A stretch of DNA of 38,912 bases from IMG/VR virus record IMGVR_UViG_2740892107_000002. One strand, written 5' to 3'. Shown one piece after another: positions 1-38,912 of the stretch. Each line of letters starts with the position of its first letter. Positions within the stretch are counted from its first letter, which is position 1. The translations under genes were made by a program, and so were the position numbers. Under the pieces are notes generated by a model. The model was not told the origin of the DNA. It saw nothing but the letters and a program-made list of their open reading frames with translations, and made no database searches. This stretch comes from a virus. Taxonomy: Duplodnaviria; Heunggongvirae; Uroviricota; Caudoviricetes.

Positions 1-1543
<1,543 letters not shown>

Positions 1544-1597
1544 TAAAAATACTCCCTTTTGAGTGGTTAAAGTACTGAGATAATGTGGGGAGGATTT

Positions 1598-1623
1598 GAG
1601 AGATAAACGTTGGTTTGGGGGAA
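1598..1623. other. gix/hix-like invertase crossover site 1 (approximate 26 bp)
   Basis: On the minus strand TTCCCCCAAACC-AA-CGTTTATCTCTC: 12-bp half sites around a 2-bp AA core, similar to hix/gix architecture; lies at the 5' edge of a fibre C-terminal cassette. Confidence 0.6.
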
Positions 1624-2043
1624 GGCTCGGCGCTGCCCGTTGGTGTACCTGTTCCGTGGCCCACTGCCACACCGCCAGCAGGCTGGTTAAAGTGCGACGG
1701 GCGCGCCTTTACAAAAGAACAATATCCTGTTCTGGCCAGAGTCTACCCGACCCTCCGTCTTCCCGATTTGCGCGGTGAGTTTATCCGTGGATGGGACGAC
1801 GGGCGAAAAGTGGATACAGGGCGCGATCTGCTTTCACGGCAGGATGGTACAAGTTTTTCTCATTACGCAGGTAATTTTGACATTGGGTCTGGTCATTCAA
1901 TCAATAACTATGACCAAATCCTTGACAACCAACCTGGATTCTCCCGTTTTTCATTTGCAGGTCCTTCGCGAGGCGATGGGGTTAATTATGTGACCATTCG
2001 TCCCCGTAACATTGCGTTTAATTACATCGTAAGGGCGGCATAG
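1615..2043 (+). CDS. alternative tail-fibre C-terminal cassette C (promoterless, silent orientation)
   Basis: Translation GEGSALPVGVPVPWPTATPPAGWLKCDGRAFTKEQYPVLARVYPTLRLPDLRGEFIRGWDDGRKVDTGR... and C-terminal RPRNIAFNYIVRAA parallel the C-terminus of the expressed fibre; frame is open from the crossover site; no own RBS or ATG expected. Confidence 0.7.
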   Translation: MGEGSALPVGVPVPWPTATPPAGWLKCDGRAFTKEQYPVLARVYPTLRLPDLRGEFIRGWDDGRKVDTGRDLLSRQDGTSFSHYAGNFDIGSGHSINNYDQILDNQPGFSRFSFAGPSRGDGVNYVTIRPRNIAFNYIVRAA

Positions 2044-2062
2044 AAACGTTGGTTTAGGAGAA
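2037..2062. other. gix/hix-like invertase crossover site 2 (approximate)
   Basis: On the minus strand TTCTCCTAAACC-AA-CGTTTCTATGCC; same orientation as site 1; sits between the two plus-strand cassettes. Confidence 0.6.
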
Positions 2063-2083
2063 GGCTCGGCGCTACCCGTTGGT

Positions 2084-2566
2084 GTGCCTGTTCCGTGGCC
2101 CACCGCCACACCGCCAGCAGGCTGGTTAAAGTGCGACGGGCGCGCCTTTACAAAAGAACAATATCCTGTTCTGGCCAGAGTCTACCCGACCCTCCGTCTT
2201 CCCGATTTACGCGGTGAGTTTATCCGTGGATGGGACGACGGGCGCAAAGTTGATACAGGACGTAAGTTGCTGTCCGCACAAGGGGCAACGCTGTTAAGAA
2301 CAGCAATGCTGGATTATTATAACCAGGACACTACGGGAACCTCGGGGATAGTCGGCATGGGATTCAACAATGAAGATTCCATTACAGACCTTCGTGAGGG
2401 CAGCTTTAAAATGCCGGACGGGACAACATTCAGCGATCCTGTCGTGGCAATGTCAGACAATGGTATGCAGGCTACTATTCTGACCTCTATCAGAAGCGGG
2501 TATGCGAAGGGTATCACTGTCAGACCCCGTAGCATTGCACTTAATTACATTGTGAGGGCAGTTTAA
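2084..2566 (+). CDS. alternative tail-fibre C-terminal cassette B (promoterless, silent orientation)
   Basis: Same conserved N-terminal segment (PVPWPTATPPAGWLKCDGRAFTKEQYPVLARVYPTLRLPDLRGEFIRGWDDGRKVDTGR), divergent middle, conserved end RPRSIALNYIVRAV; followed directly by a tail-fibre assembly gene. Confidence 0.7.
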   Translation: MPVPWPTATPPAGWLKCDGRAFTKEQYPVLARVYPTLRLPDLRGEFIRGWDDGRKVDTGRKLLSAQGATLLRTAMLDYYNQDTTGTSGIVGMGFNNEDSITDLREGSFKMPDGTTFSDPVVAMSDNGMQATILTSIRSGYAKGITVRPRSIALNYIVRAV

Positions 2567-3180
2567 TGAGTAACACTGCAGTTCTGGATGAAAACGGTAT
2601 CGCCACTGTAGCGGGCGATATCACTGTATATCACTATGACGAGGAAACCCGGGAATACACCTCATCCTCTGTGGAGTATCTCGCCCTTGGGGTGGGTACT
2701 CCGGCACATTCGTGCGCCGATGCACCGCCGGAAGCAATTTCGGGTTACGTGGTTTGCCGGACTGCCACGCTGAACGGGTGGGAGCATGTGCCTGATCACC
2801 GCGGCGAGACGGTATACAGCACGGAGAACGGTAACCCCGTTCTGATTACCCAACCGGGTGATTACCCGGCGGACACCACCACAAAACAGCCAGCCACGCC
2901 ATGGGATACCTGGAACGGTGAGGCGTGGGTAACCGATACTGAACGGCAGCGAGCCGCAGAACTGGAGGTTGCCAGACAGCAACGCCAGCAACGGGTGAAA
3001 CAGGCGATGGCGTCCGTCGATCTTATCAACCTCAAACTGCGTGCTGGTCGCAGTCTGAAACCAGAAGAAACGGCAAAACTGAACGCCGTGCTGGATTATA
3101 TCGACGAGCTGAACGCACTGGATATCAGCAAGGCACCTGAAATCAGCTGGCCGGAAGCGCCACTGGCGCTTGCCGGCTGA
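2566..3180 (+). CDS. tail fibre assembly protein (Tfa/Mu U-like), currently in inverted orientation
   Basis: C-terminal region ...WNGEAWVTDTERQRAAELEVARQQRQQRVKQAMASVDLINLKLRAGRSLKPEETAKLNAVLDYIDELNALDISKAPEISWPEAP is typical of phage Tfa chaperones; ATG overlaps the stop of cassette B. Confidence 0.8.
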   Translation: MSNTAVLDENGIATVAGDITVYHYDEETREYTSSSVEYLALGVGTPAHSCADAPPEAISGYVVCRTATLNGWEHVPDHRGETVYSTENGNPVLITQPGDYPADTTTKQPATPWDTWNGEAWVTDTERQRAAELEVARQQRQQRVKQAMASVDLINLKLRAGRSLKPEETAKLNAVLDYIDELNALDISKAPEISWPEAPLALAG

Positions 3181-3186
3181 ACGGTA

Positions 3187-4641
3187 TCACGCCGCCCTCA
3201 CGATATAGTTAAATGCGATATTGCGGGGGCGAGCTGATACATAAGCCCACCAGTCATATCTTTGTGCACCTTTAGAGGATGCATCAAATATCCACTTTTT
3301 GCCATTTAAGACCCCCAGTTGATTAGAGGTTAAAGCGTCACCAAATCCGTATTGTGTAGAGCCGAGCGAACTGATATCTCCGGTATCATTATCATCAAAA
3401 CCGGATACGATAGTCCCTTCCTGAAATGAAAGTAGCGCACGCCCGGTATCAACCTTGCGACCACCGTCCCATCCACGGATAAACTCACCGCGCAAATCGG
3501 GAAGACGGAGGGTCGGGTAGACTCTGGCCAGAACAGGATATTGTTCTTTGGTGAACGTAGCTCCGTTGCACTGTAACCAGCCTGCTGGCGGTGTGGCGGT
3601 GGGCCATGGAACCGGTACACCAACAGGCAATGCAGAGCCTTCCCCCAAACCAAGGTAATTGAGGACATCTTTTATACTGCCCTTAGCGATAATAGCGCGA
3701 CCAATAGCTGTAAGGGTTGCCAGCTCTGCGCGGTCTGCTCCGGTAAAATAAGGCAACCGATCTGCTGCAGTGGCAAGTCCTGCCAGAGCAGTGAGCGTGG
3801 CATCTGCCGGTTGTTTTCCGTTTGCCAGATCGTATGCAGCCTTGACCGCTTTCGGTGTGGCGGCCAGTATTTCAGACGTGCTGTTGATGGCACTGCTCAA
3901 TTGTACGGTGCCTTTTGCCGTCAGCGAGGCAGCAGGCACTCCCGTTATCTGACTCCACGGGTGAGTGTGGCTGACGGGCGCCTTGCCGGCTGCAAGGTCG
4001 TATGCAGCCTTGACGGCCTTTGGTGTGGCGGCCAGCGTTTCAGAGGTGCTGTTGGTGTCACTGCTCAATTGTACGGTGCCTTTTGCCGTCAGCGAGGCAG
4101 CAGGCACTCCCGTTATCTGACTCCACGGGTGAGTGTGGCTGACGGGCGCCTTGCCGGCTGCAAGGTCGTATGCAGCCTTGACCGCCTTCGGCGTGGCAGC
4201 CTCAGTTTCTGATTGACTGTCCGTGGCGCTGCTCAGTTGTACGGTGCCTTTTGCCGTCAGCGAGGCAGCAGGCACTCCCGTTATCTGACTCCACGGGTGA
4301 GTATGGCTGACGGGGGCCTTGCCGGCAGCCAGGTCATATGCAGCCTTGACGGCCTTTGGTGTGGCGGCCAGCGTTTCAGAGGTGCTGTTGGTGGCACTGC
4401 TCAGTTGGGTGAACCCCTTAGCTGTCAGTGTCGCGTCCGGGTGGTTACGGGAACGTACGTGTTCAGCCAGTGACTGTGCGGCTTCCTCCGTTTTTTTCTT
4501 CAGCCATTTCGTCCTGTTTGCCAGTTGCCGGGGGGCTCGATTTGATATCCCGTCTGCACCACCCAGAACCGGATCTGATGTCTCCAGTTGATAGATATTT
4601 TCTTCCCACTTTTCTGTTTCATTCAGGTTTCCCATAATCAA
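3187..4641 (-). CDS. tail fibre protein (Mu S-like), constant N-terminal part fused to currently expressed variable C-terminus A
   Basis: 484 aa; four tandem copies of a 56-aa repeat (LTAKGTVQLSSATNSTSETLAATPKAVKAAYDLAAGKAPVSHTHPWSQITGVPAAS), a motif recalled from enterobacterial side tail fibres; C-terminus shares the GEGSALPVGVPVPW...RPRNIAFNYIVRAA frame with the cassettes. Confidence 0.88.
   Translation of the reverse strand: MIMGNLNETEKWEENIYQLETSDPVLGGADGISNRAPRQLANRTKWLKKKTEEAAQSLAEHVRSRNHPDATLTAKGFTQLSSATNSTSETLAATPKAVKAAYDLAAGKAPVSHTHPWSQITGVPAASLTAKGTVQLSSATDSQSETEAATPKAVKAAYDLAAGKAPVSHTHPWSQITGVPAASLTAKGTVQLSSDTNSTSETLAATPKAVKAAYDLAAGKAPVSHTHPWSQITGVPAASLTAKGTVQLSSAINSTSEILAATPKAVKAAYDLANGKQPADATLTALAGLATAADRLPYFTGADRAELATLTAIGRAIIAKGSIKDVLNYLGLGEGSALPVGVPVPWPTATPPAGWLQCNGATFTKEQYPVLARVYPTLRLPDLRGEFIRGWDGGRKVDTGRALLSFQEGTIVSGFDDNDTGDISSLGSTQYGFGDALTSNQLGVLNGKKWIFDASSKGAQRYDWWAYVSARPRNIAFNYIVRAA
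3640..3665. other. gix/hix-like invertase crossover site 3 (approximate), inside the expressed tail-fibre gene, inverted relative to sites 1 and 2
   Basis: Plus strand TTCCCCCAAACC-AA-GGTAATTGAGGA; same left half site and AA core as sites 1 and 2; falls at the constant/variable junction of the fibre (..NYLGLGEGSALP..). Confidence 0.6.
3815..4428. repeat. tandem 168-bp repeats (about 3.6 copies) inside the tail-fibre gene
   Basis: Near-identical DNA blocks recur with a 168-bp period, encoding the 56-aa repeat; they generate spurious antisense ORFs (3811..4212, 4213..4473). Confidence 0.85.
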
Positions 4642-5216
4642 CTGCTCCCGTGGTTATAACTGCCATCATGGATGGCGGTATTGTTATAGCGAATGGCCAC
4701 AGACTGATACTCCAGGCTGGCCAGATGGCAGCGGGCCGGTGCAAATGCAGCGAGCGTCTGACGCAGCATCGCGGCCTGATCGTTAGTAATGGGCTGTTTC
4801 AGAATAACGCGATAAACTGCCCAGGCGGCTGCATCTCCATGAACAAACAGTCCGTTATAGCTGCGATTGCCGTCGTAACTGAGACGACCTGTGCCTTCAA
4901 TCAGATCCACTTCACCAAAGCCAAAACGGCGGATAACTTCCCGGATTGACCACGGCGTCCCTTTATACCGGTGCAGTTCGATGGCTGCTTTTATAAGCAT
5001 GCGGCGAACATCGTCCGATTCCGCCAGCTCCCAGCCATCGCCAGACAGTGAGAACTGCTCGCCCAGCCATGGCAGCGCGGAACTGTCGACGATATCGACG
5101 AGAAAGACCATCAGTACGCTCAGGTCGATGTTATCCAGCCGTCCTGCCAGTCTTCCCAGCGTCCTGAGACTGATATCACCCTCAAGCGGTGGCGGGAGTT
5201 GTAATGGCTCAGTCAT
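4638..5216 (-). CDS. tail protein (P2 gpI / Mu gp48-like)
   Basis: 192 aa, position between baseplate J and the fibre; start overlaps the J stop. Confidence 0.7.
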   Translation of the reverse strand: MTEPLQLPPPLEGDISLRTLGRLAGRLDNIDLSVLMVFLVDIVDSSALPWLGEQFSLSGDGWELAESDDVRRMLIKAAIELHRYKGTPWSIREVIRRFGFGEVDLIEGTGRLSYDGNRSYNGLFVHGDAAAWAVYRVILKQPITNDQAAMLRQTLAAFAPARCHLASLEYQSVAIRYNNTAIHDGSYNHGSS

Positions 5217-6312
5217 CAGACACTCCAGTCATGTTAAGAGTGATTGCCGTACAGTTTGCCCATTCGTTTTCTGCCACCACCCGCAGTGCCGGTGTCACCA
5301 GTTCAACCTGGTACACCCCGGAAACGGACAATGCACTGATAATCTGGCTGGGGACAATATCGCGCCCCAGCGTGGCGGCACGTGATGCCACCCAGTTCTG
5401 TATGGCGCTGTTAGCGGCATCTTTTACAGACCTGGCATCCTGATCACGATAGATCGTAATCTTGGCTTCAATGGTGTAATCCACCTTCACTGGTGTTTTA
5501 GCCCGCACTGTATCAGTGAGTGGCCTGACTTTCTCATCAGAGCAGAAACTCTCTACCAGCGTGAGAACACCGCCGTCCGGCAGACCGGTACTGAGCAGCG
5601 GATACAGATCTACGGTCCCGGGAACCGGGGAAAGCACAGCAACATCGACAATGTTGGGATGGGCCTGCATGGCATGAAAGCGGTATGCGCCACGGCTTCC
5701 GGCATTGGTGAATGACTCCGGGGCCAGCCTGATACGCTCCCGGAGCCTGTCATCGTCTTCCTGTTCTGAACCGCCGGAACTGGCCGTCAGATTGCTCACC
5801 AGCAGGTCGACGTTATCAATCTCATCGAGTAACTGACTGACCTGCGCAGGTTGCCAGCCGTTACCAGCGGTACCGGGTTCGGTACAGGTGGACGTGACAT
5901 TGACCAGCAGCAATCCGGCCTTCAGTACCACATCTGTATCGGTGGCAAAAATAACGCTGTCGGAAGCGCTGACGCGGGTGCCTGCCGGGATCAGCACATC
6001 AATGGCCAGTGCCTCATCTACGGAGAACTGGAGCGTGGTAGTGGCAGGCTGCGCGGCAAGACGGTATACACCGACCAGTTCACCGAGGTAATCAATCATC
6101 GGCTCACGGGCAAAGGCGACCAGATTCTGCTTTGCTGCCTCCTGTACCGCAACCCTGACCAGCATTTCGCGATAGGCCCACAGATCAATCAGCAGACGTT
6201 CTGCCTGTGCCGGGTACAGCGTTTTGCCGGTATCCGCTTCATACTTCGCAATCATTTCTGCCGTGATTTTGTCGGCATCGCGTTCAATAAAATCGGGTTC
6301 TGTCAGCGCCAT
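5209..6312 (-). CDS. baseplate protein J-like (Mu gp47 / P2 gpJ)
   Basis: 367 aa; conserved gene order W-J-I; family assignment from recalled similarity. Confidence 0.75.
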   Translation of the reverse strand: MALTEPDFIERDADKITAEMIAKYEADTGKTLYPAQAERLLIDLWAYREMLVRVAVQEAAKQNLVAFAREPMIDYLGELVGVYRLAAQPATTTLQFSVDEALAIDVLIPAGTRVSASDSVIFATDTDVVLKAGLLLVNVTSTCTEPGTAGNGWQPAQVSQLLDEIDNVDLLVSNLTASSGGSEQEDDDRLRERIRLAPESFTNAGSRGAYRFHAMQAHPNIVDVAVLSPVPGTVDLYPLLSTGLPDGGVLTLVESFCSDEKVRPLTDTVRAKTPVKVDYTIEAKITIYRDQDARSVKDAANSAIQNWVASRAATLGRDIVPSQIISALSVSGVYQVELVTPALRVVAENEWANCTAITLNMTGVSDD

Positions 6313-6650
6313 AGCAGCTCCTGAGTCCGGGTCTGTCCGTCTGAGCCTTTCCAGCTCACCCGGAGCGTAAGATGTTCGCCGTCGACGGCGGGTTTAACTG
6401 ACATAAGCTGGCAGCGGGGCTCCCAGCGCCGGATGGCATCGACGGATTCGCGCACCACATGCGGAATGGCCCGGTCTACAGGCCAGTCGATATAAAGATG
6501 CAGATTGCTGCCGAACTCCGGGCGATGCGGGTCGCTGCCGCGGGGAGTCCGCAGGATAATTTGAATCGCCTGCCGGATATCATCCAGCCCCCGGACAATT
6601 TCGCCGGGAGCCTGCAGGGTCGGTTGCCAGAATACTGAGGTTGTTTTCAT
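6303..6650 (-). CDS. baseplate protein W-like (gp25/GPW lysozyme-like fold; Mu gp46)
   Basis: 115 aa; position after spike V; motif ...DPHRPEFGSNLH... consistent with the GPW/gp25 family. Confidence 0.7.
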   Translation of the reverse strand: MKTTSVFWQPTLQAPGEIVRGLDDIRQAIQIILRTPRGSDPHRPEFGSNLHLYIDWPVDRAIPHVVRESVDAIRRWEPRCQLMSVKPAVDGEHLTLRVSWKGSDGQTRTQELLWR

Positions 6651-6704
6651 GGGGGCAGTATTGCCCCCGTGCGGGAACGCTGATATTAAAGGCGTTTAAA
6701 AAGC

Positions 6705-7301
6705 TCAGTGGGAGTGGTGGCTGGAGTTTTCGCCATCAGACAACATACTGCCCGTGGCATGGGCATTCCCTTTAATCTCGATATTGCCATGGATGGTCGC
6801 GGTAACACCTTCACCACCAGAACCCGCCATGCCTCCTTCGTAAATCAGCTTACCCCTGACACGCAGATCTCCGGTAAGTTCGGTTTCCGGTGCGTCAATC
6901 GTGGCTTTCTGTGTTTTCAATACCACATCAGCACCACACTCAATGACAATATGCTCAATGCCGCCCCGGATGGTCAGAGTGTGCGTCTTCCGGTTGTAGC
7001 TGTACTCTGCACCATCAGCAAACCGGGTTCCCCGGATATTTTTGTCACTGAACGGTGGTTTATCGACGTCTGAATACACCGCGCCCAGAATAACACCATC
7101 CTCGCCGTTGGCATCGAGCAGCACCTCAACCTGCTCCCCCACGTCAGGGAGCCAGTAATCTTTGTTATCCTGGGTATTGCGCTGCAGCACGTTAAGCCAG
7201 TTTGTGCGCAGGTTATCGCATTCAGGCAGACGAACGCGGGCCTGAACCCTGTCGGCATCAACGGCACTGACCGTACCGACCTGACGAGTGACACCAGTCA
7301 T
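6705..7301 (-). CDS. baseplate spike/assembly protein V-like (Mu gp45)
   Basis: 198 aa; position between the D-like gene and W; Gly-rich C-terminal region and HHSH end typical of spike proteins. Confidence 0.7.
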   Translation of the reverse strand: MTGVTRQVGTVSAVDADRVQARVRLPECDNLRTNWLNVLQRNTQDNKDYWLPDVGEQVEVLLDANGEDGVILGAVYSDVDKPPFSDKNIRGTRFADGAEYSYNRKTHTLTIRGGIEHIVIECGADVVLKTQKATIDAPETELTGDLRVRGKLIYEGGMAGSGGEGVTATIHGNIEIKGNAHATGSMLSDGENSSHHSH

Positions 7302-8452
7302 TTTTTCTTCTCCTTAATCACCGTCGATGTACTGCCATCCGGGTGATAAACCGTGAGTTTCTGAGTTTTTTGTTTTTTCCCTCTTGTGACTGGCCCCCGT
7401 GCCACTTCCAGCTCTGTGGTGTAGCCGCTGTTACGGTCAAACGCATGGCGGGCAGTGGTTATGAGCCATGGCCCGGATAACTGCCCAAAACCCACCAGTT
7501 CAATTTTGTTGCCTGCTGTCAGTTGAGGTGTTCCCGTCAGCGTCAGGGAGCCGTTCTGCTGGTATTCGTTATGTCTGGCCAGTGCTGAATCCGCTTTAAT
7601 CCGGGCACTGTCCGGGTCGCTGACGCGGCTGTTAACTTTAAGTGAGTCAGCGCTGGTAACCTTACCACCTTTGAGCTTTTTGTCGCTTTCACGGGTACCA
7701 CCATCAGCTTCGTAGACGATCAGTTTTTTACTGCTGCTTTTCTGGTGTTTTACCTTTGCAGATTTATAGACCCGGTTGATGGTGTCACGCAGGGAAAAGC
7801 GGGCCACATCCTGCGGTTTTAACTGCCTGACCGGCTCCTGACTGCGCAGTGTGGCCAGATGAGAAAAAATCAGCTGGTCACTGACCACTTTCACTGCATA
7901 ACCATACTCGCTGGCCAGCCGGCGCAGAAAACCCACGTCGGTTTCAGCATACTGGGTCACCCGGTCGATTCTGATGGACTCAATGCTGCCCACCAGTTTC
8001 AGTCGGTGCTTTCTGGCAATCCGCCCCGCAACAGCTGCCAGCGTGGTGTTCTCAAAACCACGACTGGTTTTAGTCCGCAGGGCACTGTTAACCGAGGTGG
8101 CCACCCCACGGATAGAAACAACGGAAGCGGGCGAACTCACTTCGATCTCGTCTATAGAGAACGTACCGCAGGACAGCAGCTTCTCGCCCTGATAGCCCAT
8201 TTTCAGCGTCAGCGTGTCACCCTTGCCCGGATACCATTTATCCAGCCAGCGGCCATCGGTGTCGTCCAGCTCCACCTCAATGGTATCGGACTCATTTTTG
8301 ATGTTATCGCTCCAGGTCACACGGGTGACATAAGGCGCGATATCAGAGGTGATGTTTTTCTGCAGATACCACAAAGTGAACACCGGTGTCAGCACATCGC
8401 TGACGCCGGTTAACGCTGATGTGACTTGCGCAGTGCTGTTTATCTCAGCCAT
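7298..8452 (-). CDS. baseplate hub / late control gpD-like protein (Mu gp44)
   Basis: 384 aa; follows the tape measure, gpP-like and X-like genes as in P2/Mu tail modules. Confidence 0.7.
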   Translation of the reverse strand: MAEINSTAQVTSALTGVSDVLTPVFTLWYLQKNITSDIAPYVTRVTWSDNIKNESDTIEVELDDTDGRWLDKWYPGKGDTLTLKMGYQGEKLLSCGTFSIDEIEVSSPASVVSIRGVATSVNSALRTKTSRGFENTTLAAVAGRIARKHRLKLVGSIESIRIDRVTQYAETDVGFLRRLASEYGYAVKVVSDQLIFSHLATLRSQEPVRQLKPQDVARFSLRDTINRVYKSAKVKHQKSSSKKLIVYEADGGTRESDKKLKGGKVTSADSLKVNSRVSDPDSARIKADSALARHNEYQQNGSLTLTGTPQLTAGNKIELVGFGQLSGPWLITTARHAFDRNSGYTTELEVARGPVTRGKKQKTQKLTVYHPDGSTSTVIKEKKK

Positions 8453-8655
8453 GGGGCAATATCCTCTTCTGTACGGGCTTCTTCAGCCTCAATCACCGGG
8501 ATCAGTAACAACAGCCCGGAGGGCAGCACCGGCGTGATGGCCACGTGCGGATTGGCGGCAATAATCCGGGGATAGCCCAGCGGGTCACCGTAGTACTGCC
8601 ATGCCAGCGAATCCCAGCGCTCTCCGTCACGGGTAACATGTTCAAGAAACATCAC
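8440..8655 (-). CDS. tail protein X-like (small LysM-like tail protein)
   Basis: 71 aa; pattern W..YGD..G...IIAANPHV.....LPSG..L.IP resembles P2 gpX as recalled. Confidence 0.6.
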   Translation of the reverse strand: MMFLEHVTRDGERWDSLAWQYYGDPLGYPRIIAANPHVAITPVLPSGLLLLIPVIEAEEARTEEDIAPWLR

Positions 8656-9536
8656 ACACTCCTCGTCAGTATTCTGGCGGCCATTGCACTTAATTCCGGA
8701 GACATGCGGTTGAATGCTGTGCCGGCGGCGTTAAGCTGCCCGGAAACGGTATCCAGAGCACCTGCAATATTTCTTTTGTCCACACCACTCAGCGCAGACT
8801 GTGCCTGCTGTACATACGTGGCTGCTTCGCTGGCTGTTCTGGCCAGACTGATGGCATCGGGCATGGATTCAGAGAGTGCGTTAAACGCCGGAACACTTTT
8901 CCCCAGAGCCCCGGAGATATTACCCAGTCCGCTCATCAGCCCCGGCACACGGGTCAGTGCGACAACGGGGTTATCCTTCATTTTCTGTGTCACCCGAACG
9001 GCGCTGATAGTGGTCTGGAGTACAGACTGCGCCTGTTTCGCATAGTTGACGCCGTTGCGGATGAACTGCGCCACCCCTGAAGGTGAAGGTATGGCACCGG
9101 AGACCGCCCCGACACCCGGGAGCTTCGTGCGTATTGCCGGTGGTTGCAGAGGATTTTTCGGGTCACCGGTGTATTCCCGGAGAGACACGGTGGCACTGAC
9201 AGCCAGCACGTTGCCGGTACTGTCAGTCTGCTCGCTGGTTGCAGTCACATCGGTAATCACGAACCAGCCGCGATAGTCACCGTTGCCGAAGACCAGCGCC
9301 AGTGCCTGATGGGCTTTCATGGCTGTTCGCAGTCTCGCCAGCTCCACATCGGGTACACAATAATGCTGATGGAAAACCAGAGTTATCTGGATTTCGTCCA
9401 GCCTGTCGCCGACGAACTGCAGGCCAGGCTTACCCCCGATGCGGGCATGCTCCGCATAATCGACGCCGAACGTGGCCTCGAAGCCGTCCCAGTAGGTAAT
9501 CAGCTCAAACTCAATATCACCCAGTACGGCAAACAT
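8652..9536 (-). CDS. tail protein, Mu gpP (DNA circularisation N-domain) / P2 gpU-like
   Basis: 294 aa immediately downstream of the tape measure; N-terminal MFAVLGDIEFEL...GKPGLQFVGDRLDEIQITL pattern; family call from memory only. Confidence 0.55.
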   Translation of the reverse strand: MFAVLGDIEFELITYWDGFEATFGVDYAEHARIGGKPGLQFVGDRLDEIQITLVFHQHYCVPDVELARLRTAMKAHQALALVFGNGDYRGWFVITDVTATSEQTDSTGNVLAVSATVSLREYTGDPKNPLQPPAIRTKLPGVGAVSGAIPSPSGVAQFIRNGVNYAKQAQSVLQTTISAVRVTQKMKDNPVVALTRVPGLMSGLGNISGALGKSVPAFNALSESMPDAISLARTASEAATYVQQAQSALSGVDKRNIAGALDTVSGQLNAAGTAFNRMSPELSAMAARILTRSV

Positions 9537-12226
9537 CAGCGGTACTCCTTACGTTGTTTCTGAGCCAGCAGACGCTCCAGCATTTTTTCCAGCTCATGCA
9601 GACTCATATTCAGGGCACCAGTCAGTCCTGCAGGCGCTGTGGTTTCCCTGCCATTGAGGAAAAACTGAGGATTAAAGCTGACCTGGATACCACCAGACGT
9701 TCCACCGCCGGTTGCAGCTGCACCACGGCCTGAATATCCGGCAGCCAGGATTTCAGGCGAGGGGATACGGGGAACATCCGGTGTCATCTCATTTGCCAGA
9801 CGTTGCCCTGGTAAAATCGATGCCCGGGTGGAGAGCGGAATAGCGGGCATGGAAGACAAACTATTGATTACGGCTCCGATCGCATTTTTAGCAGACGACA
9901 TAAACCCATTGATATCGGGCAACGGCATACTGAAGCGAACACCTGAAGTGTTATCCCGTATTTCTGGCCCCTGGATGCTCACGGGCATTCTGGGGAGCAG
10001 TTCACTGGCCATTCGCTGCCCGGCCAGAGCTGCAAGCGGAGTGGTCCGCTGCAGGCCAATGGCGGCCCCCTGCGCGATATTGTCACCAAAGCCCATAAAC
10101 ACGCGGCTCGGCGAATGAATGCCCAGCTTTTCGCTGAACCAGCCACTGATGCTGTCACCCATTCCGGTTACACTGGATTTGAGCGACTCCCATTTGTTTT
10201 TGATACCGTTAATCAGACCATCGACAAGATGGCCACCGAAGTCGGTAAACTTTGCCGGCAGATCAACACCAAGATATTTCAGCGCAGCTGCAAAGGCTTT
10301 ATAGAGCAGGCCTGCCGGCGACCAGTTAATCAGTAACTTACCAATTCCCACAATGCCGCCGTTAAAGGCTTCCTGAATGTCTGCCCAGCGCTGTTTAAAC
10401 CAGCCACTGACTGCCCCCCAGTTGCGGTAGATAAGGTAAGCTGCTGCCGCGACAGCGGTGATAACGAGACCGATGGGATTCATCATCAGCGCACGTCCAA
10501 TCCAGAGAACAGCACGTCCGGCGAGCATAATTCCGCGAACCAGCCCCCCGGAGAGCACGCCACTCAGTGTTCTGGCTCCTCTGGCGACGGCGCTAAATCC
10601 GGTCACCAGCCAGCGGAGCTTACCGCCTTGCCCCAGTGCGAGCGACAGACGAAGCCAGTTGGCCCGAAGTAAAACAGCATTTTTCCAGACACTTACAAAG
10701 GGGGAAATAAGGAGATTCAGCCCCAGTTTGAGACCAACAGTCGCTATCTTAATCGCAAGGAGCGCACTGATGAGCTTAAAAGCCCCACTGACAAATTGCG
10801 GGTGAGTCGCTACCCAGTGTTTTGCCCCCTGAATGAGTGGAAGCAGTTCCTGAGTCAAAGAAATAAAAGATGGAGCTAATTGATCGCCCAGCGTAATTGC
10901 CAGATCGCGACTGCTGACCATAAGTGTTTTAGTGGCTTCAAGGGGAGATTTCAGCCGCTGATCATAAGCACTGGCAAGCAAATCGTTATCCGCAGCCCTG
11001 AGAGCACCGGCACGGATCTCTCGATATCTGTCCATGTTGGCCAGCATCGGGCGGATAAATGCCATGACCTGCATATCCGCGAACATATCGCCCAGACCAA
11101 AGTTTTTCGCCAGAGCCTGAAGTGCCTCATCTCTTGCCGTATCATTCTTTATTTTCATGGCTGATTTGAAGCCGGCCAGCGCTTCGGGGCTTTTGGCATT
11201 GAGGTAACGTTCTATAACACTCAACATCCCTTCAATCGGAGAGATCCCCGCAGCTTTATAACTCGCAATAGATCCCTGCAAATCAATACCCAGATCAGCA
11301 AACTGTTTCTGAGTATCGCGGGCAAAAATTTTGGTAAGAAAGTTTTTAAAATTATTGGCTGCTTCGTCGGTGGAACCTGCACCGATTTTTGCTATCTGGA
11401 GACTGGCCCCGATTTCAGCAACAGCCTCTTTTCCACTGGCAATACCCGCCATCATTGGGGCCAGGGACTGCATCCACTTGACCTGATCCGGGATTTCAAA
11501 TGACCCCTGGTCACCGGCATAAGCCATAATATTCTGAACGGCACCAAAATCTCTGGCCGCACCTTTCAGGGAGTTTTGCCAGACTGCGGCCACTTTTGCC
11601 CAGTCCTGAGCAGACGTGCGTGTTGCCGTTGCCGCGCGGGCAATATCCGGCATCAGAAAACCGATATCTGACACATTATCAATATTGTCGCTGATGAGTG
11701 AACCCACCGCCTCCTGCAGCTCATCCTGATACTGATTGTATTTAAGCGCCCAGCCTTTTATCTGTCCGGCAAGTCCATCCCGCGTTTTATTGTCATATTT
11801 TGCGGTGATCGACATATCAATCATTTTGTCCTGAAAAGACATGGACTGCTGAACGGCAGGGGAAACCGTATGATAAACAGTCTGTGCCATGCCATACGCT
11901 TCAATCCCCTGACCATACAGCGCCATGCGGTTAGCTTTCAGCGCATCACTGGTAGCGGATGCCGCTGACAGACGGCGCTGCTGGCGCTCAATTTGCTCCA
12001 TGGTGCGGCTTACCCGCAGCAGCTCGCTGTTGAGATGCTGCATCCGGGAAGAACCCAGTTGACCATAACGTTCTGTTGCACGGGTTAAAGCGTTCTGACG
12101 TTCCTGCAGGCGGCGTGAGGTATCGCTCAGGGAATCAAGCGCACGGCGGGTACCGCTCATTGCAGAACGGAATGTGCTACCAATCATCCCGCCGATAACA
12201 ACGCCGACTGAAAACTGTCCCGACAT
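9536..12226 (-). CDS. tail tape measure protein
   Basis: 896 aa, helix-rich N-terminal third, hydrophobic central segments; located after the frameshifted chaperone. Confidence 0.88.
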   Translation of the reverse strand: MSGQFSVGVVIGGMIGSTFRSAMSGTRRALDSLSDTSRRLQERQNALTRATERYGQLGSSRMQHLNSELLRVSRTMEQIERQQRRLSAASATSDALKANRMALYGQGIEAYGMAQTVYHTVSPAVQQSMSFQDKMIDMSITAKYDNKTRDGLAGQIKGWALKYNQYQDELQEAVGSLISDNIDNVSDIGFLMPDIARAATATRTSAQDWAKVAAVWQNSLKGAARDFGAVQNIMAYAGDQGSFEIPDQVKWMQSLAPMMAGIASGKEAVAEIGASLQIAKIGAGSTDEAANNFKNFLTKIFARDTQKQFADLGIDLQGSIASYKAAGISPIEGMLSVIERYLNAKSPEALAGFKSAMKIKNDTARDEALQALAKNFGLGDMFADMQVMAFIRPMLANMDRYREIRAGALRAADNDLLASAYDQRLKSPLEATKTLMVSSRDLAITLGDQLAPSFISLTQELLPLIQGAKHWVATHPQFVSGAFKLISALLAIKIATVGLKLGLNLLISPFVSVWKNAVLLRANWLRLSLALGQGGKLRWLVTGFSAVARGARTLSGVLSGGLVRGIMLAGRAVLWIGRALMMNPIGLVITAVAAAAYLIYRNWGAVSGWFKQRWADIQEAFNGGIVGIGKLLINWSPAGLLYKAFAAALKYLGVDLPAKFTDFGGHLVDGLINGIKNKWESLKSSVTGMGDSISGWFSEKLGIHSPSRVFMGFGDNIAQGAAIGLQRTTPLAALAGQRMASELLPRMPVSIQGPEIRDNTSGVRFSMPLPDINGFMSSAKNAIGAVINSLSSMPAIPLSTRASILPGQRLANEMTPDVPRIPSPEILAAGYSGRGAAATGGGTSGGIQVSFNPQFFLNGRETTAPAGLTGALNMSLHELEKMLERLLAQKQRKEYR

Positions 12227-12301
12227 AGTGGTTAACCTCCGGGGAAGGTGAAAAGACGTGAGGGGATAACGCAGAACAGCCGCTACTGGCGGCTGTCTGT
12301 A

Positions 12302-12719
12302 CTATGATTTGTCGCCGTACTCGCTTTTTATTTGCTCTTCAGCCTGCTCCAGCCACATCTCCAGATCGTCAGTATCGAGGGCATCAATCTCCCCCGGCTG
12401 AAACCGGAACCATCTCGCCAGCAGCCCCTGCGCCTGCGTCAGCGCCCTAGTTGCTCTCACCCATCCCCGTGATGAGCTGAAATCGTTTCTGTAACTGCAG
12501 GTAATCAGCCAGATCCATATTGTCGAGATCTTCCGGGAGAAGACCAGTACTGCGGGCAATCAGCGGTTCGTCCCAGTCTGCCGGGTTTTTGCTGATTTTG
12601 CGCACCTGCTTCAGGTCTTTTACCGTCAGGCGTTTCAGTTCAACCTGCTCAATTCTGGTGCCTGCAGCAGTGGTGAAGGGATAAGACAATTTAAAAGTAT
12701 CGGATGGGGTCTGTGACAT
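12302..12719 (-). CDS. tail assembly chaperone, frameshift-extended form (programmed +1/-2 frameshift)
   Basis: ORF 12302..12559 (+1 frame) overlaps the 3' end of 12447..12719; candidate shift sites ACG GGG ATG GGT or AAC TAG G at the short-form stop; conserved arrangement upstream of tape measure genes. Confidence 0.6.
12447..12719 (-). CDS. tail assembly chaperone, short form (Mu gp41-like)
   Basis: 90 aa ORF directly upstream of the tape measure; overlapped at its 3' end by a second ORF in the +1 frame. Confidence 0.75.
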   Translation of the reverse strand: MSQTPSDTFKLSYPFTTAAGTRIEQVELKRLTVKDLKQVRKISKNPADWDEPLIARSTGLLPEDLDNMDLADYLQLQKRFQLITGMGESN

Positions 12720-12794
12720 GATTGTGCTCCTGTGTAAGTTCAGGGCAGTATGTCGGGAGAAGCGCGTGACGGATATTAAAGGAGATTAAGAAGA

Positions 12795-12810
12795 AGGGGC
12801 CGGAGCCCCT
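12795..12810 (-). terminator. GC hairpin (GGGGC-loop-GCCCC) followed by T-rich tract on the late strand
   Basis: Minus strand AGGGGCTCCGGCCCCT then TCTTCTTAATCT; could act as an attenuator within the tail operon. Confidence 0.3.
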
Positions 12811-12816
12811 GTGATG

Positions 12817-13065
12817 TCAGCAAGTGCGAAACCCCTTGCAGTTACGCAGGAAAGCGATGAGAAGCGTCTTTCCCTCAGATTTGCCGGTGCCGGAGAACCA
12901 GTGGTCGGGAGGCTCCCATGCTTCAATCAAATCCGCCAGTTTGCGGGCCTTTGAACGTGTGCAGTCAATCGGGTCATTGGTTTTACGGGTATTAAAAAGG
13001 GTTTCCACCCCCCGGAATATCAAGGAGGGTAAACCACGTACCATTTGACATGCCCAGTGCCGCAC
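12817..13065 (-). CDS. hypothetical small protein (GTG start), low confidence
   Basis: 82-aa ORF in the late-gene orientation between tube and chaperone; no recognisable family and no clear RBS. Confidence 0.25.
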   Translation of the reverse strand: MRHWACQMVRGLPSLIFRGVETLFNTRKTNDPIDCTRSKARKLADLIEAWEPPDHWFSGTGKSEGKTLLIAFLRNCKGFRTC

Positions 13066-13101
13066 ATCGTCTTCCTTTATCCGTCAGTTCAACACTCATC
13101 G

Positions 13102-13623
13102 TCAGCCCCCGATATTGATACGGTAGTCAGTCAGTTGATCAACACCGCCGACCCGGAAGATGTTGGCCAGATAGTCCAGTTGCAGCAGCTCTTCACCATC
13201 CAGTACCTGTCTGATATACGTGCAGGTGAAGCTACTGGAGAACTCGGCGTTCTCGTGCTGTTTGAACGTCCCCAGAGGGTTCTTCTTGAACATAATCGTC
13301 AGGAAGGTGACCAGCGGGATTTCGTCAATCAGCCCCTGCGAGCTGTAGCGCTGGACGCTGGAACGACACTGCAGTGCCAGCGACCTGTACGGGTTAGCGG
13401 CAGACAGCATCGCATCGCGGTAAAAGCTGTTCCATTTGATTTCGCCTTCCAGTTTGTCAAAACCAGCCGGGAGTTCCACCTTACCCACCATCCCCAGCGC
13501 CTTGTGTTCCTGCATAATCATGGAGACATCGGGGAGTTTAACTTCCTCAGCCCGTCCCAGCAGGTTAGTACCATCCAGATAGATGTTGGCATTCGTGATG
13601 CGGTTTATCTCAATCTTTGACAT
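13102..13623 (-). CDS. tail tube protein (Mu M-like)
   Basis: 173 aa immediately downstream of the sheath with overlapping stop/start. Confidence 0.75.
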   Translation of the reverse strand: MSKIEINRITNANIYLDGTNLLGRAEEVKLPDVSMIMQEHKALGMVGKVELPAGFDKLEGEIKWNSFYRDAMLSAANPYRSLALQCRSSVQRYSSQGLIDEIPLVTFLTIMFKKNPLGTFKQHENAEFSSSFTCTYIRQVLDGEELLQLDYLANIFRVGGVDQLTDYRINIGG

Positions 13624-15050
13624 CAGTTGCCCCCTTTCAGGGTTAACAGGTATTCCGAGGTGATCTCAGTCTCAAACGTCAGTCGCTCCAGCGGCGGTGG
13701 TGGCGTATATTTGTAGCTCAGCAACAGGTGCCCGGCGGCCAGCTCCGTCTCCGGATTGCGGGCCGGATCAAACCAGCAACGGAAGCCCAGTACCGCACCA
13801 TCACCAGTCATTTTGCGACCGTAGGCGTTGACCGACTCCGTCAGTGCATCAATCAGCGCCTGAGTAATCGGCATGTCGATGTACTGCTGGCTGAAATAAC
13901 GAATGGACTCGTTGATCACATCACCGGTGCGGCGAACGTTCTCAAAGTTACGCATATGGGTGACCGTTGGCCATGCTGCCGTCCGGTTACCCCACAGACG
14001 AAGGCCGCTGCCGTAACTGCTGAATACCGTGGTGATCCCCTGTTCGTTAAGCAGGTTTACCTCACTCTGCGGGTCATCAATCATCGCGGACAGCTGGCGC
14101 TCCACGCCGGTGATCCCCAGAATCTCCTGATTGGAGGATGACCACCAGTAGCCCTTGTCCAGATCGACTCTGGCACGCAGACCTGCTGCACGCTGGCTGA
14201 GCGGCTCCAGACGCTCTGTGTTTGTCACCGGGTCATATACCTTCACATGCGGATAGCACAGACGGACGCGGTCGGAGCTGGTATTGAAGTTGATGGTGCC
14301 TTCCGGGCCACGACCTGCCAGAGCCTGTGCAAAGGTGGTACCGACAGGCGCATCAATGTAGGTTACCGCGCCCAGCTTCTCTGCCATGGCGATAAGCTCA
14401 ACTGCGACACTCTTCTGGGTGCAGAACACCGGCGCAATCAGAATTTTGGCGAAATAGCCGTACAGGTTGAAGCTGTCGTTAAGCAGCTTCATGCCGGTTC
14501 GGTTTCCGGCGCTGTTCACCCCGCCGATGATGTCCGCCGCAGTCACCTTCGACGGGTCCGCGTACTCATAGCTCACCTTCACGCTGCCACCGGCCTCAAT
14601 AGCCTTGCCCAGGTTCGTGAGCACACCCGCCTGCGCATCAACACGGTAGTCCGTGTTCGCCGTGTGGGTGGTGCTGCCTTCACTGTTTTTCACCACCACA
14701 TTAGCGACAACCGGATGCGCCAGTCTGGCCTGCCCTGTCGATTTGTCAAAGGTAACCACCTCATCCTCGATCGCCGTTTTATGTTTCGCCGGGTCGAGGA
14801 CGTTAATGACCAGAACGGTGCCTGCACCATGGTCATAAATCGCATCCAGCGCCTGCGGAATGGTAAAGCCGGTGAACTGGCTGCCAAATGCCGCTGCGTC
14901 TTTCTCAGACAGGCACTGTACCAGCGTATTGACATCCCCCATCGGGGCGGTACCAATCAGGCCAATAACGGCAGATTTCACCGTTTTAACCGGGCGGGCT
15001 CCGTTTTCCACCTCAATGGTTTCGGGACCATGCAGATAGTTAGCTGCCAT
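13623..15050 (-). CDS. tail sheath protein (Mu L-like)
   Basis: 475 aa; size and position upstream of the tube gene are typical of contractile sheath proteins. Confidence 0.8.
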   Translation of the reverse strand: MAANYLHGPETIEVENGARPVKTVKSAVIGLIGTAPMGDVNTLVQCLSEKDAAAFGSQFTGFTIPQALDAIYDHGAGTVLVINVLDPAKHKTAIEDEVVTFDKSTGQARLAHPVVANVVVKNSEGSTTHTANTDYRVDAQAGVLTNLGKAIEAGGSVKVSYEYADPSKVTAADIIGGVNSAGNRTGMKLLNDSFNLYGYFAKILIAPVFCTQKSVAVELIAMAEKLGAVTYIDAPVGTTFAQALAGRGPEGTINFNTSSDRVRLCYPHVKVYDPVTNTERLEPLSQRAAGLRARVDLDKGYWWSSSNQEILGITGVERQLSAMIDDPQSEVNLLNEQGITTVFSSYGSGLRLWGNRTAAWPTVTHMRNFENVRRTGDVINESIRYFSQQYIDMPITQALIDALTESVNAYGRKMTGDGAVLGFRCWFDPARNPETELAAGHLLLSYKYTPPPPLERLTFETEITSEYLLTLKGGN

Positions 15051-15294
15051 GGGCGTCCTCCGTTTTCACTTCGCTGTCACTGCTGCTTCTGCGCTTTGGT
15101 GACTGCACAGCCGGTGTGACGGCGGGTTTAGTATCTTCTGGTACCGGCGTCAGATGCTTCAGCGCCACCAGTACCTTCACGTAGTCATGCTCCTCCGGCA
15201 GGGAAACCGCCTTCCCCGGCCAGAGCAGGATTTCGGTTCCGTCCGACAGCGTGACGCCGCTGGCCGGGCCGGAATAGCGGTATGCTTTCATCAC
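15040..15294 (-). CDS. hypothetical protein (Mu K/gp38 position)
   Basis: 84 aa, translationally coupled between the gp37-like and sheath genes. Confidence 0.5.
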   Translation of the reverse strand: MMKAYRYSGPASGVTLSDGTEILLWPGKAVSLPEEHDYVKVLVALKHLTPVPEDTKPAVTPAVQSPKRRSSSDSEVKTEDAHGS

Positions 15295-15755
15295 TCGCTT
15301 TCCTCATAGTTCACTTCGGTTAACAGCGGGCCGGACGGTAAATCGCTGTCTTCGATAAAGATGCTTTCAGTCGCGAAGTCGAGGGCGTATTGCCACAGCC
15401 CCCTGACTTCACCGATAAACACCTCGCGGGTCAGCCAGATACGGCGGCGGCAGCCGGGCGGGGTGTGGCCACCGAGAATGCGGCGGACAGCATCCAGGAC
15501 ATTAATCGCCCCTTTTTTACCGTTGAGCTGGCGGAAGACCACCGTGACGCAGAGCTGGATAGTCTGAGACTGGATCACCGCACCGGTATCATCCGGCCTG
15601 TCAAAGCGCGAACCGGCATAGCTCAGCAGCAACGCGCCAACCGGATGGTTCAGGCGATATTCAGCCGGTTTCTCCGGGAAGTACTCCACCTGCAGTTGCG
15701 GCAGCTTCTCGCGTAACCGGGCCAGTACCGCATCAAGGACGGGCAGAACGTTCAT
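15291..15755 (-). CDS. Mu gp37-like protein (head-tail joining region)
   Basis: 154 aa; conserved position in the Mu head-tail junction cluster. Confidence 0.6.
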   Translation of the reverse strand: MNVLPVLDAVLARLREKLPQLQVEYFPEKPAEYRLNHPVGALLLSYAGSRFDRPDDTGAVIQSQTIQLCVTVVFRQLNGKKGAINVLDAVRRILGGHTPPGCRRRIWLTREVFIGEVRGLWQYALDFATESIFIEDSDLPSGPLLTEVNYEESE

Positions 15756-16201
15756 CAGTATTTCTCCAGTAAACCGTCACGACCGCCGAAAGTGGCCGGG
15801 CGACTGCGTACACGAAACTCGCCAGGCTCAGGCACATCTTTCTGAGTGGACGGCAGCCCCAGCGTGAGCCTGTTATCACGTAACTCCCTGAGTTGCCGCA
15901 GCGCTTCTTTGTGGTCATCCTTCACCGTATCCGGGAGGTCACCTTCCGGGCGGCGGGCGTAGAGCCGGTAACGGACCAGCGTGATGGCAATGTCCCGCAG
16001 AACAGTCGGTATCTCTGCCAGTGGCAGGATATAGCGTCCGCGCAGATGGGCATCAATCAGCTCGTCGGCATAGCGGATACAGCTGTCCACCACACGGGTA
16101 TTCACTGTTGCAGGCGAGTCGAAGTCCATCTCTTCACTGGTGAGCTCGATAAGCGTCCGCTCCGGCACCTGCGCAAGCAAATCCTCCAGGGTGCAGTACA
16201 T
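15755..16201 (-). CDS. Mu gp36-like protein
   Basis: Start chosen at internal ATG (MYCTLEDLLAQ...) 1 nt after the upstream stop; the track ORF extends to a TTG at 16363, overlapping the upstream gene. Confidence 0.55.
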   Translation of the reverse strand: MYCTLEDLLAQVPERTLIELTSEEMDFDSPATVNTRVVDSCIRYADELIDAHLRGRYILPLAEIPTVLRDIAITLVRYRLYARRPEGDLPDTVKDDHKEALRQLRELRDNRLTLGLPSTQKDVPEPGEFRVRSRPATFGGRDGLLEKY

Positions 16202-16202
16202 G

Positions 16203-16541
16203 TCACACCCCGCGCAGGATACGAATGACGTCGCCTTCACCCCCGGCTTCATCAAGTGCAATACCACAGGATTTACCGTCGCCGGACTGCGGCACGGCTC
16301 TGGCCTGAGCATCTGACTGAACAGCCACACCACGGCTGACAGCGGCCCCGGCCTCGACAGCAATAATGCCCAGAACGCTCACCGGCGTGCTGTCGCCGGT
16401 AACAGCATCCACTTCGGCAACCCCGAGCGCTGCGGCACCGGCTTTACAGGGGGTATTATCTGCCCCGACAAAACGCTGCTGTGCCAGTGCTGCCCCTGCC
16501 GTTACGGTTGTGATCAGAATGACCTGCTGAGTGGTTCCCAT
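16203..16541 (-). CDS. hypothetical head protein (Mu J/gp35 position, Ala/Gly-rich)
   Basis: 112 aa directly after the major capsid gene. Confidence 0.5.
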   Translation of the reverse strand: MGTTQQVILITTVTAGAALAQQRFVGADNTPCKAGAAALGVAEVDAVTGDSTPVSVLGIIAVEAGAAVSRGVAVQSDAQARAVPQSGDGKSCGIALDEAGGEGDVIRILRGV

Positions 16542-16550
16542 AACGCCTCC

Positions 16551-17504
16551 TTATTTACTGATACCGGTAATGAGATACCCGGCATCGCCACCAACCACGG
16601 CGACTTTGTAGATATCGGTATAACGGCAGTACTTCACCTTGCCACCGGCTCCGTCGTATTTGTCGGCAACAGGCATCCCCTTACGACGCAGGGTGTAGCC
16701 GAAGGACGGCTCGTTCTCGTCCGCGCTGTCCGCCCCCGGCTGCGGTTTGCCGACATAGTGCAGCATCAGATTGTCTCCCCAGATATCCGCCGGCACGCTG
16801 TTCTTATCCATTGCCGCTTTCATGGACGGCAGGGAGACTGGGGCACCGATGACGATCTCTTCGATCTGAAAGAGGTCCTGCAGGATTTCTGTGGTGATGC
16901 GCTTGCGTTCGTTGGCTCCGATGGCGGCCTGAATCGCCGGGTGGAACTTCAGCAGCGCCATCACGCCGGCCCCCATGGTCATCAGGTTAGGACGCAGCCC
17001 CGTGGCCGTACGGACCGCTTCCATACCGGCTTCAATCACCCCGATGGGGTCCCCCTTACCACCGACCCAGCGATCACTGGCTGTCAGTTTTTTGACGTGC
17101 CCGGTACGGTAGACCTTTTCATCCTGAGCCAGACGGGCAGCGATAAGTTCACGGCGCAGGTTCACGCCATTCGTGGCGCGACGGATGGCCTTGCTCTCTT
17201 CGTTAAACATGGACTCCGCCTGCTCGCGATAGTCCACCGGCGCAGCCAGATCGTGTTCACCCAGCACCAGGTCCAGCGTGCCTGTTTTTTCACGAACCAG
17301 AACATTGCTGTCCGCCCCGACGGCACGCTCGGTGTCATATTCCACAAAGGCGGTTTTCCCGAAGGTCGGTACACGCACGCCTTCCTTGTCCGTCAGCACG
17401 ACGGGGAAAATACGTTCGCCGATGAATGCGGCATTTTTATAGCCACGGGCGATACTGGTCAGTACCGGATCAACGACACGTTTACCTTTTAAGTAATCAG
17501 ACAT
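16551..17504 (-). CDS. major capsid protein (Mu T-like)
   Basis: 317 aa; follows the I protease/scaffold gene, as in the Mu head module. Confidence 0.75.
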   Translation of the reverse strand: MSDYLKGKRVVDPVLTSIARGYKNAAFIGERIFPVVLTDKEGVRVPTFGKTAFVEYDTERAVGADSNVLVREKTGTLDLVLGEHDLAAPVDYREQAESMFNEESKAIRRATNGVNLRRELIAARLAQDEKVYRTGHVKKLTASDRWVGGKGDPIGVIEAGMEAVRTATGLRPNLMTMGAGVMALLKFHPAIQAAIGANERKRITTEILQDLFQIEEIVIGAPVSLPSMKAAMDKNSVPADIWGDNLMLHYVGKPQPGADSADENEPSFGYTLRRKGMPVADKYDGAGGKVKYCRYTDIYKVAVVGGDAGYLITGISK

Positions 17505-17518
17505 GCTCTCTCCTTAAA

Positions 17519-18634
17519 TTACAGGCAGCGTGCGACAGCAGCCTCATAGCTGATGCCTTCTTTTTTGGACAGGGCCACTGCTTTCTGATGCAGGGCCAGA
17601 CGCTCAGGATCGGCTTCCGCAAACTCTGCCACATCCACCTTCACCGTGTCGCCGACACGCTCTTTTGTGGCCTGTTCGGCGAAATTCATCACCGGCTCCC
17701 CGTCGGAGAGCAATGAACGAAAGGCGGTGGCCAGCGGTGTGCGGCTTTCCCCCTCAGCAAACTCCACCGGCTTGTCGCCACCGGCGACGGCATCCAGCAG
17801 GGCAACCACCACGGAGGAGGCGCGGGGAGCCAGACGGCCCTCTGCGACCAGTTTTTCTGCAAAGGCCACATTGTCCTTATGCAGTTGCTCCTGTCTGACC
17901 TGTGCATCACGCGCATCGCGATCAGCAGCCTGCTGCTTCAGGCGGCGGTTCTCCTCCTGAAGGGCTTCAATCTCTTCTTTTGTCATCGATGATTCCTCGT
18001 TACTTGCGGAAGACGGCACCTGGCCTGTCTCACTGAATTGCGCACCTGCTGCATCCTGCGACGGTGTGTCGCGGTACGCCTCTTCGCGCAGATTGTTGAG
18101 CTGCCATTCCGGCAGGACTTTTTCTGCTTCGTCCAGACTGAAGCGGGCGATCAGAAAATCGCGCAGCTTTCCCCACAGGGAGGCATTCGTGATGGCCTGC
18201 CAGTCGGCGAACTCCACCACACCTTCTTCCTGCTCACTGAAGGACACCTGTTTCAGCCCCTTGACGGAAGGTGGCTGTGCCCCGAGAAAGCCCACATGGC
18301 GCAGGTAGAGCACGCCGGGCTTCGGATTGGACGGTGAATCCGGGAGGTAGAAAGAGGCGGACACTTTTTTGAATCGTCCGTCGGTGACCATCTCAGCAAA
18401 CTGCGGGTCCAGCTGGGCAGGCTCTGCCATCAGATCGACGCCGCTGAGCGACAGGGCTTTCACCCAGCCCCACGCCGGGTCTTCCGTTCTGGGATGACCA
18501 ATCACGAGTGGTGCTTCATGGACGGACGGGTCATAGGCTTTCACGCAGGCGGCAAGATCGTCTGGCGTGAACGGCAGTTTTTTGCCGTGCATATCGGTAT
18601 GAGTACCGGCTTTAAAAATGTGAATGGCTGACAT
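17519..18634 (-). CDS. head maturation protease / scaffold (Mu I-like)
   Basis: 371 aa; N-terminal domain plus Glu/Ala/Gln-rich coiled-coil C-terminal half typical of Mu I/Z. Confidence 0.75.
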   Translation of the reverse strand: MSAIHIFKAGTHTDMHGKKLPFTPDDLAACVKAYDPSVHEAPLVIGHPRTEDPAWGWVKALSLSGVDLMAEPAQLDPQFAEMVTDGRFKKVSASFYLPDSPSNPKPGVLYLRHVGFLGAQPPSVKGLKQVSFSEQEEGVVEFADWQAITNASLWGKLRDFLIARFSLDEAEKVLPEWQLNNLREEAYRDTPSQDAAGAQFSETGQVPSSASNEESSMTKEEIEALQEENRRLKQQAADRDARDAQVRQEQLHKDNVAFAEKLVAEGRLAPRASSVVVALLDAVAGGDKPVEFAEGESRTPLATAFRSLLSDGEPVMNFAEQATKERVGDTVKVDVAEFAEADPERLALHQKAVALSKKEGISYEAAVARCL

Positions 18635-18652
18635 TTTGCTGTCCCGCGTTAT

Positions 18653-18708
18653 GTTGTCGGAGACAGTTTGTGAGAAATGCAGGCCCGGCGATTTTAATCT
18701 GCTTTAGA
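18653..18708 (-). promoter_or_regulatory. candidate late promoter (PI-like): TAAAAT -10 with conserved downstream CTGTCTCC box
   Basis: 213-bp gap upstream of the protease gene; minus-strand TTAAAATCG-N-CTGTCTCC with the same 24-nt spacing as the element upstream of the lysis operon. Confidence 0.5.
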
Positions 18709-18848
18709 AAACATCAGGGGAGAAGGACAGGGAAAGCAATACGGTGAACCGGAGGCGGTTATAAAACAGAGGCTGTAAAGCCTTTATAAAGGTAATACAG
18801 CCCCTCATTCGCTGGCAATGATAAATCACCCGCCTGAAGAGAGAAAAC

Positions 18849-19307
18849 TCAGCGACGGGCCGCTGATTCAAGATGGCGGACAATGGTATCGAGGATGGGG
18901 ATTACCACTTCAGGCTGTAGTTCTCCATCCCCCGTCACCGGCAGGAACGGGCGGGCCGGAAGTTCAACAGACTCATTACGCCCCGTTTTACCCCCGAACT
19001 GGTGAATGGCACCGTAAACAACGTTGGTCCCCACAACAGCCTGCCGGTCGTCATGGTCGGTTGATACTGACCCCATCAGACGCCCGGTATCCTGCAGTGT
19101 CTGCCCGTCACGCTCTTCCGCTGCCAGCGAGGGCATCCACCCCGGACGCCCCTCATCAAGAAAGTTAAACTGTGTTTCCGCCAGCAGGGTTCCGGCAATT
19201 TTGCGCATCGCGGGCTCCAGGTCTGTGGCAGCAAGATCCAGCGCACGGAGGCTCCGGCGCAGGGATTTATCGTTAATGGTGATACTGACCAGGTTATCGG
19301 AAGCCAT
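18849..19307 (-). CDS. virion morphogenesis protein (Mu G-like)
   Basis: 152 aa, position after the F-like gene. Confidence 0.65.
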   Translation of the reverse strand: MASDNLVSITINDKSLRRSLRALDLAATDLEPAMRKIAGTLLAETQFNFLDEGRPGWMPSLAAEERDGQTLQDTGRLMGSVSTDHDDRQAVVGTNVVYGAIHQFGGKTGRNESVELPARPFLPVTGDGELQPEVVIPILDTIVRHLESAARR

Positions 19308-19309
19308 TG

Positions 19310-20131
19310 TTATCCTCTCAGTTCCTGTTGTGCCAGTGGCTGAAGCGTACCCTGATAGCGGGCCAGGTCGGGACGGTATGCTGCCCCCGGTGCATAAGAC
19401 CAGCCGACGTCGGTGATCACCTTCGTGGTGCCGGTATTAAAGGTGGCCACGTTCCGCATTTCGCCGGTTTTCTCTGAGACCAGTTTCAGTTCCTGGCCCA
19501 TGGCAGAGCCGGAGCTGATAACCTTCAGGCCACGGGCACGTACATCCGCCGCACTCAGGGCAATCACACTACAGCGGCAGCGCCAGCCGTTCGGCGGGTA
19601 AAATGCCTGCCAGAACGGGTCATCCCAGCGCAGCACCAGACCATGCAGCGCCAGATGGCTCCTGCGGGTATGGCTGTCGTTGATGCCGGTATACATCCAG
19701 TACGGCCTGTCGTCGACGTTTTCCATCTGTTCCGCCCAACGACCGGCGCTGTAGAGTACGGACATATTGGTGCGAAAGATGGTATCGAGCCGCCACGGAC
19801 TGCCCTGCTGAATGGTGACTGGCTCACCCGTTACCGGGTCAGTCGTGTCACGTGGTCCCCACCATCCCTTACGCTTCAGCACCGGCTCCAGCTCCTGCCG
19901 GAACCAGCGATCGGTTTTTCCTTCATCGACAGCCTGCTGCAGTGCCCCGCGAATATCTTCCAGGATATCCAGGCGGGTCACTTTAGCAACGGTAAAGGCG
20001 CGGGCATGGGCCTCCTGCCACATTTCTTCCCAGTCCCAGGTAATCTGATACCCTTTGGACTTCAGGTAGTTGATTGCCCGCTTCGGGGGAAGCGTCATGC
20101 AGTACGCCAGTTCAGCCGTTGTCACGCTCAT
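19310..20131 (-). CDS. head morphogenesis protein (Mu F-like, gp30)
   Basis: 273 aa immediately after the portal gene. Confidence 0.7.
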   Translation of the reverse strand: MSVTTAELAYCMTLPPKRAINYLKSKGYQITWDWEEMWQEAHARAFTVAKVTRLDILEDIRGALQQAVDEGKTDRWFRQELEPVLKRKGWWGPRDTTDPVTGEPVTIQQGSPWRLDTIFRTNMSVLYSAGRWAEQMENVDDRPYWMYTGINDSHTRRSHLALHGLVLRWDDPFWQAFYPPNGWRCRCSVIALSAADVRARGLKVISSGSAMGQELKLVSEKTGEMRNVATFNTGTTKVITDVGWSYAPGAAYRPDLARYQGTLQPLAQQELRG

Positions 20132-21608
20132 GCAGACGCCCCCGGATATTTGTCACAAAGAGAATGCGGGCCAGCCGCTCCTGCAGATCGTCCGTGTTCA
20201 TCTGAGGGTAGAGCTCCGCCAGTTCGCCCAGCAGCTCAGACGGGTTAACCCCATTTTCGACCCGCCTGAACAGAGGTGCCAGGACGGGTTCCAGCGTGCC
20301 ATTTAACGCGCCTCCGTTCATCAGAATGTCCAGCGCGTCGTCAAGCTGCTGCTGAGCCTGAATATCAGCATCAATCGCCTCGGCAAATGACAGCGGCAGC
20401 ATGTTATTCTGTCGTTCCGACGGTGGTGTCTCGTCAATATCGCCGTCCTGCAGTTGGTACTCACGCTTGAAGTACTGCGGGGTCAGACGCAGACCCGCCC
20501 GGGTGAGTTTTTCGTCGCGGGTGGCACGGGTGTCATCAATGGCCTCCTGTTCCCACATGGCCCAGACCGGACACGGCACATCGCCGAAGTTCAGGGTGAC
20601 CACCGTTCTGATGACCTGATTCACTGCCGCCTGAATGATGTCCGCATCCGCATCGCGGATATCAGCCGTTACCTCCAGCCCGGCCTGTGCAGAGGCCTTG
20701 TTACTGTTCGCTTCCGTGGTCTGATTCTGACCGAGTAATGCAATGGAGATCTCACTGCGTGACAGTGTGATCAGCTCGCGGAATACCTCGCTGCTGTCCG
20801 CCTTACCATCCGCGGCTTTGAGTTCGATGCTGCTGTCATCGGGGATGGCGGCCACCGCGTCCTCCACCATCTGCTCCATGGAGTCCAGCAGTTTTTCAAT
20901 CTCTGCATCATTTGCACCCCTCGGGTGCTTACCGATCACCCACGGGGAGCCAAACTTTTCGGCAAAGCGGAGCCAGAATTTCATCCCGCCTTTCTTGAAG
21001 GCGACCGGCCAGAAGCACATGGACAGGTCCGGGAAACCGTAAGGATTGTCATACGAGGCATCCTGTGCCGGCACCACGAATTTTGACGGTGACAGCAGCT
21101 CACCCTCCACACCCGCATCACGCGCCCGGAAGCGCAGGCAGTTGTCCGTATCAAACTGAAACCACTCAGGCGGTTTGCCGACAATATCCGTCACCGCCCA
21201 CGACCTGACCGAACGGCCCCACATGATTTCACAGGGCTGATACCCGTAGAGCACGGCATCGCTCATTTCACCGATGATGCGGGACAGATCCAGATCGTCG
21301 AGCATGTCGCGGATGAAACGGAAGACCCGGGCAGAGGCGTGACCACGCTCCAGTCCACGCTCCAGCGATTTAAGCGCTGCTTTACGTCTGCGGATACAGC
21401 CCCCGACCAGCGGGTCGGTGCGCAGTTCGCGGTAGATACGGATATCCCGTCCCTGAGCCTTGAGAATGGGATCAGGATTGGGCAGATACATGCCCAGTCC
21501 GTAAAAGTCGATCGCGCGGCTGCGGGAGGCAATCTGCGCGATCAGTGATTTCTGAGGCTCAGAAAAAGCAACAAATTCATCGGGTGAAACCCAGATACCC
21601 CTCGCCAT
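20112..21608 (-). CDS. portal protein (Mu gp29-like)
   Basis: 498 aa; start overlaps the terminase stop. Confidence 0.8.
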   Translation of the reverse strand: MARGIWVSPDEFVAFSEPQKSLIAQIASRSRAIDFYGLGMYLPNPDPILKAQGRDIRIYRELRTDPLVGGCIRRRKAALKSLERGLERGHASARVFRFIRDMLDDLDLSRIIGEMSDAVLYGYQPCEIMWGRSVRSWAVTDIVGKPPEWFQFDTDNCLRFRARDAGVEGELLSPSKFVVPAQDASYDNPYGFPDLSMCFWPVAFKKGGMKFWLRFAEKFGSPWVIGKHPRGANDAEIEKLLDSMEQMVEDAVAAIPDDSSIELKAADGKADSSEVFRELITLSRSEISIALLGQNQTTEANSNKASAQAGLEVTADIRDADADIIQAAVNQVIRTVVTLNFGDVPCPVWAMWEQEAIDDTRATRDEKLTRAGLRLTPQYFKREYQLQDGDIDETPPSERQNNMLPLSFAEAIDADIQAQQQLDDALDILMNGGALNGTLEPVLAPLFRRVENGVNPSELLGELAELYPQMNTDDLQERLARILFVTNIRGRLHERDNG

Positions 21609-23203
21609 CAGAATCCCTCCAGCATACGGGCCGCCTGACGACGACGGCGTGAGCTTGCCTTCACCGGCCCTTTGTTAATTTCACGGCTGGCGAAATACGC
21701 CAGCGCCAGTGCGATGGCTGAATCCCCGTGGCGTTTACCACCGTCAGCCTTTGCTTTTGAGCGTTGCTCCGGTACGCGGGGGACACCGTTCACCACCTGA
21801 ACGGCCCGCAGGTCATCCAGTGTGTCTTCATCCTTTGGTAAGTCCACCAGGTTGCCGTCTTCCAGTGCAGCTTTGACCGGAGGCATATGCTCCCGGTACC
21901 AGCCTTCGGTTGGCATCACCTGCTGAACCCGGCCGGAGCCGTAGCGCTGCATGGCGTATTCAGCCAGATAGGCACCATTACCACGGGCATCAAACGCTGC
22001 ACCCAGCAGACCGGGCAGGCCATCCATCAGATACCAGGTGATTTGCTCCTGCTGTCTGAACGGCACGTTACGCAGCTCCAGTACGAATGGCACGCGTCGT
22101 ACCAGGTTCTTCTCCTGCAGCAGGGGATAGTCCACCGACAAATCACCGCTACGGCCAAAGTCGCGCCCCAGGAAAGAGCGGGCATCAGTGGGGAGTGCCT
22201 CCAGCAATGGTTTCAGATACTCATCAAGCCAGTCCTGCGTCTCGCGGAAGCGAACCTCATCAGACAGCAGTTCATAACCTTCCTTGCAGGTCAGACGCAA
22301 TACCGGCGTATCAGCGGACATGCGGGACTCTATCAGGGCACGGGACAGCCAGGCACCGCCACCGTTGGCCGGAATACAGTCAAGCTCTTCGGATGCGCCG
22401 GCACCGTAGAATTTGTACACCGATGCCATCCAGGCCTGCTCGGATGCCTCCGACCATTCCTTCCCGGTGCGCAGACAGACGCGCCGGAACAGCCCCTCAG
22501 ATACGGCTTCCCGGAAAGTGATGCGATGTATGCTGCCTCCCTGACGTCCGGCACGGATATCCCCGATAAGCGTATTGAACGGATTGTCGTCACCGTCATG
22601 GGTGGAGATAACGCGTACCTTTCCCCCCCAGATAAGCATCGCCAGCGCCGCTTTCAGCAGTTCGTCCAGTTGCTCATGGAACGCCGCTTCGTCGATAACA
22701 ATAATACCCTGACGGCCACGCAGGTTAGACGGGCGGCTGGAGAGCGCAACAATACGAAAGCCGGAGTCAGGAAATTTGATGGTGTAAGTCCTGATGTGTT
22801 TGTCGTCGTCGTCCTCTTCCCAGAATCCTTCTTCAATTTCACTGGCCGCATAGTTGAATGCCCGTGCCCACATCGCACACGCCTGAATGTATTCGACGGT
22901 CATGTCCTGGTTATAAGCGATGTAATACACATTCATCCCGCCTGCTGGCGCAGAAGAGGCGGCGGTCAGTACGTTATCGGATGCCTCAGCCCATGTAATA
23001 CCGGTACGACGGCTCTTTTCTATCACCTTAAGCGGAGAGGTGTCTGCCACCCAGCGCTGCTGGTAAGGCAACAGAACGGGAGGGGCATCCAGCGCCGAGG
23101 TATCAGGCAAAACGGGAGCAAGGTTATTCCTCCCGTCCATGGGACTCATCCCTTCGGGGCCGCCGCCAGCGGCGTTTAAAATCACTCCGGATGATTTTGT
23201 CAT
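21608..23203 (-). CDS. terminase large subunit (Mu gp28-like)
   Basis: 531 aa; located between the gp27-like and portal genes. Confidence 0.8.
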   Translation of the reverse strand: MTKSSGVILNAAGGGPEGMSPMDGRNNLAPVLPDTSALDAPPVLLPYQQRWVADTSPLKVIEKSRRTGITWAEASDNVLTAASSAPAGGMNVYYIAYNQDMTVEYIQACAMWARAFNYAASEIEEGFWEEDDDDKHIRTYTIKFPDSGFRIVALSSRPSNLRGRQGIIVIDEAAFHEQLDELLKAALAMLIWGGKVRVISTHDGDDNPFNTLIGDIRAGRQGGSIHRITFREAVSEGLFRRVCLRTGKEWSEASEQAWMASVYKFYGAGASEELDCIPANGGGAWLSRALIESRMSADTPVLRLTCKEGYELLSDEVRFRETQDWLDEYLKPLLEALPTDARSFLGRDFGRSGDLSVDYPLLQEKNLVRRVPFVLELRNVPFRQQEQITWYLMDGLPGLLGAAFDARGNGAYLAEYAMQRYGSGRVQQVMPTEGWYREHMPPVKAALEDGNLVDLPKDEDTLDDLRAVQVVNGVPRVPEQRSKAKADGGKRHGDSAIALALAYFASREINKGPVKASSRRRRQAARMLEGF

Positions 23204-23745
23204 GTGGCAATCCCCAGAATCTCGCGACGAAGCGCCTGTACTGCGTCGCTTGACAGTCCCCCCTTACGGGCAATTTTCTCGGCGTTGCTGGCTGCCTGCT
23301 GCGCTCTGGCCCGTACTTCAGACTGGAACTTTTTGAGGTTGACGGACGCGCGGGACAGCGTAGCCACATTCTTCGCCACCTTCGACAGCAGGGCCACGCG
23401 TTCTTTAGGATCGACTTCGCCTTCTTCCGCCTCCTGCAACTGGACAATACTCTCGAACAGCTCGGTCTGAATAAGGGCTATCACAGCCTCCGAACGCGCA
23501 TCCTGATCGTCTGCTGCGCCTTCGGTCAGCATGCGGGCCGCTTCTGTTGCCGCACGGATAGCACCATAGCGGCGCTCAATCTTCTGTCCATAGCGATGGA
23601 TAGCGGATTTGCTGATGACGTACCCCCGCTCACGCAACAGTGACTCCAGCTCGTTATACCCGCTGAAGCCGGATTCAGTCAGCGCCCGTTCAAGCCAGCG
23701 GCGCACGTCTTCCGGCAGCTTTTCTATTGTGCTGCGTCTGGCCAT
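23200..23745 (-). CDS. Mu gp27-like protein (putative terminase small subunit)
   Basis: 181 aa, charged and helix-rich; directly precedes the large terminase. Confidence 0.65.
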   Translation of the reverse strand: MARRSTIEKLPEDVRRWLERALTESGFSGYNELESLLRERGYVISKSAIHRYGQKIERRYGAIRAATEAARMLTEGAADDQDARSEAVIALIQTELFESIVQLQEAEEGEVDPKERVALLSKVAKNVATLSRASVNLKKFQSEVRARAQQAASNAEKIARKGGLSSDAVQALRREILGIAT

Positions 23746-24056
23746 TATTCACTCCAGTACTTTTCCGGGCGGGCAATACCCGGACCACATTCCACGGTGT
23801 ATTCCACCAGGTCTACGCCGAGGCGGGTCAGGTCAGCAAACCAGTCGCCAGAAGGTTTTTTCTCCAGCTCAACCATTTTACGGTCAGCCAGATAATCCAG
23901 TTCGCGGCGCAGTTCCAGCGGTGTGGTGTCCGGGTAGATGGCACGGGACACATCCAGCAGCAGCGTCTCGCTGGCGGTGTAAGGGCGGGTCTTGTTCAGG
24001 GCAACCAGCAGACTCCAGCGCAGGGATTCGCGGCGTACCCGGGTAATATCGACCAT
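23745..24056 (-). CDS. hypothetical protein (Mu gp26 position)
   Basis: 103 aa, translationally coupled. Confidence 0.5.
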   Translation of the reverse strand: MVDITRVRRESLRWSLLVALNKTRPYTASETLLLDVSRAIYPDTTPLELRRELDYLADRKMVELEKKPSGDWFADLTRLGVDLVEYTVECGPGIARPEKYWSE

Positions 24057-24382
24057 TATTGACCTCCGGTATTGCGGTACTGCTGTACCACTTCCAGTTT
24101 GTTATAAAGCGCGTCCAGTTTGGCCTCAATGACTGTCTGGCCACGGATATAATCCTCTCGACGGACATAATTCAGCGGTAAATCCGCTTTAAATCGCATA
24201 AATTCTTTTTCCAGCTCGCCCCAGTTGGAGGCGGATTGTTGCAGGGCCTGTTCAAGGGAGGCGAATCGTGCCGCCTGGCGTTCTTCTGTTTTACTGAACA
24301 ACCATTTGGCGAGCCCTCCCACAAACCCCATGAAGGTGAGCAGAAAACTCACCACCGTCCAGAATTCAACCTGCAGTGTCAT
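24056..24382 (-). CDS. hypothetical membrane protein (N-terminal TM helix)
   Basis: 108 aa; hydrophobic N-terminus FWTVVSFLLTFMGFVGGLAKWLF; follows the spanin genes. Confidence 0.5.
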   Translation of the reverse strand: MTLQVEFWTVVSFLLTFMGFVGGLAKWLFSKTEERQAARFASLEQALQQSASNWGELEKEFMRFKADLPLNYVRREDYIRGQTVIEAKLDALYNKLEVVQQYRNTGGQ

Positions 24383-25029
24383 TTCTGTAATCCTTCCCGT
24401 TCATCCAGCAGCGCGTTTATCTGGTTCCGCCAGCGACGACATTGCCATGCGTTGTCGATGATGTTGGCGAGAACGTCACGCTGGGAGACACCCGAATCGC
24501 GTAACCGGGTGTCAGTGGTTTCAGGTTGCCCGGTCGCTGTGCCAGAGCGGGTGCCAGTGGCGGCAACTGAGTCTGAATGACCGGTGTCGACGGATGCGTT
24601 GTCATATCCGAGTGCGGCGTTGTACTGGCGCACGAAACCGCGAGTAAACACGCACTCAATGGGATGACTCTTACCTTTTTCATCAATCCAGCGCTGTGTG
24701 ACATCGTTAATTTGCCCCTGTAGTTGTTTGTTCCGGCTCTCCAGTTGAGCAATCTGCTCAAGATAACCGGCTTCAGCCCGCTGCCCGGCGGCCACCTGCT
24801 CCTGATACCGTCTGGCCCAGGCCCGCAGCGCAGCATTCTCAAGCGTTGCCTGCTCCGTTTTGTACGCGTCAAATGCTGACTGCAACTGACTTAGCGCGGT
24901 ATCACCGTCACGCTTTGCAGAGTCATGACCACTTCTGTATCCCATGGCATACAGGCCGACCAGAAAGGCATTGATAAGAATGGCCAGCAGAATGCCGCGC
25001 CACGGCAGCTTTTTAACCAGATGCCACAC
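24379..25029 (-). CDS. i-spanin (Rz-like)
   Basis: N-terminal TM segment (ILLAILINAFLVGLYAM) then coiled-coil periplasmic domain. GTG start at 25029 chosen to limit overlap with the endolysin; the track ORF extends to ATG 25131. Confidence 0.6.
   Translation of the reverse strand: MWHLVKKLPWRGILLAILINAFLVGLYAMGYRSGHDSAKRDGDTALSQLQSAFDAYKTEQATLENAALRAWARRYQEQVAAGQRAEAGYLEQIAQLESRNKQLQGQINDVTQRWIDEKGKSHPIECVFTRGFVRQYNAALGYDNASVDTGHSDSVAATGTRSGTATGQPETTDTRLRDSGVSQRDVLANIIDNAWQCRRWRNQINALLDEREGLQK
24417..24683 (-). CDS. o-spanin (Rz1-like lipoprotein) embedded in the +1 frame of Rz
   Basis: MKKVRVIPLSACLLAVSC...: signal peptide with lipobox-like AVSC, then proline-rich mature region; lies entirely inside the Rz gene. 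Confidence 0.5.
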   Translation of the reverse strand: MKKVRVIPLSACLLAVSCASTTPHSDMTTHPSTPVIQTQLPPLAPALAQRPGNLKPLTPGYAIRVSPSVTFSPTSSTTHGNVVAGGTR

Positions 25030-25753
25030 AACTGCTGCCTCCCCATGTGAGATATCGCGGTGCCAGTTCGCGCAGGATGCGCTGCGGATAATGGCGGTTC
25101 TCCCGCCAGCTGGCCGCATTGCGTCCGGCATTCACCGTGGCGACATGTCCGAACCAGCGGGTGCTGTCCAGACCTTTCTGTGATGCAAGCCGCCTGTCCC
25201 GTTGTACCCAGCCCAGACCACCGTTATAGCCCGACAGTGTCATGGCCATACGCTCGCAGTCACTGGCGGCGCTGACACGCTGCCACAGCCAGCGGTCATA
25301 GCTGACCAGCGCCCGGATAGCCCATGCCGGATTAAACGGCTCACGACTGCTCAGCATCGGTATCAACTGGCTTATCCAGTCGGCAGTGGCAGGCATGAAC
25401 TGCGCCAGTCCCTGAGCGCCAGCCGGCGAGATCGCATCAGGTCGCCAGCCGCTTTCCTGATGCAGTTGCGCGGCGAAATCGGCCACCGGCGCAGACAGTC
25501 CCCATTCAAGCCGGGCATTACGGATCACATCATCGCGATACTGCAGCGCAGCCTGCGGAGGTTGTGCTGCGCATGCCTGGCTGAAAAAGCCGCCACACCA
25601 GAGCAACATTGCGACAAAGAATACCCATGCCATATGAACCAGAAAGGTCCCGGCGCGGACTGACAGGCGTTCGGTTCTGATGAAGACCCGAAAGGCTTCG
25701 AAAGCCAGTTTCAGGGACATGCATACAATCCAGGTGATCTGCGGCCAGTTCAT
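25013..25753 (-). CDS. endolysin, lytic transglycosylase (SLT domain) with hydrophobic N-terminal segment
   Basis: 246 aa; ...LEWGLSAPVADFAAQLHQESGWRPDAISPAGAQGLAQFMPATA... is an SLT-type motif; N-terminal hydrophobic stretch suggests signal or SAR anchoring. Confidence 0.75.
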   Translation of the reverse strand: MNWPQITWIVCMSLKLAFEAFRVFIRTERLSVRAGTFLVHMAWVFFVAMLLWCGGFFSQACAAQPPQAALQYRDDVIRNARLEWGLSAPVADFAAQLHQESGWRPDAISPAGAQGLAQFMPATADWISQLIPMLSSREPFNPAWAIRALVSYDRWLWQRVSAASDCERMAMTLSGYNGGLGWVQRDRRLASQKGLDSTRWFGHVATVNAGRNAASWRENRHYPQRILRELAPRYLTWGGSSCVASG

Positions 25754-25755
25754 GA

Positions 25756-26106
25756 TTAAAGCCCCATCGCAACAGCCAGGCAGACCGCTGCAACAATCAG
25801 TGCACGGCGGATTAACGCAGCAGAAAACACCAGGTGAAGGCCGGTCTGTACCGGGAAACGCCCTTCAGCCATCAGCCTGTCGTCATGTTTCAGGTACTGA
25901 CCGGGACGGGCTTTGGGGAAGAGCGAACGGTCAAGCCAGTAACCCAGCACTGCTGCCAGCGTGATGAGTGCCAGCTTGTAGATCACAACAGGCAGCTGCT
26001 GTGGTGAGACCAGAGCGATGGTGCCCAGCAACAGCACTGAGGTCAGCAGCCAGCCGCTGAGGCGAGGTTTTTTAACAGGGGGAATGAATTTTTTCAGTTT
26101 TTTCAT
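25756..26106 (-). CDS. holin-like membrane protein
   Basis: MKKLKKF... with several predicted TM segments; AAGGAG 6 nt upstream of ATG 26106; first gene of the lysis cassette. Confidence 0.6.
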   Translation of the reverse strand: MKKLKKFIPPVKKPRLSGWLLTSVLLLGTIALVSPQQLPVVIYKLALITLAAVLGYWLDRSLFPKARPGQYLKHDDRLMAEGRFPVQTGLHLVFSAALIRRALIVAAVCLAVAMGL

Positions 26107-26119
26107 GTGTGTCTCCTTA

Positions 26120-26175
26120 TCTGGTGGAGACAGCATCACAAATACAGGGCGCGAAGGATTTTAAAGCGCGTTAAG
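26120..26175 (-). promoter_or_regulatory. candidate late promoter (Plys-like): TAAAAT -10 with conserved downstream CTGTCTCC box
   Basis: Minus-strand TTTAAAATCC-N-CTGTCTCC-N7-AAGGAG-ATG; same architecture and spacing as the element at 18653..18708; poor -35 suggests activator dependence. Confidence 0.5.
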
Positions 26176-26236
26176 AGAGCCGGGGATACGGGATGTGCAG
26201 GATAAACGATGAATTATTCACAGAGGAGAATACGAT

Positions 26237-26965
26237 ATGACGCAGACACTGAATCCGGTCATCACTGTCACCGTGTCCGGTCCTGTGGGCAGCGGTAAAA
26301 GTTACGTACTGGCGCGAATAGAGGAAGTGGTGAAACAGGAATTCGGAAACAGCGTCATTGTCGACGCCGCAGACGTGGACGGTGAGCGCCGTATGAGTGG
26401 GGATGATCTGAGCACATGGCAGAAACCACGGGCTGGCACAGTGATCAGGCTGGAGGAATACACGGGACAGGGCCTGTTGTCATACGGCGAGGAGCGTATC
26501 TGTCGGACGAATGAGCTGCTGGATGTTATATGCCCCACGGGCCGGCAACCCTGGATACTGCCCGATGCACTGCATGCCACCATTGCGGCACTGATGACAG
26601 TTTACGATCAGGAGCTGCTCATGAAGGAGTTACGTAAACTCACTGGTCAGTCAACAGAATGTTGTTCGTCCCCGAAGTACGGCAAACAGGAACACATCCC
26701 GATTAACCAGCCTCCCCGGTTCTTCGACGAATACCTTCTGACACCGGAAAATAAAGCTGAGCATGAAGAGATCAAAGCGGCGTTGTTCCGGGAAATCAGG
26801 AAGATTGCTGAAATGCAACTGGAGGGCGGGCTGGACAGAGTGATGGCGAGAGGAGAATGGGCATCGCTGTTTGAAAGAGTTTCCCCGGAATTACTTCCCC
26901 TCGCACTGGCTATCGGGATTATGCAGACAGCGGATAAACCTCACTTACGTTCATTAAACACGTAA
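26237..26965 (+). CDS. hypothetical protein with N-terminal P-loop (Walker A-like GPVGSGKS) motif; accessory gene
   Basis: 242 aa; ATG with GAGGAG upstream; opposite orientation to the flanking late genes; no family recognised. Confidence 0.6.
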   Translation: MTQTLNPVITVTVSGPVGSGKSYVLARIEEVVKQEFGNSVIVDAADVDGERRMSGDDLSTWQKPRAGTVIRLEEYTGQGLLSYGEERICRTNELLDVICPTGRQPWILPDALHATIAALMTVYDQELLMKELRKLTGQSTECCSSPKYGKQEHIPINQPPRFFDEYLLTPENKAEHEEIKAALFREIRKIAEMQLEGGLDRVMARGEWASLFERVSPELLPLALAIGIMQTADKPHLRSLNT

Positions 26966-27345
26966 CGCATAATCCGGGATACGCATTCAGCGATGACTGC
27001 ATTTTCACCGGTTTTTACTGCATCCAGAAGTGACTCTTTAAATGGTACGGGCCGGGGCTGCAGAAAGGTCGGCATGGCATTGAGCAGACAGAGCGTTTTT
27101 TCCGTGAGGACGACATCAGCCGCTCCCACAGCCAGCAACTGAGAGTAACGAATATAGCTGTTATCCCGAAGCCATATCAGCGTATCAATAAAACACCGGC
27201 ACTTTTTCTGGTCGTGATCAACCTGGTCCGGGATATCGAAAAAACCAGAATAAATCAAAACCTGAGGTGCCGGATGCGTGTTCAGTAATCGGCAGAATAT
27301 TTTGCCGGTGAGTACATAAAAATCATCATTTAAGGAGTGCATCAT
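26941..27345 (-). CDS. hypothetical protein (accessory, lower GC)
   Basis: 134 aa; ATG 27345 overlaps the divergent 71-aa ORF start by 2 nt; 3' end overlaps the P-loop gene convergently. Confidence 0.4.
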   Translation of the reverse strand: MMHSLNDDFYVLTGKIFCRLLNTHPAPQVLIYSGFFDIPDQVDHDQKKCRCFIDTLIWLRDNSYIRYSQLLAVGAADVVLTEKTLCLLNAMPTFLQPRPVPFKESLLDAVKTGENAVIAECVSRIMRYVFNERK

Positions 27346-27559
27346 GAATCCCCGATTAACGTTAACAGAACATCAGCGCCGTGCTGAAGCAGTGAACAAT
27401 GTTCTGGAAGATATTATCCGGTTATACCGCGGAGAACTGAGTGTCTGTCGTGCCGCTTTTCATTTTCAGGGAATACAAAAGCAGTTTGATACTTCTGTTT
27501 TTGCAGAAGGTATTACTTATGCCCTGGACCGGATAAGGTCAGAAAATCGCCCCGGATAA
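27344..27559 (+). CDS. hypothetical small protein (accessory)
   Basis: 71 aa; strong AAGGAG RBS 7 nt upstream of the ATG. Confidence 0.45.
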   Translation: MNPRLTLTEHQRRAEAVNNVLEDIIRLYRGELSVCRAAFHFQGIQKQFDTSVFAEGITYALDRIRSENRPG

Positions 27560-27615
27560 TCCCTAAACCACATTAACAGAAATCCCGCCATCCCTGCCGC
27601 ATCATGAAAGAACGA

Positions 27616-27643
27616 CCAGCCCGGCACCCGAAAGCCGGGCTGG
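27616..27643. other. 10-bp perfect GC-rich hairpin (CCAGCCCGGC-loop-GCCGGGCTGG) in an intergenic gap
   Basis: Inverted repeat between the 71-aa ORF and the methylase gene; possible terminator or RNA element. Confidence 0.3.
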
Positions 27644-27749
27644 TCATCGCCCCACAGGAATGCGCTGTGAGCCGACCAAGGTTCAGTCAGTCTCGCGAGA
27701 CCTGACCAGACTGCCATATTTTTTAATAATTGTAAAAGGCTTGCAGATT

Positions 27750-28514
27750 ATGAAAATGCAGACATTACCCATCGTGCCGTGGATTGGTGGCAAACGCCGC
27801 CTTGCAAAACACATTCTGCCGCTGTTTCCGGCGCATGAATGTTATGTGGAGCCGTTTTGTGGGGCAGCAGCGCTCTATTTTCTTAAGACACCCGGCAAGA
27901 TCGAAGTCATCAATGATATCAACGGTGAACTGGTGAATCTGTACCGGGTGGTAAAGCATCACCTGGAAGAATTTGTCCGCCAGTTCAAATGGGCGCTGGT
28001 CAGCCGTCAGATCTACAAATGGCTGCAGATCACCCCGGAAGAAACACTGACGGATATCCAGCGTGCGGCACGGTTCTACTACCTTCAGAAGCAGGCGTTT
28101 GGCGGCAAGGTGGCAGAGCACAGCTTCGGTACCTCCACCACATCCCCGCCACGCTTCAACCTGCTACGTATTGAAGAAGAACTGTCAGCGGCACACCTGC
28201 GGCTTTCCAGAACAGTCATAGAACACATGGACTGGCAACAGTGCATTGAGCGTTATGATCGTCCGCACACGCTGTTCTACTGCGACCCACCGTACCTGGG
28301 TACGGAAGGCTATGGTGTGGATTTTCCTGAAGGGAACTACTCGCGGCTGGCAGAGCTGGCCCGGTGCATCAGAGGAAAAATGATAATTTCGGTGAACGAC
28401 ATCCCGCAGATGCGCGAGGTGTTCACTGGACTGAACATACAGACAGTGAATATCAACTACAGTCTGGCGGGTAAACCCACGCCGCGCCGTGAACTGCTAA
28501 TCTGCAACTTCTGA
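27750..28514 (+). CDS. DNA N6-adenine methyltransferase (Dam family), orphan
   Basis: EPFCGAAALYF (motif I-like) and CDPPYLG (DPPY catalytic motif); ATG 27750 chosen over the upstream extension; no adjacent restriction endonuclease candidate. Confidence 0.8.
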   Translation: MKMQTLPIVPWIGGKRRLAKHILPLFPAHECYVEPFCGAAALYFLKTPGKIEVINDINGELVNLYRVVKHHLEEFVRQFKWALVSRQIYKWLQITPEETLTDIQRAARFYYLQKQAFGGKVAEHSFGTSTTSPPRFNLLRIEEELSAAHLRLSRTVIEHMDWQQCIERYDRPHTLFYCDPPYLGTEGYGVDFPEGNYSRLAELARCIRGKMIISVNDIPQMREVFTGLNIQTVNINYSLAGKPTPRRELLICNF

Positions 28515-28520
28515 AACAAA

Positions 28521-28545
28521 ACCGGAAAGCACAATGCTTTCCGGT
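28521..28545 (-). terminator. rho-independent terminator (11-bp stem) downstream of the repressor gene, possibly bidirectional
   Basis: ACCGGAAAGCA-CAA-TGCTTTCCGGT; on the minus strand it is followed by TTTGTTT; lies between the convergent Dam-like and repressor genes. Confidence 0.6.
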
Positions 28546-28630
28546 AAACCAAACAACTTCCACTATGTCACTGGCGATGTTTTCTGAAAGCATCCAGATC
28601 AACCACCTGTCCTTTGTGTCCGGGTCAGTA

Positions 28631-28987
28631 TCAGCCTGCGATTTTTCCTGGTTTTGGCTGAGTATAGAATCGCCCAATCTCAAGAAATGAGCGTTGTTGG
28701 TCTGGTGTCATGTCGTCAAAAGTATCTATTAGTTTTTGTTTTTCTGGGGAAATTTGATTCTGGTTTCTAGTCATACCATCTGTGCTCATTCCAGTGAGCA
28801 ACCAATTTACATCAACATTAAACTCTTGATGCATCTTTAACAGAAACTCCCCTCCAGGCATCGCCTTTCCATTTTCAATCTGACTGATACCACCATTAGA
28901 AATACCTAAACGAGCTGCAAATTCTCTCTGGTTCAACCCTGCTTTCTTCCTCACAGAAATAACGCGCTCTCCTATATCTTTGCTCAT
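28631..28987 (-). CDS. prophage repressor (XRE-family HTH, Mu c analogue)
   Basis: N-terminal HTH (LNQREFAARLGISNGGISQIENGK); divergent from the early operon; low-GC gene; operator half-site overlaps its start codon. Confidence 0.75.
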   Translation of the reverse strand: MSKDIGERVISVRKKAGLNQREFAARLGISNGGISQIENGKAMPGGEFLLKMHQEFNVDVNWLLTGMSTDGMTRNQNQISPEKQKLIDTFDDMTPDQQRSFLEIGRFYTQPKPGKIAG

Positions 28988-29004
28988 AAAAGTGAATCTC
29001 TATC

Positions 29005-29035
29005 TTGATATGCTCATAATTATGAGCAATAATCT
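29005..29035 (+). promoter_or_regulatory. early promoter (Pe-like) with an 18-bp perfect palindromic operator in the spacer
   Basis: TTGATA (-35) - TGCTCATAATTATGAGCA (29011..29028) - AATAAT (-10), about 45 bp upstream of the ner-like gene; half-site TGCTCATAA repeats at 28981..28989. Confidence 0.6.
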
Positions 29036-29080
29036 AACACATATAAGGCAAACATCATTGCATCAACAAAGGAGACAACG

Positions 29081-29269
29081 ATGACTGCAGAACAAGTCAA
29101 AGCTCTCTTCCGCCAGCGCGGGATCACTTTCACCCGCTGGGCAGAAGAAAACGGCTACAACCGCAATGAGGTATACCGCGTTCTCAACGGGCAGACCAAA
29201 GCCCGTTACGGTAAATCCCATGAAATCGCCGTGAAGTTGGGACTGAAATCAACAGCTCAGGCGGCCTAA
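29081..29269 (+). CDS. Ner/Cro-like early DNA-binding regulator
   Basis: 62 aa, first gene of the early operon, AAGGAG RBS; HTH-like; family call tentative. Confidence 0.55.
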   Translation: MTAEQVKALFRQRGITFTRWAEENGYNRNEVYRVLNGQTKARYGKSHEIAVKLGLKSTAQAA

Positions 29270-29321
29270 ATATTTTGAGTCTTTGTAAAAGGTTATCACA
29301 TATCGCAAAAGAGGTATGCAG

Positions 29322-29630
29322 ATGAGTAAGACGAATGTTTCAAGCTCCGGCAGTCGCATCCTCCGGGTACTCAAAGCGCTGCGCGGTCATGCCCTGAACG
29401 GTATTTCTAACGGTGAACTGGCGACAGCACTGCACGAGTCACCGGCAAACATCAACCGGGCACTCAACACCCTCATTGAAGAAGGGCTGGCTCTGAAACT
29501 GGAGAACGGACGTTTTGCACCGGGCATCCAGTTACTGCAGATCGCCATGGCCCACAGTAACGAGATGGCACGTGCACAGGATCGTATTAACGAAATTAAC
29601 CAACGTGTCATTTCAGGTAGTCGTTTGTAA
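29322..29630 (+). CDS. winged-helix (IclR-like HTH) DNA-binding protein
   Basis: RILRVLKALRGHALNGISNGELATALHESPANINRALNTLIEEGLA; start taken at the second ATG for RBS spacing (the track ORF begins at 29316). Confidence 0.5.
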   Translation: MSKTNVSSSGSRILRVLKALRGHALNGISNGELATALHESPANINRALNTLIEEGLALKLENGRFAPGIQLLQIAMAHSNEMARAQDRINEINQRVISGSRL

Positions 29631-29640
29631 GGAGTAATCA

Positions 29641-30561
29641 ATGGGACGTACCAAATCACCGATTAACACTGAACTGAACGCCGATGTACCGCTGTCGGAT
29701 GATCTCAACGTCAGCCTGAATGCCATGACACAGCATCGCATGGAGATCATGCAGCAGTTTGGTGATGGACTGCCTTATGAACGTGAACGCATCGTTCACG
29801 AAGCACGTTTTTATATGGCGCAGAGTGCTGAATCTATGTTGGAAGCGGGTAAGCGGCTGATCATCTTAAAAGAAAATGAACCGCATGGTGATTTCACAAA
29901 TATTCTGGAAAACGACCTCGGATTAGCACCACAGGTAGCTCGTCGCATGATGCAGGCCAGCGTGAAATTTCTCGGCAATGGAGATGAACAGCCAAAACGC
30001 TCAGCGCTGAGCGTTTTGGGAAAAACCAAGTTATATGAACTGATGGTTCTGGATGACGAAGAACTCGACGCATTAGCTGATGGTGGAACCGTCGCCGGTG
30101 CAACGCTTGATGATATTGATCGCATGACCAGCCGCGAACTGAAGGCCGCCCTGCGTGAAGCGCGCGAAACCAACGCAGCTCAGCAACAGGTGCTTGCCGG
30201 AAAGGACGAAAAAATCAACGAACTGGCCACAAAACTGGAGAAGAAATCGCGCCTGCAACCTCCGCCGCCAGACGAAGAACTGAAAAAATTGCGGGCGGAA
30301 GTGACGGCATTAGCGGTTGAGGCCGAATCGGCTATCGCCGTCCGGCTGTCCAGTGTTTTTGAGACCCTGTGTGAATACTGCACCAAAAACATGATCGATA
30401 CCCCCAGAGATTTCATGGCCGGTCTGGTCTGCCAGATTGAACGCAGTGTTCATGCATTACGTGAGACGTTTGACCTTGAGGCCGCTCCATCGGGTAACGA
30501 TGCCCCCGCCTGGCTGACCGAACCGGAACCTGAAATCAACCGACCGGAGGATATGCAGTAA
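29641..30561 (+). CDS. hypothetical early protein (DUF3102-like, Mu-like phage family)
   Basis: 306 aa, AAGGAG RBS; acidic coiled-coil central region. Confidence 0.5.
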   Translation: MGRTKSPINTELNADVPLSDDLNVSLNAMTQHRMEIMQQFGDGLPYERERIVHEARFYMAQSAESMLEAGKRLIILKENEPHGDFTNILENDLGLAPQVARRMMQASVKFLGNGDEQPKRSALSVLGKTKLYELMVLDDEELDALADGGTVAGATLDDIDRMTSRELKAALREARETNAAQQQVLAGKDEKINELATKLEKKSRLQPPPPDEELKKLRAEVTALAVEAESAIAVRLSSVFETLCEYCTKNMIDTPRDFMAGLVCQIERSVHALRETFDLEAAPSGNDAPAWLTEPEPEINRPEDMQ

Positions 30562-30878
30562 TGAATACGAATAACACACAAAATACCCTGATGGACAGCC
30601 CGGAGGCACTGGGGCACGCACTGTGTAATCTGCTGCCGGAGATGGTGCAGGGTTTCCGCGTGGTGACCCCTTCCGGTGAAATCTGCGTACCCGCACAGGA
30701 GACGCACCCGTTTGTACTGACGATGGAGGTGATGCTGATGCAGCAGATAAGACGTCTGCAGAATCAGTCAGCATTACGCCCGGTAGTTGCACCGCAACCG
30801 GTAAATACCGTGGTGAAAACCTGCGATGGCGAAACACTGTGCGACCTCGCCAGAAAAATTGCCGCCAGAATCGGATAA
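30561..30878 (+). CDS. hypothetical protein
   Basis: 105 aa, GGAGG RBS, start overlaps the upstream stop. Confidence 0.5.
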   Translation: MNTNNTQNTLMDSPEALGHALCNLLPEMVQGFRVVTPSGEICVPAQETHPFVLTMEVMLMQQIRRLQNQSALRPVVAPQPVNTVVKTCDGETLCDLARKIAARIG

Positions 30879-30893
30879 CAGGGAAGACAAGCT

Positions 30894-32663
30894 ATGACCC
30901 CGGCACTGACTGAAAAACTGGTTGAAACAGCCCGCGCGGCACGTGACGCGGGGCATGGTAAACGCGGTGCAATATACGACGCTGCCTGTGCTGAACTTGG
31001 CATGTCCCGCGCCACTCTGCTGCGCAGGCTGAAGGAGGTATCTGTGACTGATAAACGCAAAAAACGCGCCGATGCCGGGCGCAGCGCCCTGACCCGCGAC
31101 GAAGCCGCGCTGATATCTGCCACACTGCGTGAGGCCACCCGCAAGAACGGTAAGCGTCTCTATTCCATCGCAGATGCAGTGGAAACCCTGCGGGCTAACG
31201 GCTTTATCACCGCAGGCAGAACAGATGAAACCACCAGTGAGTTTTTCCCGTTGTCTGAAGATGCCATCAGCCGTGCTCTGCGTAACTATGGCCTGCACCC
31301 GGAACAACTGGATGCCCCTGCACCACATACCGAAGTGGCCAGTCTGCATCCCAATCATGTCTGGCAGATTGACGCCTCACTCTGCACGCTTTACTACCTG
31401 AGCAATGGACATAAAGGGCTGCAGGTGATGGACAGCGCGAAGTTCTACAAGAACAAGCCCGCTAACCTTGCCCGTATCGCCAGTGACCGCGTGTGGAGTT
31501 ACGAGATTACCGACCATGCCAGCGGCTGGATTTACGTTGAGTATGTGACGGGCGCGGAATCAGGTGAGAACCTGTGTTCTGTGCTTATCAACGCCATGCA
31601 GGAGCGTGGCGGCGCAGACGTGCTGCACGGCGTGCCGAAAATACTCTATCTCGACCCCGGCTCGGCAAACACCGCGGGTATGACGAAAAACATGTGCCGC
31701 TCACTGGGCATCGACCTGATAGCGCACAAGCCGCATAACGCCCGCGCCACCGGACAGGTGGAAAAGGCGCGTGACATTATCGAACGCAAGCTGGAGCCGG
31801 GTCTGAAGTTCCGGCCGGTTCACAGTCTGGAAGAACTCAACGCGCTGGCCGCGAAATGGCGCAGCCACTTTAACGCCACGGCTGTTCACAGCCGCCACGG
31901 TAAAACCCGCACGGATATCTGGCTGAAGATTACTGCTGAGCAGCTGAAAAAAGCGCCTTCCGTTGAGGTATGTCGTGAACTGGCTGTGGCGGCACCAGAA
32001 CTCCGCAAAGTCACGCCAAAACTTCGTGTCTCGTTCCGGGGCACTGAATTTGACGTATCAACGGTACCGGGCGTACTGGTTGGTGAAAAACTGATGATTA
32101 CCCGTAACCCATGGCGCAGCGATGTGGCACAGGTGGTTCTGACCGGTGAGGACGGCCACGAGACGTTCTTCCTGGTCGAAGAGGTCAGAAAGAACGAGTT
32201 TGGCTTTGCTGAAGGCGCGGCGGTATTTGGCGAAAGTTACAAAGCCCTGCCGGAAACCCCGGCACAGATGGCGGCAAAAGAAACCGAAGCGCTGGTTACC
32301 GGTACAGACAACGCCGCAGATGCAGCCGCCGCACGCAAGGCGAAGGCGCTGCCGTTCGGCGGGCGGCTTGACCCGTATAAACATATCGACGACACCACAC
32401 TTCCGGCCTATATGCCGAAGCGTGGTCAGGCCTCTGACGTACGCGGGCCGCGCACTGAACAACGTCCCATGACTCATGTGGAGGCCGCGAAAGCCCTGCG
32501 CGATAAGTTCAGCGCCGACGGCCTTACCTGGACGCCGGAACATTACCGCCAGTTAACGGCACAGTACCCGGACGGCGTACCGGAAGCCGCACTGGATGAA
32601 GTCATGGCCACGCTGACCACACCGGCCCGCAGCAGTGTTATCAGCATTGTTAACGGCAACTGA
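30894..32663 (+). CDS. DDE transposase (Mu A analogue, integrase-core rve fold)
   Basis: 589 aa; N-terminal DNA-binding region followed by a catalytic core (...WQIDASL...YLDPGSANTA...), followed by a MuB-like ATPase gene. Confidence 0.85.
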   Translation: MTPALTEKLVETARAARDAGHGKRGAIYDAACAELGMSRATLLRRLKEVSVTDKRKKRADAGRSALTRDEAALISATLREATRKNGKRLYSIADAVETLRANGFITAGRTDETTSEFFPLSEDAISRALRNYGLHPEQLDAPAPHTEVASLHPNHVWQIDASLCTLYYLSNGHKGLQVMDSAKFYKNKPANLARIASDRVWSYEITDHASGWIYVEYVTGAESGENLCSVLINAMQERGGADVLHGVPKILYLDPGSANTAGMTKNMCRSLGIDLIAHKPHNARATGQVEKARDIIERKLEPGLKFRPVHSLEELNALAAKWRSHFNATAVHSRHGKTRTDIWLKITAEQLKKAPSVEVCRELAVAAPELRKVTPKLRVSFRGTEFDVSTVPGVLVGEKLMITRNPWRSDVAQVVLTGEDGHETFFLVEEVRKNEFGFAEGAAVFGESYKALPETPAQMAAKETEALVTGTDNAADAAAARKAKALPFGGRLDPYKHIDDTTLPAYMPKRGQASDVRGPRTEQRPMTHVEAAKALRDKFSADGLTWTPEHYRQLTAQYPDGVPEAALDEVMATLTTPARSSVISIVNGN

Positions 32664-32673
32664 GGAGGGAAAC

Positions 32674-33840
32674 ATGCTGGTACTGAAGCAGCAACTGAAA
32701 GAGGCCCGTATTCCACAGGCGGTGGTGGCGAGAGCTGTCGATGTTTCTGAGGCCACGCTGGCCCAGATTGTGAATCATAACGCGTGGCCCCGCACCAGCC
32801 CCGGAGAAGTGCGCCGGCGTCTTGCGTCCTGGCTGGAAAGTCAGGGGATTGATACAACGAAGAGTTTTGATGCTGTACAGGGCGCGGCCACGCCCCGTAC
32901 AGCGGGTACCACAGATAAAACGAGCCTCAGTGAGGAAGAGAATATGTTACTCAAAAAACAGGTGTTATTTCCAGCAACCAAAAAAGCGTTTGGTCTTTTC
33001 CGTGACCCGTTCGCCGACGAAGCCATGCAGGGTTCTGATGATGTGTTCACCACCCCGGATATTCGCTACGTGCGTGAGGCGTTGTACCAGACAGCCCGTC
33101 ATGGTGGGTTTATGGCCGTCATCGGTGAGTCCGGTGCGGGTAAATCCACGCTGCGCCGCGACCTGACTGAACGTATCAACCGCGAGAATGCGCCGGTAAT
33201 TGTTATCGAGCCATACATCATCGCTATGGAAGACAACGATGTGAAAGGGAAAACCCTGAAGGCAGCAGCGATTGCCGAAGCCATTATCAGTACCATCGCA
33301 CCACTGGAAAGCATCAGACGCAGTCAGGACGCCCGCTTTCGCCAGTTGCATCGCGTCCTGAAAGACAGCAGCCAGGCGGGGTTCAGCCACGTTCTGGTGA
33401 TTGAGGAGGCCCACAGTCTGCCCATTCCGACACTGAAACACCTCAAACGCTTTTTTGAGCTGGAGTCCGGTTTCAAAAAACTGCTGTCCATCGTGCTGAT
33501 TGGCCAGCCGGAACTGGCGACAAAACTGTCTGAACGCAATATGGAAGTCCGTGAAGTCGTTCAGCGCTGTGAGGTGGTCGAACTTCTGCCTCTGGACAAT
33601 AACCTTGAAGAGTTTCTGACGTTCAAACTGCAACGGGCCGGTAAACAACTGACGGACATTATGGACGCCAGCGCAGTGGATGCCATACGTGCCCGCCTGA
33701 GCAATCCGGGAAGTCATCGTAAAAATATGGTCAGCCTGCTGTATCCGCTGGCCGTCAGTAACCTGGTAATAGCCGCCATGAATCTGGCCGCTGAAATCGG
33801 GGTTCCACAGGTCAACGCTGACGTTGTCAAAGGGGTTTAA
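32674..33840 (+). CDS. transposition ATPase (Mu B / TniB-like AAA+)
   Basis: Walker A GESGAGKST, Walker B-like HVLVIEEAH; GGAGG RBS before ATG 32674; the track ORF starts earlier at 32635. Confidence 0.85.
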   Translation: MLVLKQQLKEARIPQAVVARAVDVSEATLAQIVNHNAWPRTSPGEVRRRLASWLESQGIDTTKSFDAVQGAATPRTAGTTDKTSLSEEENMLLKKQVLFPATKKAFGLFRDPFADEAMQGSDDVFTTPDIRYVREALYQTARHGGFMAVIGESGAGKSTLRRDLTERINRENAPVIVIEPYIIAMEDNDVKGKTLKAAAIAEAIISTIAPLESIRRSQDARFRQLHRVLKDSSQAGFSHVLVIEEAHSLPIPTLKHLKRFFELESGFKKLLSIVLIGQPELATKLSERNMEVREVVQRCEVVELLPLDNNLEEFLTFKLQRAGKQLTDIMDASAVDAIRARLSNPGSHRKNMVSLLYPLAVSNLVIAAMNLAAEIGVPQVNADVVKGV

Positions 33841-33842
33841 TA

Positions 33843-34112
33843 ATGAAATCCACCACAGGTATCAACCAGCAAATCAGCAAAGTGCAGTCAGCCATTATGG
33901 CGCTTAAGGCGACGAACACGGATGTACAAAGCATCACCATCAGGGGTAACAAACCTGTCATCCGCGTTTCCCGGAGTGCGCATTGCATGCGCATGCTTGA
34001 GCAGGGAAAGGCCTGTTATCTGTATACCGGTCATGACCACAGGGGACATTTCCGTCAGGGCGTTTTCGAACTGCACGGCTGTCGCGTCGTGTGGCCGGAA
34101 TCTTTGTGGTAA
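33843..34112 (+). CDS. hypothetical protein (Mu kil position)
   Basis: 89 aa immediately after the B-like gene. Confidence 0.45.
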   Translation: MKSTTGINQQISKVQSAIMALKATNTDVQSITIRGNKPVIRVSRSAHCMRMLEQGKACYLYTGHDHRGHFRQGVFELHGCRVVWPESLW

Positions 34113-34139
34113 TCAGCACAACAGGAGGAGTCATAAAAT

Positions 34140-34670
34140 ATGGCAAAAAGTACAAAAGGGGCAAAACGTATCAAAGCCGCAGCAGCACTCTGGGTGCCGG
34201 GGACACGCGAAGAGGTCATTGAGGGAATCAGACTGCTTGGTGACGCGCAACGTGAACTGGTCAGGGCTGAAACAGAAATGAATGACACCATTGGCGACAT
34301 CACTGCACGTTATGCCCCGCTCACCGAGAGCCTGAAAAAACGCATGGCCGAACTGCAGTCCGGTATCCAGACATGGTGTGAGGCGCACCGTGATGAACTG
34401 ACCGGCAACGGGAAGGTGAAGTTCGCTAACCTCACCACCGGCGAGGTGCAGTGGCGAAACCGTCCGCCGTCAGTCAGCATTCGCGGGGCGGATAATGTCA
34501 TTGAACTGCTGAGACGTCTGGGGCTTGAGCGCTTTATTCGTGTAAAAGAGGAAATAAATAAAGACGCTATCCTGAATGAAAAAGAGGCCGTGAAAAATAT
34601 TCCCGGTATTTCCATTAAAAGCGACATTGAGGATTTTTCAATAATTCCTTTTGAGCAGGATGTGCAGTAA
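34140..34670 (+). CDS. gam: host-nuclease inhibitor Gam (Mu Gam-like DNA end-binding protein)
   Basis: Strong similarity to Mu Gam as recalled (RIKAAAA..., WCEAHRDELT, RPPSVSIRG, LERFIRVKEEINKDAIL, DFSIIPFEQ); AGGAGG RBS. Confidence 0.9.
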   Translation: MAKSTKGAKRIKAAAALWVPGTREEVIEGIRLLGDAQRELVRAETEMNDTIGDITARYAPLTESLKKRMAELQSGIQTWCEAHRDELTGNGKVKFANLTTGEVQWRNRPPSVSIRGADNVIELLRRLGLERFIRVKEEINKDAILNEKEAVKNIPGISIKSDIEDFSIIPFEQDVQ

Positions 34671-34767
34671 ACACACCACGTTAATTATTTAATAAAAACA
34701 TTTTCTTTTTTATTCCGACGTCAGCGCCGCGGGCTTCTGCACGCCGGAAACAGAGGAGAATTAAATC

Positions 34768-34962
34768 ATGATATTTAAATGTATTCAGTGCGAGAGGGAT
34801 ATAACAGCCCTGCGTTTTCACAGCGCCATCGCCGTGATGTCCGGTAAATACCACATCCCTGCGGTACGCGTCACCCTGGTCTGCCCGTACTGCAGCCAGC
34901 ATTTTTCGGCAGACGTGCCCGTCATGGAATTCTCCCGCCCTGACAGGGAGGACTCGCAATGA
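34768..34962 (+). CDS. small zinc-ribbon protein (CxxC...CxxC)
   Basis: 64 aa with CIQC and CPYC pairs; AGGAGA RBS. Confidence 0.5.
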   Translation: MIFKCIQCERDITALRFHSAIAVMSGKYHIPAVRVTLVCPYCSQHFSADVPVMEFSRPDREDSQ

Positions 34963-35231
34963 TTACCCCACAGGAAGCACGACAGCGCACCCGAACCCTT
35001 GTTGAACACTATGTCAACGAGTGTGAATGCCGCGACCTCACCGATGTGAAGCACGTCCTGACGGCGCTAATCAGCATGACCGCTCAAGCCATTGTGGCGA
35101 CCAACGGAAAGGCGGCTGCCCTGCAGGTACTGGTGAACACACTAACCCACACGGCAGCGCATGAGGTGCCGTACCGGATGGAAACCACTGCAGAAGGCGG
35201 CCTGCACATCACCGTCAGCCGGAAGCACTGA
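34959..35231 (+). CDS. hypothetical protein
   Basis: 90 aa, GGAGG RBS, overlapping stop/start. Confidence 0.5.
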   Translation: MITPQEARQRTRTLVEHYVNECECRDLTDVKHVLTALISMTAQAIVATNGKAAALQVLVNTLTHTAAHEVPYRMETTAEGGLHITVSRKH

Positions 35232-35240
35232 GGGCGCGGC

Positions 35241-35537
35241 ATGACACGGAACACCATACTCACCCGCACCGCCCTCTACCGTCTGGCCCTGCAGCGTTTC
35301 GGGCCGGACGCACAGGCCCTGAAACTGACAGAAGAGGCCGCTGAACTGGCGGCCAGTGCTGCCCGCAATCTGAACGGACAGGGCAGCGAAAGCGACCTCG
35401 CGGCAGAGCTGGCAGACGTGGAAATCATGACAGAGCAATTGCGCCTTCAGGGGATGGACCGGCTGATTGACTTCCACAAACAGAAAAAACTGGAACGTCT
35501 GGCTGCACGACTGGGCGTGATTTACACGAACGAGTAA
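35241..35537 (+). CDS. MazG-like nucleotide pyrophosphohydrolase (small all-alpha NTP-PPase)
   Basis: 98 aa; EEAAELAASAARNL...ELADVEIM pattern typical of MazG-type EExxE/D metal-binding helices. Confidence 0.55.
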   Translation: MTRNTILTRTALYRLALQRFGPDAQALKLTEEAAELAASAARNLNGQGSESDLAAELADVEIMTEQLRLQGMDRLIDFHKQKKLERLAARLGVIYTNE

Positions 35538-35551
35538 CCGGGAGGCATTCA

Positions 35552-35767
35552 ATGGCTGACATACTCAGGGAAATCACCGCATGGATACTGATTCTTACTG
35601 GCCTGGCGACATGCCTCAGTGCGGGGGCAGCCCTGGCTGCCCTGCTGATGCACATAACAACACAGTGGTTATGGGAAAAGCTTAAAGCAGCATACAGCCT
35701 GAAAGAGCTGTCCGACGCTGTCCGGGCATGGAAACGGCAGAAAAATACCGGAGATACAGAACAATGA
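35552..35767 (+). CDS. small membrane protein
   Basis: 71 aa, one TM helix (WILILTGLATCLSAGAALAALL); GGGAGG RBS. Confidence 0.5.
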   Translation: MADILREITAWILILTGLATCLSAGAALAALLMHITTQWLWEKLKAAYSLKELSDAVRAWKRQKNTGDTEQ

Positions 35768-36447
35768 CAGACCAGAATAAACACATTGAGAAACTGAAAA
35801 AGTTGCTGGCGCTGGCCGCATCCGGCAACCCGCACGAGGCCGCTCTGGCACTGTGCCGAGCCCGTAAACTGATGGATGTTCACGGCATCACACATTCCGA
35901 CATTGCTATGAGTGATATTGATGAAACCATCAGTCACTACTGGCCGACAGGCAGTCTCCGTCCACCGCGCTACATGCTGGGCCTGATGAACATCATCCGC
36001 GAGGTATTTGGTGTTAACTCCATCATTCACCCCGGCACGCATCCGTCTGTGGGGTTCTACGGCAACCGGGAACGTGCGGCACTGGCTGCATACACCTGGG
36101 AAGTGCTGGCCCGTCAGCTGAAAAAGGCGCGTCAGCAGTATATCAGTGCACAGAACAAAAGAATAAAAACCGCCACCCGCACCAGCCGTGGAGACCAGTT
36201 TGCCGAAGGCTGGGTGCTGGCCGTTATCAGTGAAATACAGTCCTTTGCCCTGACCGATGATGAGCGTGAACTGATGCAGCAGTGGCTGGAACATAAATAC
36301 CCGCAGACGCAAACCACCAGGGCGCGTAAACCGGGAAGAAGCCGCAATGGCGACGCCTCGCGCTATGCGGGGTTTCGTGAAGGGCAGAACGTCAGACTGC
36401 ACCGCCCGGTCAGTGGGCAGGAACAACAGAAACTGGAGGCCAGATGA
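35764..36447 (+). CDS. hypothetical early protein (DUF2786-like)
   Basis: Start at internal ATG 35764 (MTDQNKHIEKLKKLLALAASGNPHEAALA...) with RBS; the track ORF starts upstream at 35728. Confidence 0.5.
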   Translation: MTDQNKHIEKLKKLLALAASGNPHEAALALCRARKLMDVHGITHSDIAMSDIDETISHYWPTGSLRPPRYMLGLMNIIREVFGVNSIIHPGTHPSVGFYGNRERAALAAYTWEVLARQLKKARQQYISAQNKRIKTATRTSRGDQFAEGWVLAVISEIQSFALTDDERELMQQWLEHKYPQTQTTRARKPGRSRNGDASRYAGFREGQNVRLHRPVSGQEQQKLEAR

Positions 36448-36674
36448 TTACGCTATCAGGTAAAAGCCGGAAATTAAAAGCCTGCCGAATATCTGCCAGA
36501 TACCTTTTTGCCCGCGCCTTTTTTAAGAACGTCAGGCCGGGGATCACAATTGGTGTTATTGCCGGACGCGAACAGGTTGAAAAATACATGTCAGGTGCAT
36601 GGTGGAATAACGACCCTGTCATTGCTGCCCGTAATATTCATATCGAATGGGGAGGTATTCAGAATGACTACTGA
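36444..36674 (+). CDS. hypothetical protein
   Basis: 76 aa, GGAGG RBS, overlapping stop/start. Confidence 0.45.
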   Translation: MITLSGKSRKLKACRISARYLFARAFFKNVRPGITIGVIAGREQVEKYMSGAWWNNDPVIAARNIHIEWGGIQNDY

Positions 36675-36870
36675 AACCATTGTCTGTTTTCTTTTCTGGT
36701 ATATGTACGCAGGATCATGCAGCGCAAGACTTCATCGTTCCCTGGGCTATGGCAGGCACTACGACACCGCGCATTACATCCTGTACATGACCGCCGTCAT
36801 GTTGTTCTGGCCAGTCACCCTGCCAGCTGCAACCGACATTGTTGCCGACAGACTGAAAAAAAGGAGATGA
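36664..36870 (+). CDS. small membrane protein
   Basis: 68 aa with two hydrophobic helices; GGAGG RBS; ATG 36664 within the longer track ORF. Confidence 0.45.
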   Translation: MTTETIVCFLFWYMYAGSCSARLHRSLGYGRHYDTAHYILYMTAVMLFWPVTLPAATDIVADRLKKRR

Positions 36871-36871
36871 T

Positions 36872-37321
36872 ATGCAGAAAAAACGCCTGATACAGCTTAT
36901 CCATATTGCCCGTAATGAACTGGGTATGGATGAAGACACCTACCGCCAGATGTTACAGGGGCTGACCGGTAAAGCCTCAACCAAAGGAATGGATACCACA
37001 CAACTAAACTGCGTGCTGGAATCCATGAAAAAGAAAGGCTTTCGCGTTAAACCAGCCAGAAAAGCCAGCTCCGGTTTACCGCTGGATAACCATCCGCAGT
37101 CCAGGAAAATTCGTGCGCTATGGCTTGAAATGGCTGCTGCCGGCATTGTTCGTGACCGTTCAGAAAATGCATTAGCGAGGTGGATCAAGCGGGAAACGGG
37201 CATCAGCGCCCTGCGCTGGCTCAGTACTGAACAGGCAAGCAGTGTTATTGAGAAACTGAAGAAGTGGCAGCGCAGAGCTGCGGGAGTCAAACATGAGCGA
37301 CCTGAATCAGTTTCGAAGTAA
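36872..37321 (+). CDS. GemA-like protein (Mu gp16 family)
   Basis: 149 aa; N-terminal KKRLIQLIHIARNELGMDEDTYRQMLQ pattern; positioned directly before mor as in Mu. Confidence 0.65.
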   Translation: MQKKRLIQLIHIARNELGMDEDTYRQMLQGLTGKASTKGMDTTQLNCVLESMKKKGFRVKPARKASSGLPLDNHPQSRKIRALWLEMAAAGIVRDRSENALARWIKRETGISALRWLSTEQASSVIEKLKKWQRRAAGVKHERPESVSK

Positions 37322-37682
37322 GGGGCCGGAACTCCTGGTGGAACTGGCACAGCATACCTCTGAGACCGTTCGCGAGATTATTGATATTGAGCCCGAAGTT
37401 GCCGACCAGATTGGTCAGGCCGTCGCGAACCGAATGATGCAGGTCTGGGGCGGGCAAAACGTTTATTTCCCGATGGGCATGGTATGGAAGGTCAGTCAGC
37501 GCGACCGGGAAATCTTCAGGGAGTTTAACGGACGCAACCACCACGAACTGGCCCGCAAATTTGGTGTTTCGCTTCAGTGGGTCTACAGCGTGGTTAAGCG
37601 GGTAAGAAAAGAAGAACTGGATCGGATGCAGGGCAAGCTATTTGCTGATGAACCCGATGCAGATACGGAGAAAAAAGAGTAA
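37293..37682 (+). CDS. Mor/C-family transcriptional activator
   Basis: 129 aa; C-terminal HTH region (FNGRNHHELARKFGVSLQWVYSVVKRVRK) resembles Mu Mor; last gene of the early operon. Confidence 0.8.
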   Translation: MSDLNQFRSKGPELLVELAQHTSETVREIIDIEPEVADQIGQAVANRMMQVWGGQNVYFPMGMVWKVSQRDREIFREFNGRNHHELARKFGVSLQWVYSVVKRVRKEELDRMQGKLFADEPDADTEKKE

Positions 37683-37711
37683 TATCTGCAATCAGGCTGG
37701 CGCGAGTTCTG

Positions 37712-37768
<57 letters not shown>

Positions 37769-37769
37769 A

Positions 37770-37844
<75 letters not shown>

Positions 37845-37850
37845 CCATTT
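37845..37850. repeat. target-site duplication, right copy (CCATTT)
   Basis: CCATTT immediately after the CA terminus at 37844. Confidence 0.6.
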
Positions 37851-37861
37851 GTAACGAAGAA

Positions 37862-37887
37862 CAGCCAACCGTTGTGGCGGCTGGCTG
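37862..37887 (-). terminator. host araH (araFGH) terminator-like hairpin
   Basis: Minus strand CAGCCAGCC-N8-GGTTGGCTG followed by TTCTTCGTT, downstream of the araH stop and just outside the prophage. Confidence 0.4.
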
Positions 37888-37925
37888 TGGAGGAAAAAAG
37901 CGCTAAATTGTTGCAGAAAAAAGCA

Positions 37926-38912
37926 TCAGACAGTGCGTTTCGCTTTTTGCTTGTAACGGTCGAAGATCACCGCTGCCAGCAGGATTAAGCCGCGAACCAC
38001 GTACTGCGCGAAAGGAGAAATATTAAGCAGGTTCATGGCGTTCTCCACGGTGCCTAAAATTAAGATACCCGCCACCACATATGAGATTTTTCCGATGCCG
38101 CCTTTCAGAGAAACGCCACCTAAAACGCAGGCGGAGATCACAATCAGCTCATAACCAATCGACGTCATTGGCTGCCCACTGGTCATACGTGAAGCCAGAA
38201 TAATTCCGGCTATCGCTGATACCAGGCCAGAGAGAACAAAGATAATAATTTTGGTGCGAACAACCGGTACACCCGCCAGACGCGCAGCCTCTTCGTTCCC
38301 GCCAATCGCCAGGGTATTACGACCAAAGGTGGTTTTATTCAGCAGCAAGCCAAAGATGATCAAACACGCGACGGTGAGCCAGATTGGCGCAGGCAGACCG
38401 AACCAGTTGGCGTAACCAAGGGCAAAGAAGCTTTCATCTTCGATACCGACCGCTTTACCGTCTGAAATGATGTACGCCAGACCTCGAACAATCTGCATCG
38501 TTGCCAGTGTCGTGATCAGGGCATTTATTTTGAGTTTGGCGATAACAAAGCCATTGACCAGACCACAGAGAATGCCCAGCAGCAACCCCGCTGCCACGCC
38601 AATCCACAGGCTTTCAGTCAGATTAATAACCACCGCCGTGGTGACACCCGCACAGGCAATTACGGAGGCGACAGAAAGGTCAAAGTCACCGGAAGCAAGG
38701 CAGAACAACATGCCACAAGCCACCATCCCCGACATGGAAATTGCCAGGCCCAACCCTTTCATATTAATGAAGGTGGCAAAATTTGGGACAAAAATGGCAC
38801 AGGCGATAAAAAGCACCGCAAACACCACCAGCATGCCGTACTGATCCCAGATACGCCCGAAGCTGAATGACGACTTAGGTGCGCCAGAACCCGATGTAGA
38901 AACAGAAGACAT
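37926..38912 (-). CDS. araH: L-arabinose ABC transporter permease
   Basis: 328 aa, full length, matches AraH as recalled; multi-TM permease; ATG at 38912. Confidence 0.93.
   Translation of the reverse strand: MSSVSTSGSGAPKSSFSFGRIWDQYGMLVVFAVLFIACAIFVPNFATFINMKGLGLAISMSGMVACGMLFCLASGDFDLSVASVIACAGVTTAVVINLTESLWIGVAAGLLLGILCGLVNGFVIAKLKINALITTLATMQIVRGLAYIISDGKAVGIEDESFFALGYANWFGLPAPIWLTVACLIIFGLLLNKTTFGRNTLAIGGNEEAARLAGVPVVRTKIIIFVLSGLVSAIAGIILASRMTSGQPMTSIGYELIVISACVLGGVSLKGGIGKISYVVAGILILGTVENAMNLLNISPFAQYVVRGLILLAAVIFDRYKQKAKRTV

Follow-up and report, generated by a model that had tools for sequence, protein, structure and literature searches.

The closest described counterparts of the element analysed here are the Mor- and C-dependent promoters of phage Mu, in which a 16-bp element composed of two 5-bp inverted repeats around a 6-bp G/C-rich spacer is centred at -43.5, with a -10 present and a -35 absent (PMC4390567, PMC2582627). 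The bases right after the dyad are also required for activation (PMC2582627), and the recognition sequence of Mu C is TTAT-N5-6-ATAA (PMC12867686). Mor and C act in a cascade, Mor then C, and Mu's four late promoters stand before lys, I, P and mom. A further kind of control, the 'fold-back inhibition' of read-through transcripts, was reportedly described for IS10 by Davis, Simons and Kleckner in 1985. In phage T4, the genes e, soc, 49 and I-TevI have their late promoter placed in a hairpin that sequesters the ribosome-binding site, with the effect that this site is hidden in long transcripts and open in late ones (PMC3014915). Regarding phages related to BcepMu, we found neither a description of their late promoters nor start-site, footprint or expression data in the searchable literature, the former search being taken without Summer et al. 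2004 (BcepMu genome); RdgB/pnlA led to unrelated papers only.

The window, by which we mean the whole stretch of 38,912 nt analysed, carries a BcepMu-type (genus Bcepmuvirus) transposable prophage that is 99% identical to the Escherichia phage PhiKM over the 4 kb tested and ~82% identical to the Klebsiella phage KP12. Late genes are found on the minus strand, reaching from that for holin (ATG at 26106) to the tail fibres, and the plus strand has the early operon, whose final gene encodes a Mor/C-family activator. This is the sole copy, no second Mor/C homologue being present among the window's ORFs. The gap of interest separates a Mu G-like virion morphogenesis gene, the last of the preceding late block, from the head maturation protease/scaffold gene, which opens the head block and is the equivalent of Mu I and BcepMu gp32-33 (49% identity to BcepMu gp32). 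It measures 214 nt (18634 to 18849), one more than the 213 bp given in the initial annotation. Same-strand genes lie upstream of the late promoters, namely the G-like gene here and ORF 26941-27345 (phrog_2266) before the holin gene; in BcepMu, the repressor operon is oriented toward the holin gene.

The gap had been noted as containing a second copy of a two-box late-promoter element, with spacing equal to that at 26120..26175. The arrangement TTAAAATC-N23-CTGTCTCC is indeed found exactly at 18659-18697 and at 26126-26164, both on the minus strand, and CTGTCTCC is confined to these two sites within the 38.9 kb. With up to three mismatches allowed, three matches are obtained against 0.23 expected, a count reached by 0 of 100 shuffles. 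As proposed, this element and the one that precedes the lysis genes are sisters, but they are not a pair: there are four copies of the same layout. In the window, the pattern TTAAWATC-N19-nAnnCTG is matched exactly four times, each time between genes and on the minus strand (Table 1), and up to one mismatch gives five matches against 0.20 expected. Of the five occurrences of TTAAWATC in the window, the four that are intergenic and on the late strand each have CTG exactly 23 nt further on. The four-copy consensus reads YTTAA-N6-TTAAW, ATC, 19 free bases, nAnnCT and G-YCYCC, and the copies stand before the genes for holin (26106), protease/scaffold (18634), tail chaperone (12719) and baseplate wedge (6650), the tail block comprising a phrog_166 tail protein. 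A divergent fifth promoter that shares the lysis dyad is possible. For the dyad on its own (TTAAM-N5-TTAAA, up to one mismatch) there are 10 matches against 1.9 expected, with 0 of 100 shuffles reaching 10; those at 1385-1400 (in the invertase gene), 12982 and 27722 (both in ORFs) were set aside as chance, being without a -10 at the right distance. Rfam returned no family at gathering score for the whole window, nor at E <= 1 for 18550-18900.

Table 1. Coordinates of the features discussed, numbered along the window (promoter parts, start sites and hairpins are predictions)
Feature	Positions	Strand	Basis or remarks
Mor/C-family activator gene	37293..37682	+	PF08765 Mor, 1.3e-43; phrog_532 'late transcriptional activator'; presumed trans-factor
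Mu G-like virion morphogenesis gene	18849..19307	-	PF05069 Phage_tail_S, 4.9e-23
Head maturation protease/scaffold gene	17519..18634	-	phrog_976, 7e-163
TTAAWATC-N19-nAnnCTG	6656-6689; 12746-12779; 18664-18697; 26131-26164	-	exact pattern match
Head promoter: predicted Mor/C-type activator site, 16-bp imperfect dyad TCTAA-AGCAGA-TTAAA	18693..18708	-	layout common to the other three promoters
Head promoter: ATC directly downstream of dyad	18690..18692	-	conserved; AGC or AGA in relatives
Head promoter: 19-bp spacer	18671..18689	-	length fixed, sequence free; alignment of relatives
Head promoter: predicted -10 hexamer CAAACT	18665..18670	-	fixed position; CT = first bases of CTGTCTCC
Head promoter: C-rich discriminator GTCTCC	18659..18664	-	anti-Shine-Dalgarno-like
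Head promoter: predicted transcription start G	18658	-	geometry; 7th base past hexamer, first purine after pyrimidine run
Head promoter: rest of predicted 24-nt leader (18635-18658), Shine-Dalgarno GGGA	18635..18657	-	ATG at 18634
Hairpin CTGTCTC / GGGACAG, 14-nt loop, -10/discriminator with Shine-Dalgarno region	18639..18666	-	folding, covariation
Strong hairpin AGGGGCTGTA-TTA-CCTT-TATA-AAGG-CTT-TACAGCCTCT	18768..18805	-	-20 kcal/mol, z = -5.03; contains AGGCT/AGCCT as alternative pairing
U-rich tail GTTTTAT after strong hairpin	18761..18767	-	
Perfect palindrome CCTTTATAAAGG, part of conserved CCTTTATAAAGG(C)TTTAC	18781..18792	-	in all enterobacterial relatives; BcepMu TTTTATAAAGGCTTTAC
Lysis promoter, before holin gene	26125..26175	-	dyad CTTAA-CGCGCT-TTAAA 26160-26175; hexamer GATGCT 26132-26137; predicted +1 A 26125
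Tail promoter, before tail chaperone/tape-measure block	12740..12790	-	dyad CTTAA-TCTCCT-TTAAT 12775-12790; hexamer CATACT 12747-12752; predicted +1 A 12740
Baseplate promoter, before baseplate wedge gene	6650..6700	-	dyad TTTAA-ACGCCT-TTAAT 6685-6700; hexamer AATACT 6657-6662; predicted +1 A 6650

Resolved into its parts, the head copy has the layout of an activator-dependent promoter. The first of the two boxes initially recognized, 'TTAAAATCG', represents the proximal half-site together with neighbouring bases; TTAAAATC likewise holds the promoter-proximal half-site of the 16-bp dyad, and the distal half-site, TCTAA at 18704-18708, sits at the edge of the segment then marked. The second box, 'CTGTCTCC', is to be read as the end of the -10 hexamer (its last two bases) plus the discriminator, and it additionally furnishes the 5' arm of an RNA hairpin formed onto the ribosome-binding site. 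Between the proximal arm of the dyad and the hexamer lie 22 bp, and the centre of the dyad is accordingly at -42.5 for a start at the 7th base past the hexamer, or at -43.5 for one at the 8th. At all four promoters, the 7th base past the hexamer (18658, 26125, 12740 and 6650) is the first purine after a pyrimidine run. A -35 hexamer is absent: nothing 17 bp upstream of the hexamer resembles one, AATCGC at the -35 position matches in 0 of 6 bases, and a consensus scan of the late strand in the head and lysis gaps gave no -35/-10 pair of sigma-70 type. Matches of the four hexamers to the -10 consensus are weak (3-4 of 6).

Other strings were considered for the -10 and discarded. CATTTC/TATTTG in the spacer is replaced by CTTTTC or TAATGC in relatives, with the A at -11 gone, and the head and lysis copies have it at offsets 2 nt apart. 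CATAAC/GATAAG, 3' of CTGTCTCC, is not conserved (CGTAAC, CATCAC), and TAAAAT within the half-site lacks its final T in most head-promoter orthologues. A different dyad, TAACCG-N4-CGGTT at ~18745-18760, was likewise rejected as activator site; it falls where the gap is variable and is missing in relatives with ~74% identity.

Conservation was evaluated in relatives collected through the protease (56 loci), the terminase (80 loci) and the baseplate J protein (80 loci), along with 7 genome loci, and the pattern counts refer to 47 terminase-anchored loci, each spanning 21.5 kb. In 39 of these 47, the lysis, head and tail positions have a single match apiece, with no further match on the late strand, and the loci outside the 39 differ only by a degenerate distal half-site. 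The spacer between dyad and hexamer is invariant in length across the 47 relatives at lysis, head and tail promoters while its sequence drifts; the baseplate promoter is conserved likewise, except for a few variants with a spacer of N+1. Fixed spacing with free sequence is the expectation for two DNA elements contacted by protein and not for an RNA leader. Among relatives whose protease is ~74% identical, TTTTCTAAAGCAGATTAAAA is invariant. The hexamer of relatives varies (CAGACT, GACACT, GAAACT, CATGCT, AAAACT, GACAAT), but A2 and T6 are retained in every promoter class, and these are the two invariant positions of the sigma-70 -10 element. More distant relatives and BcepMu show a dyad of the form TTAAC/TAAAG-N5/6-TTAAA, and Salmonella diarizonae and metagenomic contigs have TTAAC/TTAAA pairs around G-only or C-only spacers (GGGGG, CCCCC). 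BcepMu itself, with a protease 49% identical, exhibits the same four promoters in other sequences, at gp21, gp32, gp41 and gp49, the layout at gp21 being GCTAA-AGCCGA-TTAAA-AGA-N19-CAAGAT. As far as sequence can tell, the initial annotation's placement of a late promoter in the G-I gap is upheld by the layout, the gene for a Mor-family activator, the 39 of 47 relatives, the invariant spacing and the architecture of BcepMu.

There exist clear parallels to Mu in this arrangement. Both systems combine a 16-bp dyad, in which 5-bp arms flank a 6-bp spacer, located beside the -35 position, with a -10 and no -35; both have conserved bases following the dyad and a phage-encoded activator of the Mor/C family; and, as with Pm and with Plys, PI, PP and Pmom of Mu, the blocks for lysis, head (I) and tail/baseplate have the promoters ahead of them. 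There are also differences. The half-sites here are of TTAA type (YTTAA-N6-TTAAW), and not the TTAT-N5-6-ATAA of Mu C; the distance from dyad to -10 is 22 bp, as compared to 23 bp in Mu Plys, PI and Pmom (our own reading of the Mu sequence); a single activator gene stands against Mu's Mor-then-C cascade; and the phage has four structural/lysis promoters, plus the possible divergent one on the lysis dyad, in a set distinct from that of Mu. We infer from the comparison that the element is a promoter of the Mor/C kind, built for a member of the family different from Mu C. Given that its recognition sequence, TTAA-N6-TTAA, differs from that of Mu C, binding of the activator is proposed by analogy.

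The baseplate promoter lends independent support to the assignment of the -10, in that the A of the ATG of the wedge gene coincides with the 7th base past the hexamer. This distance of exactly 7 nt is kept in 41 of 42 distinct sequences and at BcepMu gp49. The baseplate gene is without a Shine-Dalgarno sequence, and a stable hairpin (GGGGGCA-ATAC-TGCCCCC), with the hexamer partly in its loop, directly adjoins the ATG. The fixed distance, the lack of a Shine-Dalgarno and the abutting hairpin are all explained by a leaderless mRNA and not by a longer leader; we thus predict that transcription of the baseplate block begins at the A of the ATG at 6650.

Superimposed on the promoter is a potential RNA structure in which the -10/discriminator region pairs with the Shine-Dalgarno region or start codon of the gene served. 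Besides the head hairpin (Table 1), the pairing arms are TGTCTCC/GGAGACA at the lysis promoter, where the hairpin extends to the Shine-Dalgarno, and TGC-CCTG/CAGGAGCA at the tail promoter. The calculated folding energies (in kcal/mol) of the read-through RNA and of the RNA beginning at the predicted +1 are, respectively, -14.2 and -0.5 for lysis, -17.1 and -5.9 for head, -12.1 and -1.4 for tail, and -17.8 and 0 for baseplate. For the head class, with 21 distinct sequences, pairing holds in 99.3% of cells, compared to 37-52% in controls with the partner slid, and two pairs have both sides changed (e.g., CTGTCTC/GAGACAG versus CTGCCTC/GAGGCAG, with U.G intermediates). The lysis class has its core paired in 32 of 32 cases, and the extension of the stem into the hexamer covaries (TGCTG/CAGCA versus AACTG/CAGTT; T-A/A-T and G-C/A-T exchanges). 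Among baseplate sequences, GGGGGCA/TGCCCCC is in some cases replaced by AGGGGCA/TGCCCCT. The stem variants are those permitted in the sense-strand RNA. In BcepMu, equivalent hairpins are formed from other sequences, with z = -3.9, -2.7 and -3.4 for three of the four, and an outer stem CCTACCCGTA/TACGGGAGG pairs onto the Shine-Dalgarno of the holin gene. The z-scores from shuffling the upstream arm are modest (-1.6 to -2.8), since pairing with a G-rich Shine-Dalgarno comes with any C-rich discriminator; the variation in the 5' arm is mostly C/U, which maintains G.U pairs but is also expected without selection. That covariation extends as far as the -10 hexamer implies that an RNA spanning the promoter must exist, and this is also compatible with a start further upstream. 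A similar fold-back can be drawn in Mu, as GCCATCA/TGATGGC at Plys (across start codons) and CTGCTCA/TGAGCAG at PI, but the weak z-scores (-0.5 and -1.7) make it a lead only.

As in T4 and IS10, the Shine-Dalgarno or the AUG is paired with sequence upstream of the start, which is here a predicted one, and the long RNA is predicted to be untranslatable; the T4 case, too, includes a lysis gene. Because the 5' arm is upstream of the predicted start, a T4-type reading is the simplest. The two systems differ in the promoter involved (sigma-70 with a Mor-type activator here, gp55/gp33 in T4) and in the extent of its use, the hairpin arrangement being present at all four late promoters here compared to scattered genes in T4. 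Additionally, two variants here have the -10 hexamer itself as the hairpin loop, with the mRNA predicted to be leaderless, unlike in T4.

The covarying hairpin must be weighed against the proposed promoter, for it could suggest an RNA leader element in its place. According to this alternative, transcription would start upstream, with TAAAAT as the -10, or would read through from the lysis/packaging operon; nAnnCT would not be a -10; and the CTGTCTCC/GGGACAG hairpin would serve the mature late mRNA as a translational operator, with no promoter firing at ~18658. That sense-strand covariation reaches the proposed hexamer, so that RNA over this DNA exists and matters, is in keeping with the idea, as is the resemblance of TAAAAT and TAATAT, within TTAAWATC, to -10 hexamers. 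We nonetheless regard it as unlikely. The head copy in most relatives reads TAAAAG or TAACAG, without the essential final T; the 5' untranslated region should tolerate insertions and deletions, but the length of the 19-bp spacer is kept; the A2 of the hexamer is invariant though unpaired in the hairpins; and with the dyad centre falling at about -33, the geometry of Mor/C activation would be missed. At the baseplate gene, moreover, a hairpin abutting the ATG in the lack of a Shine-Dalgarno makes translation of a longer RNA implausible, and a start at the A fits the 7 nt.

A quite different reading of the same inverted repeats at the -10 and start, as DNA operators of a dimeric repressor, whose site the shared boxes would then be, or as cruciform signals and not as RNA structure, appears highly improbable. 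Perfect, operator-like repeats do occur in some relatives, e.g. CTGTCTCTATTA-ACG-TAATAGAGACAG, and the -10 hexamer is in the loop at several promoters. The arms, however, are not alike at the four promoters of a single phage, implying that no single protein would read all of them; the sense strand shows U-A, C-G and U.G variants but no C-A, which the opposite strand or DNA symmetry would permit; and loops of 9-27 nt are ill-suited to cruciform extrusion. There is finally the view of the element as an ordinary constitutive sigma-70 promoter, or as a chance likeness of two intergenic regions, to which we assign the smallest weight of all: AT-richer intergenic regions do contain -10-like strings, yet the missing -35 and the empty consensus scan of the late strand are at odds with a constitutive promoter, and fourfold repetition, fixed spacing and conservation as far as the Burkholderia phage BcepMu go well beyond chance.

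The upstream part of the gap bears on how much RNA would enter from the G-like gene. A weak hairpin (AGGCT-TTAC-AGCCT) with the tail CTGTTTTATA had been suggested to separate the two late transcription units. It is present, at 18783-18770 with five pairs, but it is a sub-pairing of a stronger hairpin, and its stem is lost in Klebsiella-type relatives. A separating terminator is plausible nonetheless, when attributed to the larger hairpin (18805-18768) followed by UGUUUUAU and not to the 5-bp stem: the hairpin and U-tract together have the form of an intrinsic (Rho-independent) terminator, a G+C-rich stem-loop with a U-tract right behind it where a transcription unit ends, and likely constitute a terminator after the G-like gene. 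The 5-bp version passes a simple scan. One relative (L003) keeps the large stem, with a G.U changed to G-C, without the U-tract; Klebsiella-type relatives have instead an 11-13-bp G+C hairpin followed by CCUUUAU; and BcepMu has, at the same place, CCCGTAAAG...CTTTACGGG and then TTTGGTT. It is plausible that a terminator between the two late units persists in a form variable among relatives. The perfect palindrome within the large hairpin is comparable to Mu's strong gyrase site (SGS) in being a conserved non-coding motif of the same G-I gap, near the prophage centre; unlike the SGS, with which it shares no evident sequence similarity, it is also the apex of a terminator-like hairpin.

Based on the collective observations, we consider the element, with a probability of roughly three in four, to be P_I, the head-operon late promoter of a BcepMu-type prophage, activated by a Mor/C-family protein and carrying an additional fold-back layer. 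Deduced from sequence features, its operation may be envisaged as follows. A dimer or higher oligomer of the sole Mor/C-family activator would bind the dyad and, from its position at about -42.5, would substitute for the absent -35 contact. The sigma-70 RNA polymerase could then use the weak -10 CAAACT and start at about G 18658, and the lysis, tail and baseplate blocks would be served by the three sister promoters with equal geometry. RNA entering from upstream would fold back and have its ribosome-binding site hidden, whereas RNA from the late promoter, being without the 5' arm, would be translatable. The likely terminator upstream of P_I would limit the very read-through that the fold-back hairpin would guard against.

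A broader proposal, which we advance tentatively as a serious possibility somewhat short of probable, is that every late operon of BcepMu-type phages (perhaps also of Mu) is double-locked, with an activator-dependent promoter embedded in a hairpin that hides the ribosome-binding site, such that only transcripts from the late promoter are translated. The baseplate gene and BcepMu gene I may represent an extreme form thereof, the -10 hexamer constituting the loop and the mRNA being leaderless. Experiments would be worthwhile on the placement of the promoter within a hairpin and on the baseplate mRNA predicted to be leaderless.

Lastly, the analysis has importance in providing a testable late-promoter consensus (YTTAA-N6-TTAAW, 22 bp, nAnnCT) for the BcepMu group, whose members are common as prophages of E. 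coli, Klebsiella, Salmonella and Burkholderia. With it the late region falls into four transcription units whose starts are predicted, an aid to annotation and prophage engineering, and a recognition sequence is suggested for a non-Mu member of the Mor/C family, useful as structures of Mor/C with polymerase appear. If fold-back and leaderless mRNA are true, transposable phages would have arrived independently, and regulon-wide, at T4's silencing of lysis genes in read-through RNA. The double lock, if true, would amount to a systematic coupling of promoter and translation over a whole late regulon, comparable to the protection of IS elements against outside transcription.

Between the G-like gene and the protease/scaffold gene (the G-I gap), the motif CCTTTATAAAGG(C)TTTAC is kept in all enterobacterial relatives and in the Burkholderia phage BcepMu, and the sequence flanking it differs. 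In phage Mu a strong gyrase site sits in the G-I gap, at the genome centre; in the window, too, the gap lies near the prophage centre. The palindromic motif could be an analogue of the gyrase site, a binding site for a protein, or merely the apex of a terminator.

At the tail promoter, the T-run that follows a small G+C hairpin immediately upstream overlaps the distal half-site of the promoter. In BcepMu the equivalent place is occupied by a textbook terminator, GGCCCGCTTCGGCGGGCCTTTTTT. Two late promoters of Mu resemble those of the window in layout, each with 7-bp complementarity: Plys with TAGACT-GCCATCA ... TGATGGC, spanning the lys start codons, and PI with CAAACT-GA-CTGCTCA ... TGAGCAG, ahead of the Shine-Dalgarno sequence. 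Statistics for both folds are weak (z = -0.5 and -1.7, respectively).

Features located in the window and in related phages
Feature	Location	Strand	Remark
Motif with perfect 12-bp palindrome	18776-18792	-	G-I gap
Its BcepMu counterpart	L226, about 18735-18755
Hairpin GGGGC-TCCG-GCCCC, then TTCTTCTT	12791-12812	-	immediately upstream of tail promoter
7-bp complementarity, Mu	L227, about 1420-1490 and 9000-9060
134-aa ORF	26941-27345	- (late strand)	genuine phage family, phrog_2266, 2.6e-44
cI/Cro-type helix-turn-helix repressor gene	28631-28987	-	HTH_3, 4.6e-15
Gin/Hin-type DNA invertase gene	971-1672	-	tail-fibre end of prophage
ORF	26237-26965	+	phrog_3787; downstream of CAGGAT
71-aa ORF		+	downstream of CAGGAT
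Dam-type methylase gene	27660-28514	+	downstream of CAGGAT

The baseplate wedge gene (start region at 6650-6662, minus strand) is devoid of a Shine-Dalgarno sequence and the first base of its ATG is exactly the predicted transcription start, from which a leaderless mRNA is predicted. Gene gp49 of BcepMu is the same in both respects, and the BcepMu protease gene (gp32) probably shares the arrangement and its leaderless mRNA. The start annotated for gp32 (ATGATG) falls within the predicted -10; an ATG located 12 nt further downstream fits the alignment better.

The position of the invertase gene makes host-range switching by DNA inversion likely in this prophage. A TTAAM-N5-TTAAA match at 1385-1400, within the invertase coding sequence, looks fortuitous. 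Neither the repressor gene nor the 134-aa ORF is annotated in the near-identical Escherichia phage PhiKM. The latter ORF is convergent with the plus-strand phrog_3787 ORF (overlap, 25 nt), and its transcript would head towards the holin gene, hence is a possible source of read-through RNA.

The dyad of the lysis promoter (26160-26175) is almost a palindrome. Read on the plus strand, it presents AGA and, after the same spacing of 19 nt, CAGGAT at 26198-26203, which in relatives is CAGAAT or CATGAT. There may be a divergent late promoter at 26160-26237 (plus strand), with one activator site common to both directions. If so, the methylase operon would count among the late functions, like mom of phage Mu.

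Follow-up and report, generated by a model that had tools for sequence, protein, structure and literature searches.

Among described systems, those closest to the locus reported here are the promoters of phage Mu that depend on the activators Mor and C. These promoters possess a -10 but no -35 element, and the C and Mor dyads are centred at -43.5, where they overlap the -35 region (PMC2582627; PMC4287176; bioRxiv 10.1101/2025.05.02.651988). In the four annotated, S1-mapped late promoters of Mu a conserved half-site ATAA is located 24 nt from the -10 hexamer (TAGACT, CAAACT, TATCCT and TAAGAT), and the centre of the Pmom dyad TTAT-N6-ATAA lies 31.5 bp before the hexamer. No published description of the late promoters of BcepMu-type phages was found in the literature searched, nor any mapped start, footprint or activator dependence. 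A second precedent concerns translation. In sigG of B. subtilis a hairpin blocks translation of transcripts that enter from outside, and RNA from the gene's own promoter cannot form it (PMC5942855); the same read-through-only block is described for the Tn10/IS10 transposase (Davis, Simons and Kleckner 1985).

The stretch of DNA analysed here (38,912 nt, in the following the window) is a BcepMu-like, Mu-type transposable prophage of E. coli, the late genes of which are encoded on the minus strand. Relatives of this prophage type occur in many Enterobacterales, in Burkholderia and in Pseudomonas, and the region around its holin promoter (site 1) was found in 632 of 5,426 complete E. coli genomes. 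A scan of the whole window against Rfam 15 yielded no family at the gathering threshold. The window contains one gene of the Mor/C family:

37293..37682, plus strand: Mor/C-family gene (Pfam PF08765, E = 1.3e-43), proposed activator of all promoters described below

Its product is 54% identical to BcepMu gp01 and 30-32% identical to Mor and C of Mu. A second Mor/C homologue, as in a middle/late cascade, was sought in the window and none was found besides this gene.

The original prediction described a TAAAAT hexamer, followed 24 nt later by CTGTCTCC, upstream of the holin gene on the minus strand, with a second copy of identical spacing at 18653..18708. Both positions and the spacing could be verified; in the second copy TAAAAT (18696..18691) and CTGTCTCC (18666..18659) are again separated by 24 nt. 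The parallel drawn with Plys and PI of Mu is supported as well. The two sites take the corresponding positions, one ahead of the lysis genes like Plys and the other between a G-like gene and an I-like protease gene like PI, and neither has a -35 match, which fits promoters in need of an activator. The features of these two sites are:

25756..26106, minus strand: holin gene (ATG at 26106; Pfam PF13272, E = 1e-41)
26161..26174, strand-neutral, read on the minus strand: site 1 dyad TTAACGCGCTTTAA, proposed Mor-family activator site with its centre at about -42.5
26163..26158, minus strand: TAAAAT of site 1, right half-site TTAA plus flanking bases, probably not a -10
26132..26137, minus strand: GATGCT, proposed -10 of site 1, 23 nt after the dyad, as at every other site
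26133..26126, minus strand: CTGTCTCC box of site 1, proposed last two -10 bases plus discriminator (-8..-1)
26107..26125, minus strand: 19-nt leader of the holin mRNA, predicted from the geometry
18694..18707, minus strand: site 2 dyad CTAAAGCAGATTAA, second-best match (20.8) of the site-1 matrix
18670..18665, minus strand: CAAACT, proposed -10 of site 2, overlapping the CTGTCTCC box at 18666..18659
17519..18634, minus strand: head-maturation protease (Mu-I-like) gene (ATG at 18634; predicted +1 G18658, 24-nt leader)

The pair of elements is real. The composite TAAAAT-N24-CTGTCTCC has exactly two matches in the window, both on the minus strand and even when two mismatches are allowed, and in shuffled sequences it has a mean of 0.17 matches, with two matches reached in one of 100. 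CTGTCTCC alone, which is also present at two places only, is unremarkable, as 27 of 100 shuffles reach this number. The description was incomplete, however, since it missed two sites of the same spacing with variant letters, TAATAT-N24-CTGCCCTG at 12778..12741 and TAATAT-N24-CTGCCCCC at 6688..6651, and an upstream conserved block, TTAA-N6-TTAAWATC, that is wider than the hexamer. These additional sites have the following features:

12776..12789, minus strand: site 3 dyad TTAATCTCCTTTAA, with a terminator-like hairpin and T-run (12809..12788) directly before it
12741..12752, minus strand: proposed -10 CATACT of site 3 (12752..12747), then GCCCTG; predicted +1 A12740
12447..12719, minus strand: tail-chaperone-type gene (ATG at 12719; predicted 21-nt leader)
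6686..6699, minus strand: site 4 dyad TTAAACGCCTTTAA, found by the pattern and by the site-1 matrix
6648..6662, minus strand: proposed -10 AATACT of site 4 (6662..6657), GCCCCC and the ATG (6650..6648), whose A is taken as the predicted +1
6303..6650, minus strand: baseplate wedge (gpW-like) gene, headed by site 4

The full motif reads TTAA-N6-TTAA(W)AT, 20 nt, nAnnCT-G-pyrimidines. A pattern of that kind, YTAA-N6-TTAAWAT-N21-ANNCTG, which was drawn up with the sites already known, has four matches in the window, all on the minus strand and just upstream of the first genes of late blocks, and none in 100 shuffles. An independent test used a weight matrix for which site-1 homologues alone were the input. 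Sites 1 to 4 are the four top positions of the window (scores 60.6, 20.8, 11.6 and 8.7), and the best score in shuffled sequence is 3.1. Matches of the upstream block at 1383..1408 were rejected as promoters; they lie inside the coding sequence of a Gin-like invertase and are also present in Mu gin, which reflects coding conservation. The four minus-strand copies precede the holin, I-like protease, tail-chaperone and gpW-like genes and thus head the lysis/packaging/head, protease/capsid, tail-chaperone/tape-measure and baseplate/fibre operons. As in Mu, terminator-like hairpins are found just upstream of sites 2 and 3. The set of late promoters probably comprises these four and a fifth on the plus strand at site 1.

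A comparison of related prophages showed that both elements and their exact distance of 24 nt are kept. This was seen in about 47 distinct sequences upstream of holin genes from IMG/VR prophages, with holin identity down to 66%, in which the sequence between the two elements diverges almost completely. The dyad letters TAA..G....TTTAAAA are at least 95% conserved among 34 distinct homologues of site 1. GATGCT is preceded by a TG (26140..26139), which resembles an extended -10, and the G at -14 is likewise at least 95% conserved. The predicted +1, A26125, is the first purine past the pyrimidine run, and a purine is conserved there in the homologues. The site of the protease gene is conserved in the same manner as that of the holin gene.

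A scan with the sigma-70 consensus at sites 1 and 2 found no -35/-10 pair and no full promoter. The -10 was assigned from conservation and from the comparison with Mu. The last T of TAAAAT, the critical -7 base if this hexamer were the -10, is replaced by G in several relatives of site 1 (TAAAAG, TAAAGG), in all eight distinct diverged homologues of site 2 (TAAAAG) and in the holin and I-like sites of BcepMu. The constant feature of the upstream block is the tetranucleotide pair TTAA-N6-TTAA. By contrast, no change of A2 or T6 in the proposed hexamer is seen among 31 distinct site-1 sequences, the homologues of sites 2 to 4, BcepMu and 40 variants of the gpW-like (W) site. At all four sites the dyad centre is found 30.5 bp before this hexamer, 1 bp less than the 31.5 bp of Mu, and if transcription starts 7 nt after the hexamer, as predicted, the dyad comes to lie at -42.5. 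By analogy TTAA-N6-TTAA is most likely the binding dyad of a single Mor/C-family activator and TAAAAT its right half-site. On analogy and conservation together, the true -10 is best read as the weak GATGCT, CAAACT, CATACT or AATACT, each with three to four of six consensus matches. The variable last T of TAAAAT and the position of the dyad, which would be that of C and Mor, argue that the box is not a downstream element at about +18; CTGTCTCC overlaps the proposed -10 and would occupy positions -8 to -1. The identical spacing would thereby acquire another meaning, the distance from activator to -10.

We consider it likely that one Mor/C-type, activator-dependent promoter design underlies the four minus-strand sites, with a fifth use probable. 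In order, this design would consist of the imperfect dyad TTAA-N6-TTAA, a conserved W-A-T/G-C, 23 nt in total with little constraint, and a weak -10 of the sigma-70 type nA(T/A)(G/A)CT, followed by G and a pyrimidine run up to the first purine, with no -35. The single Mor/C-family protein, a product of the end of the early operon, would bind the dyad near -42.5, overlapping the -35 region as in Mu, and would enable the host RNA polymerase to melt the weak -10. Transcription is predicted to start at the purine just past the box, that is at A26125, G18658, A12740 and A6650. The fixed 24 nt would then reflect the geometry between activator and -10, with CTGTCTCC forming positions -8 to -1, and at the baseplate gene the start codon would coincide with the predicted +1.

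Site 1 may act in both directions. The features on its other side are:

26198..26203, plus strand: CAGGAT, mirror -10-like hexamer 23 nt from the site 1 dyad
from 26237, plus strand: genes beginning with one to which we assign no product, and including a Dam-like methyltransferase gene at 27660..28514 (PF02086)

Of 45 distinct homologues of site 1, 38 have CAKNAT on the opposite strand at a distance of 23 or 24 nt, and we propose that the dyad is shared with a rightward late promoter for the plus-strand genes from 26237. This divergent partner was also absent from the original prediction. A bidirectional site 1 may place the DNA methyltransferase operon under late control, as is the case for mom in Mu.

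The upstream regions of the gpW-like gene (40 distinct variants) have dyad-to-hexamer and hexamer-to-ATG distances of 23 and 6 nt in 28 variants, 23 and 7 nt in nine, 22 and 6 nt in two and 24 and 6 nt in one. The ATG is thus located 6 nt past the predicted -10 in 31 variants and 7 nt past it in nine. This spacing is kept in prophages of Erwinia, Photorhabdus, Pectobacterium, Lonsdalea, Burkholderia, Pseudomonas and Salmonella. In none of the 40 variants could a Shine-Dalgarno sequence be found, and the six nucleotides before the ATG are unconstrained. A start codon 6-7 nt past the hexamer, together with the missing Shine-Dalgarno sequence, implies from sequence that the gpW-like mRNA would be leaderless.

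The box may have a second, overlapping role, for which the indications come from predicted folding and are less certain. At site 1 CTGTCTCC and the Shine-Dalgarno sequence of the holin gene, GGAGACA (26116..26110), form an inverted repeat in which CTGTCTCC is the 5' arm. RNAs that include the promoter region are predicted to fold with -12 to -16 kcal/mol (z = -2.1 to -3.8) and to have Shine-Dalgarno sequence and AUG paired, while RNAs from the predicted +1 are unstructured. The mean unpaired probability of the initiation region in the long versus the short RNA is 0.22 versus 0.91 at site 1, 0.20 versus 0.46 at site 2 and 0.33 versus 0.60 at site 3. In 19 diverged homologues of site 1 the values are 0.29 versus 0.66, compared to 0.51 versus 0.58 for a set of 20 internal late genes. 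Mu PI (z = -3.4 versus +0.6) and the holin gene of BcepMu (-28.4 kcal/mol, z = -5.4, versus -5.1) show this asymmetry too; Plys of Mu reaches z = -1.0 only. The covariation of the site-1 hairpin in 31 distinct sequences is not significant, with 84.9% of cells paired versus 85.4% after shuffling and one double change, and the C-to-U changes opposite G are simply compatible with pairing. The arms are largely constrained by other functions, namely Shine-Dalgarno sequence and -10/discriminator. Site 4 and Lonsdalea show a different pairing pattern or none. At the W site the register of the helix shifts between clades. We also considered the inverted-repeat arms as a protein operator and rejected this, since arm sequences, loop lengths and register vary among the four sites and among genera.

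According to the model that these predictions suggest, RNA begun upstream of the promoter, by read-through or spuriously, would fold over Shine-Dalgarno sequence and start codon, and RNA from the activator-dependent start, which does not contain the box arm, would be open for translation. We advance only tentatively, and with more doubt than confidence, the wider idea that in Mu-type late promoters (here, in BcepMu and at Mu PI) the -10/discriminator serves as an anti-ribosome-binding arm and hence as a promoter-coupled translational insulator, and that one palindromic activator site fires two divergent late promoters. If this is true, transcripts entering from upstream through terminator leakage, from outside the prophage or by read-through of the middle operon would be silent for holin, protease and chaperone. 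Only activator-initiated transcripts would be translated, including the leaderless baseplate mRNA, and the lysis and morphogenesis genes would be kept silent in lysogens. If translatability is tied to promoter position in this way, lysis genes would have a safety device, and the coupling appears to reach Mu itself.

A different use of the same hairpin follows if TAAAAT or TAATAT is the -10 after all, which we regard as improbable. Transcription would then start about 7 nt later, and CTGTCTCC, at about +18 in a leader of 45-50 nt, would, by pairing with the Shine-Dalgarno sequence, restrict translation or set its timing, perhaps until relieved by a factor as in com/mom of Mu. Both hexamers match TATAAT at four to five of six positions and, taken alone, are closer to it than the proposed ones; however, the T at -7 is G in many homologues and in BcepMu, and the dyad centre would be placed at -16.5, a position that is repressor-like rather than activator-like. 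RNAs with such a start would indeed hold stable leader hairpins, and the changes in the 5' arm, mostly C-to-U opposite G, keep the RNA pairing. In BcepMu, on the other hand, the start site would cut the outer helix of the holin structure, and the mapped late leaders of Mu are short. A search was also made for a Com-like translational activator able to open the hairpins, but no homologue of Mu Com is encoded in the window. Two observations would be left unaccounted for, the invariant nAnnnT-N6/7-ATG of the W gene without Shine-Dalgarno sequence across genera, and the mirror hexamer of site 1. Apart from this, a 64-aa ORF at 34768..34962 has a weak zinc-finger-like Pfam match.

It is also conceivable that the promoters work as outlined in the preferred reading and that TTAA-N6-TTAA is the operator of another protein, for example a late-gene or prophage repressor or a host nucleoid protein such as IHF or Fis. 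The blocks are AT-rich and spaced by one turn, and Pmom of Mu is known to be under host factors as well (PMC3378877). Yet position, dyad form, size of 14-16 bp, missing -35, and number and placement of sites all fit the Mor/C paradigm, and the motif accompanies BcepMu-type prophages that encode Mor, in enterics as well as in Burkholderia and Pseudomonas. Neither an UP element nor an IHF site resembles the G+C-rich centre with its conserved letters, which together with the dyad form makes either identity of the block unlikely. We give this alternative very little weight. That the likeness of the sites is due to chance or to shared ancestry of intergenic DNA without regulatory function is hardly credible, for although CTGTCTCC alone is no rarer than expected and the overall identity of close relatives is 85-100%, the spacing and the key letters persist around a near-random spacer in hosts from E. 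coli to Pseudomonas, the matrix test with its shuffles singles out the same sites, and all four stand before the first genes of late blocks.

The motif TTAA-N6-TTAA-N23-nAnnnT could serve as an annotation rule for the late operons of a common prophage type. It predicts a recognition sequence for this branch of the Mor/C family, and it may correct start codons, for example that of BcepMu gp32. The annotated ATG of this I-like gene is located inside the predicted -10 and the third ATG 7 nt after it; this gene also looks leaderless.

With sigG and IS10 the arrangement shares that sequence upstream of the own +1 pairs with the ribosome-binding region, which is predicted for sites 1 to 3, for Mu PI and for the BcepMu holin gene. 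It differs from them in that one segment would be both the upstream arm and the -10/discriminator of an activator-dependent promoter and in that the arrangement recurs at several promoters of one phage; here it is purely predicted and lacks the support of covariation. BcepMu has the same genome layout, homologous holin, SLT lysin, I-like, chaperone and gpW-like genes, and a Mor-like gp01. A dyad-N23-hexamer is present upstream of gp21 (holin), gp32 (I-like), gp41 and gp49 (W-like), and the three best positions of the site-1 matrix in BcepMu are the I-like, W-like and holin upstream regions. What follows the hexamer is of different sequence, and BcepMu does not have the CTGTCTCC box.

The differences to Mu concern details of the design and of the circuit. 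The half-sites are TTAA/TTAA, compared to TTAT/ATAA (C) or the G+C-rich Pm arms in Mu, and the dyad centre is 1 bp nearer to the -10. With one Mor/C gene there is apparently no Mor-to-C cascade. The late genes are divergent from the early genes, site 1 seems to act in both directions, and one promoter is predicted to yield a leaderless mRNA. Common to both are sigma-70 promoters with a weak but recognisable -10 and no -35, and an imperfect dyad that is made up of two tetranucleotides with 6 bp between them and that, in this prophage by prediction, has its centre about 43 bp upstream and overlaps the -35 region. Four copies stand before the lysis, head (I-type protease, after a G-type gene and a terminator) and tail/baseplate blocks, and the leaders, here the predicted ones, are short. 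The Mor/C-family gene is in both cases located after gemA. The similarity extends to the hexamers themselves: CAAACT is the same in PI and at site 2 and at the same distance, and the Plys sequence TAGACT-G resembles CATACT-G and AATACT-G of this prophage.

The late-promoter feature upstream of the holin gene is real and functional-looking, and it occurs at four minus-strand sites of the window. The original prediction described a TAAAAT hexamer, followed 24 nt later by a box, upstream of the holin gene on the minus strand as well as a second copy with identical spacing. Both copies are found as described (sites 1 and 2), the distance being exactly 24 nt in each, and the composite pattern TAAAAT-N24-box has no third match even if two mismatches are allowed (expected 0.17). 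Sites 3 and 4, which share the dyad TTAA-N6-TTAA, were found by reading the remaining gaps between the late genes.

26163..26126, minus strand: site 1, ...CTCTTAACGCGCTTTAAAATCCTTCGCGCCCTGTATTTGTGATGCTGTCTCCACCAGATAAGGAGACACACATG, with TAAAAT at 26163..26158, box CTGTCTCC at 26133..26126 and the holin ATG at 26106
18696..18659, minus strand: site 2, ...TTTCTAAAGCAGATTAAAATCGCCGGGCCTGCATTTCTCACAAACTGTCTCCGACAACATAACGCGGGACAGCAAAATG, with TAAAAT at 18696..18691, box at 18666..18659 and the ATG of the protease gene (Mu I-like) at 18634
12789..12776 (position of the dyad), minus strand: site 3, TTAATCTCCTTTAATATCC-...-GACATACTGCCCTG, ahead of a tail-chaperone-type gene
6699..6686 (position of the dyad), minus strand: site 4, TTAAACGCCTTTAATATCA-...-GCAATACTGCCCCC-ATG, ahead of the gpW-like baseplate gene (W gene)

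A four-site pattern, which was composed only after the sites were known, matches the window four times, always on the minus strand, and is absent from 100 shuffles. Therefore a weight matrix was built from site-1 homologues only. Its top four positions in the window are sites 1 to 4 (60.6, 20.8, 11.6 and 8.7; best score in 20 shuffles 3.1), and its top three positions in BcepMu precede the genes for the I-like protein, the W-like protein and the holin.

Terminator-like hairpins with T-runs are located directly upstream of site 3 (12788..12809, minus strand; stem covariation among relatives) and site 2 (18760..18804, minus strand), and a strong terminator with an 11-bp stem (28521..28545, minus strand) follows a repressor-like HTH gene (28631..28987). 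From the minus-strand gene 26941..27345 to the holin promoter no terminator was found, which makes read-through into the lysis genes conceivable.

The sites belong to a complete transposable prophage of about 37 kb. It is flanked by genes for a trehalose-phosphatase (otsB-like) and for a sugar-ABC permease (araH-like; 1..858 and 37926..38912), so the whole prophage lies within the window, inserted between two adjacent host genes. The minus strand carries the late genes for holin (PF13272), SLT lysin, Mu gp27-like protein, terminase, Mu-type portal, Mu F-like and Mu G-like proteins, and beyond these the head-maturation protease, tail, baseplate and fibre genes. The plus strand carries the early genes (rve transposase, MuB-like ATPase, Gam, GemA), which end with a single Mor-family gene (37293..37682, plus strand). 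Among phages it is closest to Escherichia phage PhiKM (99.5%), Phi06_2974 B and Klebsiella phage KP12 (about 85%), and the Mor-like protein shares 54% identity with BcepMu gp01 (Burkholderia phage), which together assign the prophage to the BcepMu type. Of 5,426 complete E. coli genomes, 632 contain the site-1 region. The tail-fibre genes are adjoined by a serine invertase gene of the Gin/Hin type (971..1543, minus strand; PF00239 and PF02796). With inverted repeats of 229-244 nt (1607..1850 and 2046..2274 versus 3413..3656, 86% complementary) and two alternative plus-strand Collar-domain fibre C-termini, the region 971..3656 is an invertible segment for host range that comprises more than one cassette. 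A 64-aa early-region ORF (34768..34962, plus strand) has a weak zinc-finger-like Pfam match (Sgf11, E = 9e-4, which does not reach the cut-off of the family); in size it is like Mu Com, without detectable similarity to it.

A motif search in related prophages, one of the checks named in the original prediction, covered IMG/VR sequences upstream of the holin gene, about 47 of them distinct, whose holins are 100% to 66% identical. An upstream block, (A)CT(A/C)TTAA(C/A)GCnnTTTAAAA(T/G)CC, and a downstream block, (C/G/A)A(T/A)(G/A/T)CTG(T)C(T)CC-purine, are kept at exactly the same distance, and the about 18 nt between them are almost wholly diverged. Site 2 behaves likewise in its homologues, and sites 3 and 4 are kept among their own. 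Judged from the sequences, this conservation pattern excludes a chance origin of the motif similarity. What stays invariant in the upstream block is its core, TTAA-N6-TTAA. TAAAAT ends with G in place of T in all diverged site-2 homologues (TAAAAG), and the same change is seen in several site-1 relatives (TAAAAG, TAAAGG) and BcepMu.

The promoter parts were assigned by comparison with the late promoters of phage Mu, which are annotated from S1 mapping. These contain a -10 but lack typical -35 hexamers, and the activator C binds an imperfect 16-bp dyad that has its centre at -43.5 and overlaps with the -35 region (PMC2582627). The hexamer position as read here is fixed by the Pmom -35 (ACCACA), which is 19 bp from its -10 (PMC2582627). 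[quoted passage not shown] The dyad bound by Mor in Pm is also centred at -43.5 (PMC4287176; see also the cryo-EM preprint, bioRxiv 10.1101/2025.05.02.651988). At the window sites the centre of TTAA-N6-TTAA is 30.5 bp before the hexamers GATGCT, CAAACT, CATACT and AATACT. In all homologues examined, position 2 of these predicted -10 hexamers is A and position 6 is T, each hexamer overlaps the first two letters of the box, and G at -14 is at least 95% conserved in the site-1 family. The simplest reading is that the dyad is the activator site, TAAAAT its right half plus flank, the box -8..-1, and the purine after the pyrimidine run the transcription start. The leaders of sites 1 to 4 would be 19, 24, 21 and 0 nt long, similar to the short leaders of Mu. 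With a small probability the dyad is bound by a protein other than the Mor-family activator.

The box would not only form -8..-1, it is also complementary to the region of translation initiation:

Site 1: TGTCTCC with GGAGACA
Site 2: CTGTCTC with GGGACAG
Site 3: TGCCCTG with CAGG(A)GCA
Site 4: TGCCCCC with an upstream GGGGGCA, the hairpin abutting the AUG

RNAs including the promoter region (long) fold with -12.1 to -15.8 kcal/mol (z = -2.1 to -3.8), Shine-Dalgarno sequence and AUG being paired, and RNAs from the predicted start (short) are essentially without structure. From short to long RNA the initiation region becomes less accessible, its mean unpaired probability dropping from 0.91 to 0.22 at site 1, from 0.46 to 0.20 at site 2 and from 0.60 to 0.33 at site 3; the average values are 0.66 and 0.29 for 19 diverged site-1 homologues, and 0.58 and 0.51 for the controls, 20 internal late genes. 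Mu PI has the same asymmetry (z = -3.4 long, +0.6 short), its segment from the -10 end through the discriminator (CTGACTGCTCA) being complementary to the ribosome-binding region of gene I. To our knowledge this complementarity has not been described. The asymmetry is very strong for the BcepMu holin gene (-28.4 kcal/mol, z = -5.4, long, versus -5.1, short), and at Mu Plys a 9-bp helix with the start-codon region of lys does not reach significance (z = -1.0). The Mu stretches concerned, for PI and Plys together, are 18004..18070 and 10430..10494. From these folding models we infer that transcripts entering from upstream would be poorly translated for the first gene and activator-initiated ones would be open; Tn10/IS10 and B. 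subtilis sigG are known precedents. Column-wise covariation of the site-1 hairpin is not significant, its arms are also constrained by the Shine-Dalgarno sequence and the promoter, and the pairing pattern is not universal, Lonsdalea being an exception. A G+C-rich or pyrimidine discriminator could simply lower basal opening and fix the start point.

Exactly 6 nt separate hexamer and ATG at site 4 (both within 6648..6662, minus strand), where no Shine-Dalgarno sequence is present. The W-like gene of BcepMu has the same arrangement in other letters (CAACAT-GGCCGC-ATG). The region was taken from 73 bacterial genomes, which gave 40 distinct upstream variants (Erwinia, Photorhabdus, Pectobacterium, Lonsdalea, Burkholderia, Pseudomonas, Salmonella and other hosts). 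Dyad and hexamer are 23 nt apart in 37 of them, and hexamer and ATG 6 nt in 31 and 7 nt in nine; these sharp peaks are informative because the search tolerated 21-25 and 5-8 nt, respectively. The bases between hexamer and ATG are unconstrained (GCCCCC, GTTCCCC, GACCGT, GAGCAC, TGCCGC, GGGCGC, GAGGTC and others). An ATG held at the predicted start without a ribosome-binding site has the look of a leaderless mRNA for the gpW-like gene, and the arrangement is hard to explain if TAATAT/TAAAAG, 31 nt upstream, were the -10.

The I-like gp32 of BcepMu resembles the leaderless case. The BcepMu stretches concerned, for the W-like and the I-like gene together, are 30800..30825 and 18830..18865. The annotated ATG of gp32 falls inside the predicted -10, and its third ATG, 7 nt past that hexamer, aligns with the start of the window protein, for which reasons the annotated start is probably wrong.

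TTAA-N6-TTAA reads identically on either strand, and site 1 is the only site with a divergent neighbour:

26198..26203, plus strand: mirror-image -10-like hexamer CAGGAT, 23 nt from the site-1 dyad on the opposite side
26237..28514, plus strand: rightward genes, including a Dam-like DNA methyltransferase (27660..28514)

Of 45 distinct site-1 homologues, 38 have CA(G/T)NAT at a distance of 23 or 24 nt, regardless of the intervening sequence, which suggests a bidirectional late promoter. The Dam-like methyltransferase recalls the late C-dependent mom operon of Mu. In KP12 (11480..12450), upstream of the holin promoter, the minus-strand CDS annotated as KP12_281 shares its position with a plus-strand ORF that begins at about 11638 (MTEPKQTGL...); possibly the strand is misannotated and the true gene is the promoter's divergent partner.

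That TAAAAT is the -10 and the box part of the leader, as originally predicted, is improbable in view of the T to G changes and the invariant dyad core, the fixed hexamer-ATG spacing at the W gene, the mirror hexamer at site 1 and the geometry of the Mu late promoters. That same geometry agrees with the proposed class of Mu-type activator-dependent late promoters, and the box is indeed conserved, probably not as a downstream element but as -8..-1, overlapping the predicted -10. Experiments are worthwhile on the baseplate gene with its predicted leaderless mRNA, on the bidirectional site and on a possible translational insulation coupled to the promoter. The four sites are best classed as late promoters of a BcepMu-type prophage which would work in the manner of the Mor/C-dependent promoters of Mu, with predicted start sites, a half-site sequence of their own and a single putative activator.

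Follow-up and report, generated by a model that had tools for sequence, protein, structure and literature searches.

A cargo slot between the lysis and repressor genes of a BcepMu-like Escherichia coli prophage, occupied by a Dam-family methylase module and a putative conflict cassette

Comparison of related prophage sequences indicates that the interval between the holin and repressor genes of a BcepMu-like Escherichia coli prophage is a cargo hotspot, and its content here could best be explained as two independent units, namely a Dam module and a separate conflict-type cassette of three genes, an explanation that, taken as a whole, we regard as having an even chance of being right. At least five variants of the slot were found in E. 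coli, with shared flanks that are 90–97% identical, and the contents differ again in the BcepMu, Klebsiella KP12, Citrobacter, Salmonella, and Serratia relatives. A preliminary description of this DNA had called the interval accessory and proposed a comparison of related prophages at the same position, and this was borne out: the same holin and repressor genes enclose contents that are swapped among the E. coli prophages, and the island as it stands here is not conserved in all relatives.

The window, i.e., the whole 38,912-nt stretch of IMGVR_UViG_2740892107_000002, contains the island at positions 26237–28514, which are 100% identical to Bcepmuvirus PhiKM. By its sequence, the prophage is BcepMu-like (genus Bcepmuvirus, phage PhiKM type) and of E. 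coli, and it would correspond to prophage Phi2 of the ST131 strain EC958. The "conserved Mu-type modules" of the preliminary description are thus those of a BcepMu-like phage and not of Mu proper, and the island is not the only unexplained stretch of the prophage, as had been proposed, because many early genes are hypothetical too. The four island ORFs were recovered in our ORF calls, RefSeq annotates the same four (Table 1), and the flanks, with the lysis cassette on the left and the repressor on the right, were confirmed by profile matches. At a coverage of at least 80%, the island could be found in 494 of 5426 complete E. coli genomes (~9%), many ST131 genomes among them. The GC content of the island, 0.514 against 0.553 ± 0.027 in equal-sized windows of the prophage, is lower than in the rest, as claimed, and values this low occurred only in windows overlapping the island or the repressor; the 134-aa gene has a GC content of 0.46, the 71-aa gene 0.44, and the whole cassette block 0.50. 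The repressor is the right border of the slot and belongs to its context, not to its cargo, and a hairpin just downstream of the repressor gene is predicted to end the repressor transcript before the island. On the left, the conserved lysis module ends with a copy of a TTAAWATC motif, a candidate late promoter of the lysis operon, and homology to cassette-less relatives ends at ~26173–26177. This motif occurs in five copies against 1.1 expected, four of which are on the − strand and lie in the gaps that precede late gene blocks, and no copy was found ahead of any + strand gene of the island. A search for LexA boxes gave matches at chance level, none of them in the regulatory regions of the island, and a search of the island against Rfam gave no match.

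Table 1. Features of the island and its flanks, with positions counted from the first nucleotide of the window
Feature	Position	Strand	Remark
Holin, SLT endolysin, spanin	left flank of the island	−	
Candidate late (Mor/C-type) promoter motif of the lysis operon	26157–26164	−	TTAAAATC
Three-gene cassette	26178–27604		1.4-kb discrete insertion, with the late lysis promoter on its left and the Dam module on its right
242-aa mosaic fusion protein	26237–26965	+	
Mini P-loop domain	residues 1–75 of the 242-aa protein		GPVGSGKS at 15–22
Low-confidence linkers and shuffled modules	residues ~80–170 of the 242-aa protein		
Helical C-domain	residues ~171–235 of the 242-aa protein		probably paralogous to the 71-aa partner
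134-aa protein, predicted winged helix with C-terminal helical extension	26941–27345	−	
Shared CATG	27343–27346		starts of the winged-helix gene (−) and the 71-aa gene (+)
71-aa helical small partner	27344–27559	+	PHROG 4490
Dam module	27605–28516		usual occupant of the slot across Enterobacterales
Perfect 12-bp-stem hairpin	27614–27645	−	z-score −4.15; edge of the Dam module
Promoter-like site	27702–27730		upstream of the methylase; promoter scan
Orphan Dam-family (D12 class) N6-adenine DNA methyltransferase, 254 aa	27750–28514	+	RefSeq start; DPPY motif
Terminator-like hairpin with T-tail	28521–28545	−	just downstream of the repressor gene
HTH_3/CI-type repressor	28631–28987	−	Pfam HTH_3 E 4.6e-15, Phage_CI_repr E 1.8e-5; PHROGs

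The two units are separable. In E. coli N21, the holin gene is followed by ~32 bp and then by the Dam module, with the other three genes absent, so that ~32 bp stand in place of 26178–27604, and the sequences on either side match at 97% and 90% identity (blastn); the break-points come from blastn of the window against the loci L023, L004, and L025. The Dam module also occurs without the cassette in KP12, Citrobacter, and Salmonella, the locus L040 contains the three-gene cassette without Dam, and L037–L039 contain Dam fragments only. Across genera, the Dam module is 75–90% identical, and the block between it and the holin gene is not conserved. Because the Dam module and the cassette, or the pair of winged-helix and small genes within it, each occur without the other in N21, L040, and P2-like phages, the four genes do not form one system. 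An undescribed, lysogen-expressed defence system made of all four genes, e.g., an ATPase and a methylase of R-M- or BREX-like type with two accessories, could account for their contiguity across the 494 E. coli genomes, the adjacency of a P-loop motif and a methylase, and the position in a cargo slot adjoining the repressor. Nevertheless, it is largely refuted by this separability, with the pair lacking Dam in all P2-like loci, and it is further opposed by the lack of a nuclease or other effector, by a P-loop of 75 aa with no conserved Walker B, by PADLOC matches to generic MTase models only, and by low methylase transcription in the lysogen (PMC4659465); we consider it very improbable. The candidacy of the island for an undescribed system, put forward in the preliminary description, may apply to the three non-methylase proteins, which have no Pfam, NCBIfam, or PADLOC family, and applies neither to the methylase, very probably, nor to one system of four genes.

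In the methylase gene, the reading frame extends from 27660 (284 aa), and the RefSeq start at 27750 gives 254 aa. Its catalytic DPPY motif is present (FYCDPPYLGTEGYG), and the protein matched Pfam PF02086 (MethyltransfD12; E 6e-29, 102 bits, cut-off 22) and PADLOC MTase_II (E 6e-112), and just passed the cut-off of NCBIfam TIGR00571 (116.6 bits, cut-off 114.85), with DpnM and EcoDam as its relatives in the PDB (E 1e-17 to 1e-14). The relationship to E. coli Dam itself is only distant, since it scored 67 bits with the Dam equivalog model NF008152, which requires 441, and this score does not place it among the GATC-specific equivalogs of E. coli Dam. ORF calling, Pfam, and PADLOC revealed nothing resembling a nuclease in 25756–28987, the generic MTase models were the only PADLOC matches in the island worth naming, and the methylase is solitary in all relatives examined, in agreement with the earlier claim of a Dam-like methylase with no partner nuclease. 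Its sequence context is identical in ST131 genomes, and this identity, together with the JJ1886/JJ1887 link, makes it very probably M.EcoMIV (EC958_1101) of EC958 prophage Phi2; it would then very probably be an enzyme already named, and hence not undescribed. In its D12 class, its DPPY motif, its prophage location, and the lack of a partner nuclease, it resembles M.EcoMIV and the phage-borne orphan Dam-family methyltransferases.

In the lysogen, M.EcoMIV was transcribed at a level significantly below that of dam, with no attributable methylation and no assigned motif (Forde et al. 2015, PMC4659465). This low transcription argues against the lysogen-expressed cargo of the preliminary description in the case of the methylase gene, and according to the same report, the methylase appears essentially silent in the lysogen. 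The methylase could rather be made in lytic growth and methylate phage DNA, which might protect that DNA from restriction, by analogy with restriction evasion, or modulate Dam-dependent host functions. The hairpin at the edge of the module has a T-rich tail on the − strand only, so that it probably insulates against, or terminates, transcription running leftward toward the cassette and the lysis genes; a counterpart lies at 4737–4770 in Serratia L007, and the hairpin is part of the conserved Dam module.

In the cassette, the 242-aa gene lies on the + strand, opposite to the lysis genes on the −, as had been noted for this gene and the late genes. Conservation of its protein is limited to residues 1–76 in distant relatives, the C-termini of which are mosaic, and stand-alone homologues of the N-terminal domain are 73–90 aa long. 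The AF2 model has pLDDT values of 93–96 at residues 11–70 and below 50 at 80–95, 103–108, and 139–168. The Walker A-like GPVGSGKS recorded in the preliminary description is present and conforms to GxxxxGK[ST], with G20 and K21 invariant in the family. The candidate Walker B residue, D43, is kept only in an enterobacterial subgroup and replaced in the wider family, and a full alpha/beta NTPase core was not recognised by profile or fold comparison. By sequence, the "P-loop" is therefore better described as a mini-domain of 75 aa than as a canonical NTPase, and it probably binds phosphate or nucleotide. An active P-loop NTPase of the ABC, AAA, or KAP kind, driving the function of the island, would be suggested by the perfect Walker A (GxxGxGKS), by the profile alignment of residues 1–75 to the Walker A region of ABC transporters and to a designed phosphate-loop protein, by sub-threshold matches to AAA_30, KAP, and AAA_22, and by some NCBI records that call truncated homologues "ABC transporter ATPase". 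We attach little credence to it, with only 75 residues conserved, an Asp after strand 2 that the family as a whole does not keep, all Pfam scores under their cut-offs, and the remainder of the protein consisting of low-confidence linkers and helices; the P-loop protein of the preliminary description is not a recognisable NTPase. PADLOC searches with the 242-aa protein gave just P-loop noise (E > 0.002), the profile of the N-domain matched Walker A segments only among solved structures, and tblastn searches of phages and plasmids with the P-loop protein or its N-domain matched only copies of the same prophage.

The beta-strand, GxxGxGK[ST] loop, and helix of the mini-domain align with the designed phosphate-loop protein (PDB 6c2u) and with the Walker A segment of ABC ATPases. 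Unlike these, it is a natural domain of ~75 aa, stand-alone or N-terminal in phage proteins, and it has neither the rest of the NTPase core nor a conserved Walker B. If confirmed, it would show that minimal P-loop proteins, known from engineering, have a natural counterpart.

The C-domain of the 242-aa protein could be found as a free ORF of 89/102 aa in Serratia, and it shares 40.7% identity, over 54 aa, with the small partner encoded at the lambdoid locus L096, which bridges the C-domain and small-partner groups. With hhalign support (E 1.8e-4, probability 0.49), the C-domain and the 71-aa protein are probably paralogous, a relationship that is moderately supported by sequence. The C-domain co-occurs with the convergent winged-helix gene in four of four BcepMu-like lineages, and that gene is absent where the P-loop protein carries a different C-terminus. 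The 3′ ends of the two genes overlap, by 25 bp in this prophage, and this overlap just by itself could explain the co-occurrence.

The 134-aa protein is predicted to have a winged-helix fold, with helices and a beta-hairpin wing in a confident, folded AF2 model. It differs from winged helices of the MarR/PadR and Z-alpha types in an extra C-terminal helical pair and in belonging to none of the Pfam winged-helix families. A BFVD fold search with the model gave nothing at E ≤ 0.001, and the family profile gave nothing below E 0.1 against the PDB. Neither this protein nor the 71-aa protein matched PADLOC-DB 2.0.0, and in the profile searches that had been proposed (Pfam and PADLOC, here with NCBIfam and PHROGs), the three cassette proteins matched unknown-function PHROGs only, the methylase being the one with matches to named families. 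The description of the 134-aa and 71-aa ORFs as being of no recognisable family accordingly holds for Pfam, NCBIfam, and PADLOC, but they form a conserved mobile gene pair. No enzymatic or effector domain was found in any of the three proteins, a lack that would be unusual in a defence system.

It might be suspected that the two ORFs arose by chance or by misannotation in AT-richer DNA, given that both genes are short and without a Pfam or NCBIfam family and that the 134-aa gene was not called by the depositors of PhiKM, but such an origin is barely credible, as both remain intact at 29–53% identity between genera (29% in the Serratia orthologue of the 71-aa protein), both have a Shine-Dalgarno sequence, and the 134-aa protein has the confident model described above. 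The conservation pattern also fits coding: in both genes, dN/dS is below 1 and codon positions 1 and 2 are more conserved than position 3, and pN is lower than pS in every comparison of the partner genes, consistent with a 71-aa gene that is fast-evolving yet under purifying selection.

The winged-helix and 71-aa genes start head-to-head within a shared CATG, in which the two start codons overlap by 2 nt, so that each Shine-Dalgarno sequence lies within the first codons of the other gene. The same CATG could be found in Serratia, Salmonella, Klebsiella, and phage Midge, and in all 43 P2-like IMG/VR loci. With this arrangement, the 5′ ends of the two mRNAs, including the ribosome-binding sites, must be complementary, and their expression could therefore be mutually antagonistic, making up a small toggle, as suggested by the geometry. 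When the cassette was scanned for promoters in three lineages, no consistent sigma-70 site emerged, and the synonymous sites around the CATG showed no excess conservation and no clear embedded element. If confirmed, the invariant head-to-head start would be an unusual design of gene expression.

Divergent two-repressor switches are familiar from temperate phages, such as P22 immI mnt/arc-ant, P2 C/Cox, and 186 CI/Apl with its face-to-face promoters. The pair resembles these in general terms, with a small protein of DNA-binding fold and a very small protein encoded back to back and transcription that would have to overlap. It differs from them in that the shared CATG leaves no intergenic operator region, in that its protein is a winged helix and not a ribbon-helix-helix or HTH_3 protein, and in having a second copy of the partner domain on the far side.

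A toxin-antitoxin or addiction module, with a toxic small helical protein and a winged-helix neutraliser and autoregulator serving prophage stabilisation or abortive infection, could also be considered, although we judge it rather unlikely. The small size of the proteins, the DNA-binding type of fold typical of antitoxins, the mobility of the cassette between elements, the fast evolution of the small partner, and the complementary 5′ ends, which recall the antisense control of type I systems, would all be compatible with it. Nevertheless, the genes are divergent from the shared CATG and do not form the co-directional bicistronic operon of type II systems, no toxin-like family or fold was detected, and Kluyvera keeps the winged-helix gene with a partner ORF reduced to 13 codons.

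Homologues of the pair are found in the gpA–Q hotspot of P2-like phages, with neither Dam nor the P-loop gene. Among the 57 IMG/VR loci with the pair, 43 are P2-like, 12 are BcepMu-like, and two match neither marker set, one of which was inspected and is lambdoid (L096). Many P2-like prophages in Salmonella, Klebsiella, Enterobacter, Citrobacter, and Serratia carry it, and the small partners of P2-like phages have no detectable sequence similarity to the 71-aa protein. Experiments have validated the P2 gpA–gpQ locus as a reservoir of anti-phage systems (PMC9122126; PMC13586616). Like the P2-like hotspots (gpA–gpQ and tin/old) and P4-like satellites (Rousset et al. 2022, PMC9122126; PMC13586616), the slot is a short interval with content swapped among close relatives, and homologues of the winged-helix and small genes lie physically inside gpA–gpQ. 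It differs from them in belonging to a transposable BcepMu-like phage, in lying between lysis genes and repressor, and in cargo that matched no PADLOC defence model, here or in four alternative E. coli variants, save for a weak KwaA-like match; besides that match, PADLOC and Pfam searches of the cargo of these four variants gave only NA37 and DUF2441.

The cassette might instead be a housekeeping regulator that times the lysis operon or Dam and thereby acts as a second switch of immunity type, much as P22 immI mnt/arc does. The winged-helix fold of the 134-aa protein, the position of the cassette directly beside the candidate late lysis promoter, the placement of the small partner ahead of Dam and in the same orientation, seen in both E. 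coli and Serratia, and the head-to-head geometry typical of switches would fit such a role. However, close relatives keep the lysis module, the late promoter, and the Dam module without the cassette, the pair adjoins unrelated genes in P2-like and lambdoid phages, and the hairpin lies between the 71-aa gene and Dam, so we find this reading unlikely.

In the preferred reading, the core of the cassette would be the winged-helix protein, flanked on the + strand by two helical domains of ~60 aa that are probably paralogous, one free as the 71-aa ORF and the other fused into the 242-aa protein at its C-terminal end. The winged-helix protein may bind nucleic acid and control, or be controlled by, the partner domains. 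The cassette would move among the cargo sites that BcepMu-like, P2-like, and lambdoid phages have in their late regions, and given this movement, it is most likely a moron in phage–phage or phage–host conflict, used for exclusion, defence, or counter-defence and not for the development of the phage itself, and it could be self-regulating. More specifically, and with considerable doubt, the winged-helix protein and its partner(s) might represent a new, widespread conflict module or bistable switch, a device for superinfection exclusion, defence, or anti-defence with no enzymatic domain, which shuttles among BcepMu-like, P2-like, and lambdoid prophages of Enterobacterales, including those of pandemic ST131, and to which the 75-aa P-loop domain would couple a ligand signal.

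The cassette is common and sits in loci that repeatedly yielded new anti-phage systems, yet its proteins are "hypothetical" in every database, and a literature search on these loci, their accessions, and DUF2513 turned up only Forde et al. and one comparative paper. With this slot, the BcepMu-like prophages of Enterobacterales gain a cargo hotspot that had not been charted before, and its alternative contents are uncharacterised as well. In BcepMu, the slot lies between gp17, the repressor, and gp21, the holin, and is occupied by gp18–gp20, which are unrelated to the genes found here, are all co-oriented with the repressor, and include no methylase.

The window holds a prophage of the transposable type, in which two arms diverge from a central region that is the island region (26237-28514; table). 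This divergence of early and late genes is as in BcepMu and unlike Mu, and the island is 100% identical to that of Escherichia phage PhiKM (genus Bcepmuvirus), so that the phage, called Mu-type in the preliminary description, should be placed with BcepMu in Bcepmuvirus. Full identity extends to hundreds of E. coli chromosomes, among which are many from ST131 strains; among 5426 complete E. coli genomes, 626 match the island, 494 of these over at least 80% of it. RefSeq annotates exactly the tabulated genes in the island region, whose GC content is 0.514 against 0.553 +/- 0.027 in equal-sized windows, only this region and the repressor being so low; the reading frames, P-loop motif, orphan methylase and low GC content first noticed are thus real.

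Features of the island region and flanking arms, with positions in the window
Feature	Position	Strand	Remark
TTAAWATC motif	6682-6689, 12772-12779, 18690-18697, 26157-26164	all -	intergenic; each copy precedes a late-gene block
Spanin, SLT endolysin, holin	25756-26106/26139 (holin)	-	end of late arm, which runs leftward
242-aa gene	26237-26965	+	GPVGSGKS at residues 15-22
134-aa gene	26941-27345	-	
71-aa gene	27344-27559	+	
24-nt imperfect direct repeat	27347-27370, 27558-27581		flanks 71-aa ORF almost exactly
10-bp palindrome TTAACGTTAA	27356-27365		just upstream of 134-aa gene's Shine-Dalgarno
Hairpin, 12-bp stem	27614-27645		opens Dam module
29-nt direct repeat	27720-27748, 29273-29301		
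D12-class methyltransferase	27750-28514	+	ORF open from 27660
Terminator	28521-28545		after repressor gene
HTH_3 repressor	28631-28987	-	beyond island
Ner-like, IclR-type HTH and DUF3102 proteins, then DDE transposase	30894-32663 (transposase)	+	early arm, runs rightward
GATC-free stretch, 6.1 kb	30397-36541		transposase and remaining early operon

Module borders were placed by pairwise blastn of the window against related loci. Lysis-side homology stops at about 26173-26177, just past the motif TTAAAATC, which is probably a late promoter and is present in front of three further late-gene blocks, and the Dam module, with 75-90% identity in Klebsiella, Citrobacter, Salmonella and Serratia, starts at 27604/27605. 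Between these borders E. coli N21 has about 32 bp in place of 1,427 bp; one related locus (L040) has the three other genes and no Dam gene, three others (L037-L039) keep Dam as fragments only, and P2-like phages carry the 134-aa gene and its small neighbour without Dam and without the P-loop gene. The island is therefore shown to be a composite of two independent units in a cargo slot, a three-gene cassette (26178-27604) and the Dam module (27605-28516), and the reading of all four genes as a single undescribed system is contradicted by this separability. The motif TTAAWATC (extended CTTTAAWATC) occurs five times in the window against 1.1 expected, and the four tabulated sites are candidate Mor/C-dependent late promoters, a number that parallels the four late promoters of Mu.

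The holin-repressor interval is a cargo hotspot, because its contents vary among E. coli relatives while the holin and repressor/Ner genes on either side stay the same, and the term accessory island was right. Besides the content described here, E. coli JB2 has an extra 126-aa gene; N21 has the Dam gene and, after it, genes for a 401-aa protein and an NA37 nucleoid-associated protein (L023 3859-6074); KUEC74 and NCTC9022 have a 158-aa protein with the N-domain of the 242-aa protein, together with 193-aa and 328-aa proteins that are both in line with the repressor; and 8178 has a DUF2441 protein with 203-aa and 328-aa proteins. In BcepMu the slot is occupied by gp18-gp20, in Klebsiella KP12 by a 188-aa protein, Dam and a 177-aa protein, and in Citrobacter, Salmonella diarizonae and Serratia relatives the contents differ yet again. 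Searched against PADLOC, the cargo of four alternative E. coli variants gave no match except a weak KwaA-like one for the N21 401-aa protein (E 8e-5), whose NA37 neighbour matches Pfam at E 1e-80; both genes have the orientation of the repressor, and the pair could be a Kiwa-like variant. In KUEC74, NCTC9022 and 8178 (L024 1796-3454, L025 1504-4107), cargo without PADLOC matches (193 + 328 aa in L024; DUF2441 + 203 + 328 aa in L025) follows the repressor immediately and on the same strand, and an overlap between the 328-aa gene and the end of the repressor gene points to expression in the lysogen.

The 134-aa winged-helix gene and its 71-aa partner, originally taken as two ORFs without a family, are indeed annotated as hypothetical, yet they form a conserved pair, with 85 detectable clusters of the 134-aa family, all in Enterobacterales and all hypothetical by annotation. 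Its relatives among phage records are in the P2-like phages Midge, ST147-VIM1phi7.1 and FSLSP004 (~31% identity), where they always adjoin a divergent 60-64-aa ORF. In the window, Serratia, Salmonella, Klebsiella and Midge, CATG forms the overlapping start codons of the two genes, and the Shine-Dalgarno sequence of each is embedded in the first codons of the other. The 57 IMG/VR loci encoding a 134-aa relative comprise 43 P2-like loci, all 43 with the exact 2-nt overlap and with the pair located between portal Q and gpA, 12 BcepMu-like loci and two with neither marker set, of which the one inspected (L096) is lambdoid, with the pair between endolysin and Nu1. Both genes are under purifying selection, with dN/dS of 0.07-0.29 for the winged-helix gene and pN below pS in every pair of small partners compared, so that spurious ORFs are excluded; the partner evolves much faster (63% against 92% identity between Salmonella and Klebsiella).

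In L096 (3751-4411), the third context of the cassette, a GH108-type endolysin/holin block lies on one side and the Nu1/A terminase genes on the other, and 4 nt separate the two starts, which do not share CATG. In a Kluyvera P2-like prophage (L027, around 4001), the winged-helix gene is intact and CATG is kept, and the partner can evidently be lost in evolution, since its ORF is cut to 13 codons. The repeat around the 71-aa ORF is identical at 18/24 positions (AATCCC...ATTAACAGAA), and conservation of the palindrome does not extend to Serratia.

The 242-aa protein is a fusion tied to this pair. An exhaustive HMMER search found only residues 1-76 conserved outside close relatives, and this N-domain of ~75 aa begins proteins, 73-364 aa long, in which the C-terminal modules are shuffled, including some in Citrobacter and Salmonella BcepMu-like prophages that are encoded at the same place and divergently from the holin. 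The preliminary description saw a Walker A-like P-loop protein; the motif is present, with G-K invariant within GxxGxGK[ST] and a profile that aligns only to Walker A segments, but an active NTPase is unlikely for a P-loop domain of just 75 aa. AF2 was confident for residues ~10-75, with poor linkers. The C-terminal ~60 residues are a free 89/102-aa ORF in Serratia and are found again at the end of two further N-domain proteins (L037, L040). Each of the four C-domain lineages has a winged-helix homologue that converges on and overlaps the C-domain, with the small partner beyond, whereas the winged-helix pair is absent where the N-domain is joined to a different C-terminus (Citrobacter, Salmonella, KUEC74). 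Sequence comparison suggests that the C-domain and the Mu-type small partner are paralogues (profile-profile E 1.8e-4, at a probability close to even); the L096 partner shares 40.7% identity over 54 aa with the window C-domain and 36-40% with the L037 and L040 partners, and it links the two families. Distant N-domain homologues, stand-alone 80-aa proteins or N-termini, occur in unrelated metagenomic phage-like contigs (L034 4001-4243, L035 4001-4906), one of them adjoining dCTP deaminase and HD-domain genes, so the domain is not specific to BcepMu-like phages.

The cassette is thus shown to have a defined, conserved architecture of genuine coding genes around a winged-helix core, mobile among three phage types. 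Given the CATG geometry, the two mRNAs would necessarily be complementary across both ribosome-binding sites, so that each gene of the pair, winged-helix and partner, would be expected to work against expression of the other. Nucleic acid is the probable ligand of the winged-helix protein, which probably also contacts the paralogous helical domains. Promoter scans in three lineages located none for the cassette. The absence of the cassette from close relatives, and its unrelated gene neighbours elsewhere, contradict a housekeeping switch that controls lysis or Dam; a toxin-antitoxin module is possible, but the usual operon layout and a toxin signature are absent. Because the cassette is located at sites that hold morons and defence genes, it may be proposed to act in conflict between phages or between phage and host. 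The P2 gpA-gpQ locus is, by experiment, a reservoir of anti-phage systems (Rousset et al., PMC9122126) and holds many genes of unknown function (2026 study, PMC13586616). In P2-like hotspots (Klebsiella phage ST147-VIM1phi7.1, L003 4556-5792; L029 1-3555; L030 852-3544), the neighbours of the pair include recognisable defence-type cargo, namely a retron-like reverse transcriptase accompanied by an XRE regulator, a YobI-type ATPase of 1326 aa, and an AAA_15/AAA_21 ATPase whose partner is 368 aa long. The new element is this uncharacterised, widespread winged-helix/partner cassette with its unusual head-to-head start, the significance of which would rise if phage challenge yielded a phenotype.

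The suggestion of undescribed, lysogen-expressed cargo holds for the cassette in so far as it is uncharacterised, but not for the methylase, which is very probably known already and, by published transcript levels, essentially silent in the lysogen. The latter scores above the Pfam D12 cut-off, passes the NCBIfam Dam-family cut-off narrowly, lies far from the E. coli Dam equivalog in profile score, carries a DPPY motif and has DpnM and EcoDam as solved-structure relatives (E 1e-17 to 1e-14); a gene and domain search of the island region found no nuclease gene beside it. We infer that it is the same gene as M.EcoMIV, by genome identity rather than direct comparison, because JJ1887 and many ST131 genomes have, at about 1.03 Mb, a sequence identical to the window. 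M.EcoMIV (EC958_1101), a D12 orphan methyltransferase of prophage Phi2 in ST131 strain EC958, is 100% identical to P423_04965 of JJ1886, was transcribed significantly less than dam in mid-log LB cultures, and had no assignable methylation motif (Forde et al., PMC4659465). The enzyme would probably methylate phage DNA in lytic growth. The Dam-module hairpin, conserved in Serratia, has a T-rich tail on the - strand only, and together with the repressor terminator would shield the cassette and lysis genes against leftward read-through.

GATC is scarce in the window, with 105 sites where 151.7 +/- 10.5 would be expected, and the stretch free of it lies in a phage that itself encodes a Dam-family methylase; GATC-free regions have been noted in EC958 mobile elements generally (Forde et al., PMC4659465). 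Of the two copies of the 29-nt direct repeat (72% identity, core TTGTAAAAGG), the first falls in the region of the Dam promoter and the second lies between the genes for the Ner-like and IclR-type proteins; the two sites may serve as a common operator, or their similarity may be due to chance.

Follow-up and report, generated by a model that had tools for sequence, protein, structure and literature searches.

The 38,912-nt stretch of viral DNA analysed here (the window; IMG/VR record IMGVR_UViG_2740892107_000002) raises the question of what kind of region lies between its MuB-like ATPase gene and gemA, and what the small genes packed there could do. The original prediction took this interval for the semi-essential (SE) early region of a Mu-type phage, a place for host-takeover and counter-defence genes.

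The prophage and its early operon

The interval 33843-36870 was filled exactly by nine co-directional genes on the + strand (g1 to g9, Table 1), flanked by the MuB-like ATPase gene on the left and gemA/mor on the right, and the borders first proposed for it coincided with the start of g1 and the stop of g9. The sequence was identical (100%) to a record of Escherichia coli EcPF7, in which the same nine CDS were annotated by PGAP. In this strain the prophage was inserted between otsB and araH. The element is a complete BcepMu-type transposable prophage of ~37 kb (window ~700-37844), with the full structural module and the element ends present, and copies of its family, inserted at many sites, were found in 629 of 5,426 complete E. 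coli genomes. When five copies with different flanks were aligned, similarity was gone entirely past window position 37844, which is 162 nt from mor. Both gemA and mor are the final genes of the early operon (36872..37682). The phage is of BcepMu type (Bcepmuvirus) and not of Mu type sensu stricto: its early proteins are BcepMu-like, and its early operon reads out towards the element's end and finishes with mor at the genome end. The assignment to a Mu-type phage was right in pointing to a counterpart of the Mu SE region, but the phage itself had to be reassigned to the BcepMu type with its outward-reading operon.

Table 1. Features of the early operon and the adjoining prophage end (window coordinates)
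Feature	Position	Strand	Description and evidence
tnpA	30894-32663	+	
MuB-like / ExeA-family AAA ATPase gene	32674..33840	+	Left boundary; PGAP 'ExeA family protein'; 59% identity to BcepMu gp08
g1	33843..34112	+	89 aa, member of the Kil family, homologous to Mu gp5 Kil by profiles; first after the B-like ATPase; phrog_2041 E 1e-36
g2 (gam)	34140..34670	+	176 aa, Mu-type Ku-like DNA-end-binding host-nuclease inhibitor; Pfam PF07352 E 1.9e-40; phrog_491 E 6.7e-73
Spacer	34671..34767		97 nt; no other gap in the block is sizeable; marks the Gam module's right-hand joint
g3	34768..34962	+	64 aa, zinc-ribbon protein (CxxC…CPxC); phrog_3401 E 1.6e-40
g4	34959..35231	+	90 aa, small protein, almost lineage-specific; phrog_3691 E 7e-55
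g5	35241..35537	+	98 aa, small and all-alpha, resembles NTP pyrophosphohydrolases of the MazG superfamily; 'nucleoside triphosphate pyrophosphohydrolase' family phrog_2245, E 2.8e-34
g6	35552..35767	+	71 aa, single-pass membrane protein, variable slot; phrog_3958; hydropathy maximum 2.0 over residues ~8-33
g7	35764..36447	+	227 aa; DUF2786, an N-terminal helical hairpin, plus DUF7168; conservation highest in the block
g8	36444..36674	+	76 aa, small protein, rare outside E. coli; phrog_3681 E 6.5e-55
g9	36664..36870	+	68 aa, small and hydrophobic; lies immediately before gemA and evolves fast; phrog_6436 E 1.2e-44
gemA	36872-37321	+	Right boundary; Pfam GemA E 8e-41; PGAP 'gp16 family'; 44% identity to BcepMu gp02
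mor	37293-37682	+	Right boundary; PGAP 'Mor transcription activator family'; 54% identity to BcepMu gp01
Prophage terminal 162 nt	37683..37844		Ends …TCTAATCA; host DNA thereafter

The B-like gene was separated from g1 by 2 nt, g1 from gam by 27 nt and gam from g3 by 97 nt, followed by a 4-nt overlap of g3 and g4. Gaps of 9 nt (g4/g5) and 14 nt (g5/g6) and 4-nt overlaps (g6/g7 and g7/g8) came next, and g8 and g9 overlapped by 11 nt, with 1 nt left between g9 and gemA. Because of these overlaps and short gaps in their coordinates the nine genes are tightly coupled, as had been proposed. Neither promoter-like sites (3 in the region versus 2.9) nor terminator-like sites (3 versus 5.8) exceeded the numbers in shuffled sequence.

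All nine products matched PHROG families (E 1e-34 to 1e-77), and coding constraint was visible in the substitution patterns within E. coli and against other genera. Within E. coli, pN/pS was 0.02-0.05 for gam, 0.02-0.20 for g5 (across three comparators), 0.11-0.13 for g7 and 0.14 for g3, and the strongest purifying selection in the block was found for g5, g7 and gam. Against other genera dN/dS was 0.14-0.29 for g3, g4, g5, g7 and g8; saturation of synonymous sites affected g1 and g9, where pN was far below pS, and the coding support of g6 came from within E. coli only (pN/pS 0.47). That some of g4, g6, g8 and g9 are annotation noise instead of genes is very improbable. All four are short, without a Pfam family and labelled 'hypothetical' in public records; g9 is under the hydropathy cut-off, and g8 gave a pN/pS above 1 within E. 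coli, yet only about 6 substitutions stand behind this ratio. On the other side, each of the four matched a full-length PHROG family (E 1e-41 to 1e-55) and was called by PGAP, and their start and stop codons interlock with those of the neighbours. Homologues of other genera gave dN/dS of 0.14-0.29 for g4 and g8, and for g9 a pN of 0.43, far under the saturated pS of 0.82, so that between-genus support was missing for g6 only.

Conserved and variable genes of the block

Gam had been considered the only clearly recognisable gene of the region. This did not hold, since g1 is a Kil homologue by profile comparison and g7 passes the Pfam models of DUF2786 and DUF7168. The homology of g1 to Mu Kil is seen by profile methods and not by Pfam, NCBIfam or PHROGs search of g1 (no Pfam or NCBIfam match was obtained for it). 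An HMM built without Kil matched Mu Kil at E 2e-9 (34.9 bits, Kil residues 8-74), and hhalign of the g1 family alignment against Mu Kil gave a probability of 94.3% (E 1e-7). Members of the g1 family (n=20) also matched the PHROG Kil families phrog_6381 (five members), phrog_2743 (three) and phrog_2679 (one). A g1-like gene followed the B-like gene directly in at least 26 related loci. Expression of kil in Mu is described as leading to spherical cells (PMC3961180, citing Waggoner 1989). The identity of g1 to Mu Kil is only ~15-27%, therefore its target may differ.

The product of g2 is 61% identical to Mu Gam and matched PF07352 with 138.7 bits (gathering cut-off 28.3) over profile positions 1-148 of 149. 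DNA similarity to Mu of 68% extended across 34373-34709, and in a Pantoea relative similarity was lost over about 34085-34698 and came back from about 34699. No RNA family match was found in the spacer that follows gam. In close relatives from other genera, DUF3164 replaces Gam in this slot. Gam and DUF3164 were never observed together there (42 versus 21 versus 0 of 80 loci).

The zinc ribbon predicted for g3 was well supported: C5-x2-C8 and C39-P-x-C42 were found, each of the four Cys being retained by 90% or more of 26 homologues, and homologues were present in 21-23 related loci. Its Pfam zinc-finger matches were all sub-threshold. An antisense ORF is annotated at the g3 locus of phage PhiKM; its pN/pS was 1.5 versus 0.14 for g3 on the + strand, which speaks against it.

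The start of g7 is the one given in Table 1, and the longest-ORF start at 35728 is not the true one. Its product was above the Pfam gathering scores for PF23771 (90.3 bits versus 25.5) and PF10979 (39.3 bits versus 23.9), and almost every relative has it, as do many unrelated phages. The g7 core is a KH-like beta-alpha-beta-beta-alpha arrangement, and the gene is nearly universal beside gemA; its product is possibly nucleic-acid binding. A KH domain has a beta-alpha-alpha-beta-beta-alpha core with a GXXG loop between two helices. The GXXG motif was not apparent in g7, which was not assigned to the KH domains.

The description of g5 as MazG-like stood at superfamily level only. In its favour, besides phrog_2245, PGAP names it nucleoside triphosphate pyrophosphohydrolase in some genomes, and it carries the acidic, metal-binding and catalytic EExxE…ExxD motif of the superfamily, in which E31, E32, E56 and D59 were invariant in 20 close homologues and E35 was changed in one; in an alignment of 108 sequences E31 was invariant and E32, E35, E56 and D59 were conserved to at least 90%. 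The AF2 model (pLDDT 84) places the motif residues on helices 22-44 and 50-91. With this model the best Foldseek match was human DCTPP1 (probability 0.94, E 0.19, TM 0.51), and HisE, Bacillus MazG, AF1178, YpjD and E. coli MazG were also returned, all with weak E; no match reached E <= 0.001, all E being at least 0.19. The g5 profile matched 5ie9 in the PDB weakly (E 0.043). The protein was under every curated Pfam threshold, its best score being 14.5 bits for PRA-PH (cut-off 21.3, E 0.047), and at E 1e-3 members of its family (n=108) matched MazG (six), MazG-like (two) and PRA-PH (two). The family comprises 10,432 representatives, proteins of ~90-100 aa.

As for the remaining genes, g4, g6 and g8 hardly occur outside the E. 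coli lineage, and g4, g6 and g9 evolve fast (pN/pS near 0.5 within E. coli), the presence of g6 varying among strains. No Pfam family was found for g4, whose relatives in 80 loci were one at BLAST level and six at HMM level; its dN/dS was 0.29 versus Apirhabdus, and E. coli MS20645 has a diverged allele (pS 0.33, pN/pS 0.5). The same strain is without g6, which was not found in any of the 80 related loci, and E. coli HN68 has a diverged g6 allele plus an extra 127-aa ORF. Homologues of g8 occurred in only 2 of the 80 loci (dN/dS 0.14-0.18 versus both). For g9, homologues 37-43% identical were found at the same position in 15-17 loci, and in other E. coli strains a very diverged allele (pS ~0.87) was in its place. 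Of the small membrane proteins that had been expected, g6 is a clear case by the hydropathy measure used (KD19, cut-off 1.6), and g9 is borderline, its membrane location being only probable because its maximum is 1.5. No functional homologue was found for g3, g4, g6, g8 and g9 (5/9 genes), and g7 has only a DUF label.

In 39 loci with both B and gemA, g7 was present in 38, DUF3164 in 26, a kil-like gene in 23, a g9-like gene in 15, g3 in 13, and Gam and g5 in 12 each, everything else being found in at most 5. By comparison of 80 phylogenetically related loci, made with a crude ORF caller, g4, g6, g8 and g9 (two of them hydrophobic) appear to behave like exchangeable accessory cargo.

Role of the region

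From gene structure, homologies, conservation and mosaicism we infer the biochemical activities and host effects proposed below. The region is very probably the semi-essential early region of a BcepMu-type prophage, with its nine genes within a long early operon. The counterpart relation in the original prediction was upheld by the location between the MuB-like ATPase and gemA/mor, the shared strand with the transposase and the presence of kil and gam homologues. In Mu, the SE region is co-transcribed with A and B, and its deletion restores host viability after infection (PMC3325207). Here the early operon would run from a ner-like gene through a DUF3102 gene, the transposase, the B-like ATPase and the nine genes to gemA and mor, and the nine would probably be translated in coupled fashion upon induction or infection. 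The block may be seen as two layers, a backbone common to relatives in many Proteobacteria and lineage-specific small ORFs. In the backbone, the Kil homologue g1 would be expected to halt normal host growth and morphogenesis like Mu Kil, and Gam, which here occupies the one DNA-end-protection slot, would bind linear phage DNA ends and shield them from host exonucleases; the zinc ribbon g3 and g7 would also belong to it. The most likely activity of g5 would be hydrolysis of a nucleoside triphosphate-type substrate (a non-canonical dNTP/NTP or alarmone), by which the cell would remain permissive for replicative transposition. The second layer would consist of g4, g6, g8 and g9, which are lineage-specific, fast-evolving or variable in presence.

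It is possible, though somewhat doubtful, that the conserved genes mainly serve replicative transposition and the handling of linear phage DNA, Kil being the sole truly host-directed gene. Holding DNA ends would then fall to Gam or DUF3164, nucleic-acid binding to g3 and the KH-like g7, and clean-up of the dNTP pool to the MazG-like enzyme. The same interval of BcepMu, with HU-like and SSB-like genes plus a pyrophosphatase, and the HU-family gene in the interval of Rheinheimera relatives are in line with this, as are the strict alternation of Gam and DUF3164, the KH-like core of g7 with its nearly universal place next to gemA, and the strongest purifying selection falling on g5, g7 and gam. 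But the g7 fold is found in many lytic, non-transposing phages and is therefore not tied to transposition, its GXXG motif is not apparent, neither g3 nor g7 matched a DNA-binding family model above threshold (Pfam, NCBIfam), and Mu can transpose without its SE region (PMC3325207).

An unlikely reading is that the region mainly disarms host immunity, with Gam directed against RecBCD, the MazG-like enzyme destroying alarmones or immune signalling nucleotides, and g4, g6, g8 and g9 acting as exchangeable anti-defence or superinfection-exclusion proteins. There is a precedent in Atd1, a phage MazG-like enzyme with ppGpp-hydrolysing activity, which guards against the toxicity of TIR-STING and retron-TIR (bioRxiv 10.1101/2022.06.09.495361), and Gam-type proteins protect DNA ends against host nucleases (Pfam and PHROG names). 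The selection values of g4, g6 and g9, allele replacement, presence/absence among E. coli strains and the different small ORFs accepted between g5 and g7 agree with it as well; the small-ORF argument is drawn from evolutionary pattern only, and the variability of g4, g6 and g9 would be compatible with host-interaction roles. Against it, g5 was not specifically similar to the ORF of phage PcCB7V that is likely to be Atd1 (QQG33500.1, which we took as Atd1 from its annotation and its position beside a nucleotidyltransferase gene): hhalign gave E 0.18 and a probability of 0.3%, in the motif region only. Strong purifying selection acts on g5, as on a housekeeping enzyme, no protein of the block matched the defence-related models, a library of defence systems and not of anti-defence proteins, and Pfam, PHROG and NCBIfam searches gave no known anti-defence family. 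The analysis gave no evidence of counter-defence, and this role of the region, like the manipulation of nucleotide signals first proposed for the MazG-like protein, is hypothetical.

Comparison with known systems

As the semi-essential early region of a BcepMu-type prophage, the block resembles the Mu SE region (kil to gemA, Mup05-Mup16) in lying after B and before gemA/mor, on the A/B strand, with packed small ORFs. Shared with Mu are Kil (at profile level), Gam (61% identity), GemA (36%) and Mor (30%), and small Cys-rich proteins (gp6, gp13) occur in the Mu region too. Mu has eleven ORFs (Mup05-Mup15) between B and gemA versus nine here; no homologues of Mu gp6-gp9 and gp11-gp15 were detected in this region, whereas the MazG-like and DUF2786/DUF7168 genes are absent from Mu. 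The transposase is of Tn552/rve type and the B-like ATPase of ExeA type, both as in BcepMu, and unlike in Mu the reading direction of the operon is outward, towards the end of the element.

The early region of BcepMu (gp07-gp03, between gp08 and gp02) has the same architecture and orientation, with B, GemA and Mor 59%, 44% and 54% identical. Directly after B comes gp07, which is probably related to the Kil family (hhalign E 1.2e-4, probability 55%), and its gp06 is a MazG-like pyrophosphatase, though with no BLAST similarity to g5. BcepMu differs in having DUF3164 (gp05) in place of Gam and HU-like and SSB-like genes, and an HMM search gave no match to a DUF2786/DUF7168 gene.

For g5, Atd1 of Pectobacterium phage PcCB7V is alike as a small single-domain phage protein with an acidic MazG/PRA-PH-type motif, but the presumed Atd1 ORF had no family-level similarity to it beyond the motif. 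MazG, DCTPP1, HisE/PRA-PH, YpjD and iMazG are likewise helical, their EExxE and ExxD elements lying on successive helices, and all-alpha NTP pyrophosphohydrolase families made up most of the named structure and profile matches of g5, which forms its own large family in this superfamily, below every Pfam model threshold.

Another close system is Escherichia phage PhiKM (PQ738613), a Bcepmuvirus with 98.6% nucleotide identity over the whole interval and the same nine genes, although its annotation has the antisense ORF instead of g3, which the substitution pattern disfavours. Among other E. coli copies there are some without g6, some with the extra 127-aa ORF and some whose g4 and g9 alleles are diverged. 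The region contains homologues of kil and gam, the two best-known Mu SE genes, and represents a known type in an ordinary form, the semi-essential early block of a common E. coli Mu-type (BcepMu-like) prophage.

The prophage and coding capacity of its early block

The window matched the E. coli EcPF7 chromosome (NZ_CP054232.1) at 100% identity and contained a complete Mu-type prophage flanked by otsB and araH. The plus strand of the prophage carried the early operon, and the minus strand its tail, head and lysis genes; a Gin-like recombinase and an invertible tail-fibre segment were also present. The right end of the prophage was placed at 37844 (…TCTAATCA); beyond that base, five copies with different host flanks shared no similarity in an alignment. 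The early block was 98.6% identical to that of Escherichia phage PhiKM (classified as Bcepmuvirus). Of 5,426 complete E. coli genomes, 629 carried the block; it lay at many places in the chromosome, in some cases disrupting a gene. Roughly every ninth complete E. coli genome, many clinical isolates included, has a prophage of this family, so its early genes are predicted to be expressed in many strains upon induction. The flanks differed among E. coli copies, and some insertions left host genes truncated (hybB and a phosphopantetheine-binding protein gene), which is consistent with transposition into near-random sites.

The 'partial genome' record of PhiKM (L001:10036-11293) carried unrelated DNA after the mor-proximal end, annotated as 'Fe2+ ABC transporter permease' and followed by tail-fibre genes; it may be host DNA packaged at a Mu-type genome end, or an assembly artefact. 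Two pseudogenes were annotated by RefSeq in the tail region, a tail assembly chaperone with an internal stop and a frameshifted hypothetical gene, and the former may be nothing more than the programmed frameshift usual in tail chaperones. The early operon was preceded by genes for a DNA adenine methylase, for a divergently transcribed HTH repressor-like protein and for two small ner-like DNA-binding proteins, which likely make up the immunity and early-promoter region governing the block.

Features of the prophage and of its early block
Feature	Window position	Strand	Length (aa)	Assignment
Prophage	~700-37844			complete, Mu-type
Junction region	~633-803			
Tail-region pseudogenes	12384-13099			RefSeq calls
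Methylase, HTH and ner-like genes	27750-28514, 28631-29630			likely immunity and early-promoter region
Early block	33843-36870	+		g1-g9
g1	33843-34112	+	89	Kil-family; no Pfam or NCBIfam match, PHROG labelled 'unknown'
g2	34140-34670	+	176	Gam
g3	34768-34962	+	64	zinc ribbon
g4	34959-35231	+	90	hypothetical
g5	35241-35537	+	98	MazG-like at superfamily level
g6	35552-35767	+		hypothetical; membrane protein
g7	35764-36447	+	227	DUF2786 and DUF7168
g8	36444-36674	+		hypothetical
g9	36664-36870	+		hypothetical; small, moderately hydrophobic
PhiKM antisense call	34681-34959	-		hypothetical protein in GenBank
Antisense ORF	35425-36426	-	333	probably spurious
Variable slot	35537-35767			g5-g7 junction

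The original prediction had located and described the block accurately. It was filled by nine plus-strand ORFs, and the identical nine were called by PGAP. Four junctions overlapped by 4-11 nt, five had gaps of 1-27 nt, and one gap of 97 nt followed gam. There was no excess of promoter-like or terminator-like motifs across the block, and no RNA family was detected by Rfam in 33000-38000. End-to-end family matches were returned by PHROG for all nine proteins, PADLOC gave no match for any of them, and NCBIfam gave nothing useful.

Substitution ratios show that the plus-strand frames of the block are under selection. Within E. coli, pN/pS was 0.02-0.05 for gam, 0.02-0.20 for g5, 0.11-0.13 for g7 and 0.14 for g3. 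Against other genera, dN/dS was 0.14-0.29 for g3, g4, g5, g7 and g8, pS was saturated with pN far lower for g1 and g9, and such support was missing for g6 only. The long ORF antisense to g5-g7 is probably spurious, because it is annotated nowhere and g7 is under purifying selection on the plus strand.

The predicted zinc ribbon was recovered in g3, where each of four cysteines was kept in at least 90% of 26 homologues. The GenBank record of PhiKM has a minus-strand hypothetical protein at this locus, and RefSeq has the plus-strand zinc-ribbon gene. A pN/pS of 0.14 on the plus strand against 1.5 for the PhiKM antisense ORF, together with a full-length phrog_3401 match of the plus-strand product, favours the plus strand against the PhiKM annotation. 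A 'CPxC' resemblance of g3 to Mu gp6 (E 0.96) was dropped, because HMM iteration gave no partner in Mu or BcepMu.

A Kil relative and the Gam/DUF3164 slot

Gam had been held to be the only clearly recognisable product of the block, which proved too narrow: g7 passed the Pfam thresholds for DUF2786 and DUF7168, and g1 could be linked to Kil. With g1 as the starting point, an HMM was built from the ORFs next after the B-like gene in related loci, with Mu proteins never included, and it found Mu gp5 Kil with an E-value of 2e-9 over residues 8-74. By hhalign, the 20-sequence alignment of the g1 family matched Kil with a probability of 94% (E 1e-7), and BcepMu gp07, whose position equals that of g1, matched the family with an E-value of 1.2e-4. 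In PHROG, 19 of the 20 members hit phrog_2041, and the Kil-named phrog_6381, phrog_2743 and phrog_2679 were hit by 5, 3 and 1 of these; Mu Kil itself was assigned to phrog_2743. Because of these matches, g1 is classed as a Kil-family protein. Its function would by analogy be that of Mu kil, expression of which gives spherical cells according to PMC3961180. The assignment would name a widespread 'hypothetical protein' (PHROG 2041, 'HI_1482 family' of NCBI) and give it a testable phenotype. Only 3-6 records were found by tblastn of g1 and g5 against the phage collection, which is thus too sparse for this prophage family.

Gam itself was unambiguous (PF07352, E 1.9e-40; 61% identity with Mu Gam), and its slot was compared with loci L006-L085 (e.g. 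L006:3795-4406, L017:3821-4432, L024:4019-4540). These comparison loci came from searching one genome of each species for g7 relatives, which yielded 80 loci in Gamma-, Beta- and Alphaproteobacteria and a few other groups. After the kil-like gene, DUF3164 only was present in 42 loci, Gam only in 21, neither in 17 and both in none (hypergeometric p 2.8e-9, uncorrected for relatedness). Where B and gemA were both found, 38 of 39 loci had exactly one of DUF3164 (26) or Gam (12). Swaps occurred among near relatives, namely between two Serratia sp. Ag1 prophages and between E. coli and Pantoea, whose B proteins are 92-94% identical; in the Pantoea relative, DNA similarity was lost exactly around the Gam module. 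The strict alternation of the two in the slot suggests that DUF3164 may be Gam's functional analogue, which gives a widespread DUF a concrete candidate role. DUF3164 and DUF2786 were mentioned only incidentally in the literature, and nothing was found there on DUF7168.

Conserved backbone and exchangeable inserts

Near the g7 relatives, gemA was present in 65 and mor in 51 of the 80 loci. Besides DUF3164 or Gam, the 39 B-gemA intervals contained g7 (38), kil-like genes (23), g9-like genes (15), g3 (13) and g5 (12), and every other ORF cluster occurred in at most 5. Among the rarer ORFs in the same slot of relatives, only HU and DUF2528 were recognised by Pfam, and g4, g6 and g8 were almost never found outside the E. 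coli lineage.

Within E. coli, the g5-g7 junction was a variable slot (L086:2599-2904; L087:2898-3489). E. coli MS20645 lacked g6 and had a diverged g4 allele, and in E. coli HN68 a diverged g6 was preceded by an additional 127-aa ORF that matched phrog_18739 / phrog_250 (unknown function) and had no Pfam match. Both strains carried a very different g9 allele, and synonymous divergence between adjacent genes within E. coli jumped from 0.02 to 0.9. Judging from the gene-content counts, the allele turnover in E. coli and the similarity break at the Gam module, the block is a conserved backbone with exchangeable inserts.

The g7 model (pLDDT 86, pTM 0.76) consisted of an N-terminal helical hairpin, a beta-alpha-beta-beta-alpha core and long helices, a fold recurring in many unrelated, uncharacterised phage proteins. 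A KH domain was rejected, with the second helix absent and GXXG not apparent. The predicted small membrane proteins were borne out by one strong transmembrane segment in g6; g9, only moderately hydrophobic, is a borderline case. As for g4, g6, g8 and g9, all are 'hypothetical' in public records. In a 90%-identity protein collection, g4 was clustered with 98-101-aa MazG-like g5 proteins (representative P0001); since the g4 and g5 sequences are unrelated, the grouping seems to be an artefact of clustering, perhaps through a fused ORF call.

The MazG-like protein and comparison with known phages

Profile searches, as named in the original prediction, linked g1 to Kil and g5 to its superfamily. 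Sequence and profile searches of the PDB gave no meaningful match for g5 or g7. PHROG placed g5 in 'nucleoside triphosphate pyrophosphohydrolase' (E 2.8e-34), a name also used by PGAP in some genomes. In its EExxE…ExxD motif, E31, E32, E56 and D59 were invariant and E35 nearly so, and the AlphaFold model (pLDDT 84) placed the motif on consecutive helices. In a structure search of the PDB, human DCTPP1 was best, then HisE, Bacillus MazG, AF1178, YpjD and E. coli MazG, all with weak E-values. Only 10 of 108 family members reached Pfam MazG, MazG-like or PRA-PH at E 1e-3, and because Pfam barely covers the family, the MazG label holds at the superfamily level only. An exhaustive profile search at E <= 1e-3 gave 10,432 cluster representatives, which makes this biochemically uncharacterised group of small MazG-like proteins a very large one. 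Compared directly, g5 and BcepMu gp06 were not similar in sequence.

A precedent for the block as a counter-defence region exists in phage PcCB7V, whose MazG-like protein Atd1 breaks down ppGpp and gives protection from TIR effectors (bioRxiv 10.1101/2022.06.09.495361). We regard such a role of the block as unlikely. Roles in host interaction would fit, but are not proved by, the rapid divergence and turnover seen in g4, g6 and g9. The probable Atd1 ORF (QQG33500.1, two genes from a nucleotidyltransferase gene) and the g5 family had the motif alone in common (hhalign E 0.18), and none of the nine proteins matched any defence-related model. A joint reading is unlikely as well, in which the block would be a counter-defence and host-takeover toolkit, with g5 degrading an alarmone or immune nucleotide, g4, g6, g8 and g9 acting as strain-specific anti-defence or exclusion factors, and DUF3164 as an undescribed Gam analogue. 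If true, g5 would be a second lineage of Atd1-like function, unrelated to Atd1.

As a phage region, the block is of a known kind, ordinary and already sequenced; in calling it the semi-essential early region of Mu-type phages, the original prediction had identified its nature correctly. From its observed gene content and homologies, activities may be proposed by analogy with Mu (PMC3325207, PMC3820752, PMC3961180) and from family membership. Upon induction, the early transcript for transposase and B would run on through the block to gemA and mor. Kil (g1) would disturb host morphogenesis, Gam would cap linear DNA ends, g5 might clear some nucleoside-triphosphate-type molecule, g7 and g3 would possibly bind nucleic acid, and the small variable proteins may function at the membrane or engage host factors peculiar to a strain.

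New here are the Kil assignment of g1, the strand correction of g3 against PhiKM, the qualification of the MazG label, the dissection into backbone and cargo, and the Gam/DUF3164 alternation; they refine the annotation and leave the view of Mu-type phages unchanged. By BLAST, Gam was the sole link between the nine proteins and the early proteins of Mu and BcepMu, and iterative HMMs for g3, g4, g5, g6, g7 and g8 found no partner in either phage. An iteration of the g9 HMM that reached gemA was not counted, the frames having been fused by the longest-ORF caller. With the profile-based assignment of g1, the first gene after B is a Kil relative in Mu, in this prophage family and probably in BcepMu.
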